Assembly (NCBI GenBank): GCA_023261645.1
Contig: JAHFOO010000003.1
Coordinates: forward strand, 31,951 to 95,950
DNA length: 64,000 bases
Direction: 5' to 3'
Source: Candidatus Moraniibacteriota bacterium
GTDB lineage: Bacteria; Patescibacteriota; Minisyncoccia; Moranbacterales; UBA1568
Shown: piece after piece, positions 1 through 64,000 of the stretch
How the letters are laid out: each line of letters begins with the position of its first letter
How positions within the stretch are numbered: the first letter of the stretch is position 1
Notes under the pieces: model-generated
What the model saw: only the letters and a program-made list of their open reading frames with translations
Databases searched by the model: none
Told to the model about the DNA's origin: nothing
Made by a program: the position numbers and the translations under genes

Positions 1-463
1 AGAAATCTTCTCGGTAAGCCAAAACGATCAATGCCCGATACAACTCCGGGACTTTTTCCAATGCTCGATCCAAATCTTCAGTTTTTTCAGCCTTTTCCAA
101 AATCTCATCCGGCAACGGTACGTTCTCATCGATTACTTCCAGTGTCATCTTCCCCTCTCCATCTTCGAAAGAAGAGAATGGGATACTCTGCTTCTTCTTG
201 AAAGAATCAAATGTCGTATTTTTGGCAATGGTGAAAATCCAAGTTTTGAAACTCCTCTTCTGATCAAAACGAGCGATATGCCTCCATACTTTGATGAATG
301 TATCCTGCACCAAGTCCTCTGCTATATTTCGATCGTGAGTAAACAGAAAAATGAAATTATAGAGTGGCGATAGATACTTCTTTACAAGTTGTTCGAAGGC
401 TCTGTCATCGCCGGAGAGAAAATCTTGCACCAATTGTTGATCATCTTGCAACATACCATTCAT
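1..463 (-). CDS. RNA polymerase ECF-type sigma-70 factor (C-terminus lies outside the window)
   Basis: Reverse-strand translation starts at the ATG at 463-461: MNGMLQDDQQLVQDFLSGDDRAFEQLVKKYLSPLYNFIFLFTHDRNIAEDLVQDTFIKVWRHIARFDQKRSFKTWIFTIAKNTTFDSFKK... This is a typical sigma-70 region 2 of ECF factors. The ORF runs off the window start and is therefore missing from the ORF track. Confidence 0.7.
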   Translation of the reverse strand, partial: MNGMLQDDQQLVQDFLSGDDRAFEQLVKKYLSPLYNFIFLFTHDRNIAEDLVQDTFIKVWRHIARFDQKRSFKTWIFTIAKNTTFDSFKKKQSIPFSSFEDGEGKMTLEVIDENVPLPDEILEKAEKTEDLDRALEKVPELYRALIVLAYREDF

Positions 464-492
464 AATTACAGAAAGAATCCACTTCAAAAATT

Positions 493-1602
493 CTATTCAA
501 TAGTAATAGCGACTATTTCAGACTGTGTGCCGATACGCATCGCGGGTCCCCACGTACCGACGCCACTCGTCGTGTACAAAGCGAAATCCCCAAAAGTATA
601 TAGTCCGTAATCGAAGCCTTTATGTATTATGTGTGTAATAAACTGAAAAGGAAACTGCTGACCCTGATGTGTGTGCCCGGCCAAAAAGAGATTTACTCCA
701 CTTTGCCTCACCTCATCGATATTCTTGGGGGCATGATAGAGGAGCACACTCGGTTTTCCGGAAAACTGATCCTTCAAAGATGCGAGAGTCGTGATGATAT
801 CTTTCTCCTCCCCTCGGTTCGGATAATTCACTCCGATTAATTTGAGACCATCGACATCCAAAACCTCATCTTGCATCAGGATCACCTTTGTCTTCCGTAA
901 AACAGCTAAAGATTTTTCGACTCCCAAGTAGGTTTCGTGATTGCCACTCACGAAAAATATTCCGTTTTCTGTTTCGATACTATCCAATGGTTGTACGAGA
1001 GAATCCAAGTGGCCATCCATTCCATCGAAGAGATCTCCGGTAATCACCACTATCTTCGGATGAAGCGTGTTTACCTTTTCGACAACGTCTTTGAGAAAAC
1101 CTGCCTGATATATGTGTCCCAAATGCACGTCAGAAAGCTGAACGATCGTTTTTCCTTTCCATACATCCGGAATACCGGGAATACGGACAGAAATATGTTT
1201 CACAACCGGATGAAAAGCATTCCAGACCCCGTACAAAGAGACAAATAAAGCCAATCCGAAGAAAAATAATCCCAATAATCCCTTGTCTACACCAAGATTT
1301 GCATACCTATTGATCCACAAAATAAGCCATACGGCGATAAGGGCCAGCATACTATTCACCAATAGTCCCAGCCAGAATCCGGAAAGGAAATAGAGTGCTC
1401 GTGTGAAAATATTCTCATATAGATGAGCGAGTACGGAGGAAAGAAAGAAACTCATCGAAAGAAAGATCAGGATACAAGCAAGAATATATTTCTGGGTAAT
1501 GTCCGTTATCGAGAAAAAATGTATGAAAGAAACATACACAATACTATGAGCTCCAAGCAAAATTGTAAGAAATGAAAGAAGAAAAAAAACGACTTGCATC
1601 AT
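493..1602 (-). CDS. Membrane-anchored calcineurin-like metallophosphoesterase
   Basis: The N-terminus has several hydrophobic helices. The C-terminal domain carries metallophosphoesterase motifs: VQLSDVHLG, ITGDLFDG, GNHE, GHTHQ. Confidence 0.8.
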   Translation of the reverse strand: MMQVVFFLLSFLTILLGAHSIVYVSFIHFFSITDITQKYILACILIFLSMSFFLSSVLAHLYENIFTRALYFLSGFWLGLLVNSMLALIAVWLILWINRYANLGVDKGLLGLFFFGLALFVSLYGVWNAFHPVVKHISVRIPGIPDVWKGKTIVQLSDVHLGHIYQAGFLKDVVEKVNTLHPKIVVITGDLFDGMDGHLDSLVQPLDSIETENGIFFVSGNHETYLGVEKSLAVLRKTKVILMQDEVLDVDGLKLIGVNYPNRGEEKDIITTLASLKDQFSGKPSVLLYHAPKNIDEVRQSGVNLFLAGHTHQGQQFPFQFITHIIHKGFDYGLYTFGDFALYTTSGVGTWGPAMRIGTQSEIVAITIE

Positions 1603-1632
1603 ATGCTTATGTATTACTTTTGGATATATCTT

Positions 1633-2259
1633 TTATGTTCGTGGATTTCCTTTCTTCCACTCGGCAATGCTCCCCATTTTTCTTTCAAGTGGGCTCGCTT
1701 TCCGTATAAGTCTTTTATTTTTTTTCGGCACGATCGGAAAGTGCCTCACATCATCGAGTGCGTGTGCAATATACCAGACATCTTCCGAGGAAGTGATCCA
1801 CTCCATACCGAAACGCTTGAGGGAAATCGGTACTGAATAACTCTGAAGCGTCTTCCGTCCTGTGGTGATCATAAAGTATTCGTGAAAGTAAGACAATGCC
1901 AATTCGCGAATCGTCCGATATATCGGATCACGAAACCTCAGCACTGAGTGATTCGTCTTGCTTATTGCGCCCCAGTAGCCATTCCGCTTATATAAAGCCA
2001 CTACATGGTCGTCATCATACCGAAGCGTCGTCAGATCAAGAAGGAGCGGTTCTTCGCCGTGAAGCCACAGTGCCGTAGCAGCCAGCATCGCCCCTTCGAT
2101 ACAGTGCGCCTTTTTCTCACGAAGTACCTGGCGTGGCGACAAACAAGTATCACCATTTTTCTCGTGATTGATGGGCAACCTATCGAGAAAATCCTGGATT
2201 TTTTCCGGTGTAGAAAGCTTCTTCAGAACGGTCAACTCTTTTTTTGATAATCCGAACAT
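1633..2259 (-). CDS. Transglutaminase-like superfamily putative cysteine peptidase
   Basis: A Cys motif (KKAHCIEGAMLAATALWLHG) is followed by DDDHVVALYKRNGYWGAISKTN, arranged like a transglutaminase-core Cys-His-Asp triad. The assignment is by pattern only. Confidence 0.35.
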   Translation of the reverse strand: MFGLSKKELTVLKKLSTPEKIQDFLDRLPINHEKNGDTCLSPRQVLREKKAHCIEGAMLAATALWLHGEEPLLLDLTTLRYDDDHVVALYKRNGYWGAISKTNHSVLRFRDPIYRTIRELALSYFHEYFMITTGRKTLQSYSVPISLKRFGMEWITSSEDVWYIAHALDDVRHFPIVPKKNKRLIRKASPLERKMGSIAEWKKGNPRT

Positions 2260-2358
2260 ACGTCTATTATAGCATCACCTCTTAAGCACATTCTCACCAC
2301 ATAAAAACGCCATCAAAGAAAGATGGCGTTCCAAATGTCATTATTAAAATCAAAAATA

Positions 2359-2901
2359 TTATTTAGACCAGTCAGCCGGTGCTTGCACCACATTCCCTCC
2401 TGCATCTACGACAACGCCTGTGTCATCCTTGATATTGGCTTCTGAACCATTTTGATCATCCTGCAGAAATCTATCGATGAAATACAGTTGTTCACCTGTC
2501 TTCAATATATATTGCTGATCATGATACTCTGCTTTCTGTGCCTTGAGTGATATTTCTGTCGTTCCGTCGGTCAAAGCTTTTTTGGTCATTACAAAACCGG
2601 ACAAAGCTGTCTTTGCATCAGCACTAAGCGGTGCATCTCCAGAAATGAGATACGCATTCTTTGCATATTCCTGTTCAGAGAATTTTGTTGCTGTTACGAC
2701 AGGCACTTTCGCTTTTTTTTCTTTACTTGTCTGTTCAGTGCCATTTTTCAGCAGTCCCAGATTGGAAAGCTTGTTCTTCTCATATTTCGCTCCGATATAA
2801 AAGATTCCTCCTGCGACTACAACCAGTATCAAACCGATAGTAAGCGTCTTCTTGTTATATCCCCAGATTTTTCCATCTTCTTCCATAATATTTATTCTCA
2901 C
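2359..2901 (-). CDS. Hypothetical membrane-anchored exported protein
   Basis: A 180-aa ORF with one N-terminal transmembrane helix (LTIGLILVVVAGGIFYIGA) and a hydrophilic remainder. No recognisable domain. Confidence 0.4.
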   Translation of the reverse strand: MRINIMEEDGKIWGYNKKTLTIGLILVVVAGGIFYIGAKYEKNKLSNLGLLKNGTEQTSKEKKAKVPVVTATKFSEQEYAKNAYLISGDAPLSADAKTALSGFVMTKKALTDGTTEISLKAQKAEYHDQQYILKTGEQLYFIDRFLQDDQNGSEANIKDDTGVVVDAGGNVVQAPADWSK

Positions 2902-2999
2902 TGATTAAGCACTCGCTATTGTATCATAGAAATATATCCTTTGCATATCTATATCCGATTGTATTTTCCGTAAAAAAAGTGTATCTTAAGAGGAGATAT

Positions 3000-3908
3000 A
3001 TGCTTCATTCAACAATAAAAGGAGCCGATTTCGGAGAAGAAGAGACTGCTTTCTATGCAGAGGCTTTCATGCGGAATATCGGACTACTGAAAGAGGAAGA
3101 ACAAGAAAAATTACACAACGCCCATATTGCGATAGCTGGTCTCGGTGGTGTCGGGGGCATTCACGCACTGAGTTTCGCACGCTTGGGAGTGGGAAGATTC
3201 AGTATTTCTGATAAGGATACTTTCGAAACTGCCAATATCAACCGTCAAGCCGGTGCCACGCAGGATACTTTCGGACAAGATAAAGCAGAGGTACTGGAAA
3301 AAATGATTCATGCTATCAACCCCTTTGCAGAAGTACGCCGATTCTCTCATGGTATTTCAGAAGAGACAGTGGACGCCTTCTTGGCCGATGCTTCTCTCGT
3401 CATCGATGGTTTGGATTTTTTTGAAATCGGTGTACGGCGGCTTCTCTTTCGCAAGGCCCAAGAAAAAAATCTCTCCGCCATCACCGCCGGTCCGGTCGGT
3501 TTCGGAGGAGCGATGCTTGTCTTCGATCCGCAAGGAATGAGTTTCGATGCTTATTTCGATCTCCACGATGGGATGAGCGAAGAAGAGATGGTGCTCCTCT
3601 TCGGTATCGGTCTCGCTCCGGCCCTCCTGCAGAGGAAATATTTCAAACCGGACACCATCGATCTCAAAAAAAGATCGGCGCCTTCCCTCGTCACAGGGAC
3701 GCTTTTTGCTTCCGGTCTTGTCACTTGTGAGGCGGTAAAAATTCTCCTTGGAGAAAAAGTCTACCCTGCACCGCACTTCTCCCAATTTGATCCGTACGTC
3801 CGTCGATATAAAAAAGGGTATCTCTGGGGAGGAAATCGCCATCCTCTTCAACGCTTCAAGAAATGGTATATCCTACGGAAATTGAAGCAACAACAAAAAA
3901 TTTCTTAA
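3000..3908 (+). CDS. ThiF/MoeB/HesA-family E1-like adenylyltransferase
   Basis: Rossmann nucleotide-binding motif IAIAGLGGVGGIHALSFARLGVGRFSISDKDTFETANINRQ. The track ORF starts at a TTG at 2919. The in-frame ATG at 3000 is preceded by AAGAGGAGA and is taken as the likely start. Confidence 0.8.
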   Translation: MLHSTIKGADFGEEETAFYAEAFMRNIGLLKEEEQEKLHNAHIAIAGLGGVGGIHALSFARLGVGRFSISDKDTFETANINRQAGATQDTFGQDKAEVLEKMIHAINPFAEVRRFSHGISEETVDAFLADASLVIDGLDFFEIGVRRLLFRKAQEKNLSAITAGPVGFGGAMLVFDPQGMSFDAYFDLHDGMSEEEMVLLFGIGLAPALLQRKYFKPDTIDLKKRSAPSLVTGTLFASGLVTCEAVKILLGEKVYPAPHFSQFDPYVRRYKKGYLWGGNRHPLQRFKKWYILRKLKQQQKIS

Positions 3909-5035
3909 AAACGCTTATGCCATCCCTTTCTCCAGAACTTCTGAAACAGATTCTTGAAGAAGCGCGTTTCGCTCCTTCCGGAGATAATATCCAGCCCTGG
4001 CTTTTCAAGATGTATCCTGATCATTCCCTCGTTCTCCATAGGAACGAGCCGGAAAATCTCCTTGCTTCCGATTATTTTCTGAATGCATCGTTTGTCGCAC
4101 TCGGTTGCATATTGGAGAATGTCGCCATCGCTTCGGAACATTATGGCTTTTCCAGTACTGTCGTTATCCACGAAGATTGTGTTTCTGATGAAACCCCTCA
4201 AGCTACCATCCATTTCATACCAACCACGCTTTCCGCTGAACAACAGGAATCGAATGAGAGACTTTTCCAGGTGATGTGCAAACGACATACTGATCGACGC
4301 CCCTACAAGAAGCAACCGCTCGATGATACGACGAAACGGCTTTTCGAAAAGACAGCCTTGGAGGGAGGCGGGAAACTCCACTTGATAGAAGGCGAAGAAA
4401 TGCTCGATGCTTTTGGAAAAACTCTCGGTAGTCACGATACGTATCTCTGGAATGATGCCACTCTGCGTGATAACCTGATCAGGTTCATTCATTTCTCCCA
4501 ATCAAATCATAGTGCCACAAGCGGAATGCCTCTCGATACGCTCGGTCTCGGAACGCTCAGCATTTTCTTCAAAACCGCCATTCTACTCGCGTACCGCATT
4601 CCTCTCCTGTGGAAAGTCATCTGTTTTGCTTCCCGATTCGGTACGCAAAAAACGCTTTCTGCTTCGAGCGCCTTGGTTTTTCTCACGCTCCCGAAACAGA
4701 AAATTCAGACGAGTCCGTTATCAGACACACCTACCAAAGACCTGGTACGCGGAGGAAGGATAGCGGAACGTCTCTGGTTACTGGCAGAAACGCTCGGATT
4801 GTCGCTCCAACCGCAATACGCCTTTGTCGCTATGGCTCATAATGCCGGGAATGAAAAATTGGGACAGTCTTTCCTTTCTGCCAACAAAAAAATCATCGCT
4901 TTTCTCAGATCTCACTGTCCGTGGTTCGAAAAAGAATCTCTCGTCTTCGCCTATCGCATCGGTTTCGTGGTGTCGAAGAAGAGAGCCTCTACGACAGAAC
5001 GCAAGAGCGTTGAAGAAATCCTGTGGCACACATAA
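3863..5035 (+). CDS. Tandem nitroreductase-fold (SagB/McbC-like FMN dehydrogenase) protein
   Basis: N-terminal domain shows RFAPSGDNIQPW (nitroreductase APSxxNxQPW signature). A second nitroreductase-like half ends ...GGRIAERLWLLAETLGLSLQP. It overlaps the 3' end of the ThiF-like gene by 46 nt. An alternative start is the ATG at 3917. Confidence 0.6.
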   Translation: MVYPTEIEATTKNFLKTLMPSLSPELLKQILEEARFAPSGDNIQPWLFKMYPDHSLVLHRNEPENLLASDYFLNASFVALGCILENVAIASEHYGFSSTVVIHEDCVSDETPQATIHFIPTTLSAEQQESNERLFQVMCKRHTDRRPYKKQPLDDTTKRLFEKTALEGGGKLHLIEGEEMLDAFGKTLGSHDTYLWNDATLRDNLIRFIHFSQSNHSATSGMPLDTLGLGTLSIFFKTAILLAYRIPLLWKVICFASRFGTQKTLSASSALVFLTLPKQKIQTSPLSDTPTKDLVRGGRIAERLWLLAETLGLSLQPQYAFVAMAHNAGNEKLGQSFLSANKKIIAFLRSHCPWFEKESLVFAYRIGFVVSKKRASTTERKSVEEILWHT

Positions 5036-5051
5036 ACTCAAATGTCTTTTC

Positions 5052-5819
5052 TTACTCGGATTTTTTCGGTGGAATGGCCCACGGACAGGTGTTATCGACA
5101 GCCAATTGAGCCCATATCTCACGATACCAGAGGCGATACCCTGCACTGCTCGGATGAAGCATATCGGGTGCGAAGTATTTCTTCGGTTCTTTTTCGAAAA
5201 AATAAAATTGACTGAAAAGATCCACGCAGGCGATGTCTCTCTCTTTGGCGACACGCGTGAAGATATTTTGAACACAAAGGGCGCGCGTACCGAGAAAACG
5301 TCGTAGCATCTTCGGAAAAAACGGGGCGAAACCAATATTGCTGTACACGAGCAGGATAGTCTTCCGACCGGAAAGAATATTCGCTAGATCGAGTACCCGT
5401 ACGATATCTTTTTCCAGACGGGCATACGCGCTCAAATGCCAGACATCGTTACCGCCGATACTGATGATGACAAGATCATACCGCTTCTCTTTTTTCTTCT
5501 CAAAAATGGCAATCAAGTCACGTGTCCGAAAGCCGTTTTCTGAAAGATTCTCAATCTCTACTCTCGGCAGATCGTGAGCAAGAAGACCACTTAGAGATTC
5601 TTCCGGTCTTGTTGCTCCGGTACCATAGCTCGTGCTGTCTCCGACGATGAGGATTCTTTTCTGTGCTCCTTTTGGATGCACGGAATATGAATGACTCATC
5701 AAAGAAAGACTCTTGTTGAGAGCTATACGCCACAGCATCCTCAGTGCCGTTACAACGATGAAACTATCCAAAAGGATGAAAAATATCGAAAAAAAATCGA
5801 GTCCGTTGAAAAAATCCAT
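5052..5819 (-). CDS. SGNH/GDSL-family hydrolase, membrane anchored
   Basis: N-terminal transmembrane helix, then the GDS block ILIVGDSTSYGTGA, the IGGNDV block and DMLHPSSAGY (the DxxH catalytic block). Confidence 0.75.
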   Translation of the reverse strand: MDFFNGLDFFSIFFILLDSFIVVTALRMLWRIALNKSLSLMSHSYSVHPKGAQKRILIVGDSTSYGTGATRPEESLSGLLAHDLPRVEIENLSENGFRTRDLIAIFEKKKEKRYDLVIISIGGNDVWHLSAYARLEKDIVRVLDLANILSGRKTILLVYSNIGFAPFFPKMLRRFLGTRALCVQNIFTRVAKERDIACVDLFSQFYFFEKEPKKYFAPDMLHPSSAGYRLWYREIWAQLAVDNTCPWAIPPKKSE

Positions 5820-5824
5820 ATTTT

Positions 5825-6628
5825 TTATTGATGCTTCAGCAATTCATCATAGCGCTCTGTAGAGAGTACTTCACGAAGTTTAGTATACCACAAGCCATAA
5901 CCCTCTCCGTTCGGATGAATCCCATCGGAAGCGAAAAGAAGATGTGGGGATTGCCTGAATGGGTCCGCTGCTTTCTCTTCAAAAAGATCGACGTAACTGA
6001 CTTCTGCAGATTCTGTCGCTTCCAGGAATAGTGCACGAATCTTTCTTGTCCTTTCTTCGAAATAACAGCTCAAAGGAAAACGAAAAAAAGGAATCGTGCC
6101 AAGATTGGCAGATGAAGATACCACAACCCTCCCAGCGCTTATTTTTTTTGCACTGGCGAAAATATAATCGAGTCTCCTCGAAAAATGCGTCAATGGTCTG
6201 AGTGTAAGCGTGTCTATCCCACCGATCTGGATGATGACAAGATCAGCCTTCATATCCGGATGATCTCTCAGAAAAACGGCTAGTTCTCTCGTCCCCATAC
6301 CTACCTTGGCATAGTTCCTGATGGAAATGAGAGGAAATTCCGCTCCCAATCGCCCAGCCAAAGAGAATTCCGGACGTTCCGATCCCGTGCCGGCTACCGT
6401 GCTGTCACCAAGAATAATGACTGTTTTTCCACTGCGCTCTCTCCTATACGGATGAGTCGTATAGCCTAAATACTTGGCAATACTGCCAAAAAGAATCAAA
6501 GAAAAAATCTCAAAAAGAGCATAACAAAAGATGATAAGTCCCAACCATTGAAGAAAAAGGAGAATGAGCATAAACAAGTGTTCCCCACATTGTAAAGAAT
6601 ATCGCTCCAAAAAGCAACTTACTCCCAA
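5825..6628 (-). CDS. SGNH/GDSL-family hydrolase, membrane anchored (tandem paralogue)
   Basis: VIILGDSTVAGTGS, IQIGGIDT and DGIHPNGEGY. Same architecture as the adjacent gene. Confidence 0.75.
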   Translation of the reverse strand: MGVSCFLERYSLQCGEHLFMLILLFLQWLGLIIFCYALFEIFSLILFGSIAKYLGYTTHPYRRERSGKTVIILGDSTVAGTGSERPEFSLAGRLGAEFPLISIRNYAKVGMGTRELAVFLRDHPDMKADLVIIQIGGIDTLTLRPLTHFSRRLDYIFASAKKISAGRVVVSSSANLGTIPFFRFPLSCYFEERTRKIRALFLEATESAEVSYVDLFEEKAADPFRQSPHLLFASDGIHPNGEGYGLWYTKLREVLSTERYDELLKHQ

Positions 6629-6702
6629 GGAACGCCCGACTTTCCCTGCAATAAAGAACTCTATTCTTGAGGAAATATGATATACTGGACAGAAATGCCT
6701 CT

Positions 6703-7320
6703 ATGGAAAATAGCTTTCTGCTGTTCCTCGGTCCGTGGTTACAATCGCACATCATTTTGTGGGGTCCTATCGCTATCTGGGTCACGGTCTTTCTCTTCGG
6801 TGAAAATGGAGCCTTGATCGCTTTTGCCTTCTCAGCACAAGGATTTATTTCACCAGCGGATGCTCTCATTTTTTCCTTCCTTGGATCCTTTTCTGCAGAT
6901 CTTTTCTGGTATTTCATCATAGTCAGCACCTTCCGTTCCTGGTATGAACGACATTTCAAGAAAACTCTCCGGGCATCAGACACCAAACGATCTTTCCTAA
7001 GTCTTGCAGACAATCACCCTTATGCCCTCTTGATTCTCCTGAAGTTCTTGGTCGGAGTGAGACTTATCTTGACTTTTTATATTCTTACCAAGAAAAAACT
7101 CCCCTTTCAGGCGTATTTTTTCTGTATCCTTCTCGGAAATATTCTCTTTGTAGCGGTACTATTCCCCATCGGATGGCTTCTTGGCACGGGTGCCAAAGAG
7201 GCTCTGCTCATAGGACAAGGCTTATCGAGCATCCTGACCACTCTCGTCATTGTCGGTATCACCAGTCAAGCTCTCCTGTATCTCATCCGTCGCGCCCTGC
7301 TTCGTTTTTCCAAAAAATAA
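6703..7320 (+). CDS. DedA/VTT-domain-like integral membrane protein
   Basis: Polytopic membrane protein. KFLVGVRLILTF resembles the DedA R-[FL]-[IV]-P-x-x-R region. The track ORF starts at a TTG at 6667. The ATG at 6703 (MENSF...) is the likelier start. Confidence 0.45.
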   Translation: MENSFLLFLGPWLQSHIILWGPIAIWVTVFLFGENGALIAFAFSAQGFISPADALIFSFLGSFSADLFWYFIIVSTFRSWYERHFKKTLRASDTKRSFLSLADNHPYALLILLKFLVGVRLILTFYILTKKKLPFQAYFFCILLGNILFVAVLFPIGWLLGTGAKEALLIGQGLSSILTTLVIVGITSQALLYLIRRALLRFSKK

Positions 7321-7496
7321 ATCCGGTGCAACCCGATTCGATTCAAATCAAGGCGAGTAAAATCGGATGTTCTAATTCATTATCCGGACATTCCTCCACG
7401 ATCGACTTCCATTTTTGTGCTATACTGAAAACAAAAGAATCACTATTATAAGGGCTTATTTCTCGAAGAAAATAAGAAAAAAATCACTCTAAAAAA

Positions 7497-8684
7497 ATGC
7501 CTTCTTTCTCTCTTCTTTGGATGTACGTAGCACGTGATATCGGTCGGAGCAAGGCGCTCTTCGCACTCATCATTTTCAGTCTGGCCGTTGCTTCAACGGC
7601 GCTCCTTCTTACCGTAGGAATCTTGGACGGTTTCCGAGTAATGCTGACCGATGGTGAACGTGGTTGGCTCGGCGACATCGTCATCACACCGCAAGACGAC
7701 GACCGTTCCATCGAACAAGTACGTTTCATAGAGGAACAACTCCAATCATTGCCGGAAGTAGAAGCTTTCAGCCTAAGAAGTCGAAGTCAGTCTGTACTCC
7801 GTTATGAAAACAGAAAAACGACTCCTTTTCAAATCTTGGGTATCGACCCAGCTTCGGATAGCAGAGTAACATGGCTCCAATCGAAAATAATCGAGGGAAC
7901 CTATTTCGAAAATTCCACCGCCGATGAAGTGATTCTGGGGAAAAACCTGAGTGACAGTCTCATCGGATCTTTGGATGACAACAAAAGTATTCATCCTGGT
8001 GAAGATATCTATGTTCTTTCGTCTTCCGGTGAATACAAACCCTACAGAGTGCGTGGCATCGTCGATGCAAAGACATTCTTCCCGAACTGGAGCCTCTTCT
8101 TCACGAAAGATCGTCTGGAGAAGATCGACGCGAGCAGCCGTAATTCACAACTGATCGTGAAAATCTCTGATGAAAAACAGGTGCTCGGTGTACGCGATTC
8201 ATTACGTGCACAATTTCCCGGGGCGACTGTAAAAACATGGGAAGAAGAGTCAAGCTACACTCGGGATATTCTCCAAACAGTGACATTTATCACACGCTCC
8301 ATCCATGATCTGCTCGTCCTGACGGTATTTATGGTCATCAGCATCGTCATCTTCATCAATGTCAACCAAAAGAAAAAACAGATCGGTATACTGAAGGCGA
8401 TGGGTACGAACAATTCTTTCATCGTCACCGCCTATATAACGCAGGCATCGATTTACGCAATCTTTGGTTTCATCATCGGCCTTGGTCTGTTCTTCATCTT
8501 CTTTTGGTGGTCCATCAATCATCCTATCCCCCTCCTTATCGGTGATTTCCGTTTACAAGTTTCTCTTATGACAGGTCTGAGTTCTTTCATCACTCTTGCT
8601 GTAGCGTCTATCGGCGGAGCCCTTATTCCATCCTTCTTGGCAGCCCGGATGCGTATTATCGATGTTATCCGCAACAATAATTGA
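7497..8684 (+). CDS. ABC transporter permease, FtsX/MacB-type
   Basis: N-terminal transmembrane helix, a periplasmic domain, and a C-terminal FtsX domain (ILKAMGTNNSFIVTAYITQASIYAIFGFIIGLGLF). Confidence 0.8.
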   Translation: MPSFSLLWMYVARDIGRSKALFALIIFSLAVASTALLLTVGILDGFRVMLTDGERGWLGDIVITPQDDDRSIEQVRFIEEQLQSLPEVEAFSLRSRSQSVLRYENRKTTPFQILGIDPASDSRVTWLQSKIIEGTYFENSTADEVILGKNLSDSLIGSLDDNKSIHPGEDIYVLSSSGEYKPYRVRGIVDAKTFFPNWSLFFTKDRLEKIDASSRNSQLIVKISDEKQVLGVRDSLRAQFPGATVKTWEEESSYTRDILQTVTFITRSIHDLLVLTVFMVISIVIFINVNQKKKQIGILKAMGTNNSFIVTAYITQASIYAIFGFIIGLGLFFIFFWWSINHPIPLLIGDFRLQVSLMTGLSSFITLAVASIGGALIPSFLAARMRIIDVIRNNN

Positions 8685-8690
8685 ACATCT

Positions 8691-9500
8691 ATGTTTCCCG
8701 CACATCTGCACCAACAAAGCTCGCAAATGACTCCCTACGCTTCAGGAAGAGATCATTCTTCTTCATCTCTGCCAGCACTTGTCAGTATCCGAAACATTGT
8801 GAGACGCTATGAACCTCCAGAAGGAGTTCCTATCACAGCCTTAAACGGTGTCAGTCTGGAAATTTACAAAGGTGAGTTCCTCGCAGTGACAGGTCATTCC
8901 GGTTCAGGCAAAAGTACTTTTTTGAACCTCATCGGACTCATTGATGAACCGAGCAGTGGCGATATCATCATAAACGGTCGCAATACCTCCCTTTTCAACG
9001 AAAAAGAACGTACCGAATTTCGATTGAATGCCTTGAGTTTCGTCTTCCAATCCTTCAATCTCATAGAAAATTTCACGGCACTCGAAAATATCGCCTTTCA
9101 ACTCCGTTTGCAAGGATATAGTAAAAGAGACGCTCACAAACAAGCTCAGGAAACACTGAACTATCTCGGCCTTCAAGACCGGGCCCGTCTCTACCCACGA
9201 GAATTGTCCGGAGGAGAACAACAGCGTATCGCCATCGGACGAGCGCTCGTCAAAGATTCCTTCCTTCTGTTGGCCGATGAACCAACGGCTCATCTCGATT
9301 CCAAGAATTCTCAAAATGTTATGGAACTTCTCTCCCAAGTCAATCGTGAATTCGGACGGACCATCGTTCTGGTCACTCACGAAACGGAAGAAACAGCATT
9401 CGCCAACCACACAGTCACGTTCCGCGATGGCCGGATAACCAGTGATGAGAGAGCAGAAACGGAAAATTCTGCTATAATACGGAAAACATCCTATGTTTAA
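8691..9500 (+). CDS. ABC transporter ATP-binding protein (MacB/LolD-type)
   Basis: Walker A GHSGSGKST, ABC signature LSGGEQQRIAIGRAL, Walker B LLADEPTAHLD. Its stop overlaps the next gene's start (ATGTTTAA). Confidence 0.9.
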   Translation: MFPAHLHQQSSQMTPYASGRDHSSSSLPALVSIRNIVRRYEPPEGVPITALNGVSLEIYKGEFLAVTGHSGSGKSTFLNLIGLIDEPSSGDIIINGRNTSLFNEKERTEFRLNALSFVFQSFNLIENFTALENIAFQLRLQGYSKRDAHKQAQETLNYLGLQDRARLYPRELSGGEQQRIAIGRALVKDSFLLLADEPTAHLDSKNSQNVMELLSQVNREFGRTIVLVTHETEETAFANHTVTFRDGRITSDERAETENSAIIRKTSYV

Positions 9501-11049
9501 ATTCATTCTTTCTTTCCTTATTATCGGAATATGCATCGCTTCGGGAATACTTTTTTGGTATCGGCCGGATTTTCTTCTCTGGCTGTCACCGGGAAACACC
9601 TCTGAACTCTCTGTACCCGTGGAATACAAATCAGGAGCGCTCGCACTCGAAGTGAACAATGCACAGATTGTCTCCAAAGATGAGTACAACCTTACCTTTC
9701 CGCTCTCTGGTACCGTGGATGAAGTATTTGCACAGGAAGGGACCGTAACGGATGTAGGTACCAAACTCGTGAAATTAGAAACACGCGAATTGGAATTGGA
9801 ACTCAAAAAGAACGAGGCTCTCTTGGCAGAAGCGGAAGCAAATCTCGCCAAACTCCGAAAGGGAACGCGTCTCGAAGAAATAGCCGTGTACGTCGATAAG
9901 AAGAACAGCTCCGAAACTACCCTGAAAAATCAGAAACAAGCAGCCATCGATACTGCCTACGATGCTTTCATTCAATCAGACGACGCTATACACAACAAAA
10001 CAGACCCTCTCTTCACGAATCCGAATACCGCTCCCCAACTCACGTTCACGCCGAGCGACAGTGGTCTTGAAAACGATATTGAATCCGAACGCTTGTCGCT
10101 CGAAAGCAAGCTCAACGACTGGAAGAATAGTGCCAAAGATATGAAAACATCCGGTGATATACAGAAGTATATCAATACTGCGAGAAATAACCTTGGAGAT
10201 GTTACCTCGTATTTGGACAAGATAGCTCTCGCTGTAAATGCTCTTGTGGCTGGCAGTATTACCCAAAACACGATTGACTCATGGAAAGTTTCCACTATCG
10301 CGGCACGTACCGCTGTCAGTACGGCGACATCGAATGTAGGCACTGCGGAAGCTTCTTTCAATGGTGCTCGTAAAGATCTCTCTGTAGCCGAAAGTGAGCT
10401 CGATTTGAAAGTAGCAGGAACACAATCCGATGACGTCATAGCAGCAGTGAATGCCGCCGAAGTTGCAAAAAATCAAATGGAGGTAGTCAAAGAACATATG
10501 CGACAATCGATCCTCACGGCTCCTGAGACGGGACTGACCATCGAGAAAATCTATCCGAAAAAAGGTGAGTACGTACAAAGCGGTATGCCTGTCGCCATCG
10601 TTTCACAATCGACCCTCGAAATACAGGTTGATGTCCCAGAAGAAGACATCAGCTCTGTTTCCATCGGGAATACGGCAACCCTCACGCTTTCCGCTCTTCC
10701 TCGTGAGAAAATTTCAGGTACCGTTTCCTCCATCGAACGGAAAGAAATAGAAAAGGAAGGGAGTATTTATTTTCGTTTCCATATTTCTCTTCAGTCAGAA
10801 TGGGAAAAGAACGAACGCTTACGTCCAGGAATGACAGGAAATATTCTCATCTTCGGAACGAATATCGGCAAGGCGCTCCGCATACCACAGTCCGCTCTCT
10901 ATACTCGGGACGGAGTGATCTATGTGAAAGTCATCCGTCCATCCAAAAAAATTGAGGAGGTGGGAGTGAAAGTAGGTGCCGAAGGAGAAGGCTACGCGCA
11001 GATTATGGCCGGTCTCGGTGCAGGAGACAAAGTAATACTCAAACCCTGA
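9493..11049 (+). CDS. HlyD/MacA-family periplasmic adaptor with a long coiled coil
   Basis: N-terminal transmembrane helix, an extended coiled-coil region, and a C-terminal beta-barrel/lipoyl-like segment (LRPGMTGNILIFGTNIGKALRIPQSALYTRDGVIYVKV). Translationally coupled to the ABC ATPase. Confidence 0.7.
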   Translation: MFKFILSFLIIGICIASGILFWYRPDFLLWLSPGNTSELSVPVEYKSGALALEVNNAQIVSKDEYNLTFPLSGTVDEVFAQEGTVTDVGTKLVKLETRELELELKKNEALLAEAEANLAKLRKGTRLEEIAVYVDKKNSSETTLKNQKQAAIDTAYDAFIQSDDAIHNKTDPLFTNPNTAPQLTFTPSDSGLENDIESERLSLESKLNDWKNSAKDMKTSGDIQKYINTARNNLGDVTSYLDKIALAVNALVAGSITQNTIDSWKVSTIAARTAVSTATSNVGTAEASFNGARKDLSVAESELDLKVAGTQSDDVIAAVNAAEVAKNQMEVVKEHMRQSILTAPETGLTIEKIYPKKGEYVQSGMPVAIVSQSTLEIQVDVPEEDISSVSIGNTATLTLSALPREKISGTVSSIERKEIEKEGSIYFRFHISLQSEWEKNERLRPGMTGNILIFGTNIGKALRIPQSALYTRDGVIYVKVIRPSKKIEEVGVKVGAEGEGYAQIMAGLGAGDKVILKP

Positions 11050-11053
11050 AGTT

Positions 11054-11671
11054 ATGTCTCTTGTTTGTAAAAAAGCAACTACCATCGGAGAAAAAAATCG
11101 GGCTCGCTCCATCGTAGAACACGAATATCTCAAGATGGGTTATCTCATACACAAAGAGGCAACACCTCCACAGATACCCAGTACTCCCTATCTCAGGGAA
11201 GCAACATCCGAAACATATGCTCTCTATTTAGACAAGAAAATCATCGGCACCATTTCGATAATTATGGACTCGGTACACGGACTGCCGATGGACGCGCTTT
11301 TCAAAAGCGAACTTGATACCTTTCGGAAGAAAGACGAGCACCTCGCAGAAGTGGTACAGCTCGCCATCGATGAAGAGATACTCGCTCAATCAGGAATGCT
11401 CAAGAAAAACATTGAGCGTCTCCGTTTCCTTACTTCATTGTTTCAAGCAGTACTCCGATCTGCTCATCGGGCACATATCAGCACATTATGCATTATGGTA
11501 AACCCAAAGCACGATACTTTTTATGAACACATCGGTTTCCGGACCATTGGAGAGGAGAAATCCTATCCCCCTCTCCAGAATGCACCGGCTGTACCGAAAG
11601 TGCTCACACTCAAAAACAAGCTAAATAGTATCGTAAAAAGCCACATCCTAAGCCAAATATTATATATTTAG
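11054..11671 (+). CDS. N-acyl amino acid synthase-like GNAT-fold N-acyltransferase (OlsB/FeeM family)
   Basis: A 205-aa protein. Its size and pattern (RSIVEHEYLKMGYL...) fit the acyl-ACP-dependent N-acyltransferase (Acetyltransf_5, autoinducer-synthase-like) family. It sits directly upstream of the PlsC-like, PPTase and ACP genes. Confidence 0.45.
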   Translation: MSLVCKKATTIGEKNRARSIVEHEYLKMGYLIHKEATPPQIPSTPYLREATSETYALYLDKKIIGTISIIMDSVHGLPMDALFKSELDTFRKKDEHLAEVVQLAIDEEILAQSGMLKKNIERLRFLTSLFQAVLRSAHRAHISTLCIMVNPKHDTFYEHIGFRTIGEEKSYPPLQNAPAVPKVLTLKNKLNSIVKSHILSQILYI

Positions 11672-11737
11672 AAAGACATTCTGAGTAAGGACAAAGGTGC
11701 TATAATAGAAGTACGCTTTGATGATCATAGAGCTCTT

Positions 11738-12421
11738 ATGGCTGATGACGATAAACAGACAATGTCTCTTTTCAGAAAGATGAAGGATGGTACCATCGTC
11801 TTTTTCCAATTACTTTCGTATTTTTTCTTTCTTTTTTTCTTCCGCCCGTTTCTTCATATTAAACGCACATTACCGGATAATATCTCACGATTGAATCGCG
11901 GATCGCTCCTGGTAGCGAACCATCAGGCAAAAACCGACCCATTCATCGTTATGGGATATCTGCCGTTGCTTTCGTTTCTGAAACTTATTCCTGTACGTTT
12001 CCCAGCAGACAATCATTATATGAAAATTCCTCTCGTCGGTTCCGTTCTCCGGCTTTTCGGATGTTATGATGTCGGAGGGAACACACGTGAACGAATGCTT
12101 GTGCTTCTCCGTACATGTGAGCTCATCCGGTCCGGAAAAACAGTCTTTCTTTTCCCTGAAGGAGAGATTGCTCAATCGGAGAGAGTTCCATTTCAGAAGG
12201 GCATCAACTTTTTCATACGCGAAGCGAAAGCAGTCATTTTCGTAAGAATAGATGGCTTCAACCCTCAGAATATTGCGTCACTGGAAGAAAAGGAACGTCG
12301 ACTCTCCTATGGAGAAGTATGCGATACCGAGCTCACCAGCCTCGATGTCGTCAAACTGCAGGATTATTTCGACCTCCTGACAGAAAGCCGTTCCCCATTC
12401 ATTATCCGCAATGATAAATAG
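11738..12421 (+). CDS. Lysophospholipid/1-acylglycerol-3-phosphate O-acyltransferase family (PlsC/OlsA-like)
   Basis: HX4D motif NHQAKTDPF and FPEGE motif (LFPEGEIAQSERV). Confidence 0.75.
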   Translation: MADDDKQTMSLFRKMKDGTIVFFQLLSYFFFLFFFRPFLHIKRTLPDNISRLNRGSLLVANHQAKTDPFIVMGYLPLLSFLKLIPVRFPADNHYMKIPLVGSVLRLFGCYDVGGNTRERMLVLLRTCELIRSGKTVFLFPEGEIAQSERVPFQKGINFFIREAKAVIFVRIDGFNPQNIASLEEKERRLSYGEVCDTELTSLDVVKLQDYFDLLTESRSPFIIRNDK

Positions 12422-12431
12422 ATAGTGCCTT

Positions 12432-13103
12432 ATGCAGATTTCCTTCTGCGAATATTCCTCAGTAGCCACCGTATCACCGGAACAGTTCCTCAATAAGGAA
12501 GAATACCTTCGGTGGTCGAAGCTTCCTCAAAAGAAAAAAATGAGTTCCCTCATCGGCAAGGTGACTGCGAAACGAGCGACGCAAGCTCTCTGGGAAAAAC
12601 ATTGCGGAGCAATACTTCCATATCATACTATCAATATACGACATACCTCTGCCGGTATGCCACGCATACATACATATCCGATTCTCCTCAGCATCAGCCA
12701 TACCGATGACTGTGGCATCGCTCTGGTCGCTTTGGATAAGCCTCATCTTAGGATAGGAATAGATATCGAACGCATCCGCACCTTCAATCAGAAATTCATC
12801 GATGGCTTCCTCACAAAAAATGAACAATCCTGGTGCGAAGAGAAGTCTGCCGATGAAAAAAAGAGACGACAGACGCTCTCTTGGTCTTACAAAGAAGCCT
12901 TCCTCAAAGCTCTCGGCACAGGATTACGAGAACATCCGAAAACTGTTGAGATTTCTCCCATAACTTCTGCAAAGGTTTTCCTCTCTTGCAACGGCTATCG
13001 AGGAGAAGGCAGGGAGATAACACTCCCAGGAAAATGGGGGAACTATGTCGCTACTGTAGTAGAAATATATCCATTCACAAAAAAAGAATCCCTGTATCAA
13101 TAA
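12432..13103 (+). CDS. 4'-phosphopantetheinyl transferase
   Basis: GIDIERI and WSYKEAFLKALGTG motifs. Confidence 0.75.
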   Translation: MQISFCEYSSVATVSPEQFLNKEEYLRWSKLPQKKKMSSLIGKVTAKRATQALWEKHCGAILPYHTINIRHTSAGMPRIHTYPILLSISHTDDCGIALVALDKPHLRIGIDIERIRTFNQKFIDGFLTKNEQSWCEEKSADEKKRRQTLSWSYKEAFLKALGTGLREHPKTVEISPITSAKVFLSCNGYRGEGREITLPGKWGNYVATVVEIYPFTKKESLYQ

Positions 13104-13116
13104 TATCTCTGCGACT

Positions 13117-13362
13117 ATGCCACACACTGACACTCTCACAACCAAGGTATATGAAATCATACACCAAGCGACACGAGTCCCCCTCGAAAAGATTTCACTA
13201 AATGCCGAACTTGAAGACCTTGTTGATGATTCCATACAACTGTTCCAGCTCATCCTTTCTTTCGAAGAGGCTTTCGGAATGCGCGCGAAGTATCAAGATC
13301 TTATGAAAATCATCACGGTCGGCGATATTGTCGATTATCTGAAAAAAATACAGTCTCTTTGA
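13117..13362 (+). CDS. Acyl carrier protein
   Basis: An 81-aa protein with the DLVDDSIQLFQLI motif (DS serine attachment site) in an ACP-like helical context. Confidence 0.8.
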   Translation: MPHTDTLTTKVYEIIHQATRVPLEKISLNAELEDLVDDSIQLFQLILSFEEAFGMRAKYQDLMKIITVGDIVDYLKKIQSL

Positions 13363-13406
13363 AGCGAATATATATATATATCCTCTATGAAGCAGTCCGG
13401 TGGATA

Positions 13407-14750
13407 TCACTCATACCTCAAGGCTTCCAAAGCATGAATTTTTGAGGCGCGCATAGCAGGAAATATCCCCGTCACCAATCCGAGGAAAAAGATGAAGACA
13501 ATGATAGAAATAATGAATATGGAAGGGACTTCCACAAATGACAATGGGGTAACATTATATTTCTCCCCCAAAAAATTGATAACATAATTTACACCTCTGG
13601 CCACTCCATAACCACCGAGCAACCCGATGCTTCCGCCAAAAAAACTGATCAGAAACGCTTCAAAAATAAACATTTTAAATATATCAGCTCGCTTGGTTCC
13701 GAGCGCTTTGAGGATACCAACCTCCTTGGTACGTTGCAAAAGAGAGATACTCAAAGTATTCAACATTCCCATTGCAGAAATAGACATTATGATGGTACCG
13801 AAAATCACCAGAATAATCCGAACTATCAGAAAAAATGAATTGATTTCGGTAATAGTATCGATAATACTCTCTGTAGTGAAGGCTGTCTGCTCTATCTGAA
13901 GACGTACCGACTCAATGACACTGTCATCCTTGACACGTACTTTTGCAAACTGTCCTGCGACATTGCCATATCGTTTCTGAAACTCTTCAAAAGAAAGAAA
14001 TGCGTACACAGCATCATCCTTGGTTTGGTCTTTCACAATACCCACTATCGTAAGCGTATCATCAGTATCTCTCTTGGACGTTTCTTCCGGTGTTGATTCT
14101 GTATCATTAGCAAACATATCAGCTGTCACAGTACTCGTGTATGTTATCTGTTTTCCGATGCTCTCTTCCGGTTTCTCAAAACCGAGGAGATTGGCAAGTT
14201 TTGGTGTGATAAGGACGCCATTCGATTCAGTAAAAATCTTGCTCCCTATTTCTTGATTGATGTCAGAACGAGCCAAATCAAGATAGTGTCGACTGATCAC
14301 ATTGATAACAACATCCGTCTGTGTATCACCATTTGAAAATTTTCCTCCGACACTTGTTCGTGTTTCCACTTGCTCAACTCCTCCGATATTTCTCATTCTC
14401 TCAAGTGCGACATTGTCCATCAAAATAAAATTATCGAGACTCTTATTGCTCACATCGATGATATTGCTCGGATTATTCTTGGTCACCTCTCGAATGACCA
14501 TATCCTGGATTCCGAATCCAAGCGAGATGAGTAAAGTAATGATGCCGATGCCGATGCCAACACCTCCAATCGTCAGGATAGAACGGAGTTTGTTTGAAAT
14601 CATATTCCGATATCCGATCAATAATACCGATGAAAATTTCATATGAGCAAAAGGTTCTCTCTTTGTCGAGCGCGTGCGAACGAAAAGATTCCTCTTCCTA
14701 TCCGGAGGAGATGCTGGTTGTTGGTTGCTGTTTCGTAATGAAGAATGCAT
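13407..14750 (-). CDS. ABC transporter permease, MacB/FtsX-type with large periplasmic domain
   Basis: N-terminal transmembrane helix, a roughly 220-aa periplasmic domain, and a C-terminal FtsX four-helix region (ILKALGTKRADIFKMFIFEAFLISFFGGSIGLLGG). Confidence 0.8.
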   Translation of the reverse strand: MHSSLRNSNQQPASPPDRKRNLFVRTRSTKREPFAHMKFSSVLLIGYRNMISNKLRSILTIGGVGIGIGIITLLISLGFGIQDMVIREVTKNNPSNIIDVSNKSLDNFILMDNVALERMRNIGGVEQVETRTSVGGKFSNGDTQTDVVINVISRHYLDLARSDINQEIGSKIFTESNGVLITPKLANLLGFEKPEESIGKQITYTSTVTADMFANDTESTPEETSKRDTDDTLTIVGIVKDQTKDDAVYAFLSFEEFQKRYGNVAGQFAKVRVKDDSVIESVRLQIEQTAFTTESIIDTITEINSFFLIVRIILVIFGTIIMSISAMGMLNTLSISLLQRTKEVGILKALGTKRADIFKMFIFEAFLISFFGGSIGLLGGYGVARGVNYVINFLGEKYNVTPLSFVEVPSIFIISIIVFIFFLGLVTGIFPAMRASKIHALEALRYE

Positions 14751-14756
14751 ATTTTT

Positions 14757-15497
14757 TTAACTTTTTTTCATATCTTCCTCGATCATATCAAACGAATTCT
14801 GATTAATGACATCAGAAACGATTTTCCCATCCACCATACTGACAATTCTCGAACTGAACTTATACTGATCCGTGTTGTGCGTCACCATCAGAATGGTGAT
14901 GCCAAACTGCTTTGAAATATTTCTCACAAGTGTCATCAGTACCTCTCCTGCTTTCATATCGAGGTTGCCAGTCGGCTCATCAGCAATGATGAACTTCGGA
15001 TTAAGCAGGAGCGAACGAGCAAGAGCGATCCGTTGTTGCTGACCTCCGGAAAGATCGAATGGACGATGATTTGCCCACTCTCCCATCCCCACAAGTTCAA
15101 TCAGTTTGGCAGCAATAGTGACGCTTTCGTGAAATGTCTTGCCAGCGATAACTCCTGGAATGGCGATATTTTCGATTACTGTCAATGATTTGATCCAAAA
15201 TGGCTGTTGCGGAATAAAACCAATATTTTTATTCCTGAAATTTGCTCTCCAGTCCTTGCTCTGGGTCCAAATATCGTCGAGCTCGATAGTAACCGTTCCT
15301 TCTGTGGGGCTTTCGAGACCATAAATGGTATGAAGAAGCGTCGATTTTCCACAACCGGAAGGACCAACTAACAATATGAACTCACCTTTACGAACTTCAA
15401 GGTTGATACCGTGTAACACCTGAATGTCTTGAGTTCCTACGCGAAAAGACTTCTTCAGATTCATCACTTTGATAACAATTTCTTTTTCTTCGACCAT
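14757..15497 (-). CDS. ABC transporter ATP-binding protein (MacB/LolD-type)
   Basis: Walker A GPSGCGKST, signature LSGGQQQRIALARSL, Walker B IIADEPTGNLD. Confidence 0.9.
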   Translation of the reverse strand: MVEEKEIVIKVMNLKKSFRVGTQDIQVLHGINLEVRKGEFILLVGPSGCGKSTLLHTIYGLESPTEGTVTIELDDIWTQSKDWRANFRNKNIGFIPQQPFWIKSLTVIENIAIPGVIAGKTFHESVTIAAKLIELVGMGEWANHRPFDLSGGQQQRIALARSLLLNPKFIIADEPTGNLDMKAGEVLMTLVRNISKQFGITILMVTHNTDQYKFSSRIVSMVDGKIVSDVINQNSFDMIEEDMKKS

Positions 15498-15515
15498 ATG
15501 TATTTCTTAGAAAGT

Positions 15516-18500
15516 CTAATTGCCACGAAGTCTCGACATCCATCCGAAATTATTGAGAAAGGTTCTCGTCACCACTTCAGCCGCGCTGGATGTAGCTTGT
15601 TCTACCGGAACAGTAACTGCATCAGAGACCGTTACATTTTCTGCCTCATCATACGCTTCTATCTGATAACTATACACATCCCCCGCCTCCGCCGGAATAG
15701 TAATGAGATGGTAGGTATTGTAAGTATCGTCGCTCGTCGACTGCTCAAATGATTTTGTTACGATTCCCTTCGCATATGCCACGTGTATACGTGATGCTTC
15801 GTCGGTTTCGATTCTGATATACACATTGGCCTGAGCATTTGTGCCTCGTCCAGACACTCGTCCCATTGCCTTGTTTGAAATAATTCTTGGTGGGCGAGAA
15901 TCAGTACGTGTCGTAACCTTTTGTTCGAAGGGTCTCGCCTGAATATGATACTGGTCATTTCCGGTCACGGTAACCATATATTCTACCGCAGGATCAAGAC
16001 TGGAAATCTCCGCCGTATGTTCTGTCGTCAAATCTTCTGTCAAATATGTGTGGTTGTCTCCCGATCCTGATTTATAGTATATCAGAGTCGATGTTGGTAC
16101 ATTGGTCTTGTACGTGATAGTCACTGTCGGTAAATCGACATTTTCTTTGTTTTCTATAATCACCTCAGACACTACCGGTTCTTCCGGCGTACTGAATGAA
16201 TACTGGTCCGAAGAGAACGTGTTCAAATCACCATCGATACAGTCTATCTGTGCCGAATAATCAGAAGTAGGCTGAAGATTGTCTATCTTCTGGATATGAC
16301 TCGATCCCCCCGATGTTTCCTCGATACTATACGAACCATATTTCAGAGTACAGGTAGCGCTCACGTTTGTCTTCCAATTGACATAGGCTGTGTACAATTG
16401 AATGTCAGTAATCGTCAAATCAGAAATGACCGGCGGTGGCAACGTCGTGAATGTATCCACTGTTGACGTACCGATATTGCCATCCGGATCGATATACTTC
16501 ACGCTATAAAAATATTTCGTCCCAGCATCCAGCCCTTTCACCAAGACTCCGTGTGTCGTCACTGAATCCACCTGTCCAGTTGTCTCACCAAGCGAGATGG
16601 ACTTTCCATATTCGATAAATGAACTCGCCACTCTATCGGTCGCCCACTCGAAAGTCGCTTGAAAAGATTGTGTCGTATAGCTCGGCGTACCGACTAATTT
16701 TGGCGCGGTCGTGTATTTTCCTGTCGGAATAATCGAGACTGTCGAAGAAGCGGCGGAATAATTATTCGTCTTGTCTTTGGACTTCACATAATAATAATAC
16801 AGCTTACTTTCCAAAGTAGTATCACCGGATGCAAGGAGGATCTCGCCGGAATCGACATAAGCACTTCCTGTCGTCTTGGCAATTTCGGTGAATGTAACGT
16901 TATCTTCGGAACGATAAATGACAAACCCATCAAAGTTGGCAACATTGATGCTATCCGGACGAGCCCACTTCACTGCGACACCATATTTGGCGTTTTCTCT
17001 GTCTGAAGTATCAAAAACCTGTACATTACCCGGAATAGGCGGGTTACTAGTATCAGCCGTAAATGTTACTGTAGCATAGTTCCCCCATTCGATATTTCCC
17101 GATTCGTCCCCAGCCACCACGAAGAAGAGGTTGTCACCCTTCTGAGTCGCAAAGGCGCTCGGGCCAGCCGCTTTGGCCGTCGTCGCCACTGAGTTGTTTG
17201 CCGTTGGCAACATATTGATCGAATAATGATAAATAATTTTCGTCGGATCCCCTGCGTACGAAGCTGGTGTATCCCAGGAAAAAGTAAATGAGTTATTCGT
17301 AGAAGAAGATGGTGTCGCAGTCAAACTCTGTGGTGGTGTCGGCGCGCTGGCGCTGTAATAGTATTCCTGCGGAAGTGGCGGAGAAACATTACCAGCACCA
17401 TCCACCACTCGAATATAAAATTTATTCTTACCAGATTGATAGGCACCAACGATATGATTCACATTCGGAATAGTCAGTGCCACTTGGTTGACATCAGGGA
17501 TATCTACCCAGACATTTGGAACATCACCATCAGTACGATACTGTAGTTTCGCCACACCGGAAAACAGATCAGCTGAATCAGCTGACCAGGTGAAAGCAAA
17601 ATTATCCGTCGCCGTATAGCCGGTCGGGAGAACAGAAACAACAGACGGGTTGGTCGGAGCGATATTATCAAACTTGTAGATGAACGCACTGTACGAAGTA
17701 GATGTGATCATTCCCGCATTATCTTTTGTCATTATCTTCAAATAGTATGTCTGTCCTGCTGACAAACTGCTCGCCGTATAATTATTCGCTGTTTGAAAAT
17801 TCACCGGGTCGGCATTTATGTCTATACCGAAGTACACATAGTAGCCAGCAACTCCTGATCCGCCTACACCATCAGTCGCGCCATCGGCGACATCGACAGC
17901 TGGCCACTCAAAGTACGGCGCCGTATGATTGTACCAGGTATCCGTCGTCATACTCGTTACCTTTGTTCCGTCAGTATACGCACTGATGGCACTTGGATTG
18001 GTCGGTTCCGTGATGTCCTGATAGTAACTCACTGCATAATCAGTGATGAGTGGTGAGAAAATCTGATCCGATGATGAAAGATTCGCTCGTACTTGAAAAA
18101 AACCATTCGGTAGAGAGTTTATTTTGAATGTATGTGTTGTCCCCAATACCTGTTCATTGGAAACATTTGTCCAATTCTCCCACGTCGCTCCATCAGCAGA
18201 AGTTCTCGTTTCAAATGTGACAAAAGTATTGTTTGGTAACGTGTAGTTGACTGAAAAATTCGCCCACTTGTACACAGAAACGAGATTGATAGTCTCCGAA
18301 GTATAAACCCCCGTCTTCTGAAAACCAGTGCCGTTATCACTCGAACTCACCACGTAACTATAAAGTCCGTCTGGATAGGAGTTGGTGCCGTTTCCGGCGA
18401 TGACCCAGTTCCGATTGCTTGCGTGCTTCTGAAAACCACCAGTATTCACTTGCGCAGGAATATCCGTCACAGCACTCCAAGTACCTGAAAGACCATCGGC

Positions 18501-21500
18501 GATCCGATACCGATAATAATTCGAGGTGTTGAAACCACGAGTCATATAGATATATCCGTCTCCTCCATCGGCAATACTGCCACCGGTACTGATGGTGGCC
18601 GGTAGTATCGGCATCGCCGCCCAAGTACCCGCCCCGATATCATAGCGGTAATCCGTATTGTTTCCTCCACGAACCGAATAGATATACCCTCCATTATATA
18701 TCATCTCTCCACCGGTCGTAACAGTGGGTGCTCCGACTGTAGAAAGTGCCGACCATCGAGAGCCATCACTCCCATTCAGATCATAGCGCCACCAAGTCGC
18801 CTGACCCACTCCACGTGTGAGGTAGATATATCGTAACCCATCATAGGTCATACTCGATCCGGTGCCGACCTGAATCGGAGGGCGATCTGTCGTCACCTCG
18901 CTCCAGGTATTGGTCGGGATATCGTATTTATAGAAATAATTACTGGCCCCGCTCCGTGAAGTGCGAATTGTTCCGGGAGAATAGTAGATCTCACTATGAT
19001 TCCCGACATACACAAGACTTGATCCATCATACGCTCCTACTGGCAATCGAGCCATTTCCGTTGTTGTTCCTGTTCTTATATTGTACCGGACAAAAACATT
19101 ATCATAACTGCCACGAATCATATACATATTTTCATTGTCATCAGTGACCGCAAATGTTCCGGCACCGAATGGGAAGTATGTCGTCGCATTGATTACTGCC
19201 GGCCCGAACAGTCCGCGGGTTGGTACCTGCCAGGAACTCTCAGCGATACTGTAACGATAAAAATTCGTCGTGTTCGCACCACGCAAGGCATAAATATAAC
19301 CGTGATACACCACCTGGGAAGCGCCGTGATCAAATGTTCCTGGAGTATCTGGCAATTGAGACCATTCATTGATGGCGACATTGTAACGGTAATAATTGTT
19401 TTTCCAATTACCACGAGTCATATAGACGCTGTTCGATGTCGCATCAAAGGCCAGGCTTCCTCCCGTATACACACCCGTCGGCGCCGAAGCCAGTACCGTC
19501 CAGGTATTGGCGACTTCGCCATGCGCTACATCCGTCGCGATGGAATATTTTGCAAAGTACGGGTAATAATTTCCTTGAACGACATAAACATTATTGCGCC
19601 CATCATATACGCTGTCAGAGCCATAATTGACCGTCTGCCCATCCGTGGCATTCGGATTGCCGAATTGCGCATTGACTTTGGCACTCCAAGAATCATTGAT
19701 CGTATCATACCGATAAAAGGCGTCATCACTCCCCGGCAAACCATAGATATACTGCGATCCATCATAGGAGATCGACCCGCCAGCGTAGAAATTCTTCGGC
19801 GCACTCGAAACAGTGGACCAAATATCAAGTGCGATATCATACTTCCAAAATGTCGGCAAATTCCCTCCTTGTGTGGCATAGAGAAACCCATTCGGACCCC
19901 TCTCGATCGATCCTCCATATCCGACCACCCCCGGTGTCACGGCTAGAGCAGTCCAGGTGTCTGTCGCCAGAGCATAGCGATAAAATCCAGTGGTATTACC
20001 ACCCCGAAGTGCAAAAATATAGTCACTTCCATCATAGGTCACTTGAACACTGTCACTACCATAATACATCAAAGCAGGAGCATTGGTTATACGCGACTGA
20101 TTCCAGAATCCGGTACCATCACTGGCACTGAGCCTAAGAGCATCGGTAACATCAGTCGCTGAAACATCTGAGAGTGTCCCCGCCGAAAAATCGGCCTGGC
20201 TCGTTTTCGTTGCAACCAATGCCGGCGCCACTCCGTTATACACATAGGTAAAAGCCGAATAAGTTGTGGCACTCACATTACCATTATTGTCTTTGGTCTT
20301 GATCCGGAGATAATAGGAAGTGGCAGTAAGAGCAGTATTTGCTTCATACGCAGTACTCGTTTGATACGATCCATCCACTGCCGGATCAGCACCGGCATTG
20401 GTACCAAAATAGACGTAGTACCCTTCTACTCCCGCCTCCGGACTACTCGCGCCAGAAAAGGAAAAGTACGGGTGTTCATATGAGTAGGATGATCCGGAAG
20501 TAAGCGTCACACCTCCGGTGTTTTTCGAGTAAGCGTTGACCGCAGTCGGATTGATGGGCAGTGTATCGGAGTTATTATAGGTTATGGTGTAATCAGAAGC
20601 CGTCGGTGTATTCGCGCCATCCGTCGTAGAAAGGGTGATCCGCACCTGGATATAGCGTTCTGGAGGCGAAGCAATGGCTGTACCACTCACTGCCTCCCAA
20701 TCCGACCACGTCTCGGCATCAGTACTCGTCCGAGTCTCATAGACGATGCTCGTACCGGCAGGTGTCGTACTGTTTGCGACAAACGACACCCAGTTCGATG
20801 CTTGTGATACATCAAGAGGTTCGCTCACATAACTCCCTGTACTCACGAAATTATTTGTTCCAGCCGTGAAGCTCCACATATCTGTCGTTGCCTGACCGGT
20901 CAGAGCATAGAAAGAATTGCCTCCAGCGTATTCGATGTTCGCACCATTGTACGGTCCACGTCCATAGAGGTATTTTTGATTTGATGGCAACATCCGCCAC
21001 GTATCAGTCGTAATGGTATACTCCCAGGTTTCGTCCTTATAGTACCCGGCGAGCGCATAAATCTTACCATTCGCAAATGTCAGACTAGTACCATAGTACT
21101 GGGCGAAAGGTGTTGAGGAAAGAGTTGACCACGTATTACTCCCCGTATTGAAACGAAGAAATGCCGTTTCGCCATCACCAAAGGTCGCGTACAGATTCGT
21201 ACCATCGGAAACCATTTTGGCACCGATATTCGCATTGTAAGTAACACCGCTCACCACCGAAGTAGCCAGCGTCGTCCAAGCCAACGTTGTGGAATTCAAA
21301 CTGCTGTACAAATTAGGAGTCCCATTCCCTCTCAAAACATACACTTTGTTATCCGAAGCATTATACACAGCACTTCCACCGTTTGATACTGTTCCCGGCA
21401 ATACCGTCATTACTGCCCAGGTATTCGTGGAAATTGTATATCGGTAGAAAGTTGTTGTTCCATTGCCGAGAGGATAATAAATGTAATTACCCACCAATGT

Positions 21501-23213
21501 CCCTGTCGTATCGGTCGGCGGAACTGTCGGCAGATTCGCCAGAGCCGTCCAGGTATTGGTGGCGGTCTCATATCGATAGAATCCCGCCGTACCGCCCCGT
21601 ATCGCATAAACATATGCTCCAGCCCCGGTTACTCCGTTCCAGAGAAGATCACTTCCTGTCCCCATAGTGATGGTGTTGTTCATCACCTGTTGTGGTCCCA
21701 CCCAATCCCCCGTCGTCCCAAGAGCTGGATTAAATTTCCACAGATCATAAGTGCCATTGCCACGAAGCATATAGATCAGATTGTCATTGGCATTGAACGC
21801 GAGAGAGGCATAGTTGGCCGCGGCTGGTGTCGTCGCCAGTACTGTCCAGCTATTGCCAGTGATATCATAGCGCAAGAATCCAGTCTGACCCGCAGACCGC
21901 GCATAATAGATATATCCATTGGCATAGGCTCCCTTCTCATCACCGTTGAAATTCTGACCGGTCGTGATGTCGGTGCGGGCACTCCACGTGTTGCTGGCGA
22001 TATTATAGCGATAGAATGTCAAAGTATTCGCACCACGTGGCGTATAGAAATTCCCATCATACCCATAGACCAGATTGGCACCGGCCGATACCGTGGCCGA
22101 TACCGGTGCGAGACTCTGCCACTCGCCAAGTGAAACATTGTAACGCCAGAAATCCGTACTGCTATTCCCTCGCATTACATAGGGGTTGGTCCCGTCAAAT
22201 CCGATACTCCCACCCGTATAGATGGTGTCGAGAAGATCAGGGAGGGCCGTCCAGGTATCGGTCGCCACGTCATAAGAATAAAACTTTTTCGAATACCCTC
22301 CAAAAATCACATAAATGAGGCCATTGGCGCTATCACTGACCATGTCTGCCCCGTAATACACCGGGAATGGCAGATCAGACAGCTCCGTCCATTCATTGAG
22401 CACCGAATCATACTTCCAAAATGCCTTATCCGACAATCCGCGCATGACATAGAGATTATTGCCCACGAAGATCGAGCTTGATCCCGCGCTCACCGTATCG
22501 GGAGGTACCGCCCAGGTGCGTGCCGACCAACTCCCATCCGATGCCAATTGTAACGCGTCAGTAGCACTATCGAGAGAAATATCTGCCGTCGTTCCCATTC
22601 CCCATTCTGTTTCAGTGGTGATAGTACGTGCAAATGGAGCCCCTGATACACTGACTCCACCTATATATACCGCCACAACGACCACTCCCACCACAATAGC
22701 ACTTCGCCACGTTATAGAATGAGCTATTTGCATGCACCGACGAATTTTCTTGTACCACCACCCGAAAAAGAGTGCTCCATAATAACGCCTGAAGTATGCT
22801 TTGCCATAACTTCTCTTCTGGGCAGGAGTATATTTATTCAAGAATTCACTCAGGCTCTCTTCTTCAACTATCAGACGTTTTTTCGGCATTTCCTCTGAGA
22901 GAAATCTTTTTTTGAAATTGATTTGGTATTTTTGTGCAAAAAGAGAAAAGCGACACCGTAATAGAGTAAAGAGACCAGATGGTTTTTTTACCTTTATTTC
23001 TGTCATTTTTTTCGAAATATCTTTTGTCACTGACTTTTCCGCCCAACAGTGCAAACGAGAAGATGGCTCTTTTTGTATGTCAACCTTCTTCCGTAACACC
23101 TTTCTTACAGACGTTGCCTTCCGTGATGCTTTTACCTCCCGGCCAGTAGCAGAAAACAGGTTCTCTGATAACGAGAGTCTTCTGATGTTTGTTTTTCTTT
23201 TTACGATAGCCAT
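15516..23213 (-). CDS. Giant (2565 aa) membrane-anchored surface protein with about 45-50 tandem Kelch-like beta-propeller repeats and C-terminal Fn3/Ig-like modules
   Basis: A basic N-terminal tail and one transmembrane helix (SAIVVGVVVVAVYIGGVSV) precede many roughly 50-aa repeats of the form Y[VI]Y..RG......F.RY[DN]...N.W. The C-terminal third is made of beta-sandwich-like T/S-rich modules. Start codon is the ATG at 23213. An in-frame ATG at 22889 is an alternative. Confidence 0.8.
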   Translation of the reverse strand: MAIVKRKTNIRRLSLSENLFSATGREVKASRKATSVRKVLRKKVDIQKEPSSRLHCWAEKSVTKDISKKMTEIKVKKPSGLFTLLRCRFSLFAQKYQINFKKRFLSEEMPKKRLIVEEESLSEFLNKYTPAQKRSYGKAYFRRYYGALFFGWWYKKIRRCMQIAHSITWRSAIVVGVVVVAVYIGGVSVSGAPFARTITTETEWGMGTTADISLDSATDALQLASDGSWSARTWAVPPDTVSAGSSSIFVGNNLYVMRGLSDKAFWKYDSVLNEWTELSDLPFPVYYGADMVSDSANGLIYVIFGGYSKKFYSYDVATDTWTALPDLLDTIYTGGSIGFDGTNPYVMRGNSSTDFWRYNVSLGEWQSLAPVSATVSAGANLVYGYDGNFYTPRGANTLTFYRYNIASNTWSARTDITTGQNFNGDEKGAYANGYIYYARSAGQTGFLRYDITGNSWTVLATTPAAANYASLAFNANDNLIYMLRGNGTYDLWKFNPALGTTGDWVGPQQVMNNTITMGTGSDLLWNGVTGAGAYVYAIRGGTAGFYRYETATNTWTALANLPTVPPTDTTGTLVGNYIYYPLGNGTTTFYRYTISTNTWAVMTVLPGTVSNGGSAVYNASDNKVYVLRGNGTPNLYSSLNSTTLAWTTLATSVVSGVTYNANIGAKMVSDGTNLYATFGDGETAFLRFNTGSNTWSTLSSTPFAQYYGTSLTFANGKIYALAGYYKDETWEYTITTDTWRMLPSNQKYLYGRGPYNGANIEYAGGNSFYALTGQATTDMWSFTAGTNNFVSTGSYVSEPLDVSQASNWVSFVANSTTPAGTSIVYETRTSTDAETWSDWEAVSGTAIASPPERYIQVRITLSTTDGANTPTASDYTITYNNSDTLPINPTAVNAYSKNTGGVTLTSGSSYSYEHPYFSFSGASSPEAGVEGYYVYFGTNAGADPAVDGSYQTSTAYEANTALTATSYYLRIKTKDNNGNVSATTYSAFTYVYNGVAPALVATKTSQADFSAGTLSDVSATDVTDALRLSASDGTGFWNQSRITNAPALMYYGSDSVQVTYDGSDYIFALRGGNTTGFYRYALATDTWTALAVTPGVVGYGGSIERGPNGFLYATQGGNLPTFWKYDIALDIWSTVSSAPKNFYAGGSISYDGSQYIYGLPGSDDAFYRYDTINDSWSAKVNAQFGNPNATDGQTVNYGSDSVYDGRNNVYVVQGNYYPYFAKYSIATDVAHGEVANTWTVLASAPTGVYTGGSLAFDATSNSVYMTRGNWKNNYYRYNVAINEWSQLPDTPGTFDHGASQVVYHGYIYALRGANTTNFYRYSIAESSWQVPTRGLFGPAVINATTYFPFGAGTFAVTDDNENMYMIRGSYDNVFVRYNIRTGTTTEMARLPVGAYDGSSLVYVGNHSEIYYSPGTIRTSRSGASNYFYKYDIPTNTWSEVTTDRPPIQVGTGSSMTYDGLRYIYLTRGVGQATWWRYDLNGSDGSRWSALSTVGAPTVTTGGEMIYNGGYIYSVRGGNNTDYRYDIGAGTWAAMPILPATISTGGSIADGGDGYIYMTRGFNTSNYYRYRIADGLSGTWSAVTDIPAQVNTGGFQKHASNRNWVIAGNGTNSYPDGLYSYVVSSSDNGTGFQKTGVYTSETINLVSVYKWANFSVNYTLPNNTFVTFETRTSADGATWENWTNVSNEQVLGTTHTFKINSLPNGFFQVRANLSSSDQIFSPLITDYAVSYYQDITEPTNPSAISAYTDGTKVTSMTTDTWYNHTAPYFEWPAVDVADGATDGVGGSGVAGYYVYFGIDINADPVNFQTANNYTASSLSAGQTYYLKIMTKDNAGMITSTSYSAFIYKFDNIAPTNPSVVSVLPTGYTATDNFAFTWSADSADLFSGVAKLQYRTDGDVPNVWVDIPDVNQVALTIPNVNHIVGAYQSGKNKFYIRVVDGAGNVSPPLPQEYYYSASAPTPPQSLTATPSSSTNNSFTFSWDTPASYAGDPTKIIYHYSINMLPTANNSVATTAKAAGPSAFATQKGDNLFFVVAGDESGNIEWGNYATVTFTADTSNPPIPGNVQVFDTSDRENAKYGVAVKWARPDSINVANFDGFVIYRSEDNVTFTEIAKTTGSAYVDSGEILLASGDTTLESKLYYYYVKSKDKTNNYSAASSTVSIIPTGKYTTAPKLVGTPSYTTQSFQATFEWATDRVASSFIEYGKSISLGETTGQVDSVTTHGVLVKGLDAGTKYFYSVKYIDPDGNIGTSTVDTFTTLPPPVISDLTITDIQLYTAYVNWKTNVSATCTLKYGSYSIEETSGGSSHIQKIDNLQPTSDYSAQIDCIDGDLNTFSSDQYSFSTPEEPVVSEVIIENKENVDLPTVTITYKTNVPTSTLIYYKSGSGDNHTYLTEDLTTEHTAEISSLDPAVEYMVTVTGNDQYHIQARPFEQKVTTRTDSRPPRIISNKAMGRVSGRGTNAQANVYIRIETDEASRIHVAYAKGIVTKSFEQSTSDDTYNTYHLITIPAEAGDVYSYQIEAYDEAENVTVSDAVTVPVEQATSSAAEVVTRTFLNNFGWMSRLRGN

Positions 23214-23481
23214 GAGATTTCTATACTCGTTTTTCCTCGAGAAAGGTCTTTTTCAAAAAGCGAATTCCACACACAAAACAAAGAGTTTCCAAGAACCTTC
23301 TGGTTATAGTATACCACACAATGAAAAGAAAAAAAGTAAGAAATCCCCTTACAAATGCAAAAAAGAGCCATTCTCCAATAATGATACCTCACAACTATTT
23401 CCTCTCTCTTTCCTCTTGACAGATAATTGGTTTACTGATAAACTAGGAAACTGTTTTGTTGATAATTTTAAGAAATTTTTT

Positions 23482-23949
23482 ATGTATACAAATGACTCTC
23501 TCTCCCCTATTCTTCCTATCATTCATATTGCCCATCGATTCGAGGCGATCGCCCAAAGATATATCTTCCAACCGACAGGCTTCTCCCCTATGAGTATGAA
23601 TATCTTGCGATTGTTGCGTGACAATGGACCTCTGATTGCGAGTGATCTGATACGAATGACGGCCACAACCAAGTCGAATATGAGCCAACGACTGAGTTTC
23701 CTCGAAAAAGAACACCTCGTTTCAAGGATGCCTGCAAAAGAAAATGGCGACAAACGAAAAACAATGATTTCTCTCACAACATCAGGAAAGAAGAAAATCG
23801 CCACTCTTGAAGAAAGAATCAAAAAGGCTGAGATATCATTCGAAAAAAAATTCACCCCAAAAGAATTAGCCGACCATAAAGCCTTCTTTGAAAAACTCAG
23901 CATAATCCTCGACAATGGTGAATGTGAATTAACCAAAATATTTAAATAA
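23482..23949 (+). CDS. MarR-family transcriptional regulator
   Basis: Winged-helix region MNILRLLRDNGPLIASDLIRMTATTKSNMSQRLSFLEKEHLVSRMPAKENGDKRKTMISLT. The track ORF from 22912 extends over the divergent promoter region. The in-frame ATG at 23482 gives a typical 155-aa MarR. Confidence 0.7.
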   Translation: MYTNDSLSPILPIIHIAHRFEAIAQRYIFQPTGFSPMSMNILRLLRDNGPLIASDLIRMTATTKSNMSQRLSFLEKEHLVSRMPAKENGDKRKTMISLTTSGKKKIATLEERIKKAEISFEKKFTPKELADHKAFFEKLSIILDNGECELTKIFK

Positions 23950-23954
23950 CCGGC

Positions 23955-25067
23955 ATGAAATCTATGCACAAGAAAAAAATCATCGTCACTCTTCTTTCAA
24001 TTCTGATACTCTTTATTCTCGCTTCGAATTTTTCTCGCAAGAAAACAGTTTCTGTCGAAGAAATACCCAAAAAACCTCTCACGGTCTCTGTTCAAAGTGT
24101 TTCTGAGAGCAAAACTATCACGCAAAAAAGAAGTTTCCCGGCCAGCATCGTCTCCGACCAAGAAGTAAAAATTACCGCGAAAATTGCCGGAACAGTTACC
24201 ATAGCTCCTGGCGCTCTCGGAGAAAAGATATCCAAAGGATCACTTCTCGCACGCATAGACGATCTGGGAGCACAGGCTATCGGAGATCAAGGACTGAGAA
24301 ATCTTCAAGTCCAACAATCCTCTCTCAGCGTCGAACAAGCCAAAAAATCGTACAATCTCACAAAACAAACCTACGATGATCTGAAGAAATCTTCGAGTGC
24401 TACCAGCGCACAAAAGGATACTGCCAAAACACAGAGAGATATCGCCAAATTACAGTATGAAAGCGCCATACTGGGATTAAATGGCACTATCGACAATCAT
24501 TCCGTCCTCTCTCCTCTCTCGGGCACCATCACAAGCAGAGCCGTTTCAGTCGGAGATTCCGTTTCGGTCGGACAGCTGATAGCCACAGTCAGTCAGTCTT
24601 CCACAGTGAAGGTTCAATTTTTTGTCGATGCCGAAGAAAGGAGTACACTCACGCGGGGACAGGAAATTTCTGCAATTGATACTGCTGGCACTTCTTTCCC
24701 ACTCGTAATAAAAAATATCGCTATCACAGCTGACCCTGTCACCAGACACTTTCTCATTGAAGCCTATCCGAAGAAACAAGATGCTTCTCTCCTCGCCGGT
24801 ACGATCATGACTGTCTCTTTTGAGACAATTATCAGACCAAAGACGGAAGATGCCCTTCTTCTACCATTGTCTGCTCTCAGTATCAGCCAAAATGAAAGCT
24901 CTCTTTTTATCGTAGAAAATAATACCGCGAAAAAAGAAGTGATTACCATACAAAACATCAGCGGAGAGAATGCTGAAGTCCTCTCTCATATTCCATCCGA
25001 ATCACTCATCATCATAGAAGGAAGCAAGCTCGTCACCGATGGACAACCAGTCGTCGTGGAAAACTAA
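23955..25067 (+). CDS. Efflux RND periplasmic adaptor subunit (HlyD/MFP family)
   Basis: N-terminal transmembrane/lipobox-like segment, a coiled coil, a lipoyl-like VSPLSGTITSRAVSVGDSVSVGQLIATV, and a beta-barrel C-terminus. Confidence 0.75.
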   Translation: MKSMHKKKIIVTLLSILILFILASNFSRKKTVSVEEIPKKPLTVSVQSVSESKTITQKRSFPASIVSDQEVKITAKIAGTVTIAPGALGEKISKGSLLARIDDLGAQAIGDQGLRNLQVQQSSLSVEQAKKSYNLTKQTYDDLKKSSSATSAQKDTAKTQRDIAKLQYESAILGLNGTIDNHSVLSPLSGTITSRAVSVGDSVSVGQLIATVSQSSTVKVQFFVDAEERSTLTRGQEISAIDTAGTSFPLVIKNIAITADPVTRHFLIEAYPKKQDASLLAGTIMTVSFETIIRPKTEDALLLPLSALSISQNESSLFIVENNTAKKEVITIQNISGENAEVLSHIPSESLIIIEGSKLVTDGQPVVVEN

Positions 25068-25094
25068 TCTCCCTCTAAAAATATCTCTCATCGT

Positions 25095-28000
25095 ATGGAA
25101 CATCCGAAAGAACCTCTCTCAACCGACAGCGTATATCTGAGTACACTCGAATTCACCCCCGAAAAACGCCATACCTGGCTCAATTTTTTCGTTTCAAATT
25201 TCCGTGTCGTCATCCTTCTTATTATGCTTATCTCGGGCTGGGGCATTTATTCCTTCCTCAACCTCCCTCGGGAATCCAACCCGGAAGTGAAAATCGCCAC
25301 AGCGATAGTCAGCGTCACTTATCCGGGGGTTTCCCCTTCTGATATGGAGGAACTCATCACCAAGAAAATCGAAACGGACATCTCCAGTGTCACTGGCGTG
25401 AACAAAATCACTTCTACTTCTGCCAACTCATCTGCCACGGTGGTCGTGGAATTCGATGCTGATCAGAATGTCGATGATGCCGTAAGAAGGTTGCGTGACA
25501 CGCTTCCGACCATCAGAAGAGATATCCCGACAGACGCCAATGATCCTGTGGTCAAAGAAATTTCCTTCGATGATACTCCTATCGTCACTTTTGCACTCAG
25601 TGGGCCTTACGATGGTTTCATACTGAGGACATACGCCGAAAAGATTCAAGACGAACTCGAGAAGATTCCAGGCGTCCGTGAGGTGGATATTTCTGGTGGC
25701 GATCAAAGTGAATTTGAAGTGGCCTATGATCCGAAGAAGCTTGTTCTCTTCGGCATCACGGCAGACCAAGCCAATCAAGCCATAACCACCGCCAACAAAG
25801 CCATTCCTGCTGGAAACTTTGAAGGCTCGACATTCAGTTATTCTCTCCGCTCTGACGGCCGTTTCTATGATAGAGAGACACTGCGTACGATTCCTCTCAT
25901 TCATACCTCTTTAGGCGCTATCGTGTATTTGAAAGACATCGCGGATGTGAAAGAAAAAGCCAGAGAGAAAACAACCTACTCGCGTTTTTCCCTAAGTGGT
26001 GAAATGCCGGAAAACGCCGTCACACTTCAAATCATCAAGAGAACAGGAGGATCGATCATTGATACTGTGGGCAGTGCCCGCATCAAAATCGATGAACTCC
26101 TCAAGACTTTCCCATCTGATATCACTATTTCAGACACGGTCAATCAGTCCGATCGTATCAAAAAAGATTTTGATCAACTTACTCATGATTTCCTCCTCAC
26201 ACTTATTCTCGTCGTCGGTCTCCTCTTTCTTATCGTTGGACTGAAAGAAGCGTTTGTCGCTGGTATCGCTATTCCTCTCGTTTTTTTCGTCACCTTCGGA
26301 GTGATGCAAGCGACAGGAACATCACTCAATTTCCTTTCCATTTTCGCTCTGCTTCTCTCGCTCGGACTCTTGGTAGACGATGCTATCGTGGTAGTTTCCG
26401 CTACCAAACAATATATGAAAACAGGCAAATATACGCCTGAGGAAGCCGTTTTGCTCGTTCTTTCTGATTTCAAAGTTGTCCTTGTTTCGACGACGCTTGC
26501 CACCGTTTGGGCCTTCCTTCCGCTCCTTCTCGCATCCGGAATGATCGGAAAATTTATCAAATCAATTCCCATCACAGTTTCAACAACACTCATCGCCTCT
26601 CTCCTCATCGCTCTTATGATCAACCATCCGTTGGCGGCTGTCCTCGAGAGGATCCGACTCACAAAAAAATTCTTCTGGATTATCTTCATTTCCATACTCG
26701 CTCTTGGAGCATTCTCCACGATACAGCATTCTTCTCTCGGATTCATTTTCACATTTTTTTCTTTCATACTTCTCGCATGGATGCTTTTCTGGTATTTCGG
26801 AAAAGGAACAAACATTCTTGAAAAGAATACGCTCCTCACGGAAGAAGAATGGGAGAGTGATGATAGTATCAAAGAAAAACTTCGCTCCCAAGGAGATCGA
26901 GAAAATTCCAGCTTCGGAAGCAAACTCATCCACGGCATCTTTCATTTCGACCGTATTCTTCCTGTATACGAGAAATACCTCCGCATTGCCACCAATACCC
27001 GAAAACACCGCATCATCACGCTTCTTTCTACGCTTGCATTGTTCATCTTTGCAGTAACCCTTCCGATTATCGGTGTTGTCAAATCAGAATTTTTCCCGCC
27101 TGCCGATGGCGATGCTTTGTATATAAGCCTGCGTGCTCCTATCGGCCTCAATCTTGATCAGACGGATATTCTGACACGAGAAGTTGAGAAAAGACTTTCA
27201 ACCACTCCAAACATAGTGAACTTCTCTACGATTATTGGAAACCCAGGATCAGGTGGTGGCTTCGGAGGAGGGAGTTCCAGCACATCGAATACCTCTTCTA
27301 TCACTATCAAACTCGTTCCAGAAGAAGAGCGCACTATCAAGGCGTATGATATCGCACAGCAGATACGCACGGAGCTTTCCGATATCGAAGGAGCTACCAT
27401 CACTGTTTCCACTCCTAGCGGTGGACCGCCATCCGGCAGTGCCTTCCAGGCTCAGATCGCCGGAGAAGATTTACAGACATTGGATAAAATTGCCACTGAT
27501 CTGAAACCGATCGTCGCTTCTCTTCCCGGTATTGTCAATGCAGATATTTCCCTCAAAGACGCTCCGGCTGAATATACATTTGCTCTTGATAACGCCAAAA
27601 TGGAGCTGTATGATATCAACGCGGTAGTTGTCGGTGGAACACTGCGAACAGCTCTTTCCGGCACGACCGTGACGACCATCATCCGTGACAATAAAAATAT
27701 CGATGTCGTCGCTCGTTTCGACAAAGATTCTCTTCCTACACTGGAAACTATCCAGAATTTACAGATTCTCAACCTCAAAAAACAACCGGTATTCATCAAA
27801 GATGTCGCCACGGTACAACTCACTCCGACAGTCGATGCCATCACGCGTATCGATCAAAAAAGAACCGTTCTTCTGACCGCTGACGTCAGCGGTACGACCA
27901 ATGCTACTCAAGTCGTCAAAGAGTTTCAGGACAAAATCGCCAAAGAGTATGTCCTTCCCGAAGGGTATGCCATCACTTACGGCGGAGAGAATGAACAGAA

Positions 28001-28496
28001 TGCCGAATCGGTATTTTCCATCATCCGTGCAATGGCGATTGCAGCCGTACTCATCATCTCTACTCTCGTCATCCAATTCAATTCTTTCCGTAAAGCATTG
28101 ATCGTTCTTGTCACCCTTCCTCTCGCTCTTATCGGGGTGTTCATCGGTATGGCGATTCTCAATGTCAGCTTGAGCTTCCCAGGACTGATCGGTATTTTGG
28201 CACTCTTCGGTATTGTCGTGAAAAATGCCATCATTTTGATCGATAAGATAAATCTCAACGTGAAAACCGGTATTCCTTTCGATGATGCCATCATCGATGC
28301 TGGAAAATCTCGTCTCGAAGCTATCATCATCACGTCCATCGTCACTATCGCCGGCATCATACCGATTACCCTTTCGAATGCCACGTGGACAGCTCTCGGC
28401 TCAGTCATCATTTTCGGATTGTCTATCTCCTCTTTCTTCACTCTCTTCATCATTCCGACTCTCTATATGACATTCATCAATAAAAAAGAAAGATAA
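25095..28496 (+). CDS. RND-superfamily efflux transporter permease (AcrB/HAE family)
   Basis: A 1133-aa protein with 12 transmembrane segments, two large periplasmic loops, and the typical duplicated halves. Confidence 0.9.
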   Translation: MEHPKEPLSTDSVYLSTLEFTPEKRHTWLNFFVSNFRVVILLIMLISGWGIYSFLNLPRESNPEVKIATAIVSVTYPGVSPSDMEELITKKIETDISSVTGVNKITSTSANSSATVVVEFDADQNVDDAVRRLRDTLPTIRRDIPTDANDPVVKEISFDDTPIVTFALSGPYDGFILRTYAEKIQDELEKIPGVREVDISGGDQSEFEVAYDPKKLVLFGITADQANQAITTANKAIPAGNFEGSTFSYSLRSDGRFYDRETLRTIPLIHTSLGAIVYLKDIADVKEKAREKTTYSRFSLSGEMPENAVTLQIIKRTGGSIIDTVGSARIKIDELLKTFPSDITISDTVNQSDRIKKDFDQLTHDFLLTLILVVGLLFLIVGLKEAFVAGIAIPLVFFVTFGVMQATGTSLNFLSIFALLLSLGLLVDDAIVVVSATKQYMKTGKYTPEEAVLLVLSDFKVVLVSTTLATVWAFLPLLLASGMIGKFIKSIPITVSTTLIASLLIALMINHPLAAVLERIRLTKKFFWIIFISILALGAFSTIQHSSLGFIFTFFSFILLAWMLFWYFGKGTNILEKNTLLTEEEWESDDSIKEKLRSQGDRENSSFGSKLIHGIFHFDRILPVYEKYLRIATNTRKHRIITLLSTLALFIFAVTLPIIGVVKSEFFPPADGDALYISLRAPIGLNLDQTDILTREVEKRLSTTPNIVNFSTIIGNPGSGGGFGGGSSSTSNTSSITIKLVPEEERTIKAYDIAQQIRTELSDIEGATITVSTPSGGPPSGSAFQAQIAGEDLQTLDKIATDLKPIVASLPGIVNADISLKDAPAEYTFALDNAKMELYDINAVVVGGTLRTALSGTTVTTIIRDNKNIDVVARFDKDSLPTLETIQNLQILNLKKQPVFIKDVATVQLTPTVDAITRIDQKRTVLLTADVSGTTNATQVVKEFQDKIAKEYVLPEGYAITYGGENEQNAESVFSIIRAMAIAAVLIISTLVIQFNSFRKALIVLVTLPLALIGVFIGMAILNVSLSFPGLIGILALFGIVVKNAIILIDKINLNVKTGIPFDDAIIDAGKSRLEAIIITSIVTIAGIIPITLSNATWTALGSVIIFGLSISSFFTLFIIPTLYMTFINKKER

Positions 28497-28630
28497 GAAA
28501 GCTTCATTCATAAGGATAGGGAGCAATTGGTATGATCCATCCGTTATCGCGAGCATCCTCTTCGAGAGAAAAATTGAAGCAACCGATTACAATCGAAACA
28601 GTAATTCGTATCTCGACAAAAAAATCAAAA

Positions 28631-28657
28631 AGAGCCCCGGGTGAGGCTCTTTTTTTG
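28631..28657. terminator. Rho-independent terminator (bidirectional hairpin)
   Basis: AGAGCC...GGCTCT stem followed by a T7 run. Preceded by an A-run, so it can also terminate the convergent minus-strand gene. Confidence 0.5.
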
Positions 28658-28672
28658 AGAAAGATAATCTCT

Positions 28673-29467
28673 TTATCTTCCTATCTGGTTTTTATAGCGC
28701 TTATAGAGCTTGTATCCGCGATAATTCTTGTAGAGGCTGTAATCACGCTGAATACTCAAACTCAATCCTTCCCGTTCCTTGTTTTTTAAACTCTTATATT
28801 TCGCATACATTGCTTTCAATCTCTCGAATTCAGCTCTATTCGTATTTTTTAGATTTTTTACTTTTGCATAATCGTCTTTATCTTTATCGCTCGTATATAT
28901 GCTCTTATAGTGTCTATACAATACCCATCTTCTTCCGTGGTGGTCATTATCTGTCGGAGTGGTGACAGATATCACTTCAGCTATGACTGGTACAATCGTA
29001 TCGATACTGAAAGCATCAATCTCAAGAAAATCTTCCTGTACGCTTCCTGTCAGGTTCTGAGCCCCCGTCACTCGTATATCTATATCATCCACTTTCTCCC
29101 CAGGGTAATCTGTTCCGCCCAAGGCACAAGGGAACAGATACTGCGTCTCCGATATCCAGCTACCACCGCAATCACCGGCCTGGAGTCCTGATGGGTATGA
29201 ATTTACCAAAGATGGGCTTTCATACGAAATGACCGGCTTTATCGTCTGATCCATCGCTTCACTGTAATTCACATACACTTCAAGCGCAGGCATTCTCCCT
29301 CCTATATCACTTCTCGTCAATAGTGTTTTGGTAAGAGTGATGCCCGTGACAGTGACAGCAGAAGGACCTACCCCAATTGCCTTAGACGTTTCCGGTATAA
29401 TCAAGACTCCCAATATAGCCACGAGGCCAAAAGTAACCAATTTTATTTTTATCATTATTTTTATCAT
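28673..29467 (-). CDS. Secreted hypothetical protein with Lys/Tyr-rich C-terminal tail
   Basis: Signal peptide (KLVTFGLVAILGVLIIPETSKA) and a C-terminal segment rich in YK/KY dipeptides (KNYRGYKLYKRYKN). The MIKIMIKIK N-terminus is encoded by a 12-bp tandem duplication. Confidence 0.5.
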   Translation of the reverse strand: MIKIMIKIKLVTFGLVAILGVLIIPETSKAIGVGPSAVTVTGITLTKTLLTRSDIGGRMPALEVYVNYSEAMDQTIKPVISYESPSLVNSYPSGLQAGDCGGSWISETQYLFPCALGGTDYPGEKVDDIDIRVTGAQNLTGSVQEDFLEIDAFSIDTIVPVIAEVISVTTPTDNDHHGRRWVLYRHYKSIYTSDKDKDDYAKVKNLKNTNRAEFERLKAMYAKYKSLKNKEREGLSLSIQRDYSLYKNYRGYKLYKRYKNQIGR

Positions 29468-29496
29468 TATTTTTTTAAAAAAGCGTTAGAGACTTG

Positions 29497-30756
29497 TCAT
29501 CCTGAGAGGACTCTTTCTTCGATCAGCATCAAGCGGTTGTATTTGCAGATTCTTTCGGTTCTAGAAAGCGATCCTGATTTGATGAGAGGACAAGCCAGTC
29601 CCACTGAGAGATCGGCAATGAACGTATCCTCTGTCTCTCCCGAACGATGCGAGACAAATGGTTTCCAGCCCTGTGCTTTCGTCATCCTCACCGCATCGAT
29701 GGTCTCGGTCACCGTACCGATTTGATTCAATTTGATAAGGACGGAGTTCACTGCATTTTTTTCGATAGCTTGCTCGATTCTCTTGATATTGGTTACGAGC
29801 AAATCATCACCAACATTCGTTATCGTATCACCCAGTACCTTGTTGAACTTTTGGAAGCCTTCCCAGTCATCTTCGGCGAAAGCATCCTCGATGAGAATGA
29901 TAGGAAACATATCAACAATTTCCTGATACCATACCAAGAGCTGATCGCTCTTCAAATTCTTCTTCTCTCCAGCAATTTTCAAATCATACAGCTTTGTCTC
30001 GGTATTAAAAAAACTGCTTGCTGCACAATCCAAACCGATTTTCACATCAGCTATCGTGTAACCAGCCTTTTCGATAGCTTCAACGATGAGCTGAAGCGCT
30101 TCCTCATTGGATTGCAATTCTGGGGCAAAACCGCCCTCATCTCCCACACTCGTCTTGTAACCACGCTCTTTCAAAATATCGGCCAAAGTATGAAAAATTT
30201 CAGAGCCTACTCGTAGTTTCTCATGAAAATCCGGAAAACCGATAGGAGCGAGCATAAATTCCTGAATATCGAGTCCGCTATCAGCGTGCTTGCCACCGTT
30301 TATGACGTTGAACATCGGCTGAGGAAGTTTCATTTCCGTATCCCCTATCAAGCTATTGAGATATTCATACAATTCCTGATGTTCTGCATCAGCTGAAGCT
30401 CTAGCAAAAGCCATCGAGACACCGAGAATGGCATTGGCTCCTAAATTGGCTTTATTTTCCGTCCCGTCCAGATCAATGAGAAATTTATCAAGAGATGTTT
30501 GGTCAAACTCCTTGTTCATTATCGTTTCTCTGATTTTTCCTTCTACGTTATGAACCGCCTTCAAAACTCCCTTACCTCGATAACGACTCGGGTCCTCATC
30601 CCGGAGTTCCACTGCTTCATATTTTCCGGTGCTCGCGCCACTCGGTACGGCAGCTATCCCAATGGATCCATTTTCCAGATGGAGCTCTACTGATATGGTA
30701 GGATTGCCTCGTGAATCGAGGATTTCGCGAGCTGAAAGAAAAGCTATCTTTTGCAT
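29497..30756 (-). CDS. eno: Enolase (phosphopyruvate hydratase)
   Basis: MQKIAFLSAREILDSRGNPTISVELHLENGSIGIAAVPSGASTGKYEAVELRD... matches canonical enolase over its full length. Start taken at the internal ATG (30756), not the track's upstream extension. Confidence 0.95.
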   Translation of the reverse strand: MQKIAFLSAREILDSRGNPTISVELHLENGSIGIAAVPSGASTGKYEAVELRDEDPSRYRGKGVLKAVHNVEGKIRETIMNKEFDQTSLDKFLIDLDGTENKANLGANAILGVSMAFARASADAEHQELYEYLNSLIGDTEMKLPQPMFNVINGGKHADSGLDIQEFMLAPIGFPDFHEKLRVGSEIFHTLADILKERGYKTSVGDEGGFAPELQSNEEALQLIVEAIEKAGYTIADVKIGLDCAASSFFNTETKLYDLKIAGEKKNLKSDQLLVWYQEIVDMFPIILIEDAFAEDDWEGFQKFNKVLGDTITNVGDDLLVTNIKRIEQAIEKNAVNSVLIKLNQIGTVTETIDAVRMTKAQGWKPFVSHRSGETEDTFIADLSVGLACPLIKSGSLSRTERICKYNRLMLIEERVLSG

Positions 30757-30780
30757 ATTTGTTTTTCTTCTGTAAATAAA

Positions 30781-30817
30781 AAGAAAAAAGACGGGTTCTG
30801 TCACCACCCGTCTTTAT
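30781..30817 (-). terminator. Rho-independent terminator downstream of the ABC exporter pair
   Basis: GACGGGT...ACCCGTC hairpin. On the minus strand it is followed by a T-rich run (rc of AAGAAAAAAG). Confidence 0.45.
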
Positions 30818-30918
30818 TACTTATCCATTCTAGCATATTTTTTCACTCTTGTCCAATAGAACTGATGGAGAAAGAAATGAATGGAGGAGTCTGGTGGATT
30901 TAGATTCTCAAAATAATA

Positions 30919-32715
30919 TCAGCTCTGTCTTTCCCCGTGCAAAAGCATATCCATCGCATGTTGCATAGATCCGGCACGGATAACTTCTCCTGCGTTTACA
31001 AAAAATATGTCATCAGCATTCTCAATGGTATTGAGCCGATGTGCAATAATGACTTTTGTCGTTTTTTCCGGCAACTTATCAATGATTTCTTGGAGTAACT
31101 GTTCTGTAACAGTATCTATATTTGCCGTAGCTTCATCCAAAATCAATATGTCGGGACTGCGTAGGACTGCCCGAATGAACGCAATCAGCTGTTTCTGTCC
31201 CAAACTGATAGCATCCCCGCTTGAAACTACTTTGGTATCCAGCCCCTCAGAAAATCTCGCGAGTAGCTTCGTCAGTTGCGCCTCCTCCAAAACATTCGAT
31301 AACTCAGCATCGGTATATCTGCTATATTCCTCATTTCCATAGAGGATATTTTCACGTACCGTGCCATTAAACAAAAATGGTTCTTGCAAAATAAAGCCGA
31401 TTTTTGCTACCCGCTCGGAAGATTCATAACGACGGATATCCTTCCCTTCAAGATAAATCGTACCCTTACTTGGATCATAAAGTCTCGCCATCAGAGATGC
31501 TGTTGTTGTTTTGCCACCGCCCGTCGGTCCTACCAGTGCATACGTTTTCCCTTTTTCGAGCGTAAAGTTGATATTTTTCAAAACATCCTTTCCTTCCGTA
31601 TATTGAAAAGACACATCCTTGAATTCCATACTAGCAGCCGGATCAGAAGGCGCTGATATTCTTTCCTCTTTATTGGATATGGTTCTCACATCTGATTCGA
31701 GACTCAATACTTCGGAAATACGATCTAAACCCGCAAGCGCCAGCTGAAGCGACGGCCATACGGCTGCAAGTTGTCTCAGTGGACTGTAAAAATTGTTGAC
31801 ATAGAGCAAGAATCCGATGAGCAAACCAACACTGAAATGACCCAAAGATATAAGATATATTCCGTAGACCAATACGGCAAGTTGTGCCAAAGACGAAGCT
31901 AACACATAAACAGGATTGAATACATTGCTTGCAATACCGGCCGAAACTGAGGCGGAGTAGTTGGTCTCATTGACCTCTTTGAATTTATTCCTGAAATAGT
32001 CGAGACGATTGAACGCCACGATCACTTTGAAATTATTGATACTTTCTTGAATTTCTCCACTCATACCACCCAGTGCACGAAGGCTTTTCAGGCTCGCACG
32101 TTTGACCCAAGGATTGAGTATCTGTGTAACAACAAGCGCGATACCTGCGGGCACCAGCGCGATAAGTCCGAGCTGGAAATTGATAAAGAGAATGAATACT
32201 CCTGTGCCTACTATAAGAATGACACCACTGATAAATTGCATCAGTGCCTGCGAAAAAAATTGATTGAGCTTGTCAGTATCATTATTTATGCGAGAGATAA
32301 GGTCACCGGCTTTGTTTTGATTAAAAAATGCTACTGGAAGCTCCTGAAGCTTACTGAATATCTTGCCACGTAAGTTGAAAAGTAGCCGTCTGCCCACACC
32401 TCCCATAGTTATGATCTGGATATAGTTTGAAACAAGATTAGCAATAAAAATACCCGCTAAAAGTCCTGAAAACAATAAGACTCCATGGAAGTTCTTCCCG
32501 ACAATATAGACATCTACAATGTGAGCGATAATAATCGGCACGACAAGTGAAGCAGCGGAGCTTACCAATATAGCAACGATTGAAATCGTCACTGAACGTT
32601 TCTCTTCGACCATCAAAGGCACCAACCTGTGCCAAGCAGTGGTGAGCACGCCCTTTTGTTTTTCTTTTTCTATGTCCGTCTTGGTAAGAGAGTAATTCAC
32701 ATTATTATTTTTCAT
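30919..32715 (-). CDS. ABC exporter, fused permease-ATPase (type I exporter half-transporter)
   Basis: Six-transmembrane domain plus an NBD with GPTGGGKTT and the LSGGQKQ signature. Overlaps the upstream paralogue by 11 nt. Confidence 0.9.
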   Translation of the reverse strand: MKNNNVNYSLTKTDIEKEKQKGVLTTAWHRLVPLMVEEKRSVTISIVAILVSSAASLVVPIIIAHIVDVYIVGKNFHGVLLFSGLLAGIFIANLVSNYIQIITMGGVGRRLLFNLRGKIFSKLQELPVAFFNQNKAGDLISRINNDTDKLNQFFSQALMQFISGVILIVGTGVFILFINFQLGLIALVPAGIALVVTQILNPWVKRASLKSLRALGGMSGEIQESINNFKVIVAFNRLDYFRNKFKEVNETNYSASVSAGIASNVFNPVYVLASSLAQLAVLVYGIYLISLGHFSVGLLIGFLLYVNNFYSPLRQLAAVWPSLQLALAGLDRISEVLSLESDVRTISNKEERISAPSDPAASMEFKDVSFQYTEGKDVLKNINFTLEKGKTYALVGPTGGGKTTTASLMARLYDPSKGTIYLEGKDIRRYESSERVAKIGFILQEPFLFNGTVRENILYGNEEYSRYTDAELSNVLEEAQLTKLLARFSEGLDTKVVSSGDAISLGQKQLIAFIRAVLRSPDILILDEATANIDTVTEQLLQEIIDKLPEKTTKVIIAHRLNTIENADDIFFVNAGEVIRAGSMQHAMDMLLHGERQS

Positions 32716-34504
32716 CAGTTAATTCATATTGACTGGTACTTCGCTGTGATTGGAAAATCTGCACATATTCCGGTGACGAATGCATCAACTGCTCATGTGT
32801 GCCCTTGGCCAGCAATTCTCCTTCCATAAGCACTATGATCTGATCATAGTGTTCAATGGATGAAATTTTTTGGGTGACAGATATGAGCGTAAGTTCAGGA
32901 TAATTCTTGGCAACATTGCTCAAAATCTTTTTTTCAGTATGCGCATCGACGCGTGCGGTGAAATCATCCAGGAGCAGTACTTTGGGATCGAGCGCCAGTG
33001 CGCGAGCAAGCATAATGCGCTGTTTTTGACCTCCTGAAAGGCTGGTCCCTCTTTCTGAAACTATTGTATCCAATTTTTTCGGCAAAGCCTCGATATAGTC
33101 TTTCAGCTCTGCGGTTTCTATCGCTTTTTCAATATATTCATCGGAAGCAGTGTTGCTGAACGCGATATTTTCTCTGAGACTCAGGTTGAATATCACACTG
33201 TCTTGAAAAACAAATCCGACTTGACTGTGCAAGCTTTCTTTATTGTATTCATTGATATTCTTACCATCAAAACACACTTCGCCTTCTGTCGGGGCAAGAA
33301 GTCCCGTAAGCAAGTACAGTAGCTGAGTCTTGCCGGCGGCTGTTGGACCAATAATAGCCGTTTTGCTTCCGGATTTCACTGAAAATGAGATGTCTTTGAG
33401 TACTCTTTTTTCTCCGAAATGTACGGACACATTCTTCACTTCGATATCACCTCGAAGAACCGCTTTGATTCCTCCGGTTTTCTTCTCGACCGGTGCATTG
33501 AGTACCTGCAAGATGCGTCCATAGGAAGCCCCAGCCTGGGCGATAAGGTTGCTTATGAATCCAAGGATGAGTATCGGGAAAATAAGGATAGCAAGATAAC
33601 TATTGAAAGCTGTAAAATTGCCGAGCGACATTGTGCCTGTTATGACAAAATGTCCTCCTAGGAGGACTATGGCCAGTGTTGCGATATTTGTAAAAAAGGT
33701 GATAACAGGAATAAGACCGGAGAATAATCTCAATATCTCAAGGCTGATATTTTTTGCTTCCATATTCGCGCCGAGGAATTTTTCACTTTCGTGATGCTGA
33801 GAGTTGAGCAAACGGATCAAGGCACTTCCCAGAATACTTTCGCTAATAACTTTGTTCAGCCAGTCTATGGCCTCTTGGGATCTGATGAAAAGCTTGCGAA
33901 CTTTTTTCAATACGAAAAAGAATGTCGCTGCAATGATAGGAGTAACCGAGAGCACTGCCAGTGCCAGCTTCCAATCAGTAATGAGGAGGAGTACCGATAC
34001 ACCGATGATCAAAAATGCAGACGAAATGATAGACGAAACAGCCGTTGAGACAAATGTTTTGACCGCATCAACATCCGAAGTCAGGTTGGTCAAGAGTTTT
34101 GCTGGTGTGGCACTTTCGATGTACGAGTACGGCTGTACTGATATCTTGGCTGCAATATCATTGCGAATATCGTGTGCTACTCGCTCTGATGCCAAGACCT
34201 GTACGATATTTTGCAGATAAGTAAATATGAAAATAAGCAGAGCAATAATGGAGAATTCAACAATGAGCGGTGCTATGAAGAAATTGCCACTCGTGTAACT
34301 ATCAATGGTGTGCGCAATGATTTTCGGCACAGCAATACTCAGTCCATTGGCACTTATAGTAAGCACCACAAGAAGAGTGATAATACCCGTGTATTTTCCA
34401 AGCAATCCAAAAAGGCTCGGGGCCAATACTCCTATATCATTGTCATTACTTTTGTATTCTTTTTTTCGTTGCATAATAAATTGATTATCATTTTTCAACA
34501 ACAA
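32705..34504 (-). CDS. ABC exporter, fused permease-ATPase (heterodimer partner)
   Basis: Six-transmembrane domain plus an NBD with GPTAAGKT and LSGGQKQRIMLARAL. Together with 30919..32715 it forms a LmrCD/MdlAB-like heterodimeric exporter. Confidence 0.9.
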   Translation of the reverse strand: MLLKNDNQFIMQRKKEYKSNDNDIGVLAPSLFGLLGKYTGIITLLVVLTISANGLSIAVPKIIAHTIDSYTSGNFFIAPLIVEFSIIALLIFIFTYLQNIVQVLASERVAHDIRNDIAAKISVQPYSYIESATPAKLLTNLTSDVDAVKTFVSTAVSSIISSAFLIIGVSVLLLITDWKLALAVLSVTPIIAATFFFVLKKVRKLFIRSQEAIDWLNKVISESILGSALIRLLNSQHHESEKFLGANMEAKNISLEILRLFSGLIPVITFFTNIATLAIVLLGGHFVITGTMSLGNFTAFNSYLAILIFPILILGFISNLIAQAGASYGRILQVLNAPVEKKTGGIKAVLRGDIEVKNVSVHFGEKRVLKDISFSVKSGSKTAIIGPTAAGKTQLLYLLTGLLAPTEGEVCFDGKNINEYNKESLHSQVGFVFQDSVIFNLSLRENIAFSNTASDEYIEKAIETAELKDYIEALPKKLDTIVSERGTSLSGGQKQRIMLARALALDPKVLLLDDFTARVDAHTEKKILSNVAKNYPELTLISVTQKISSIEHYDQIIVLMEGELLAKGTHEQLMHSSPEYVQIFQSQRSTSQYELTDEK

Positions 34505-34934
34505 TCGTATTCTCTATTATCTTATTCAGTAAGTAACAATACGATTCAAATTCATCATCAGTCAGTACATCAAAAATATGTTCCATATATTGGATACGTT
34601 TATTTCTGAGTGCCTCCATACGTTTTTTGCTCTTCTCTGAAAGAGAAAGACTGAGCGCCCGCTTATCATCACTACTCGTTTTCTTGATCACATATTTTTT
34701 CTGAACCAGAGATTCGACAAGCTGGGTTGTCGCACTCGAAGTGATACTGAGCGCCTTGGCCAATTCTTTAATTGTCACTTTTTCATTTTTTCGCAAATGT
34801 TGAAGAACGAGCCACTGAGAGGCGGTGATGTGCGTACCTTTCAAACAATGAGAAGCTACACCGATACTCATCTTGCGTTTTATGGTATGAAAATCTTCGA
34901 CCAGCTTCTCAATCTGTTTCCTCCGTTGTGTCAT
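34488..34934 (-). CDS. MarR-family transcriptional regulator
   Basis: A 148-aa protein with a winged helix (ITASQWLVLQHLRKNEKVTIKELAKALSITSSATTQLVESLVQKKYV). Sits at the head of the ABC exporter operon. Confidence 0.8.
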   Translation of the reverse strand: MTQRRKQIEKLVEDFHTIKRKMSIGVASHCLKGTHITASQWLVLQHLRKNEKVTIKELAKALSITSSATTQLVESLVQKKYVIKKTSSDDKRALSLSLSEKSKKRMEALRNKRIQYMEHIFDVLTDDEFESYCYLLNKIIENTIVVEK

Positions 34935-35081
34935 ACTATTTTTTTAAATTGTGTAAGTATATTAACTAATTTTGATACATCTGTCAATGAAATTATACTT
35001 TACAGACTCAAATATCAGCCACAAACAACAAAAAACAAGGCTTGCCACGACCTTGAATTCGACGGAGAGAGAATAGGAGGA

Positions 35082-35357
35082 TCACGGACGATGTGAGCAG
35101 CCAGCCCAACAACAAGGCCGACGCATTCCTGATTTAAGCTTCGAAAGACCAACCTCGATCCGACGCTTTCTCGTTTCTGGTTTCTTAGCATCAAGAATCC
35201 AGCAAATCCATTCGTTGCGTGCGAGCGGTGTGATATCCTCCCAGAGAATATGTGCCGAGGGTGTTATCATTAGTGCTTTCCGCCAATCAGCGGGTACTGC
35301 GTGTACGACGCCAGTTGATACCTTGTTTTGTGTCATAATTTTAACAATAGCCAACAC
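35082..35357 (-). CDS. YdeI/OmdA-domain protein (bacteriocin-protection family)
   Basis: DITPLARNEWICWILDAKKPETRKRRIEVGLSKLKSG matches the OmdA/YdeI C-terminal signature. Confidence 0.5.
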   Translation of the reverse strand: MLAIVKIMTQNKVSTGVVHAVPADWRKALMITPSAHILWEDITPLARNEWICWILDAKKPETRKRRIEVGLSKLKSGMRRPCCWAGCSHRP

Positions 35358-35556
35358 TATTTCTAATATACACTATTCTAATATCCTATCAAAGTCTCAA
35401 AGCTTTACTCCTTCAGATTGAAGAAGTTTATGGAGCAAAGTGTGTGAGATTTACCCCGCTCTGCTTTTCGCTATGTCTGTACCCAGTTATGAAATTGGTA
35501 CGGTATATTCTTCTCATCGTTATCCATACCGTATTCTAAATCTTTACTTCTTTTCG

Positions 35557-36540
35557 CTATTTCAAATATGTCTCAATATTTGCCTTGTGTTCATCGTACG
35601 TTTTGGCACAATGGATTTGCCGATTGTTATCGTGGAGATAATACAAACAATCTGTTTCCGTAGGGTGCAGAACGGCCTCGATAGCATCCGTTCCAGGATT
35701 ATCGATAGGAAACGGAGGCAATCCTTTGTATTTGTAAGTATTGTAAGAAGAATCGATATTAGTTATGTCCACTGATTCGATAGGCGCCCACCAGCCAGCC
35801 TCGGTCTTCCCTCGAGCATATTGGACAGTCGCATCAATTTCCAGATTCATTCCTTGATTCAATCGATTCCAAAGAATTCCAGCAATCAAGGGCATATCGT
35901 CTTTCCCTCCCGCTTCCCGCTGGATAATCGAAGCTAATTTCAAGCCAGTTGTCCACAAGATATTCTGTTGTGCGAATTGGCTGATATAGGGAGCGAATTT
36001 TTCATCAAAATGCCTTGTCATCCGATTGGCAATTTCGAATCCGCTTTCACCTACCGGAATAAGATATGTGTCGGGAAAATATGTTCCTTCGATATAGTCT
36101 ATCCTCATTTTTGTGTACTCCGTATTCCATTTATCGAGTTCATTATCGCTCCAGGAAAACGTTTTCGTCAAAATTTCACCTATCTGTTCTTTTCGGAGTC
36201 CCTCAGGGACAACTACCCATTTCATATCTGGAGAGGCGGTCAATTTCTTGGCGAGTTGCCAAATACTCATATTTTTTGACACATTGTAACCGCCGGATTC
36301 TATCGTATGATTATTCGTGAGAAACAGAGCTAGTTTGAAAGCTGCTTTGTTTCTAATCAATCTCTGACTTTTCAATTTATCTACTGTTTGAACCTCGGTT
36401 TGATTCCGATTAACGATGAAAACAGTATTCTCCTCCTGCGATTGAGGCGCACTGAAAAACAAGTAGTTCACTAGAAACAGACCCGTCATTATGACCAGGA
36501 CCAATCCTATTATAATTCCAAATTTCCTTTTTTTGTCCAT
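35557..36540 (-). CDS. mltG: Endolytic murein transglycosylase MltG (YceG family)
   Basis: N-terminal transmembrane helix, then a YceG-like domain (VVPEGLRKEQIGEIL...YNTYKYKGLPPFPIDNPGTDAIEAVLHP). Confidence 0.8.
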   Translation of the reverse strand: MDKKRKFGIIIGLVLVIMTGLFLVNYLFFSAPQSQEENTVFIVNRNQTEVQTVDKLKSQRLIRNKAAFKLALFLTNNHTIESGGYNVSKNMSIWQLAKKLTASPDMKWVVVPEGLRKEQIGEILTKTFSWSDNELDKWNTEYTKMRIDYIEGTYFPDTYLIPVGESGFEIANRMTRHFDEKFAPYISQFAQQNILWTTGLKLASIIQREAGGKDDMPLIAGILWNRLNQGMNLEIDATVQYARGKTEAGWWAPIESVDITNIDSSYNTYKYKGLPPFPIDNPGTDAIEAVLHPTETDCLYYLHDNNRQIHCAKTYDEHKANIETYLK

Positions 36541-36809
36541 ATCTTCTCTTCTTTATAAATTTTTTGTATATGCTTTTTGATTGCTCTTGATCCCATTTTA
36601 GCACAGGTCTCAGCATCCATCAGGGGTAACAAAAATAGAGACTCAGATAAATCTCTGTTCATATATGTTTGCTTGGAAAAATAGCTTTCGAACTTTTCAG
36701 TGAGAAATAGTATTTTTCAATGCATCGAATGAATCGATTATCAACCTTCGTTGAACGACAAACCAATAAACAATACGGTTGTGCTCATAAATCAAAAGAG
36801 ACTTTATCT

Positions 36810-38294
36810 CTATTCAACAAAAACTTTTTCCTTTGATTCATGATCGACCCTGATCCAGTATGCACCCGCCGCACCAAACATCGCCAAGGCCGCCGCCACT
36901 ACGAAAACATGATCATATGCAGCAACCTGTGCTTTCAAAATGATCAAATCAATCCCTGTCTTGATCACATTGGGATCCAAAGATCTGATAACGCTATTTT
37001 GAGCGATTTCTGTCACCTTGCTGTTTACGGCGTTTTGTAGAAATGTTCCAAATGCCGCAATACCGAAGGCGCCCGCGATATTACGTGCTAAAGCCAGAAC
37101 TGAAGAGGCGCTTCCTATCTCGTTTTGCGGTACAGCTGAAGCGATGATACTTGTCCGCTGAGCCATACCAAATCCCATACCGAACGCCATAATTATCAAA
37201 GGAATGATGATATCGATGGATGTCGAACGAGGATCGAGATAGGAAAACAAATAGAGCCCCACGCCAGCAACGAACGTGCTTGCCATAATAACAACGCGGG
37301 CTGACACTTTCCCTACCAGATTGCCACCGATCGGCGCAGCTAAAAGCAAAGCGAAGGCCATCGGCATAAAAAGATAGCCAGTCTGGGTCGCATCCAAACC
37401 GAGATATGTCTGAGCAAAAACCGGAATCAGAAACATCGATCCCATCATCGTCATAAATACGATAAAATTATTCAACAAAACATTTACAAAAACCGTATTC
37501 TTGAAAAAATTCAAATCAATGATAGCATCCTTATGCTCCTGTTCGATACGGATAAAAATATATCCGAATATGATAGTCACCAAATAAGCAGTCAGACTCG
37601 GAATAGAAAACCATCCCCAGCTCAGCCCCTTATCAAGAACGAGGACAAGTGAACTAAGCGCTATTCCCAAAACGATTGCCCCCCACCAATCAAAGCCGTG
37701 TTCTTTTTCCTTTTTTTTGCTTTCATGAATATAGGTCATAGCCATAAGCAGACCCACGATTCCTACTGGAAGGTTTACCAGAAAGACACTACGCCAACCG
37801 AAATTATCGATGAGCGGACCTCCTATAAGTGGCCCAAATACTGATGCCGCTGCAAAAGACGAAGACCAGATGCCCAAAGCCTGAGCTCTTTCTTTGCCTG
37901 GCTTGAAAGTGATGGCCAAGATTGCCATGGCTGTCGGGTAATCTGCTGATCCGGCAATGGCTTGGATCACTCGAAAGGCGATCATCGAGTTCAGATTCCA
38001 AGACAATCCGGCCAATATCGATCCGAAGATAAACAAAGAAAAACCGACGATATAGATTTTCTTTTGCCCATATATATCGCCAAGCTTTCCCCAAATAGGG
38101 ACAAAGATGGCATTGGCCAGGATATATGCTGTTGCGATCCAGCCAGCAGAAGAAACAGTGATTCCGAAATCACCGATAATTTTTGGGATGGCTAGATTCA
38201 CGATTGTCTGATCAAGACGCCCAAGAAAAGTTCCAACGATCACCGTAAACAATATCATCCAGCGCAAATTTTTTGGATCTTTGAATATTTTCAC
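36810..38294 (-). CDS. MFS transporter, DHA2/EmrB-like drug:H+ antiporter (14 TMS)
   Basis: A 494-aa protein. MFS signature GRLDQTIVNLAIPKI and 14 predicted transmembrane segments. Confidence 0.85.
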   Translation of the reverse strand: MKIFKDPKNLRWMILFTVIVGTFLGRLDQTIVNLAIPKIIGDFGITVSSAGWIATAYILANAIFVPIWGKLGDIYGQKKIYIVGFSLFIFGSILAGLSWNLNSMIAFRVIQAIAGSADYPTAMAILAITFKPGKERAQALGIWSSSFAAASVFGPLIGGPLIDNFGWRSVFLVNLPVGIVGLLMAMTYIHESKKKEKEHGFDWWGAIVLGIALSSLVLVLDKGLSWGWFSIPSLTAYLVTIIFGYIFIRIEQEHKDAIIDLNFFKNTVFVNVLLNNFIVFMTMMGSMFLIPVFAQTYLGLDATQTGYLFMPMAFALLLAAPIGGNLVGKVSARVVIMASTFVAGVGLYLFSYLDPRSTSIDIIIPLIIMAFGMGFGMAQRTSIIASAVPQNEIGSASSVLALARNIAGAFGIAAFGTFLQNAVNSKVTEIAQNSVIRSLDPNVIKTGIDLIILKAQVAAYDHVFVVAAALAMFGAAGAYWIRVDHESKEKVFVE

Positions 38295-38311
38295 AGAACC
38301 TGTTCCTTTTG

Positions 38312-38962
38312 TTAATTCGTATAAATGGTCACTTTTGCAGACATACCGTTCTTTAGTTCGGGATACTGCTTCACATCAAAACGGATTTTCACATCAAACT
38401 GGCGCACCTCCCGCTGATCAGAAATATTGAATACCACTCCAGATTGGCGCGAGGTCGAACTAACTTCCTCAACGATCCCGGAATATTTTTTTGAACCGAA
38501 AGCATCAACCGTAAATACCGCACTTTGCCCAATATGTATATCGCTTAAACCACTGTTCTCATCAATATGTGCTACCACGCGAAGTTGTGCTGGATTGATA
38601 ACCGTCACTATCGACTCACCAACACCGACTGTCTTGCCCACATTGTTCTGAGCGCTTATGACTAGACCAACATCTTTGGTCTTCAAAATCTGATCCGAAA
38701 CCTGCGCGACACTTGCATTGGATGAAACCAGATCACCCTCTTTGACAAATATTTTCTGAATAACTCCACCTTGTTCTGACGCAATTGTAATGCTTGGTGC
38801 TTCAATATCTGCTTTGTCGGTAACAATTTGATTTTTCGTGATTGCAAAGAAAAACAATCCCACTACCGCAATAACCGCAAGCAACACAAATCCTAGCAAC
38901 GCAGTGCTTCGCGCCGAACTTCTTTTCGAGACTTCTTGTGGCACGGACAGTTCTTGTTCCAT
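38312..38962 (-). CDS. HlyD-family secretion adaptor (short, lipoyl + beta-barrel)
   Basis: Transmembrane helix, a biotin-lipoyl-like segment (GGVIQKIFVKEGDLVSSNASVAQV) and HlyD_3-like beta strands. Confidence 0.6.
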   Translation of the reverse strand: MEQELSVPQEVSKRSSARSTALLGFVLLAVIAVVGLFFFAITKNQIVTDKADIEAPSITIASEQGGVIQKIFVKEGDLVSSNASVAQVSDQILKTKDVGLVISAQNNVGKTVGVGESIVTVINPAQLRVVAHIDENSGLSDIHIGQSAVFTVDAFGSKKYSGIVEEVSSTSRQSGVVFNISDQREVRQFDVKIRFDVKQYPELKNGMSAKVTIYTN

Positions 38963-38987
38963 ATGATTGATCTTGAAAAAATAATAA

Positions 38988-40043
38988 TTACTTCGCGATA
39001 TATTCTCCTTCAGAAAGCCCGCTAACGATCTCTACCATCCCGTCGACGCCGGTGATTCCGGTGATTATCTCTTTTTCCTGTCCTGTACCATTCTCTGAAA
39101 CAAGTACAAGTTGCTTGCCATCTCGACTGATAATCGACGTGGAAGGAACCCTGACGACATTTTCCTTTTTGCTCGTCTTAAACAAGATATTCACGGTCAT
39201 TCCTGATTTGATACGATCGTCATTTCCTGAAAATACGCATGTCACCTTATACGTAGGCACTCCATTTTTCGTCGTTTCACCAGGATCAATCGCCACTACC
39301 TGAGCCGAAAATATAGCTGAGTTGCCATAGGCATCAAACGTCACATCGGCCGTATCACCAACCTTTATTTTCGTAACATCCTGCTCAGAAACAAAAGACT
39401 GGATCTCAAAAATATCCTTGCCGGTAATAAACGTAGCCACCGGTACTCCAGGCGCCACCACATCTCCAACTTCAACGTTTTGTTTGGCAACAATCCCATC
39501 AAATGGCGCTCGAATGATTGTTTTTTGGAGCTGTGCCAGTGCATTTCTCAAACCAGCCTGAACACCAAGCAACGTCGCCTCTTGTACCACAACGCTTTTT
39601 TCCGTCACAGTCACCTGAGCTTTCTGTACTTTCTTGGCATTCGAGCTCAAGCCTTTGAGTTTCAACTTTTCCATTTTCACAGATGCATTAAGCTCATCGA
39701 GTAACAGTCGAGCGCTGGAAACGCTCGCTAGAACCTGGTCATATTGTGCTTGTACATCTGCATTTTCTGATTGAGCAATCATGGCACCGGCCTTCACAGA
39801 GTCTCCCGCTTTTGTGAAAAGTTTCGTTATGGTTGCCGGGAAAGCACTTCCAAAACCTAAATCAGCTTGCTTTTGAGATCTCACTGTACCAGAGAGGGAG
39901 ATTCCCTCGACAACGTCTCCCCGAGAAACCTGGATCATTCCAACACTCGGATGACCGGAATAGTTCAAATATATGAACGCTATCGCCAAAGCACCAATTG
40001 AGATAATAGCCATAAGCAATCTGTTCGCTATTTTCTTATTCAT
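38988..40043 (-). CDS. HlyD/EmrA-family membrane fusion protein
   Basis: Transmembrane helix, a coiled coil, lipoyl and beta-barrel domains. Lies in an operon with the MFS pump. Confidence 0.7.
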   Translation of the reverse strand: MNKKIANRLLMAIISIGALAIAFIYLNYSGHPSVGMIQVSRGDVVEGISLSGTVRSQKQADLGFGSAFPATITKLFTKAGDSVKAGAMIAQSENADVQAQYDQVLASVSSARLLLDELNASVKMEKLKLKGLSSNAKKVQKAQVTVTEKSVVVQEATLLGVQAGLRNALAQLQKTIIRAPFDGIVAKQNVEVGDVVAPGVPVATFITGKDIFEIQSFVSEQDVTKIKVGDTADVTFDAYGNSAIFSAQVVAIDPGETTKNGVPTYKVTCVFSGNDDRIKSGMTVNILFKTSKKENVVRVPSTSIISRDGKQLVLVSENGTGQEKEIITGITGVDGMVEIVSGLSEGEYIAK

Positions 40044-40066
40044 AGAATATATTCTCTTAAAATAAA

Positions 40067-40489
40067 TTACCTGGTGATATTCGTTACTTTTTCTAAAATG
40101 GCTGTCAACTGCTTCTGTTCATCGATTGTCAGCCTCCTTAAATTCTTTCGCAGTGTTTCGGCCGCATTCTGCTTATATATTTCCAAATACTCCTCACCTT
40201 TCTTCGTAATCACGATACGTACCGTTCTGCGATCTTTCTCATCTGCTTGCCTCTCTACCAGCCGTGCCCTAACAATCGTGTTAACGAGTGAAGTTGCTGA
40301 GGGCGGAGTAATTCCCAATAAACCGGCAATCTCTCTCATAAATGGTTTTTTCTTCTTCACATATGCGAGTGTCACCATATGCAGATAAGAACACGCTTTC
40401 TCGCTCTTTTGCTCCCGTTGCTCGTGCAAGAGTTTGTTGGTCTCAAAAATAAGTCGTATGATACGATCAATAGAATTTTCCATATTCAT
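40067..40489 (-). CDS. MarR-family transcriptional regulator
   Basis: A 140-aa protein with winged helix MREIAGLLGITPPSATSLVNTIVRARLVERQADEKDRRTVRIVITKKG. Confidence 0.8.
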   Translation of the reverse strand: MNMENSIDRIIRLIFETNKLLHEQREQKSEKACSYLHMVTLAYVKKKKPFMREIAGLLGITPPSATSLVNTIVRARLVERQADEKDRRTVRIVITKKGEEYLEIYKQNAAETLRKNLRRLTIDEQKQLTAILEKVTNITR

Positions 40490-40812
40490 TAGAATAAAAA
40501 ATTATTAGAAGCTCTAATATACCAATCTTCTCTTTTTTTGTCAATATTCCATCAAGAACCAAGGCTCAAATCCTGCCAGAATAACAAAACAAGGCTTGTT
40601 ACAGACTTTTTTTATTAGCTCTCCCTAGTAGATAAACTTAGAACTTTTGATTGGGGAAATATTAGAAAGGTAATGGAAGAAATGGAGAAAATTTTGATAT
40701 AAAAAACGCCATCCAATAACCAGGATGGCTCGGTTGGGCACTAATTCCTGACCCCTTTTCTGCTCCTAAAAATATGCGGTGACTCCAATATCGAAAGGGG
40801 TATCAAAATCAG

Positions 40813-41397
40813 TTATTGAAGATAAGCTTCTTTCAATTTGTAGGCTATGTCGTGAAGTTCTTCATGCCGTTCTTTCCCGATGACGTTTTTGTCCACGTCT
40901 TCAAAGCCTTTGTCCAGTTCTTTTAATTTGCTTTCCGAAAGTGTTTTTTCCGTCATCGGGAAAAGCACTTTATTTTCACGATCTATATGCTGGTCGAGAA
41001 GTTTGATATACGCCTTTGTGTTCTCACCGAAAGCGGAAACATCGTCGCTTTCAATGGCATCGGCCATATTTTTCACGAATCCTCTGCCGATAGTGTGTTC
41101 TTCGATAAAACCATCAACGAGAGCGATTTCTTCCGGTATATTGTTTTCCCTTACGGCTGGAAAATACAAAGCCTCTTCTTTTCCATGGTGACACTTGTCC
41201 GCGAATTCCCGGATAAATGTGATGGCGAGTTGCATATGTTCTTTATTGAGAGGCTTTCCAGATTCAAGTTGCTCGCATACTTTTTCCAGAACACGAAGCA
41301 CCATTTTGATCAATCCGTGTTCTCTTTCCATATCTTTAATGGGATCTGGAAAATCGAATTCGACAGGATTCATAGAATTTATTTGACCGTATAACAA
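40813..41397 (-). CDS. Hemerythrin-like metal-binding (HHE cation-binding) domain protein
   Basis: Repeated H/E-containing helices (EHGLIKMVL, FADKCHHGKEEALYFP, EEHTIGR, HIDRENKVLFP) typical of hemerythrin domains. Confidence 0.65.
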   Translation of the reverse strand: MLYGQINSMNPVEFDFPDPIKDMEREHGLIKMVLRVLEKVCEQLESGKPLNKEHMQLAITFIREFADKCHHGKEEALYFPAVRENNIPEEIALVDGFIEEHTIGRGFVKNMADAIESDDVSAFGENTKAYIKLLDQHIDRENKVLFPMTEKTLSESKLKELDKGFEDVDKNVIGKERHEELHDIAYKLKEAYLQ

Positions 41398-41486
41398 TTA
41401 ACAATACTCATTATAGCACAAAAAAACTCCCCCGACTCCACAACAAGATCAGATGCCCTTACAAAAAGAGTGATTTTCACTTGTTA

Positions 41487-41508
41487 CTCTGGCGGCAGGA
41501 TTCGAACC
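41487..41508. repeat. 22-bp direct repeat (distal copy) identical to the 3' end of tRNA-Asn; putative att site of a degraded integrated islet
   Basis: CTCTGGCGGCAGGATTCGAACC matches 43637..43658 exactly. Those bases are tRNA-Asn T-loop through discriminator on the minus strand. Confidence 0.6.
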
Positions 41509-41729
41509 GCCTCAAAAAGTCCGGAAACACCCCTTCCGATTGGTTTCCATCCTAGCTTACATCTCGGATCCTGCGAAGTAGCCTTTTGTTGACTTCGTGG
41601 CTTAATATTGATATATTGGCTTGATCTCAAAATACCGAGATCGTATAGCAGTTGTTTTACAATCCCATCAACCTTTGAGCCACACAACCTGCCTTTGGGC
41701 AGGCCGATGCTCAACAAAGGAGATTCATC

Positions 41730-43070
41730 ATGGAAACACCAAGCGTTTTGATTCGTGACGCACAAGCAGACGATTTCGAGTGGGTCGCCGAACTCATGCA
41801 TAACGCCCTTGAATCGTACTACGGGGGCGATCACCGCGCACATGCGAGACGTATCTTCGATGCGCATATCGCTGGCGGTCACGATCATATCGGATTTTTC
41901 TCGTTCGAACAGCACATGTCCATCCTTGAGGTGGACGGTGTCCGAGCAGGAATCATCCATGTGGTCGGTAAACGTCAGTCGACGTACAAGATCAGCCCGC
42001 TTATCCTTGCGCCAGAATATCAGAGCAAGGGCGGATTCGGAACGATCCTTCTCGACTATGCGGAAGGCTATGCGCGCAAACACGAGGCACGGCAGCTCTA
42101 CTGCACGGTCGCGGAAAAGAACGTGTCCGCCATGCAGTTCTTTCTTCGGAAAGGATTCATCCGCGCAGGGAGCTCAGACAGTCACTACAAGACCGGCGTC
42201 ACGGAAACGATGCTCTATAAGCCTCTTTACGAGACAAGCCTGATCACATCGCTGGATCAATTGCATGTGTCGGTCTTACCGCTTGATGAAGTGGACTCCG
42301 AAGTGAAAGCTGAAGTGGCACGACTTTTGCTCGAAACGCTGCCAAACTCATTCGAGGGTATCACTCCCGAATGGATTTCGGCGCTTTTCGACGGATACGC
42401 GAGAAGGAATAGCGCCGACATCAATGCCAAGTACAAGCTGATTTTTGTCGCTTTCGACAGCACTGGGCAAGTAATCGGCGTGGCGGGAGCGACTCCCAAG
42501 AAAGGGAGTCCGATAAAAATCATGCCCTTCATCGCGAAAAGTAACATCGCGTTCGAAGCACTTCTGATCGACATTCCACATCAGCTGGTTCTGTACGGCC
42601 ACAAACTGTACGTCCACATCAACCCGACCGCCGATGAGGTGGTCTCGCTCCAGCGTCTCGGATGGAGGCTTGACTCGGCCTTGCCAAACGCTTACCGTCA
42701 GAACATCGTTACCCAGCAATGGAGTCTCAACATTGGAGAAACACTCATGCGAACCATGCGAATCAAACAACGGTTTTTCGATCTCATCAAGTCTGGAAAG
42801 AAGCCGCTCGAAGTCCGTGTCGGTTACGATTCGATCAAGCGGATCAGAGCCGGCGAGCAGGTCAATCTCGAGACTCACACATCGAGACTCACCGTCAGGA
42901 TCGCCGCCGTCCGGAACTACGGTAGTTTCGAAGCGATGCTCAAGAAGGAGTCCTTCGGGAAGATTGCGCCGGACGTTTCGTCGGAAGCAGAACTCCTTGA
43001 CCTGCTCAAGCAAATCTATCCGCCAAACAAGGAGGCGCTCGGGGTCATAGTGTTTGAGCTCACAAAGTAG
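41730..43070 (+). CDS. Tandem GNAT acetyltransferase - ASCH domain fusion protein
   Basis: N-terminal GNAT motif A (ISPLILAPEYQSKGGFGTILLDYAEGYARK). A second GNAT-like domain lies mid-protein. The C-terminal 105 aa form an ASCH-type fold (MRIKQRFFDLIKSGKKPLEVRVGYDSIKRIRAGEQVNLE...). The gene is much more GC-rich (about 54%) than its neighbours. Confidence 0.6.
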   Translation: METPSVLIRDAQADDFEWVAELMHNALESYYGGDHRAHARRIFDAHIAGGHDHIGFFSFEQHMSILEVDGVRAGIIHVVGKRQSTYKISPLILAPEYQSKGGFGTILLDYAEGYARKHEARQLYCTVAEKNVSAMQFFLRKGFIRAGSSDSHYKTGVTETMLYKPLYETSLITSLDQLHVSVLPLDEVDSEVKAEVARLLLETLPNSFEGITPEWISALFDGYARRNSADINAKYKLIFVAFDSTGQVIGVAGATPKKGSPIKIMPFIAKSNIAFEALLIDIPHQLVLYGHKLYVHINPTADEVVSLQRLGWRLDSALPNAYRQNIVTQQWSLNIGETLMRTMRIKQRFFDLIKSGKKPLEVRVGYDSIKRIRAGEQVNLETHTSRLTVRIAAVRNYGSFEAMLKKESFGKIAPDVSSEAELLDLLKQIYPPNKEALGVIVFELTK

Positions 43071-43083
43071 CCACAAACCAAAA

Positions 43084-43119
43084 GCCCGGACACATAATAT
43101 GGTCCGGGCCTCTTTTTTT
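43084..43119. terminator. Rho-independent terminator
   Basis: GCCCGGAC...GTCCGGGC 8-bp stem followed by CTCTTTTTTT. A-rich on the other side, so bidirectional. Confidence 0.55.
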
Positions 43120-43459
43120 ATCTTTGAAGTTCGATTCGTATCCCGACTACCCCATACTTTTGCTGCTCTTCCTTCGGATAGAATCGGCTGATTTCTTCAA
43201 ACAAAGCTTCCTTGGAATCTCCGCCAAAATATTCCGGCGGAAAATCCGAGAAGAGATTTTCGAATGAATCATACCGATACAATGCCTTTACTTTTGTCTT
43301 TACTTTTTCCCTAAGATTGTCATTCTGTGAAAACTCGATTTCGTCACCAATATTGATCAATTGACGTTTTTCATCAAAAAGTCGAGATTCGATTATTTTC
43401 TTCCCATTTGCTATTTTCTCAAACGGCTCCTTGGCAAGTTTCATCTGATGAACATTCAT
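43118..43459 (-). CDS. ASCH-domain protein
   Basis: MKLAKEPFEKIANGKKIIESRLFDEKRQLINIGDEIEF fits the ASCH (ASC-1 homology, PUA-like) N-terminal consensus. It is paralogous in fold to the C-terminus of 41730..43070. Confidence 0.55.
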   Translation of the reverse strand: MNVHQMKLAKEPFEKIANGKKIIESRLFDEKRQLINIGDEIEFSQNDNLREKVKTKVKALYRYDSFENLFSDFPPEYFGGDSKEALFEEISRFYPKEEQQKYGVVGIRIELQR

Positions 43460-43674
43460 ACAAAGACATTTATAGGTTAATAATTGAGTCTCTCAGGTTC
43501 AAATCCGGTTGCTGGCCTGGAATGTAAAACCTATATAAGAGGAAAGAAAAATCGCCACTTTCCGTGACGATTCTCTCTTTCTCTCTGGACTTTCCCCACG
43601 GATAGGAACCGGTCACTTGAGAAATACTGATGTTGGCTCTGGCGGCAGGATTCGAACCTGCGACCAAGTGATTA

Positions 43675-44222
43675 CATTTCCCTCTTTGTTTCCAAAAAGA
43701 ATGGACTATATCATCTCCATCGCACGAAGCATTAGGAGTGAGGGGCTTCCCCTTCTATTCATCAGGGTACTCTCTCGCGAGATAGTCTCTGAACCTTCCT
43801 ACTCCTCTAGTAGGCTTGGCTGCTGATTACCATAATCGTGCTGAACAATCGTAGGCTTCCAGCAATTCACCTCATTCTTCACTTCTCGATTTCTCGAGAA
43901 GGCTGCGTAATTTGGAATGTTCTTCTCTGTGACAATTCGCACATATCAGAATACACTTATCTATTTCCTTCTGAACCCTTTCCCAGCTTCGGGTGAGTCC
44001 ATCTTGAGAGATCCCGAAATCCTTTCCGCCGAGAGCGTGATGGAATTCGAGTGCATCTTGACACTGCTTGTAACCACACAAAGAACATTCTCCGCCTTTA
44101 TACATAATCGCTTTTTGACGAATAGCCTTTCGGCGTTTCGCAACAGCGCGTTTTATGTACTCTCGGCGATCAGCATAGGATCTTTTTTCTGGCATATAGT
44201 GTCATATACCATAAATGTTTTC
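43675..44222 (-). ncRNA. Group I self-splicing intron (IC3-like) inserted between anticodon positions 35/36 of tRNA-Asn
   Basis: Minus-strand sequence after the HNH ORF stop contains the four group I core elements. P-like is AATTGCTGGAAG. Q-like is AATCAGCAGCC. R is the exact GTTCAGAGACTA. S-like is GATATAGTCC. The intron starts with G after an exon U and ends in G. Confidence 0.7.
43872..44195 (-). CDS. HNH homing endonuclease encoded within the group I intron
   Basis: CSLCGYKQCQDALEFHHALGGKD...ICANCHREEH is the classic HNH motif with two Cys pairs and HH. The ORF begins 27 nt into the intron and ends immediately before the P element. Confidence 0.8.
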   Translation of the reverse strand: MPEKRSYADRREYIKRAVAKRRKAIRQKAIMYKGGECSLCGYKQCQDALEFHHALGGKDFGISQDGLTRSWERVQKEIDKCILICANCHREEHSKLRSLLEKSRSEE

Positions 44223-44361
44223 ACAGTCACCTGCTCTACCGCTGAGCTACGCCAGAACGTGTTGCCTCTTATAGGCAATGTAACTATTCTAAAGCAAAAA
44301 AAAGAAAAAGGCAACTATACTTGATAATTGCCTCAAAAAAACATTTTATACCGCTGGTATA

Positions 44362-44868
44362 TCAACCGAAAGTGGATTCCAGTCGAGGATGGGAATAATA
44401 AGACTCTATTTTACGTATAGGTCTCCCTAAATCATCTCTTTCGAACAGCAGATGCAATTTTGGACTACCCAAAGCAGCATTATTGCTTACGACGCTATCG
44501 TCGCCGACAAAAAATCCTATATGCCGGTGACCGGGTCCACGTCTACGGAGCTTTTTCCCCCAGACAACAATACATCCGGGACGCGGAGAAGGTATTTTCT
44601 TCTAACCGGACATTTCAAGGTCACGGATTGTTTCATTTACTGTCGTATGCACCCTGCCTTTCGTCAGTCTGAAAAGTGTCAATATCGAAGACACAAAGTA
44701 AGCACAAGCGAGGTCTCCATTCTCGATGACGTCCCTTGGTCCGATGACCGTTTGCACATACAGATGTCTGTATTGATTCGAGCCGACGCTTCCCTGAATC
44801 ATCGCAAAATACGTCTTGAAAAAGGCGAGAGGGTATCCCTCTTCTTTATGAATTGTTTTCATCGTCAT
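44362..44868 (-). pseudogene. CHAP/NlpC-P60-like papain-fold peptidase gene interrupted by an in-frame TAG
   Basis: N-terminal segment MTMKTIHKEEGYPLAFF...GDLACAYFVSSIL...EMSG ends at the TAG at 44602-44604. The same frame continues KKIPSPRPGCIVVWGKK...GPGHRHIGFFVGDDSVVSNNAAL... to the TGA at 44362-44364, giving a Cys...His arrangement. RBS AGGAGAAA precedes the ATG at 44868. Confidence 0.45.
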
Positions 44869-45083
44869 TTTCTCCTGGTAAGGTACTATTGTAAGAACTG
44901 AAAAAGAAAATTTGCCACAGATACTGTCACTCGAAATGAGTGTCTGTACCCATAACGTCTTTCTTCTCTCAAACTCTCGGGAAAGCTTGAGTAAGAAAAA
45001 TATAGCAAATGAAGAGGGTTTTAGCAACACCGAAAGGAGAATTATCAAAAACCCCTCCAAGGAGGAGGGGTTCTGAAAAATCT

Positions 45084-46502
45084 CTAATAGTCTCTAAGTT
45101 TCCGAATATCCGCGTGCTCACGGATCTTTTCGAGAGCCTTGGCTTCAATCTGGCGGATACGTTCACGCGTCACACCGAATTCCTGCCCCACCTCTTCGAG
45201 AGTATGTGTCACGCCGTCTTCCAATCCGAAACGGATACGGAGAATTTTCTGTTCTCGCGGAGTGAGTTCGTCCAAAATATCAGAAATATGCGATTTCAAA
45301 AGTTTCCGTGAAGCAGATTGATTTGGCATCACTGTTTCGGTATCTTCGATGAAGTCCCCGAGCACACTATCGTCTTCATTATCACCGACGGATGTTTCGA
45401 GAGAAACAGTTTCTTGTGAAATTTTCTGGATGTGGCGAATCTTCTCGACTTCGATGTTCATCTCCGCGGCGATTTCCTCTGCCAATGGTTCGCGTCCGAG
45501 TTCCTGTACCAAACGACGGGTCACCTGGGCGTATTTGTTGATCGTTTCCACCATATGCACCGGGATACGGATCGTACGCGATTGATCAGCAAGTGCTCGC
45601 GTGATAGCCTGACGGATCCACCACGTAGCATAGGTAGAAAACTTATAGCCTTTGCGATAATCAAATTTTTCGACAGCTCGGAACAGTCCTATATTGCCTT
45701 CTTGGATGAGGTCAAGAAGCGAGAGATTGTGCGATCGACCGACATACTTCTTGGCAATCGACACGACCAATCGCAAGTTGGCTTCCGTCAGACGCTGTTT
45801 CGCAGGGATATCACCTTTTTCGATCAGTTTGGCGAGACGCACTTCTTCTTCTCCGTTGAGCAGAGCCACGCGTCCGATTTCTTTCAGATACATCTGCACC
45901 AGATCGGACGTATTCTCTTCACCAAGATCCATCATCTTGTCTTTAGCTTTCGGCGCCGCTTTACTTTTTTCTTTACCCTTGTCCTTTCCTTTGCCTTTCT
46001 CTTTTTCTTTCTTACCGAAATTCGCCCCTTCCTTCTCTATATCGAGTTTCAACATTTCTTCCGAACCGATGACACGGATTCCAGATGTCTCGAGTTTTTC
46101 ATACAGACTTTCCAGATGATCCAAATCCTGTTCCACATCGGGCAAGATATGAATGATCTCATCTTCCGTCACGAAACCGCGTTGCTTCCCGCGCGCGAGC
46201 AATTCCGTCACAGCATCTTGCTGTTCTTCGATGCGTTCCCTGCTCTGAGAAGCTCTTTTCTTCACCGGCTTCACATATTTTTTATGAGCGACTTTCGATT
46301 TTTTGGAAACGATCTTTGTTTTTTTTGATGCCGTTTTTTTCGTCTGCTTTTTCTTCACGACAACCTGTTTCTTTTTCTTGCCGATCGGATGAATCTTTTT
46401 CTGCACTTTTTTATGAAGCACCTTTTTGGCAGACTTCTTCATAGGTTTCTTTCCCTTATTCAAGGGTTTTTTTGCACCTTTCTTCATAATCTTTTTTGTC
46501 AT
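45084..46502 (-). CDS. rpoD: RNA polymerase primary sigma factor RpoD (sigma-70) with lysine-rich N-terminal extension
   Basis: Regions 2-4 are conserved ([60 protein letters not shown]). The N-terminal 90 aa or so are about 45% Lys ([21 protein letters not shown]...). Confidence 0.9.
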
Positions 46503-46590
46503 AAGATCTTATTTATTAGAAAATAGCGAAACCCCCTCTTGTGAGTCTCGGATGATTATCATTTATGAATACCGTATCCTAGCAACATTC

Positions 46591-48486
46591 TTAGGATTTG
46601 TCCAAAGAAATTTCCGTGAATTGAGCCAAAAGCTTCTTCTCCAATTCATTATCATTTTTCTCTCGTGCTTCTCTCAATGCTCGTTCCAGTGCGATGAGTT
46701 TCTCACGTTTGGTAATCTCCCTTTTCAAATCTTCGAAATAACTCTTGGCTATTTCGAGCATCTTCCCTGTCCGGTCTTCTTCCGGCACATCGATGAAATC
46801 CGGTAATTCCAAAATATGAAATATCAGTCTCGTCGCCTCATTCTTCAGCACAGAATCCTCTATGAGGGTCAGTGGATCCCTTATTCCTGCCTGAACCAGA
46901 AAGAAGTAGAGGGGGTGTTTTTCGAGAAATGATTTGGTCTCATCATCGAGAAGAAGATTGAAAAAGGTTTCACGGACGACGCTATCCGCATACATAAATC
47001 CTACCAATTCCTCCCGTAACAATTCAGAACGTTTTCCAAATGGAATCGTACCCTTGAGAGGCTCTCCTCTTCCTGTCTCAAATGGAGTATACCTCTCCCG
47101 GCGTTCCCGCGACTGGATGACTGTATTTACTACACCCAGCACGAGTTTTTCTTCCATCTGTATCGCTTCCGAGAGTTCTTTGACCCAAAAAGCCCGTTCG
47201 ATGGGATTCTTCACAAACACCAGAAGCTCGGCGTATTCTTCCGCTATTTTCCGTTTCCCATCAGGCGTATTCTGATCATATTGTTTCAAACTGGTTTGGA
47301 GGAAATACCGTAGTGCCGGAATCGAAGCCTTGACCGCCTCTCTTAGTCCTTCCGGGTTCTCTTTGCCCATATCCGAAGCGTCTTTGCCGGATGTAAGGGC
47401 GACGACTGAGACAATCATCTCTTTCGAGAGTGCCGATTCCGCGCTTTTCCTCGCCGCCTTTTGTCCTGCTCCATCCATATCGAAAAACAATTTCACTTCA
47501 CTACCATAGCGTTTCATCGTCGTCAACTGCTCATCAGTGAGAGCGGTACCGGAAACGGCCACTGTATTTTTGATACCTGCTTGATGCATCGCGATGACGT
47601 CCATATTCCCCTCCACAATCACCGTTATGCCTTCCTGCTTCATCGCCATTTTTGCCTGAAACAAGCCATACAAAGCTCGGCTTTTGTGGTAGACTGGAGT
47701 CTCGGGCGTATTGATATATTTCGCCTGTGTCTCATCGCCACCCGGTGCCACCCGTGCCGAATACCCGATCACCCGACCGAGGATATCAAAGATAGGAAAC
47801 ATAATGCGATCACGGAAACGATCATAGTGAGTAGAATCTTGAGTCTTGAATCTTGAATCTTGGTTTCCTTCGTTGGATTTTTTTATAACGAGTCCGGCGC
47901 TCTCCATTTCTTGCACAGAAAAACCTCTACTCGTGAGAAATTCCAACAAATGTCGCCAACCATCCGGCGCATAGCCGAGACGAAATGTTGCGATGCTCTC
48001 CTGTGAGAGACCGCGTTCGGAAAGATATGTCCCTATTTTTTTCTGTCCGACTTCTCCTGCCAATTGTTTTTCGAAAAATTTTGTAGCCAGCTCGAGAAGT
48101 TCATATACACGGTCTTTGGTTTCTTTGTTTTTCTCTTCTCCTTTGTACTGTGGCAATTCCACTCCGGCACGTTCTGCCAGCATCTTGAGAACTTCACGAA
48201 ATTCGAGGCCCTCCATTTCCATCACGAACGCGAATACGTCTCCGCCCTTGCCACAACCGAAGCAGTGCCACATATTCTTCTCTTCGTTCACCATAAAAGA
48301 TGGTGTCCGTTCCTGATGGAATGGGCAACACGCTTTGTAATGCACGCCGGACTTGTCCAGATGAACATACGATCCGATAAGGTCGACGATGTTCAGTCGT
48401 GCTTTGATTTCGTCAATGGTTCCGTCTGACATAGTATTTTTTATCTCACTGACTGAATAATAGCTCTCAATAGGGCTAAAAAGCAA
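46591..48486 (-). CDS. dnaG: DNA primase DnaG
   Basis: Zinc ribbon CPFHQERTPSFMVNEEKNMWHCFGCGKGGD and a TOPRIM domain. Lies immediately upstream of rpoD, the classic macromolecular-synthesis operon order. Confidence 0.9.
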   Translation of the reverse strand: MLFSPIESYYSVSEIKNTMSDGTIDEIKARLNIVDLIGSYVHLDKSGVHYKACCPFHQERTPSFMVNEEKNMWHCFGCGKGGDVFAFVMEMEGLEFREVLKMLAERAGVELPQYKGEEKNKETKDRVYELLELATKFFEKQLAGEVGQKKIGTYLSERGLSQESIATFRLGYAPDGWRHLLEFLTSRGFSVQEMESAGLVIKKSNEGNQDSRFKTQDSTHYDRFRDRIMFPIFDILGRVIGYSARVAPGGDETQAKYINTPETPVYHKSRALYGLFQAKMAMKQEGITVIVEGNMDVIAMHQAGIKNTVAVSGTALTDEQLTTMKRYGSEVKLFFDMDGAGQKAARKSAESALSKEMIVSVVALTSGKDASDMGKENPEGLREAVKASIPALRYFLQTSLKQYDQNTPDGKRKIAEEYAELLVFVKNPIERAFWVKELSEAIQMEEKLVLGVVNTVIQSRERRERYTPFETGRGEPLKGTIPFGKRSELLREELVGFMYADSVVRETFFNLLLDDETKSFLEKHPLYFFLVQAGIRDPLTLIEDSVLKNEATRLIFHILELPDFIDVPEEDRTGKMLEIAKSYFEDLKREITKREKLIALERALREAREKNDNELEKKLLAQFTEISLDKS

Positions 48487-48543
48487 ATCCTCACGAAGCG
48501 ACTTGCTCCGCGAGGAAGATGAAAATATTTATCCTTCCGTTCC

Positions 48544-49398
48544 CTACTTCTGTCCAACAATCACAAGGATATCAGTACCGGGATTTACTTCTCCATCCGG
48601 GAGTGTCGCTACGATTTTTCCGCCAATAGTTTCTGCAAGCTTGGTAACAAAATCGGCATTTTTTCCCGAGAGATCAATAACCTGTGTCTCCGTATAATCA
48701 CTTTTTACTGCTTTCTCTTTCTTTTCCACTGTTACTGCGGGAAATTTCGCTATAATACTGTCTTCGAGCGTATTAGTGGCACCAATTTTCATCGTCCCAT
48801 TATACAAGGCCAGCCTCAATGAAATAGGAGTCTCTGCCGGTGTAGTCGTTTGTTCGCCGACTACCGCCTCTTTTGGTACGTCTACGGCAGACGATACATC
48901 CGTGACAGGAGCAGTTGCCTTGATGTCAGTCACATTGATTGTCGTAACATCAATAATTTTCCCAGTTGAAGGTCTGTACAGAATGGCTTTCTTCGCATTC
49001 GTATAAAGGAGCACCTTATCGCCATTCTCGGCCCTATCGAAAAAAGATGATTTTTCAAGTTTTGATTTATCATTAATCGTAGCCAGTGTCGGTGTCTCAT
49101 CGGGTAATTCCATCAATTTTCCGATACTATTTTTTACCTGTGCCAATTCATCTTCTGCCGTCTTGGTGACAGGAACATTTTTATACTGAAAATAAAAATA
49201 TACGGCTACTCCGGAGGCAACTACAAATAGAATAAAAAGAGTGAGGAAAGACGAGATGAGAAGGGTGTTTTTTTTCTGATTACCACTTAATGGTACTGAT
49301 TTGACAGTCGCATCTCTCAACCCTTCTCCCTTCTTTTTCGAAAAAAAAGACATATGTTTATTTATTTTAAATTTATCCACCTTCAGTATAACAAACAA
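48544..49398 (-). CDS. Membrane-anchored LytR_C (LytR/CpsA/Psr C-terminal) domain protein
   Basis: Transmembrane helix, then a C-terminal ISLRLALYNGTMKIGATNTLEDSIIAKFPAVTV...DILVIVGQK matching the LytR_C domain pattern. The likely start is the internal ATG giving MSFFSKKKG (49353). Confidence 0.5.
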   Translation of the reverse strand: MFVILKVDKFKINKHMSFFSKKKGEGLRDATVKSVPLSGNQKKNTLLISSFLTLFILFVVASGVAVYFYFQYKNVPVTKTAEDELAQVKNSIGKLMELPDETPTLATINDKSKLEKSSFFDRAENGDKVLLYTNAKKAILYRPSTGKIIDVTTINVTDIKATAPVTDVSSAVDVPKEAVVGEQTTTPAETPISLRLALYNGTMKIGATNTLEDSIIAKFPAVTVEKKEKAVKSDYTETQVIDLSGKNADFVTKLAETIGGKIVATLPDGEVNPGTDILVIVGQK

Positions 49399-49422
49399 AC
49401 TCCCTTCTTTGAAGAGTCTTCA

Positions 49423-50208
49423 CTACTCCGAAACACCTGTTTCTGGTGAAGTGACAACATGAGGTGTTTCAACTGTAGTCTGCCCAGCAACTGGCAGGAC
49501 AGTTTCGTTTGTTTGTACATCTCCGCTTACCGTCCCATCCGTAGGCTGTACCACATTTGTCGAATCCTCCGGCACTACTTGGGTTGATGTATCGTCAGGA
49601 ATGACTGGCGTATTCACATCTGGAGTAACCTGGACCTCCGATGGGCGGATAATGCTTTCTTCTGACGTAAAATCACCAAAAAACTGAGCAAGAGTGTCGA
49701 GTGTCGTACGAAGAAATCCAATCAATGTACGTTTGACGGTATCTTTCACATAATCGGCTTGGGGGAGGTTTTCTTCCATCACGCCAAGAGACTTGCTCAT
49801 CTGTGCTAAATTACTACCAAAGTCATTTACGGCTTGTTCAAAGGTATTCTTTGGTGGTTGATTCTCTTTTTTAGGGGCAACTTGCACAGCAGGAACAATG
49901 ACGATTTTTTTCATTGTGATTCTTTTCTCAGCCGGATCACCATTGACCCAGAGGGTATACTGACCATCTGGAATATTCCACTGCGACAAATCATCCGAGA
50001 AAGAAAATACGCCATCTTTACACGGTGTGCCAGAAGAATAGACTGATTCCTGGTCACTGTTCACGTGAGTGAGTGTGAATTTCACATCCATCGAACAAAC
50101 ACCGGACAATGTCAAGACATTTTCGGTCGATTGCAAAGTGTATTTCTCTTTCGCAAAAATCGGTATCGGAATCGAAAGAAGAAACAAGGCAAAAATGATT
50201 TTTTTCAT
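49423..50208 (-). CDS. Secreted hypothetical protein
   Basis: Signal peptide MKKIIFALFLLSIPIPIFA and a T/P/V-rich C-terminus. No recognised domain. Confidence 0.45.
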   Translation of the reverse strand: MKKIIFALFLLSIPIPIFAKEKYTLQSTENVLTLSGVCSMDVKFTLTHVNSDQESVYSSGTPCKDGVFSFSDDLSQWNIPDGQYTLWVNGDPAEKRITMKKIVIVPAVQVAPKKENQPPKNTFEQAVNDFGSNLAQMSKSLGVMEENLPQADYVKDTVKRTLIGFLRTTLDTLAQFFGDFTSEESIIRPSEVQVTPDVNTPVIPDDTSTQVVPEDSTNVVQPTDGTVSGDVQTNETVLPVAGQTTVETPHVVTSPETGVSE

Positions 50209-50325
50209 GAGATTTCTATATCTTTTTTCTTCATTGTAGCATAAAAACCACATCTTATCCAAAGAAAACCTTTAAATAGAGAGAGAAAGGTGCTATTATA
50301 ACAATGCTCAAAATCTCCATTATTT

Positions 50326-51315
50326 ATGTATTCCATCAAAAAATATCTCTTCACTCTTTTCATACTTATTATCGGAATTGCTGTTACTGTCGCCTTTTTC
50401 AAGTTGGAAGAATCGAAGGAAAATAAAAAAAATAGCGGTTTCAAAAGCTGTCAGAATCAATACAACCTCATCAACCCAGAGATTGATTGTGAAACGATTG
50501 ATGATGACATTACCAAGACTCAAGGAATTAATAATACGATTGAAGATTTTGTTGCTCTTGAAAAAAAGACAGGCAAAGCAGACGAAATATCTGTCTTTTA
50601 TCGGAACCTCACTACCCGTCAGTGGTTCGGTATCGACGAGAACAGGCAATTCTACCCCGCCAGTGTTGCGAAACTCCCTACTGCTATGATGTTCTATAAG
50701 GTTGCCGAGGTCGATAAGGAGATTCTCGAAACACCAAACACCATCACCGAGGAAGATACCAAATTAAACGATGGCCAACACTATAAACCTCCGGAAAAGC
50801 TGGGGGCCGGAAAAGACTATTCAACGAGAGAACTTCTTCGAAGAATTCTGACATATTCTGACAATATCCCGCTTCGGATACTTATGGAATCGGCCCTTCC
50901 CTTCAGCGCTCCTGTTTTCTTGGATCTCGGTGTGACATTCCCGGCCAAGGAAGGTGATACTGTCGCACAATGGAACACAACAACAAAAACTATTTCTAAC
51001 CTTTTTCGCGTCCTTTACAATGCATCGTATATTCGTCCAGAATATTCGAATGTTATCCTTGAACAGCTCGCCGATTCAAGTTTCAAAAACGGTCTTGTTG
51101 CCGGTGTTCCTGCCGAGACAAAAGTTGCACACAAATATGGTGAGGCTTCGGAAACCGATGAAAAGACGGGTGAGGTTTATATCGTACTCAATGATTGCGG
51201 GATTGTTTACAAAGAAAGCAGCCCGTATATCATTTGTGTGATGACTCAGGGAAAAAGTTTTGATGACCTTGAAACAATCATCAAAACAATCTCTGAAAAA
51301 GTATATTCTTTCTGA
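50326..51315 (+). CDS. Serine hydrolase of the class A beta-lactamase/PBP fold
   Basis: N-terminal transmembrane helix. SxxK motif (PASVAKLP), SDN motif (YSDN) and a KxG-like motif (HKYGEAS). Confidence 0.55.
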   Translation: MYSIKKYLFTLFILIIGIAVTVAFFKLEESKENKKNSGFKSCQNQYNLINPEIDCETIDDDITKTQGINNTIEDFVALEKKTGKADEISVFYRNLTTRQWFGIDENRQFYPASVAKLPTAMMFYKVAEVDKEILETPNTITEEDTKLNDGQHYKPPEKLGAGKDYSTRELLRRILTYSDNIPLRILMESALPFSAPVFLDLGVTFPAKEGDTVAQWNTTTKTISNLFRVLYNASYIRPEYSNVILEQLADSSFKNGLVAGVPAETKVAHKYGEASETDEKTGEVYIVLNDCGIVYKESSPYIICVMTQGKSFDDLETIIKTISEKVYSF

Positions 51316-51334
51316 CCGATCTTCCAACAAAAAA

Positions 51335-51368
51335 CCCTGAGAGTGCTTTGTTCTCAGGACTTTTTATT
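51335..51368. terminator. Rho-independent terminator (bidirectional)
   Basis: CCTGAGAG...CTCAGG hairpin followed by ACTTTTTATTT. Sits between convergent genes. Confidence 0.55.
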
Positions 51369-51379
51369 TAGATTCAGGT

Positions 51380-54300
51380 TTAATAATCCGTCTCTACATA
51401 CAGCGATGCAACGTCGATTCCAACAGCAAGAGCTGTGAGATTGTTGGTTCTCCAAAATCTTGCTGCCAAAAAAGTGGTACTGGCAGGAAGCTGTGTCCCA
51501 GCCGTCGCTGCAGTAATCGTGCCCGTAGCGACATCTCCGGTATTAAGTCTTGTTACTCGATAATTTACAACATTATTAACATTAGTAGGAGCATAAAGTA
51601 TCAATTCATACATATCAACCGAGAGAGTGTTTGCTGGGAAGTTAACACCCAGATCAATTGGAGTCTGTGGTGCGGAACCACCATAACATAATTTCATATT
51701 AGTATCAGCCGCACCACTACAAAGTCCTATGCTATTCGTAAGCGTGCTCGGCTCGACATTTGTCGGCGCAGCCGTTGCAGAAGACAGCCCTACAAACTCT
51801 CGGGCACCGGTTACAGTAGCGGCATCACTCGATCCAAAACGAGAGACATAGGTAAAGCCTCCTAATCCCGCACCATCACCGATTGTATATTGCATACTAC
51901 CTTGACGCAGGCTTCCCAATGTTCCAGCTACCGCAGTTGAAACTACTCCTGCTCTTTTAAGACGCGTAAACATACGGGTAGTTGCGACACTTCTTGTTGT
52001 CATAGTGGTCCCACCATTTGAAACTACAGTCATTGCCGCCATACCAAGAACTCCAGGTGCTGTCGTCGCATTTCCAGGTGGATTCCACCATGCTACTTTG
52101 TTCATTGCCACCATTGGTTGCACAATGGAATCAAGCCCCGATGGACCAATCCATTTCGGCATCATTCTGCCTGCGACTGATTTTGAATAGAGAAGCATCT
52201 TTCCAGTAGCTGGAGCCGATGGTTCATTGGTTATTCCATTTAATAATACCTCACCATCTGTACCATTGATTCCCAAGGTTTGTGTTGTCTTGTTGAAGGT
52301 AAATCCTGCATCACCACTTTCTGTTCCGGCGTCATTGAAAGCAACCTGTGTATCACTTCCGATCGGACCGCCACCACCCGCTCCGATACAATCGGTCCAA
52401 GTTGTATTTTGATAGCAACGAAACTTGTTACTGTTCTGATTGTAATACATCGTTCCTTCGATGGCTGTAGCTGGATCACCAGCGTCACTCTTGGCATCAA
52501 GAGCGAGGAGGTCTGGCGTAGTAGATCCTGCTCCACCCGTACCGATCTGCACGTTACCTTCTGCAGTATCTTCTGGGACGAGGTTGATACCACCAGTGCC
52601 CGATTTGATGGTCGTCGTCGATGACGTCGTTGATGAACCAAAGGTAACCGTCTTGATAGCAGCCCCCGTAGCGATATTGATGGTTTCGTTTGATGCGTCA
52701 TCACCAATAGAGAGTGCTCCTGTCGTACCCGAATTGATCGTAAGAGCTGATGCTGTAGCAGAAGAGAGAGTCACGATACCCGCACCGGTATATGATTGAT
52801 TGTTCGCAATAGAAACACCGCCGGTATCCGTAGTGACTGAATCAGCATTCAAAATATCCTGGATATCGACGGTACCACCGGCATTCACTACCATCGTCGC
52901 CTGATTACTGGTGATACCGGTCGCGTTGTTGATAGCCAATGCTCCAGCCGTGATTGTCATTCCGCCAGAAGCAATAGAGATACCGGTTGTCACGCCCGTG
53001 CCGATAGCGATACCGGTACCGACATTGTTACCGATATTGATACCAGTTGCGATAGATCCGGCTGTTTCTGTAATCTGGATGCCACTCGTCATCGTACCGG
53101 CTCCGGTCTGCTCAATGAGCATCCCGTTGGTGAGAGTGCCTGAAGCAATAGAGTTAAAAATTCTTTCTGCTGAAACACCAGCCGTATCCTGATTTTCTAC
53201 CGTAAATGAAGTTGGCGTCGCCACTTCACCAAGAGTATAAGCAATGTTTCTTCCTGTTGTAGTCAGAATGGTATTACCACTGGCGGTATCATACGAAGTT
53301 TGGAGAGTGCTACTACCGCCCGCTCCAATACAATTCGTCCAAGTAGCTCCCTGATAACAACGAAATACATTATCAAACGTGTTGTAATACAGCGCACCCT
53401 CAAAACCACCGGCAGGATCTCCTGTAGTTGATTTCACATCAAGAGCGAGGTAGTCAGGCGTCGTCGAACCAGCACCGCCAGCCCCAATCTGAACCGTAGC
53501 GATCGTACCCGAACCTGCTGGCTGCAATGTGAGGTTCCCTGAAGTATTAGTAATGCTCACATTCGGTGCCAACGTCATTGTGGCAATACCAGAAGCTGTC
53601 AAAGCGGTGTCAGAAGAAGCAATCGTGAGAGTGTTTGAGCCTGAATCAAGGGTCAACCCAGTTGTCGTCGAGGCAATAGTCCCTGTTCCTGCAAAAGTGA
53701 GTGCTGTAGCACTTGTTGCAATCGTATCCAGAGAAGCCACACCAGTAAGAGCGCCTCCAGTCGTGACATTGAGGCCACCAGATGAAGTCAAAGCAAAAGT
53801 ACCGGTGGCATTGCCGATGGTCGTGGTGGCTGTACCGGTTGAGTTGATAAGGGTTGTACCTGTAATCGTCGTAGCATCATTGAGACTGATGATGCCAGCA
53901 CCATTAGCAACAAGAGTGAGATCTTCACCGGTTCCGGTGGTGATATCGGTTGTCGCACCCGTAAAAGTAAGTCCAGTCGAGCCAATAATTTTGTTGGTCA
54001 GTGTCTGACTCGTACCCAAATCAGCAAGCGTGATCGTACCCGACGGAAGCGTAGCTATTGTTGAAGCTGTGGCCGTTAATGTTAGGGGAAAAGCACCGGT
54101 CGTTGTGAATGCATCAGAAAACTGAATGGTCTTGCCATTTGGGATAGTAAGAGTACCAGTGGTATCCGTGACTGAGAGACCGTGTACTTTGTCGGCGTTC
54201 AGAGCATACGGTGCCGTGGTGAAGTGAACGAGCGGTGTCATCTGTCCGTTACTATTAAAGTTGATACCGAGGTAAATGTTATCGGTATTGAAATCGATGA

Positions 54301-54631
54301 GAGAAGCGAAAGCAGTCGTATCGCCGAGATTGGTCTGAAAAATACCATCAGCCGTGGTGATGCTTTTCGATTCTTTCCATACGGCGTCGTTATTGGAACC
54401 GGCTGTACAGGGTGTCACCGGACTGGCGGTCGTGTACACACAAAACAAGAAGTTATAACTGGCATTGGCGACGTTGGTACCATCGGTATTCGTAACTTTT
54501 CCTTGGAAGTTGATCTGTTTGTTGATACCCGTAGTCGCCTCTGCTGTTTGAACTACATAAAAAAAGAGAAGCAGGCTGGCCAAGGCCACCGCTTTACTTC
54601 TGAAGAAATTCTTTGTATTTTTGGTTTTCAC
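51380..54631 (-). CDS. Large (1083 aa) secreted Thr/Gly-rich repeat protein with an internally duplicated ~330-aa module
   Basis: Signal peptide and long G/T/A-rich beta-helix-like tracts. Two copies of a module end in GSTTPD[YL]LALD[VA]KS..GDPA...YYN....FRCYQ..TWT[ND]CIGAGG. Confidence 0.6.
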   Translation of the reverse strand: MKTKNTKNFFRSKAVALASLLLFFYVVQTAEATTGINKQINFQGKVTNTDGTNVANASYNFLFCVYTTASPVTPCTAGSNNDAVWKESKSITTADGIFQTNLGDTTAFASLIDFNTDNIYLGINFNSNGQMTPLVHFTTAPYALNADKVHGLSVTDTTGTLTIPNGKTIQFSDAFTTTGAFPLTLTATASTIATLPSGTITLADLGTSQTLTNKIIGSTGLTFTGATTDITTGTGEDLTLVANGAGIISLNDATTITGTTLINSTGTATTTIGNATGTFALTSSGGLNVTTGGALTGVASLDTIATSATALTFAGTGTIASTTTGLTLDSGSNTLTIASSDTALTASGIATMTLAPNVSITNTSGNLTLQPAGSGTIATVQIGAGGAGSTTPDYLALDVKSTTGDPAGGFEGALYYNTFDNVFRCYQGATWTNCIGAGGSSTLQTSYDTASGNTILTTTGRNIAYTLGEVATPTSFTVENQDTAGVSAERIFNSIASGTLTNGMLIEQTGAGTMTSGIQITETAGSIATGINIGNNVGTGIAIGTGVTTGISIASGGMTITAGALAINNATGITSNQATMVVNAGGTVDIQDILNADSVTTDTGGVSIANNQSYTGAGIVTLSSATASALTINSGTTGALSIGDDASNETINIATGAAIKTVTFGSSTTSSTTTIKSGTGGINLVPEDTAEGNVQIGTGGAGSTTPDLLALDAKSDAGDPATAIEGTMYYNQNSNKFRCYQNTTWTDCIGAGGGGPIGSDTQVAFNDAGTESGDAGFTFNKTTQTLGINGTDGEVLLNGITNEPSAPATGKMLLYSKSVAGRMMPKWIGPSGLDSIVQPMVAMNKVAWWNPPGNATTAPGVLGMAAMTVVSNGGTTMTTRSVATTRMFTRLKRAGVVSTAVAGTLGSLRQGSMQYTIGDGAGLGGFTYVSRFGSSDAATVTGAREFVGLSSATAAPTNVEPSTLTNSIGLCSGAADTNMKLCYGGSAPQTPIDLGVNFPANTLSVDMYELILYAPTNVNNVVNYRVTRLNTGDVATGTITAATAGTQLPASTTFLAARFWRTNNLTALAVGIDVASLYVETDY

Positions 54632-54649
54632 ACGCTTCTTTTTTTGTTT

Positions 54650-55135
54650 TTATCTCGGTAACACGACGTCTTGAGGCTGATTACTTTTTACTTCAAGTAC
54701 CGAAGAGTCAAACCCTGCCAAAGCGTCGGCCTGTGCTCGACTCACAGCGTTATTCTTCGCTTCAAGTTCAGAAATTCTATCCGACATTTGACTGAAAATG
54801 ACCGCTGTCACAATGAGAATGAGAGAAAGGACAAGTGTGATAGCTATCAACCAATACTTCCCAGAAAGCTCGTTTTTTCTTTTTTCAAAAAATTGGGTGG
54901 TTTTCCCCTGAGAGATGATAACTTCATCTGGTTTTTTGTCCGCAAGATACTCATTGAGCCATGAAATAGTGGTCAACCATTTATGCCCCTTCTTTTCCGC
55001 TTTGAGCAGTCCGCGCCGAGAAAGCAAACTTAGATACTCCTGACTATACGAGCAGAGTTTGGAAGCGTCCCACATAGAGAGATATTCGGTATTCATATAT
55101 TTTTTTGAGAGAGATACTCGTGATAGCAAGCTCAC
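54650..55135 (-). CDS. HTH (excisionase/MerR-like) domain membrane protein
   Basis: N-terminal YLSMWDASKLCSYSQEYLSLLSRRGLLKAEKKGHKWLTT resembles HTH_17/excisionase-type DNA-binding domains. It is followed by one transmembrane helix and a C-terminal coiled-coil tail. Confidence 0.4.
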   Translation of the reverse strand: MSLLSRVSLSKKYMNTEYLSMWDASKLCSYSQEYLSLLSRRGLLKAEKKGHKWLTTISWLNEYLADKKPDEVIISQGKTTQFFEKRKNELSGKYWLIAITLVLSLILIVTAVIFSQMSDRISELEAKNNAVSRAQADALAGFDSSVLEVKSNQPQDVVLPR

Positions 55136-55185
55136 GACCTGCTACTCCTTATCAGAAGTAGTGTTGTGCTTCTTTGTTCCTGCTA

Positions 55186-55212
55186 AAACAAAAAAACCGG
55201 GCATTCACCCGG
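55186..55212 (-). terminator. Rho-independent terminator for the minus-strand gene 55306..55908
   Basis: ACCGGG-CATTCA-CCCGGT hairpin. On the minus strand it is followed by TTTTTTTGTTTT. Confidence 0.5.
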
Positions 55213-55305
55213 TTTCTTGGCTGTATCGGATATATCCGATACTCAATCACCTGTCTATTATAGCAGGAAAATGCCCTCTTGTCAACGCGTACCAAATAAG
55301 GATCT

Positions 55306-55908
55306 CTATTCCTTCGTTTTCCATTCGAAATCTTTAAGAATATTTTCCAAATCTCCTCGTAATGTTTCAAGGGAAAATGGAGAAGTAGTAGAAATGCTCA
55401 GAATAGAATTATCTTTCTGGAAAAACACCGTCTGTTCGAATACTTGAGAGTTTTTCGTAAAAAGAGCTCCGTCAAGATCTTGCCATTTGAGTGACGACTG
55501 TTCGTATGTTTGGGAATCATTGCGACGCATCTGAAACGCCGGTGAAGCATTAAGTGTGTTTGTTTCGCGCTTCTCTGCAGTAATGGCTATTTTCTTTCCT
55601 TCCGTATCGATAGCGGAAAGGAGAAGACCTTCTTCAATCGGACCGGTCTCTGAAAATGTATGTGAGGTTTCTCGATATTTTCCAGGATACGAGAAACTGA
55701 AAGAGGTTCCCGAAAAGTGTTTGGTTTCCGTTTTTTGATCAAAACTCTCCTCTTGCTTGGGGAGTGTTCCAGAACGAATTACGCCGACAGCAGAAGTTCG
55801 AAGGAAAATCCATAAAAAATACAGTCCCACACAAAGAAAGGTCGCTATGAAAAAGAATATCGAAAACTTGTACTTTCGCTTCATCTTATTTCGTTTATTT
55901 TGTCTCAT
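55306..55908 (-). CDS. Hypothetical membrane-anchored protein
   Basis: N-terminal transmembrane helix (FSIFFFIATFLCVGLYFLWIFL). No domain recognised. Confidence 0.4.
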   Translation of the reverse strand: MRQNKRNKMKRKYKFSIFFFIATFLCVGLYFLWIFLRTSAVGVIRSGTLPKQEESFDQKTETKHFSGTSFSFSYPGKYRETSHTFSETGPIEEGLLLSAIDTEGKKIAITAEKRETNTLNASPAFQMRRNDSQTYEQSSLKWQDLDGALFTKNSQVFEQTVFFQKDNSILSISTTSPFSLETLRGDLENILKDFEWKTKE

Positions 55909-56842
55909 TTGAGCCTTTTCTATGATATTTTACCACGAACCACACTACCAATACGACAAGAAGAATACCCGTCCCGATAGCAGGCAGAGGGATGAAATAA
56001 AATTGAAACGATGTGGATGAAAAATCGTCTTTTCCATCATATCGGAAACTCATATCCATCGTATAGCGTCCTGGTACGAAACTGAAGAGAAGCGTTTTGA
56101 GACGGACAGGATAGATACGGAATGTCTCAGGAAGAATAATTGATGATTCCTCATTGATGATACCTTTGGCAACAATGCGTCCAAAAGGATCAGTCACAGT
56201 TGCTATGCCCCGCGGTACAAGATGGACGTTACCATTATTCTGGAAACGTAGACGAAGCATATTCTGAAATCGTATCAGGGTATGCTCATAGTCCTGTCTG
56301 TTCAATCGAAGATCAGAGATTTCACCACCGACTTTCTTGACGAAAACGAGCGTCGAGAAGAGTTGATTGACAGAAACCGTCTCTCCTCCGGCGTTTTCTT
56401 CAGTGTTTCCTTGGCCACTCTTCTCTGTCTTGAATGTCAGGGCGCCATAGTGTCCGCCAGGAGACAGACCTTCGCGATTTTCTATGGTGATGAGAATCTT
56501 CTTCGTTTCATTGGGTTCGAGCATAAACACATCTTTTTCCGGGCGTATCCACGAAGCGAGAGCGTATTTTTTCTCCAGATCGTTCGTTGCACCGAGGAAA
56601 GCCACTCCGCCGGATTCATCCAAACTGCCGAAATCAAAAACAGCGATACGGAGTGTCACCGCTTCATCCGTGGTATTGGTGACAGAAACGAAAAAATCTG
56701 TTTTTGTATCTTTCGTCTCAAGGGTAATTTCTTGAAAGGCGGGGCTCAGAGTGATACCGCTTTGAACATTTTCAGCATAAACCATCCCTCGTGGGGAGAA
56801 CATTACCACAACGATAAAAAGAGTAAACAAAAAAAGCCTCAT
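55895..56842 (-). CDS. Cell-surface protein, DUF916/DUF3324-like (signal peptide + beta-sandwich + C-terminal TM anchor)
   Basis: Signal peptide and Ig-like beta-rich domains. C-terminal transmembrane helix and basic tail (FIPLPAIGTGILLVVLVVWFVVKYHRKG). Confidence 0.4.
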   Translation of the reverse strand: MRLFLFTLFIVVVMFSPRGMVYAENVQSGITLSPAFQEITLETKDTKTDFFVSVTNTTDEAVTLRIAVFDFGSLDESGGVAFLGATNDLEKKYALASWIRPEKDVFMLEPNETKKILITIENREGLSPGGHYGALTFKTEKSGQGNTEENAGGETVSVNQLFSTLVFVKKVGGEISDLRLNRQDYEHTLIRFQNMLRLRFQNNGNVHLVPRGIATVTDPFGRIVAKGIINEESSIILPETFRIYPVRLKTLLFSFVPGRYTMDMSFRYDGKDDFSSTSFQFYFIPLPAIGTGILLVVLVVWFVVKYHRKGSNETK

Positions 56843-56865
56843 GAAATTTAAATTTGGTTTGGTTT

Positions 56866-57951
56866 CTACTTCTTTATTCGTTTGAAAAGCTTATTCCAAA
56901 CAGTACGTACCGTGGAACGGAAACCTACGAAGAAAAAAATGGCAATAACAGTAAGTGCAATAAGCATCCGCCAAGGCACCACCCAAAAGGTCACCTCTCC
57001 TTCAATAGGTACGTCCCGATGTCCATCATCATAGATGAGGAGGAGATTGGCGGTATACTTTCCAAAACGGAGTTTGGACGTATTGTTCCAATCCCATTTG
57101 AGTTCATAGACAGGATTCCCCTCTCCATCAAGAACCGTCTTGCCGTCTTGTGTTTTCTCCGTATAGACAGGAAAGCCATCGTTCCATTTGGTATCGAATA
57201 TACGGCTTGAATTCGGCAATATATTGCCCTTTTCGCTGTTCACTTCAAGAATAGCAATATTCTTTGTATTCCCTTGATTGATGAAGATGTTTCCTCTCGG
57301 AGCGATATGGACACTTCCAGTGTTTTTCAGCTTCACGCTGAATGTTGTCGGAAGAAATTCATAGAATTTCTTGTCGACAGAGAATTCTGTCACACTCACT
57401 TCTCTCTTGGCATCCGGAACTCGCGCTTCAAGGAGAACGAGAATGGCCGTACCCCCGACAAGGGCTGTCTGTCGTGTTTCAAGCTGTGCTCCATCATCCG
57501 CTCGAGAGAAAACAAAGGCATAGTAATATCCGAAAGAGGCGGTCGATGGAACGACAAACGTCGCAGTGATCGTTTTCCATTCATCGGGAGCCAAAGTGAA
57601 TGTCGGTTCTGAGAATGTTACCCAGTTCAAGAAATCATCACCCGCTTCTCTCTCCAAGAGTTGTGGCTTGCCAGACTCTTCGTACGCATTGAATTTCATC
57701 AGGTCGATCTTGAGCGTTTCTTTCTGTGTACCACCATTCTTCACCTTGAGTTCCGTTGTGATGGTCTTGCCTGGTTCGGTGACAAGGTTGATAGGCAATG
57801 GTGAAGTGATGAGACGGAGTCCTGCATCGGTAGTTTGGGCGGAGACGGAAAAAGCAAGCGAAAGAGAACAAACAAAAAGAAAAAGGAGGCTGAAAAAAGT
57901 CACTTTGAAAGAAAAATTTGTAGGAAATATATGCATAAGGATTATCATCAT
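56866..57951 (-). CDS. Cell-surface protein, paralogue of 55895..56842 (C-terminal TM anchor)
   Basis: Same architecture. C-terminal WRMLIALTVIAIFFFVGFRSTVR plus a basic tail. Confidence 0.4.
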   Translation of the reverse strand: MMIILMHIFPTNFSFKVTFFSLLFLFVCSLSLAFSVSAQTTDAGLRLITSPLPINLVTEPGKTITTELKVKNGGTQKETLKIDLMKFNAYEESGKPQLLEREAGDDFLNWVTFSEPTFTLAPDEWKTITATFVVPSTASFGYYYAFVFSRADDGAQLETRQTALVGGTAILVLLEARVPDAKREVSVTEFSVDKKFYEFLPTTFSVKLKNTGSVHIAPRGNIFINQGNTKNIAILEVNSEKGNILPNSSRIFDTKWNDGFPVYTEKTQDGKTVLDGEGNPVYELKWDWNNTSKLRFGKYTANLLLIYDDGHRDVPIEGEVTFWVVPWRMLIALTVIAIFFFVGFRSTVRTVWNKLFKRIKK

Positions 57952-58169
57952 AATACCATATTCCTCTTTTTGTACCTAGAATTCACCTTTCATCAAGAGT
58001 CTCTTATCTCTAGAAATAATGGGCATTGAACCCCGGGGCAAGCCCTAGACACAATCCCTCCGCGGCAAGCCGCGGAGTATTGACCCAATTTTACTAGCAC
58101 TCGCTCGGTAATGAAAACCCTCCTTCCATCGAAGGAAAGAGGTCTATCTTTTTTAACGAGAACGGAAAA

Positions 58170-59285
58170 CTAGAATCGTCCAGCAGCCACAACTGTCAAC
58201 GTATCCGTATAATCCGTCGCTGCAGGTTGAATAGCGGTGATTTTGGCACGTTCGATGAGGGTCAGAACATCACCATCGGTCGTACCAGAGGATGCTGCAA
58301 TCGGTTGGAATGTCGTTGCAAGCGTACCTCCGGAAGTAGTATTGGTACCGTTGTACTCTGCCCCATAGTTAGAGGCCTGAGAAACCGTACCTGTACCCGT
58401 AGCACTATCAGTCGTGATATCCACATCAAGGACATATCCTACAAGAGAGGCAAGATCGGATGGTGCATTGTCGAGAGAGCCGGCCGTAGCGATAGTGGTA
58501 CTGGCTGAAGCGGAGGAAAGGCCAGCATTGGCACTCTTGACCCAAGCGACCCAACCTAAAGCGGCATTCGTTGCGATAGTGACTGTCTTACCGGCAGTAG
58601 AAGCGGTTGTCGTAGAAAGATTACCAGAGAAAGTGTCCGTATTCCCACTCAAAGCGAAGGTGAAAGTAGCAGGCACAGTGGCTGTCACCACGATCTGATC
58701 ATTGGTCACGATAGAGAGAGCAAAATTGGAGCTATCAATAGCAGTCGGTCCGGCGAGTTGCGTGGTGATAGTCCCTACCAAATTGTTCCCGGCAGTAGGA
58801 TTGGTCAATGTGGTTGTTCCGGTAAAATTGAAACAATACAGCGTTCCGACAACCATATCACCGCTCGGAAAAGTGACATCCTGACCAGTGGCTGCCGAAG
58901 CGGTACCGATACCGATCCACGCTGTCGCATCCGTAGGGATATTGGTCGTCGTCACGGTCCAGTTCGCAGGAGTATCCACCGTAGCGAATCCTGTCGGAAA
59001 GGTCACTTTGACCGTCGTTTCTATAGAAGCCGTGACAGATTTGGCACAAACCATCCCGCCCGTGGTCGTAGAGGCAGCCAAACGATCGAGACGAACAGAA
59101 GATTGCTGGAGTCCGGCTGCTTCAGCTTTCTCAACACCCAGAAAAAATGGAAAGACAAAAATAAACAAGAAAGAAAGAACCGCTACCGACATCACGCTTC
59201 GTGTCAACTGTTTCATAGAAAAAGGTTCGCAATTTATTTTTATTATTATGTATTGAGAGAATAAAAAGATTCTTTCTGCAGTCAT
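58170..59285 (-). CDS. Secreted Thr/Gly/Ala-rich surface protein with conserved C-terminal motif (WxL/SCPU-like)
   Basis: Signal peptide and T/A/G-rich beta-rich body. C-terminus is ...PAATDYTDTLTVVAAGRF. Confidence 0.4.
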   Translation of the reverse strand: MTAERIFLFSQYIIIKINCEPFSMKQLTRSVMSVAVLSFLFIFVFPFFLGVEKAEAAGLQQSSVRLDRLAASTTTGGMVCAKSVTASIETTVKVTFPTGFATVDTPANWTVTTTNIPTDATAWIGIGTASAATGQDVTFPSGDMVVGTLYCFNFTGTTTLTNPTAGNNLVGTITTQLAGPTAIDSSNFALSIVTNDQIVVTATVPATFTFALSGNTDTFSGNLSTTTASTAGKTVTIATNAALGWVAWVKSANAGLSSASASTTIATAGSLDNAPSDLASLVGYVLDVDITTDSATGTGTVSQASNYGAEYNGTNTTSGGTLATTFQPIAASSGTTDGDVLTLIERAKITAIQPAATDYTDTLTVVAAGRF

Positions 59286-59339
59286 TGTATCACTTTTTTC
59301 ACCGGAAGTTAATCCTTTGTCAAGACTGAAAAGAAAAAA

Positions 59340-60413
59340 TCAAAAGCTGGCAGAGGCGATAACAGTCAATGTTTCTGTGTAATCACTGGCAGAAGGAGTC
59401 ACTGCAGATGATTTCGCTTTGAGGAGGAATGACCCACGGCCATTGGTTGTCGGAGCGGAGGCGGTAAATATCTCACGAATACTCGTATCGATAATACCCA
59501 CGTTGCTCCCCGTCTGATCGTAGAGCGTTGCGATGGTCAACCCATTGGTAGCTGTCGATTTCTGTGCACCAAAACCTTCATCCAAAGCAGTCAAATTGCC
59601 TGTCACGGCATCGATCGTATACCCGGCACGGGTACTCGTTAGCCCTGCACTATTGGAAACGACATAGACACGTCCCCCGCTCTCACCATTGGTGATGAAA
59701 TCCACCCAGATCTTCTCCGGACTGTCTGTCACTGTCCCCGCAAATAAATCCCCAAAGTTTGTTGCTGTAACGTTGTTGTCTGCATCAGATGCCGAAACAT
59801 CGATATCAAAGGTCATCTGAGGATTGACGGTCGCCGTGGTCGCAGTCGGGCCATAACCGGTTTCGGTGAATTTTCCTTGCCATGCATTTACTTTTACTTG
59901 ATACGTCGTACCGGCCGTGAGACCTATGATAAGAGTGCCACCTGCTCCTCCCCAGGTCGTATATGTCTGGTAGTCTTCATTGCCACGTACTGCACCTACC
60001 GTATCATCACTTTGTACATAGCGTGTATCACTCACAAAACCATCCGTACTGATAGCAATAGAAAATTTCGTATCACTTGGATTGTTTCCTGTATCGAGGA
60101 CTATTTTCAATTTATTATAATAATTGCTCGGATTGGTAAATGTCGGAGCCGGAGGAACATTGGCCTGATTGGTGAAAAGAAGTCCTGAACCGAGACCGTA
60201 ATCCGTACTGGAAAGTTTTCCATTGCTTTGTTCGCCACTTACCCCATCCAAAGCATAGTTTGTGGATGTCGCATCTCCTGCTCCGCCTGTTCCAAAACCG
60301 AAATCCTTGAGCTGATAGTTCGTGCTGGCCGGAAAAACGAATATAAGAAAAAACCCTAGAGGAAGTGAAAAAAACTTTTTGTAAAAAGAAATAGTTGTGA
60401 AGCCTTTCCTCAT
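59340..60413 (-). CDS. Secreted Thr/Gly-rich surface protein, paralogue of 58170..59285
   Basis: Signal peptide. C-terminus is ...PSASDYTETLTVIASASF, sharing the DYT[DE]TLTV motif. Confidence 0.4.
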   Translation of the reverse strand: MRKGFTTISFYKKFFSLPLGFFLIFVFPASTNYQLKDFGFGTGGAGDATSTNYALDGVSGEQSNGKLSSTDYGLGSGLLFTNQANVPPAPTFTNPSNYYNKLKIVLDTGNNPSDTKFSIAISTDGFVSDTRYVQSDDTVGAVRGNEDYQTYTTWGGAGGTLIIGLTAGTTYQVKVNAWQGKFTETGYGPTATTATVNPQMTFDIDVSASDADNNVTATNFGDLFAGTVTDSPEKIWVDFITNGESGGRVYVVSNSAGLTSTRAGYTIDAVTGNLTALDEGFGAQKSTATNGLTIATLYDQTGSNVGIIDTSIREIFTASAPTTNGRGSFLLKAKSSAVTPSASDYTETLTVIASASF

Positions 60414-60428
60414 AAGTAAAGTATATCT

Positions 60429-61118
60429 CTATTTTCCGAGAACAATCGTGACTTGAGAAACGGAGGTTTCTTTATTTTTCGTATCGGCCGGTGATGTCTT
60501 CGCTTGTGGATATTTCTTGACGAAAGTAGATTTGATCATTTCTGCTTCCTTGTCGAGACCGGAAGCGAAATAAATGACGACTCCAGCGTAATCTTTCAAG
60601 GTATTCCCGGCTGTAACACTGGTATATCCTTCTCCCTTCAAGAAAGTAACGGCTACTCCGGCACTGCCTTTGGTTCCTCCGCCATTCAGGACGCTGATCG
60701 CTATTTTCTTGACGGTTGCGCTATCGATCGTATTCATTTTCTCATCAGGTTGTTTCGTCTGTTCTCCATCCGATGTCTTCGTTTCGTCGGCAGTACCGAC
60801 ATTTTGCTGTTCGTCCGCTTGCTGTGACAAGACGGATATGGATGGTTCGGCTTTCACCAAACGATTATTCCTCCATCCTACATAGACGCCCCATCCTATG
60901 GAAGCGATGCTCACTATCACGAAAAGTAGCATACAAGCAAACAAAATCCCTCCCCACAATGACTCGTATGAACGTTGAGAGGTTCTCTTCTCAGGTTGGG
61001 AATTGACTTCATTTTCTTCTGATTTTGTACTTGATATTTCCTCCGCCTCTGTTGGTATTTCTGACATAGATATTTTTCTTTTAAGTACTCTCATTATACC
61101 ACAGGAAACAAAGAACAA
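60429..61118 (-). CDS. Membrane-anchored LytR_C domain protein
   Basis: Transmembrane helix, then ISVLNGGGTKGSAGVAVTFLKGEGYTSVTAGNT...VVIYF typical of the LytR_C domain. Confidence 0.5.
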   Translation of the reverse strand: MFFVSCGIMRVLKRKISMSEIPTEAEEISSTKSEENEVNSQPEKRTSQRSYESLWGGILFACMLLFVIVSIASIGWGVYVGWRNNRLVKAEPSISVLSQQADEQQNVGTADETKTSDGEQTKQPDEKMNTIDSATVKKIAISVLNGGGTKGSAGVAVTFLKGEGYTSVTAGNTLKDYAGVVIYFASGLDKEAEMIKSTFVKKYPQAKTSPADTKNKETSVSQVTIVLGK

Positions 61119-61194
61119 AATTCAACAATGTCCTATTGAAAAAGATTCCAAAAGTTTTGGAATCTTTTTATGAGGAACATTGACATCTCAATCT

Positions 61195-62337
61195 TTACCG
61201 GATAGCTTTGGCGACAGCTTGTACCACTCGTTTATCGAAGGCTGTCGGCAGAATCGATTCCGCTGTCGGCTTCTTCATCAGTCCGGCCAAATTCTTTGCT
61301 CCTTCCATAAGCATCGCATCCGTAATCCTGCGTACCCGATGATCAAGTGCTCCACGGAAAATACCGGGAAAACCGAGCGAATTGTTGACCTGATTGGCGA
61401 AATCTGATCGTCCAGTGGCGACGACGAGAGCACCGGCATTCTTGGCCACATCGGGCATAATTTCCGGAACAGGATTGGCCAGAGCAAACACGATGGCTCC
61501 CGGCGCCATACTTTTGATATGGAGAGTGGTGACAGTACCTCCTTTTGATACACCGATAAATGCATCCGCACCGGAAAGGGCGGCACTCAAATCTCCATGA
61601 ATATTCCGTTTATTCGTTCGCTTCAAAAGCTTCTTCTTGTATGCATCCAAATCGGTACGTTTGCTACTGATGATGCCTTTGCTATCCACCAAAATGATAT
61701 TCCCTGCTCCGAAAAGAATGAGGAGATCCGCGATGGCCTGTCCTGCCGCACCCACGCCGGAGATGACGATGTTGGCCGTCTTCATATTTTTCTTCACTAC
61801 TCTGAAAGCATTGATCATTCCTGCGAGAACGACCATCGCCGTGCCGTGTTGGTCATCGTGCATCACAGGAATATCAAGCTCCTCTTGCAATCTTCTCTCG
61901 ATTTCGAAACAACGCGGAGCCGAGATGTCTTCCAGATTGATACCTCCGAATACTGGTGCGATATTTTTCACGGTCGCTATGATTTGTTCTGTATCCTGCG
62001 TAGCAAGCACGATCGGAAAGGCATCCACTCCAGCGAGTGCTTTGAAAAGCATCGCCTTACCCTCCATCACAGGAAGCGCTCCTTCTGCTCCGATATTCCC
62101 GAGACCCAGCACTGCTGAACCATCCGATACGATAGCTACCGTATTGCCTTTCATCGTATAGTCACGTACTTTGTCTTTGTGTTCTGCCAAATAGGTCGAG
62201 ACAGCACCCACGCCAGGCGTGTAATAAATACTCAGATCATCCTTGTTCTTCACGTTTGTTTTCGGTTTTATTTCGACTTTCCCTCGTAACTTTTTATGTA
62301 CTGCGAGTGCTCTTTTCCCGAAAACATTGGATGTCAT
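61195..62337 (-). CDS. NAD(P)-dependent malic enzyme (small, MaeB N-domain type)
   Basis: LSIYYTPGVGAVS, GSAVLGLGNIGAEGALPVMEGKAMLFKALAGVDAFPIVL and ISGVGAAGQAIADLL motifs. Confidence 0.85.
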   Translation of the reverse strand: MTSNVFGKRALAVHKKLRGKVEIKPKTNVKNKDDLSIYYTPGVGAVSTYLAEHKDKVRDYTMKGNTVAIVSDGSAVLGLGNIGAEGALPVMEGKAMLFKALAGVDAFPIVLATQDTEQIIATVKNIAPVFGGINLEDISAPRCFEIERRLQEELDIPVMHDDQHGTAMVVLAGMINAFRVVKKNMKTANIVISGVGAAGQAIADLLILFGAGNIILVDSKGIISSKRTDLDAYKKKLLKRTNKRNIHGDLSAALSGADAFIGVSKGGTVTTLHIKSMAPGAIVFALANPVPEIMPDVAKNAGALVVATGRSDFANQVNNSLGFPGIFRGALDHRVRRITDAMLMEGAKNLAGLMKKPTAESILPTAFDKRVVQAVAKAIR

Positions 62338-62357
62338 AAAATTTCAATATGAAAAAA

Positions 62358-62672
62358 TTACTTCTTTTTTGTCGTGTCAATTCCCAGTAGCTTGATAGTG
62401 AAATAAACAACCAGGGCAATGATAAAGAAGTCGATGGTCGTACTAATAAAATCCCCCCACAGAATCTCCACGTTCCGAATCATAAATTTTGCGTTCTTCA
62501 GATTTTCCGCATTCACCAATACCAACCCGATGAGCGGATTGATGATATCGGTCACGAGTGCCGTCACCATCTTGGCTACCGCACCGGCCAAGACGAACCC
62601 AACCGCCACCCCCACTACTCCTTGATTACGGATAAAATCCATAAACCCAGATACGTGTTCTTTGATATGCAT
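62358..62672 (-). CDS. mscL: Large-conductance mechanosensitive channel MscL
   Basis: MHIKEHVSGFMDFIRNQGVVGVAVGFVLAGAVAKMVTALVTDIINPLIG... with a K-rich C-terminus. Start placed at the ATG giving MHIKEH (62672), not at the track's longer ORF. Confidence 0.85.
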   Translation of the reverse strand: MHIKEHVSGFMDFIRNQGVVGVAVGFVLAGAVAKMVTALVTDIINPLIGLVLVNAENLKNAKFMIRNVEILWGDFISTTIDFFIIALVVYFTIKLLGIDTTKKK

Positions 62673-62742
62673 ACGAAAATATATTAACCGTTCCTTCCTT
62701 TTACAGTATAACATGAGGCGAAAGAACCCGTTCAAAGATCAT

Positions 62743-63468
62743 TTATTCTGAAGCCTTCATCGGTACATCAAGAGCCAAGATAAAGGCACCTTTCTTCGCT
62801 TGTACGTTGATTTTTTCCGTATCCCATATGCCGATGGCATCTCTTTTTTCCAGTTGCTTGCCCTCTGCAATCATCCCTCCTTCAATCACAAAAAAGTAGA
62901 CGCCATTCCCTCTTTTTTGCAGATCATACTCGATGCTCATATCGGTATCGAATCGCCCCAAAGAAAGAAATGCATCTTGATAGATGGGGAGATTTCCATT
63001 TTTCTCGCTTCCTTCCGGACCGACTATTTGATGAAAAGTATTTCTGAAAAGATGTGGGTTGAAAAGTTTCTGTGCATATCGCGGAGTAACACCCTTCACG
63101 CGTGTCAGTATCCAGATCTGAAGCAAAGAGATGCTCTCTGTTTCACTGGCATTGAATTCCGAATGCTCTACTCCCGTACCGGCACTCATCACCTGCACTT
63201 CGCCCGTCTCGATCGTTTCGACATTGCCCATACTGTCTTCGTGAGCGAGCGTACCCGAGAGAGGAATGGTGATAATTTCCATATCATTATGCGGATGTTT
63301 GCCAAAGCCTTCTCCCGAGGCGATTACATCATCATTGATCACACGAAGCACACCAAACCCCATTTTTTCAGGATTGTAATACGAAGCAAAACTAAAAGAA
63401 TGATGGGTTTCTAACCATCCCTGTTTCGCATATCCCCGTTCACTCGCTTTGTGTAAAACAGTCTGCAT
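62743..63468 (-). CDS. Pirin-family cupin protein
   Basis: GFGKHPHNDMEIITIPLSGTLAHEDSMGN and the double-cupin layout. Confidence 0.85.
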   Translation of the reverse strand: MQTVLHKASERGYAKQGWLETHHSFSFASYYNPEKMGFGVLRVINDDVIASGEGFGKHPHNDMEIITIPLSGTLAHEDSMGNVETIETGEVQVMSAGTGVEHSEFNASETESISLLQIWILTRVKGVTPRYAQKLFNPHLFRNTFHQIVGPEGSEKNGNLPIYQDAFLSLGRFDTDMSIEYDLQKRGNGVYFFVIEGGMIAEGKQLEKRDAIGIWDTEKINVQAKKGAFILALDVPMKASE

Positions 63469-63469
63469 A

Positions 63470-64000
63470 TTACTTATTGCGCGCGACTTTCAGAGCCTCG
63501 CCCCACCAGTGGAGCTGAGTAAACAGAGCTTCAGCCTTACTCTCCGACTGTTCGTCTACAGGCTTTCCATTTTCATCAAAGGCCTGCCACACTGAAGGAA
63601 TATAGAGCGCCTCGCGAATCGGTGCCATTTGCAGTTCTATTACCACCTGACGCAACTGTTCCACTGCTCGGCCACCGCCCAATCCTCCGCCATAACCGAC
63701 AAAAGCTACCGGCTTATTCACCCACTCGTTGTAGAGAAAATCCATGGCATTCTTCAAAACAGCCGAGTAACCATGATTATATTCAGGTGCCACTATGATA
63801 TAAGCATCTGCTTCTCCGATGGTAGCCGCCCATTTTTTGACCAAATCACCTTCGTATTCTCCAATCTTGGGGGCTTTGGCACTTGTAAAAAATGGTAGAT
63901 TCCATTCTTTAAGATCCAGGAGTTCTACTTCCCAATCCTGGCGCTTCCTGGCAAGCTCATAGATAAAATGAGCCGGCTTGTCACCGAACCTCCCATCACG
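63470..64000 (-). CDS. NAD(P)H-dependent FMN reductase family protein (N-terminus lies beyond the window end)
   Basis: Flavodoxin-like sequence YIIVAPEYNHGYSAVLKNAMDFLYNEWVNKPVAFVGYGGGLGGG. The reading frame stays open upstream of 63844 through 64000, so the gene is partial. Confidence 0.7.
   Translation of the reverse strand, partial: RDGRFGDKPAHFIYELARKRQDWEVELLDLKEWNLPFFTSAKAPKIGEYEGDLVKKWAATIGEADAYIIVAPEYNHGYSAVLKNAMDFLYNEWVNKPVAFVGYGGGLGGGRAVEQLRQVVIELQMAPIREALYIPSVWQAFDENGKPVDEQSESKAEALFTQLHWWGEALKVARNK

Follow-up and report, generated by a model that had tools for sequence, protein, structure and literature searches.

A life in attachment to other microbes is assumed for bacteria of the candidate phyla radiation (CPR; Patescibacteria), and to our knowledge the mechanism of this contact is largely unknown outside Saccharibacteria. 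A cluster of genes for secreted and membrane-anchored proteins in an ultrasmall Candidatus Moraniibacteriota bacterium (GTDB lineage Bacteria; Patescibacteriota; Minisyncoccia; Moranbacterales; UBA1568) raised the question of what kind of surface structure it encodes. The window, i.e., the whole stretch of DNA analyzed, comprises 64,000 nt and corresponds to positions 31,951–95,950 of the forward strand of contig JAHFOO010000003.1 (assembly GCA_023261645.1). An earlier interpretation (the sequence-only reading) had proposed a WxL-like cell-surface complex that would be new in this lineage. We interpret the cluster as a probable divergent relative of the Pam pilus, which was first described in 2026 from CPR bacteria, and not as a WxL surface complex. 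We estimate a probability of roughly 0.65 that the locus, known here from its genes and from monomer models, specifies a usher-less pilus of the CPR type that is similar to Pam and is assembled by strand donation; thin surface filaments would be built from two related subunits, assisted by two membrane-anchored chaperone-like proteins.

Organization and spread of the gene cluster

All five ORFs of the originally delimited locus were found on the minus strand at unchanged coordinates in an ORF check, and the conserved cluster was shown to be larger, reaching down to position 51380 (Table 1). In pairwise comparison, four minus-strand genes in a row proved to be two pairs of paralogues, as previously noted. 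The products of the first pair (55895–56842 and 56866–57951) showed 26% identity over 247 aa (E = 3e-14), and both contain a signal-like hydrophobic N-terminal segment and a single C-terminal TM segment. Those of the second pair (58170–59285 and 59340–60413) were 31% identical in their last 156 aa (E = 3e-8); these secreted proteins contain 15–19% Thr, and no LPXTG was found at their C-termini.

Three gene starts were corrected. Since orthologues of the 58170–59285 product (65–96% identity) are about 348 aa long, its true start is probably an internal Met at 59216. The database protein 100% identical to the product of 56866–57951 has 356 aa, so that this gene probably starts at 57936, and the public gene call for 60429–61118 has 212 aa, which places the start probably near 61067.

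Table 1. Features of the cluster and the evidence for each (positions in the window)
Feature	Position	Strand	Basis or remark
LytR_C protein gene	60429..61118	-	first cluster gene; PF13399
pil4, tip-like subunit, 357 aa	59340..60413	-	PamT-like motif, C-domain paralogous to pil3
PamT-like N-terminal motif of pil4 (aa 28-83)	60165..60332	-	NF058579 match
C-terminal strand motif of pil4, ASDYTETLTVIASASF	59343..59390	-	motif conservation, paralogy
pil3, candidate major pilin, 348 aa from internal Met	58170..59216	-	orthologue lengths, AF2, conservation
Candidate donor (linker) strand of pil3, aa 171-189, TNDQIVVTATVPATFTFAL	58650..58706	-	conserved 9-mer
C-terminal strand motif of pil3, ATDYTDTLTVVAAGRF	58173..58220	-	top conserved 9-mer
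Terminator-like hairpin + T-run	58119..58142	-	consensus scan only
chap, membrane-anchored PapD-like chaperone-type protein, 356 aa	56866..57936	-	SP, two beta-sandwich domains, C-terminal TM helix
chap1, chap paralogue, 315 aa	55895..56842	-	SP + C-terminal TM helix; WxLIP_PGBD sub-threshold
orf200, small N-terminally membrane-anchored protein	55306..55908	-	weak PsbP_2 match, synteny
orf161, small single-TM protein	54650..55135	-	directly upstream of fib1083
fib1083, secreted Thr/Gly-rich tail-fibre-like protein, 1083 aa	51380..54631	-	synteny, phrog_13925

The gene order pil4-pil3(x1–2)-chap(x1–3)-chap1-orf200-fibre was found to recur, whole or in part, over 79 species loci, and the cluster genes were rearranged in records labelled WWE3 and Andersenbacteria. 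One copy of chap1 is present just downstream of chap in almost every locus that extends this far, and it sits beside chap where the latter is single-copy. The orf200 gene, which overlaps the stop of chap1 by 14 nt, is next in most Moranbacteria-type loci; its product is membrane-anchored at the N-terminus and includes a domain with weak likeness to PsbP/DcrB (PsbP_2 match at E = 4.4e-4, below threshold). In the majority of the 79 loci, rearranged ones included, fib1083 is a neighbor of the cluster. The C-terminal 470 aa of its product matched the phage protein family phrog_13925 (E = 1.5e-22), and the protein is a possible adhesin or fibre. The pil3 family comprised 609 representatives of 50%-identity clusters, which by record labels are mostly from Moranbacteria, with single or few loci from Paceibacteria, Andersenbacteria, Berkelbacteria, and WWE3.

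The sequence-only reading had the locus bracketed by two LytR_C proteins, hinting at cell-wall attachment. The product of 60429–61118 matched LytR_C (PF13399) with 39 bits compared to a cutoff of 22.2 (E = 1.6e-9), and was predicted to have a cytoplasmic N-terminus, one TM segment (aa 50–82), and an extracellular LytR_C domain; in many of the 79 related loci, its gene immediately precedes the tip-like gene. For the product of 48544–49398, no LytR_C match was obtained, not even at E<=10 with the C-terminal domain searched by itself, and it showed no similarity to the former protein. Bracketing by a second LytR_C protein is not supported, and attachment through two flanking LytR_C proteins is left with a single confirmed LytR_C gene.

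Candidate pilins and membrane-anchored relatives

In the AF2 monomer model of Pil3, the N-domain was a beta-sandwich (pLDDT about 80), the linker (aa 156–201) was disordered (pLDDT below 45), and the C-domain showed a low-confidence fold (50–68). Poor prediction of linker and C-domain in a monomer is expected if the fold needs a strand from a neighboring subunit. Conservation scoring of 113 cluster representatives of the family (36–62% identity) gave the highest values for the 9-mers ATDYTDTLT (0.79), VTATVPATF (0.73), and TNAALGWVA (0.70), compared to a mean of 0.50; these correspond to the C-terminal strand, the linker, and one strand of the C-domain, respectively. The C-terminal motif DYT[D/E]TLT, previously pointed out as common to both secreted proteins, proved to be kept in nearly all orthologues (DY..LT in 46/46 for Pil3 and 39/42 for Pil4), and D-Y-T-D-T-L-T was unvarying in the 46 Pil3 orthologues. 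This strand had been likened to those of WxL and SCPU proteins, a pilin-like guess that was in the right spirit, although neither family was matched: WxL (PF13731) gave no match at E<=1 in the secreted pair and none at E<=0.1 in the 46 + 42 orthologues, and a profile search with SCPU (PF05229) gave none in the pair or the 88 orthologues.

In Pil4, a signal-like N-terminus is followed by the PamT-like motif region, then by an FN3-like middle part and a C-terminal acceptor-type domain (aa ~202–357) that is paralogous to that of Pil3; the protein contains no hydrophobic donor-type linker. The NCBIfam profile NF058579 (CPR_pilus_PamT) matched aa 28–83 of Pil4 (E = 3.4e-6; profile positions 27–82 of 241) and 12 of the 42 orthologues (best E = 1.5e-8). 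The matched region is made up of three [ST]xNYxL-type repeats immediately behind the signal peptide, and its score of 26.7 bits compares to an equivalog cutoff of 240, so that the match, as judged from the profile alignment, is a shared N-terminal motif and not membership of the PamT equivalog. Weak fn3 matches were found in 5 of the 42 orthologues, in the region preceding the C-domain.

Besides, relatives of about 900 aa were found that contain the pilin N-domain and linker followed by unrelated domains and C-terminal TM helices, but that contain neither the acceptor domain nor its C-terminal motif. Their homology to the pilin stops exactly at the end of the linker, and in some relatives they are encoded beside the cluster; none is encoded within the 64-kb window. 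From this domain composition, these proteins look like base subunits.

The chaperone-like pair and the alternative explanations

In the AF2 model of the chaperone-like protein (pLDDT 83.5), a signal peptide precedes two beta-sandwiches, and a TM helix follows. Matches to this fold in the structure search comprised CsuC, CfaA, EcpB, YadV, FimC, PapD, RbmA, and WxLIP. RbmA ranked first in Foldseek (E = 4.4e-10) and CsuC second (E = 4.7e-10); WxLIP of E. faecium was the best bacterial structural match, and chaperone-usher chaperones and RbmA matched about equally well. In chap1, WxLIP_PGBD (PF06030) was the top Pfam match, at a sub-threshold 24.5 bits compared to 27.3, and this profile was found in 7 of 40 members of the chap family, while a Pfam search gave no DUF3324 match in the chap/chap1 family. 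The pair does resemble DUF916/DUF3324 (WxLIP) proteins, as previously suggested, in its fold and through the sub-threshold WxLIP_PGBD match, and its likeness to chaperone-usher chaperones and RbmA is about equally close. The PapD-like/ASH fold is widespread and is known also from non-chaperones (RbmA, Hydin, CEP192), which counts against the pilus reading. chap1 may be either a second chaperone or a base anchor.

The WxL/Csc clusters of Firmicutes encode WxL proteins together with WxLIP (DUF916-DUF3324-TM; PMC10599100; PDB 9i1y, 9i25). A complex of this type would have WxLIP-like proteins stabilizing two non-polymerizing secreted proteins at the cell wall with one strand inserted, i.e., a static adhesin. 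The layout is similar, with two TM-anchored proteins and two secreted partners that have a common C-terminal domain, in an organism with a single membrane as in WxL organisms. WxLIP and the chap pair both have two Ig-like domains, perpendicular to each other, between a signal peptide and a C-terminal TM helix, a strand of the anchored protein is predicted to enter its partner in both systems, and the sub-threshold WxLIP_PGBD match points the same way. The secreted pair, unlike WxL proteins, shows neither the WxL profile (absent also from the 88 orthologues) nor both W-x-L motifs: two such motifs in the last 170 aa were found in 0/46, 0/42, and 0/113 proteins (0/201 family members), and a single one in only 7/113 representatives. 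In addition to the lack of a DUF3324 match, which differs from WxLIP, the conserved linker and the anchored variants with N-domain plus linker are without counterpart in WxL clusters, WxL proteins are not known to polymerize, unlike the pilins proposed here, and the PamT motif favors a CPR pilus. A WxL/Csc-type complex is considered improbable, and the earlier interpretation is borne out in part only.

The rank of RbmA, a biofilm scaffold of Vibrio cholerae with tandem FnIII-type domains like those of the chaperone-like proteins, would suit a non-filamentous envelope or S-layer-like coat, in which Thr-rich, probably glycosylated secreted proteins form a layer or act as monomeric adhesins and the TM-anchored Ig-like proteins serve as RbmA-style scaffolds. 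The Thr content, the LytR_C envelope protein heading the operon, and the high cross-species conservation of the secreted proteins, which a structural envelope protein would be expected to show, are in line with such a coat. It leaves unexplained, however, why conservation is highest in the linker and the C-terminal strand and why N-domain plus linker is paired with a membrane anchor without the C-domain. RbmA is soluble and secreted, without a TM helix and without linkage to pilin-like genes, unlike the chap pair, and the Pam pilus itself includes an RbmA-like component (bioRxiv 10.64898/2026.03.03.709456). We regard the coat as unlikely.

Acquisition of an archaic chaperone-usher (Csu/SCPU-type) pilus from Gram-negative bacteria might be suggested by the CsuC match and by the C-terminal Y-x-D-T-x-T-V with a final aromatic residue, which we take to resemble the last strand of chaperone-usher pilins. 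The PapD-like two-domain chaperone fold is common to the locus and to classical (Pap/Fim), alternative (CFA/I), and archaic (Csu) pili, and strand-completed Ig-like subunits, a donor-less tip, and an acceptor-less terminator would be as well if the proposed mechanism holds. SCPU and fimbrial pilin profiles were unmatched, though, no cluster gene matched the usher profile, the chaperone-like proteins are tethered to the membrane and not soluble, and the identifiable labels of the family are CPR groups. The locus further differs from these pili in having no outer membrane to cross, in its putative donor being an internal inter-domain linker in place of an N-terminal extension, and in the absence of sequence similarity. 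We regard such an origin as very improbable.

Likeness to the Pam pilus and proposed assembly

The Pam pilus of Ca. Mycosynbacter amalyticus consists of the pilins PamA/B/E, the tip PamT, the chaperones PamC/D, and the anchor PamR (bioRxiv 10.64898/2026.03.03.709456). Its pilins have two domains joined by a donated linker strand (PamA and PamB structures: PDB 25PZ, 25QA), its PapD/FimC-like chaperones contain a signal peptide and a C-terminal TM segment, the tip carries an acceptor domain only, and the terminator is TM-anchored (bioRxiv 10.64898/2026.03.03.709456). The locus and the Pam pilus belong to the same superphylum, have all their components exported via Sec, and both include membrane-anchored PapD-like proteins that keep a C-terminal TM helix, as seen in chap and chap1. 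The monomer model of Pil3 is compatible with the layout of the Pam pilins, in which a single linker strand joins a beta-sandwich N-domain to a truncated Ig-like C-domain, and in both cases linker and C-domain are most conserved, as reported for PamA/PamB (bioRxiv 10.64898/2026.03.03.709456). PamT and Pil4 have a common N-terminal motif, and a tail-fibre-like gene adjoins the locus as it does the pam operons, for which an ATP-synthase neighborhood has also been reported (bioRxiv 10.64898/2026.03.03.709456).

The differences are considerable. In the NCBIfam profile search of the locus, no sequence similarity to Pam proteins was detected beyond about 56 aa of PamT, this short N-terminal match being the only one to Pam. 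Sequence and fold searches of PDB copies that do not contain 25PZ and 25QA gave no Pam entry. Two pilin genes are present compared to four pilin-like proteins (PamA, PamB, PamE, PamT) in M. amalyticus, Pil4 has an extra FN3-like region compared to the Pam tip, and the major pilin has one Cys pair compared to two or three in Pam. The conserved LytR_C and PsbP-like genes are partners not shared with Pam, and the candidate anchors are multi-TM proteins of about 900 aa with a pilin N-domain, encoded in relatives, in place of an RbmA-like protein. The lineages also differ: Pam pilins were described mainly from Saccharimonadia and Microgenomatia, and the paper mentions neither Moranbacteria nor Paceibacteria (bioRxiv 10.64898/2026.03.03.709456), the groups concerned here. 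With this closer precedent in the same superphylum, a CPR surface complex of the general kind is no longer entirely new.

From the gene content and the models we infer strand exchange, a subunit order, filament formation, and host attachment as follows. All components would be exported via Sec. The C-terminal helices of Chap and Chap1 would keep both proteins at the cytoplasmic membrane, and as subunits emerge there, their incomplete C-terminal Ig-like domain would be capped by Chap and Chap1. Pil4, being an acceptor domain without donor linker and carrying the PamT-like motif and FN3-like region, would start the fibre as its distal tip. Copies of the major pilin would then be added at the base, the linker strand of each (..DQIVVTATVPATF..) being inserted into the C-terminal domain of the previous subunit. 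Closure and anchoring might be achieved by a membrane-anchored protein with pilin N-domain and linker but without acceptor domain, or by either Chap or Chap1. The LytR_C protein, the PsbP-like small membrane protein, and the 1083-aa tail-fibre-like protein would be conserved partners, and attachment to a host cell is the probable function.

If Pam-like filaments are indeed formed, the Pam pilus is not confined to Saccharimonadia and Microgenomatia, and Moranbacteria, like several other CPR groups, would have in it a conserved and probably abundant surface organelle for which candidate tip, shaft, chaperone, and anchor proteins can be named. The structural similarity to WxLIP suggests that CPR pili are linked in evolution to the adhesion clusters of WxL type in lactobacilli, enterococci, and Listeria. 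Tentatively, and with clearly less confidence than for the pilus as such, the family might be a widespread unrecognized branch of the Pam type, Pam and the Firmicutes WxL/WxLIP clusters might derive from one ancient single-membrane, usher-less strand-donation system, and the proteins of about 900 aa might be a new type of pilus terminator and anchor. The ancestral system so envisaged is one in which a membrane-tethered PapD-like chaperone completes secreted beta-rich subunits.

Two further observations concern transcription and orf161. The terminator-like hairpin lies just 3' of the pil3 stop, within the 233-nt gap preceding the next gene, and is a possible attenuator that would hold pilin transcripts above chaperone transcripts. 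At E<=1e-5, a single further locus (L043) yielded orf161, which makes its membership of the system doubtful, and a consensus scan showed a perfect sigma-70-type promoter upstream of it at 55285–55257.

Gene content and extent of the locus

The genes of the cluster are separated by mostly short intergenic spacings, of 15, 123, 233, 23 and -14 nt in the order LytR_C protein, pil4 (tip-like subunit), pil3 (candidate major pilin), chap and chap1 (TM-anchored, PapD-like chaperone-type proteins) and orf200 (small membrane protein). An exact look-up of the pil4 sequence assigned the stretch to a 295-kb contig of a metagenome assembly (ENA ERZ27279942). The starts listed for pil3 and chap were chosen because close orthologues of pil3 are ~348 aa long and a database protein 100% identical to chap has 356 aa.

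Genes of the minus-strand run in the window and anchor-type proteins in related loci
Feature	Sequence	Coordinates	Strand	Basis
LytR_C protein	window	60429-61118	-	ORF in window
pil4, 357 aa	window	59340-60413	-	ORF in window
pil3	window	ORF 58170-59285, start probably Met at 59216	-	orthologue lengths
chap	window	ORF 56866-57951, start probably at 57936	-	identical database protein
chap1, 315 aa	window	55895-56842	-	ORF in window
orf200	window	55306-55908	-	ORF in window
orf161, small membrane protein	window	54650-55135	-	ORF in window
fib1083, tail-fibre-like, 1083 aa	window	51380-54631	-	ORF in window
anchor-type protein	L078	9648-12365	-	pilin N-domain + linker
anchor-type protein	L075	12725-14881	-	pilin N-domain + linker
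anchor-type protein	L059	2610-4888	+	pilin N-domain + linker
anchor-type protein	L074	4290-6869	+	pilin N-domain + linker

The 233-nt gap 3′ of pil3 was found to contain a terminator-like hairpin (58142-58119, minus strand; consensus scan only). A hairpin between pilin and chaperone-type genes is a common arrangement that keeps pilin transcripts in excess, and the one after pil3 may do so relative to the chaperone transcripts. A perfect sigma-70-type promoter (TTGACA, 17 nt, TATAAT, with TG extension; 55285-55257, minus strand) is present in the 170-nt gap 3′ of orf200. It is followed within ~40 nt by a strong hairpin with a T-run (55218-55191, minus strand), both upstream of orf161 and fib1083; the arrangement could represent an upstream-operon terminator that overlaps the promoter of the next unit, or else a leader/attenuator.

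Scanning 79 related loci (one genome per species) with a profile of each window protein showed a recurring order, (malic enzyme)-LytR_C-pil4-pil3(x1-2)-chap(x1-3)-chap1-orf200-fib1083, which was present whole or in part in most Moranbacteria-type loci. Thus, the functional unit exceeds the four paralogues and LytR_C gene delimited by the sequence-only reading: orf200 belongs to it, and most probably fib1083 as well. Loci titled Berkelbacteria (L065, L079) had the Moranbacteria order without orf200, and rearranged gene sets, e.g., pil3-chap-chap1-pil4-fibre, were found in some records, including those titled WWE3 (L070) and Andersenbacteria (L045). Several loci carry the major pilin gene as a tandem duplication, and the number of chap-type genes ranges from one to three (copy-number variation in L010, L014, L018, L022, L038, L040, L057, and others). 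chap1 was usually single; two fragments were found in L028, where the gene looks split. The titles of many cluster-bearing MAG records (L003, L006, L010, and others) read “uncultured Bdellovibrionales”, “Pseudomonadales” or “Gammaproteobacteria”; the gene content of these records, and proteins that are 40-85% identical to those of Moranbacteria, suggest that such titles are placeholders or wrong taxonomy.

The C-terminal 470 aa of fib1083 matched phrog_13925, a phage family of unknown function (E=1.5e-22), and the protein contains an internal duplication in which ..GAGGAGSTTPDYLALDVKS..YYN..FRCYQG..W.. occurs twice. It showed no match to Pfam, NCBIfam or PDB sequences. For the LytR_C protein, orf200 and fib1083 as a group, passage through the wall or envelope and adhesion are reasonable guesses at function. 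Of the LytR_C proteins thought to bracket the locus at both ends, the one encoded by the first cluster gene was verified by a profile match. The product of 48544-49398 (minus strand) does have an N-terminal TM segment; profile scans gave no LytR_C match for it, even with its C-terminal 93 aa alone, and it showed no similarity to the first protein.

Paralogous pairs and comparison with WxL proteins

The paired genes noticed in the sequence-only reading are real and non-random. chap and chap1 showed 26% identity over 247 aa (E=3e-14), each having an N-terminal hydrophobic segment and a single C-terminal TM segment, and the secreted pil3 and pil4, with Thr contents of 15-19%, showed 31% identity over their C-terminal 156 aa (E=3e-8). 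The shared C-terminal motif was also retained in orthologues, D-Y-T-D-T-L-T being invariant in 46/46 pil3 orthologues and D-Y plus the following residues invariant or nearly so in those of pil4 (n=42). In 113 representatives of clusters formed at 50% identity, which share 36-62% identity with the window protein, the top conserved 9-mer was ATDYTDTLT, and every sequence ended in F or Y. The motif is not a chance resemblance.

The proposal that these pairs form a WxL-like surface complex was half right. Its structural part held for the TM-anchored proteins: the AF2 model of chap (pLDDT 83.5) comprises a signal helix, a pair of beta-sandwich domains and, at the C-terminus, a long TM helix, and a Foldseek search of PDB matched it to Vibrio cholerae RbmA (4.4e-10), the archaic chaperone CsuC (4.7e-10), E. 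faecium WxLIP (9i25_C, 2.2e-9; also 9i1y), which gave the best TM-scores, and the CFA/I chaperone CfaA. Besides, chap1 scored 24.5 bits against Pfam WxLIP_PGBD (DUF916), below the cutoff of 27.3, and this model was found in 7/40 chap-family members, all 40 of which showed a weak fn3_5 match. The secreted proteins, in contrast, failed the tests that define WxL proteins: WxL (PF13731) matched neither pil3, pil4 nor any of 88 orthologues, and two W-x-L motifs were found in 0/201 family members. SCPU (PF05229) gave no match in pil3, pil4 and the 88 orthologues either. Sortase-type pili were rejected because the LPXTG motif was likewise present in 0/201. The chaperone role of chap and chap1 is putative, as the PapD-like fold is common and by itself no proof of function.

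A Pam-like donor-strand pilus as the preferred reading

The best-supported reading, to which we assign a probability of roughly 0.65, takes the locus for a divergent Moranbacteria operon that encodes a Pam-like donor-strand pilus. For Ca. Mycosynbacter amalyticus, a saccharibacterium, cryo-EM is reported to show filaments built from PamA and PamB; the N-domain of these pilins is a beta-sandwich of nine strands, joined by one linker strand to a truncated Ig-like C-domain in which the linker from the adjacent subunit is accommodated, and conservation is highest in the linker and in the groove of the C-domain (bioRxiv 10.64898/2026.03.03.709456). PamC and PamD are PapD/FimC-like chaperones retaining a C-terminal TM helix, PamT is a tip protein with an acceptor domain only, PamR is an RbmA-like, TM-anchored terminator, and a tail-fibre-like gene co-localises with the pam operon; the preprint makes no mention of WxL, DUF916, LytR, Moranbacteria or Paceibacteria (bioRxiv 10.64898/2026.03.03.709456).

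The layout of PamC and PamD is common to chap and chap1, and pil3 was likened to PamA and PamB by their described anatomy. Its N-domain (aa ~50-140) was confidently predicted by AF2 as a beta-sandwich (pLDDT ~80) with an invariant Cys pair. In the same monomer model aa 156-201 were essentially unpredicted and the C-domain was of low confidence; this would be expected, though it is no proof, if a strand from another chain completes this domain. When the 9-mers of the pil3 family are ranked by conservation, VTATVPATF in the linker comes second and one in the C-domain third. Where pil3 is duplicated, two shaft pilins would parallel PamA and PamB. Foldseek matches of pil3 to PDB were only generic beta-sandwiches (BslA, cohesin, YcnI) and were given little weight because the model had a mean pLDDT of 60; PDB sequence searches with pil3, pil4 and the family profile gave nothing beyond chance matches.

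The only sequence link to Pam is ~56 aa of PamT: aa 28-83 of pil4 matched NCBIfam CPR_pilus_PamT (NF058579) at E=3.4e-6, far below the cutoff of that model, and the match recurred in 12/42 pil4 orthologues (best 1.5e-8). No Pam models of NCBIfam were found in divergent family members from loci titled WWE3, Saccharimonadales, Pseudomonadales and Gammaproteobacteria. The nearest relatives are labelled Candidatus Moranbacteria or Moraniibacteriota, and the proteins recovered by word-indexed homology searches were all close orthologues from Moranbacteria annotated as “hypothetical protein”, with no bridge to named Pam proteins. In pil4, the signal peptide is followed by the PamT-like motif (three [ST]xNYxL repeats), then by an FN3-like region and finally by a C-domain that is paralogous to the one in pil3. 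The PamT profile has 241 positions, a length that would suit signal peptide, motif and a single C-domain; pil4 would then resemble a PamT into which an FN3-like region has been inserted. The stretch of pil4 that corresponds to DQIVVTATV in pil3 is the end of the FN3-like region (PTATTATV) and lacks the alternation of hydrophobic residues; therefore an acceptor is present with no obvious donor, which would follow the logic of a tip subunit.

Domain anatomy, the chap fold, conservation, synteny and variant architectures were observed; beyond these we infer a filament and the steps of its assembly. The components would be exported by Sec, after which the membrane-tethered PapD-like proteins would capture the incomplete C-domain. 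pil4 would nucleate the fibre, to whose base pil3 subunits would be added through exchange of linker strands. An anchor-type subunit encoded elsewhere, or else chap or chap1, would terminate and anchor it. A more ambitious and tentative extension, less likely than not, is a common ancestral usher-less chaperone system behind both Pam pili and WxL clusters.

Candidate anchor-type relatives, and features elsewhere in the window

This kind of pilus was described only in 2026, and the present comparison adds a large family, a distinctive tip architecture and relatives with candidate membrane-anchored terminators. E-values below 1e-30 were obtained for 293 of the 609 pilin-family cluster representatives that an exhaustive profile search recovered. 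Among the best 150 of the 609, which were inspected (E<=6e-48), at least 19 were proteins of ~780-985 aa matching only the pilin N-domain and linker. In these, a signal peptide is followed by this N-domain and linker, by unrelated extracellular domains and by two to four TM segments at the C-terminus; the pilin C-domain and the C-terminal motif are lacking. The linker is retained (e.g., NDQITITATVPP, FDQVEVTAIVPA), and their profile aligned to pil3 only up to ~aa 185, where the linker ends. A donor strand and a membrane anchor without an acceptor are the expected look of a proximal terminator and anchor, for which these variants are candidates; their existence lends the pilus reading independent support. 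An anchor-type protein adjoins the cluster in four or five of the 79 loci (L059, L074, L075, L078, and L072, where the match is partial and without the pilin N-domain); proteins P0350, P0355, P0360 and others are of this type. With the profile of the variants, no anchor-type subunit was found in the 64-kb window.

Elsewhere in the window, a group I intron was detected at 43682-43926 (minus strand; Rfam, 72 bits), with an apparent 3′ half of a tRNA (T-arm, acceptor, CCA) directly 3′; on the 5′ side of the Rfam match lies a fragment of an HNH-like ORF (..CANCHREEH..). ARAGORN called no tRNA in the 64 kb, and the region 43600-44020 probably represents a tRNA gene that is split by the intron and contains a homing-endonuclease ORF. 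A Kelch-repeat protein of 2565 aa (15516-23213) adjoins a MacB/FtsX-type ABC exporter (13407-15497), followed by a HlyD and AcrB-like pair (23955-28496); efflux components of the RND type stand out in a presumably single-membrane bacterium.
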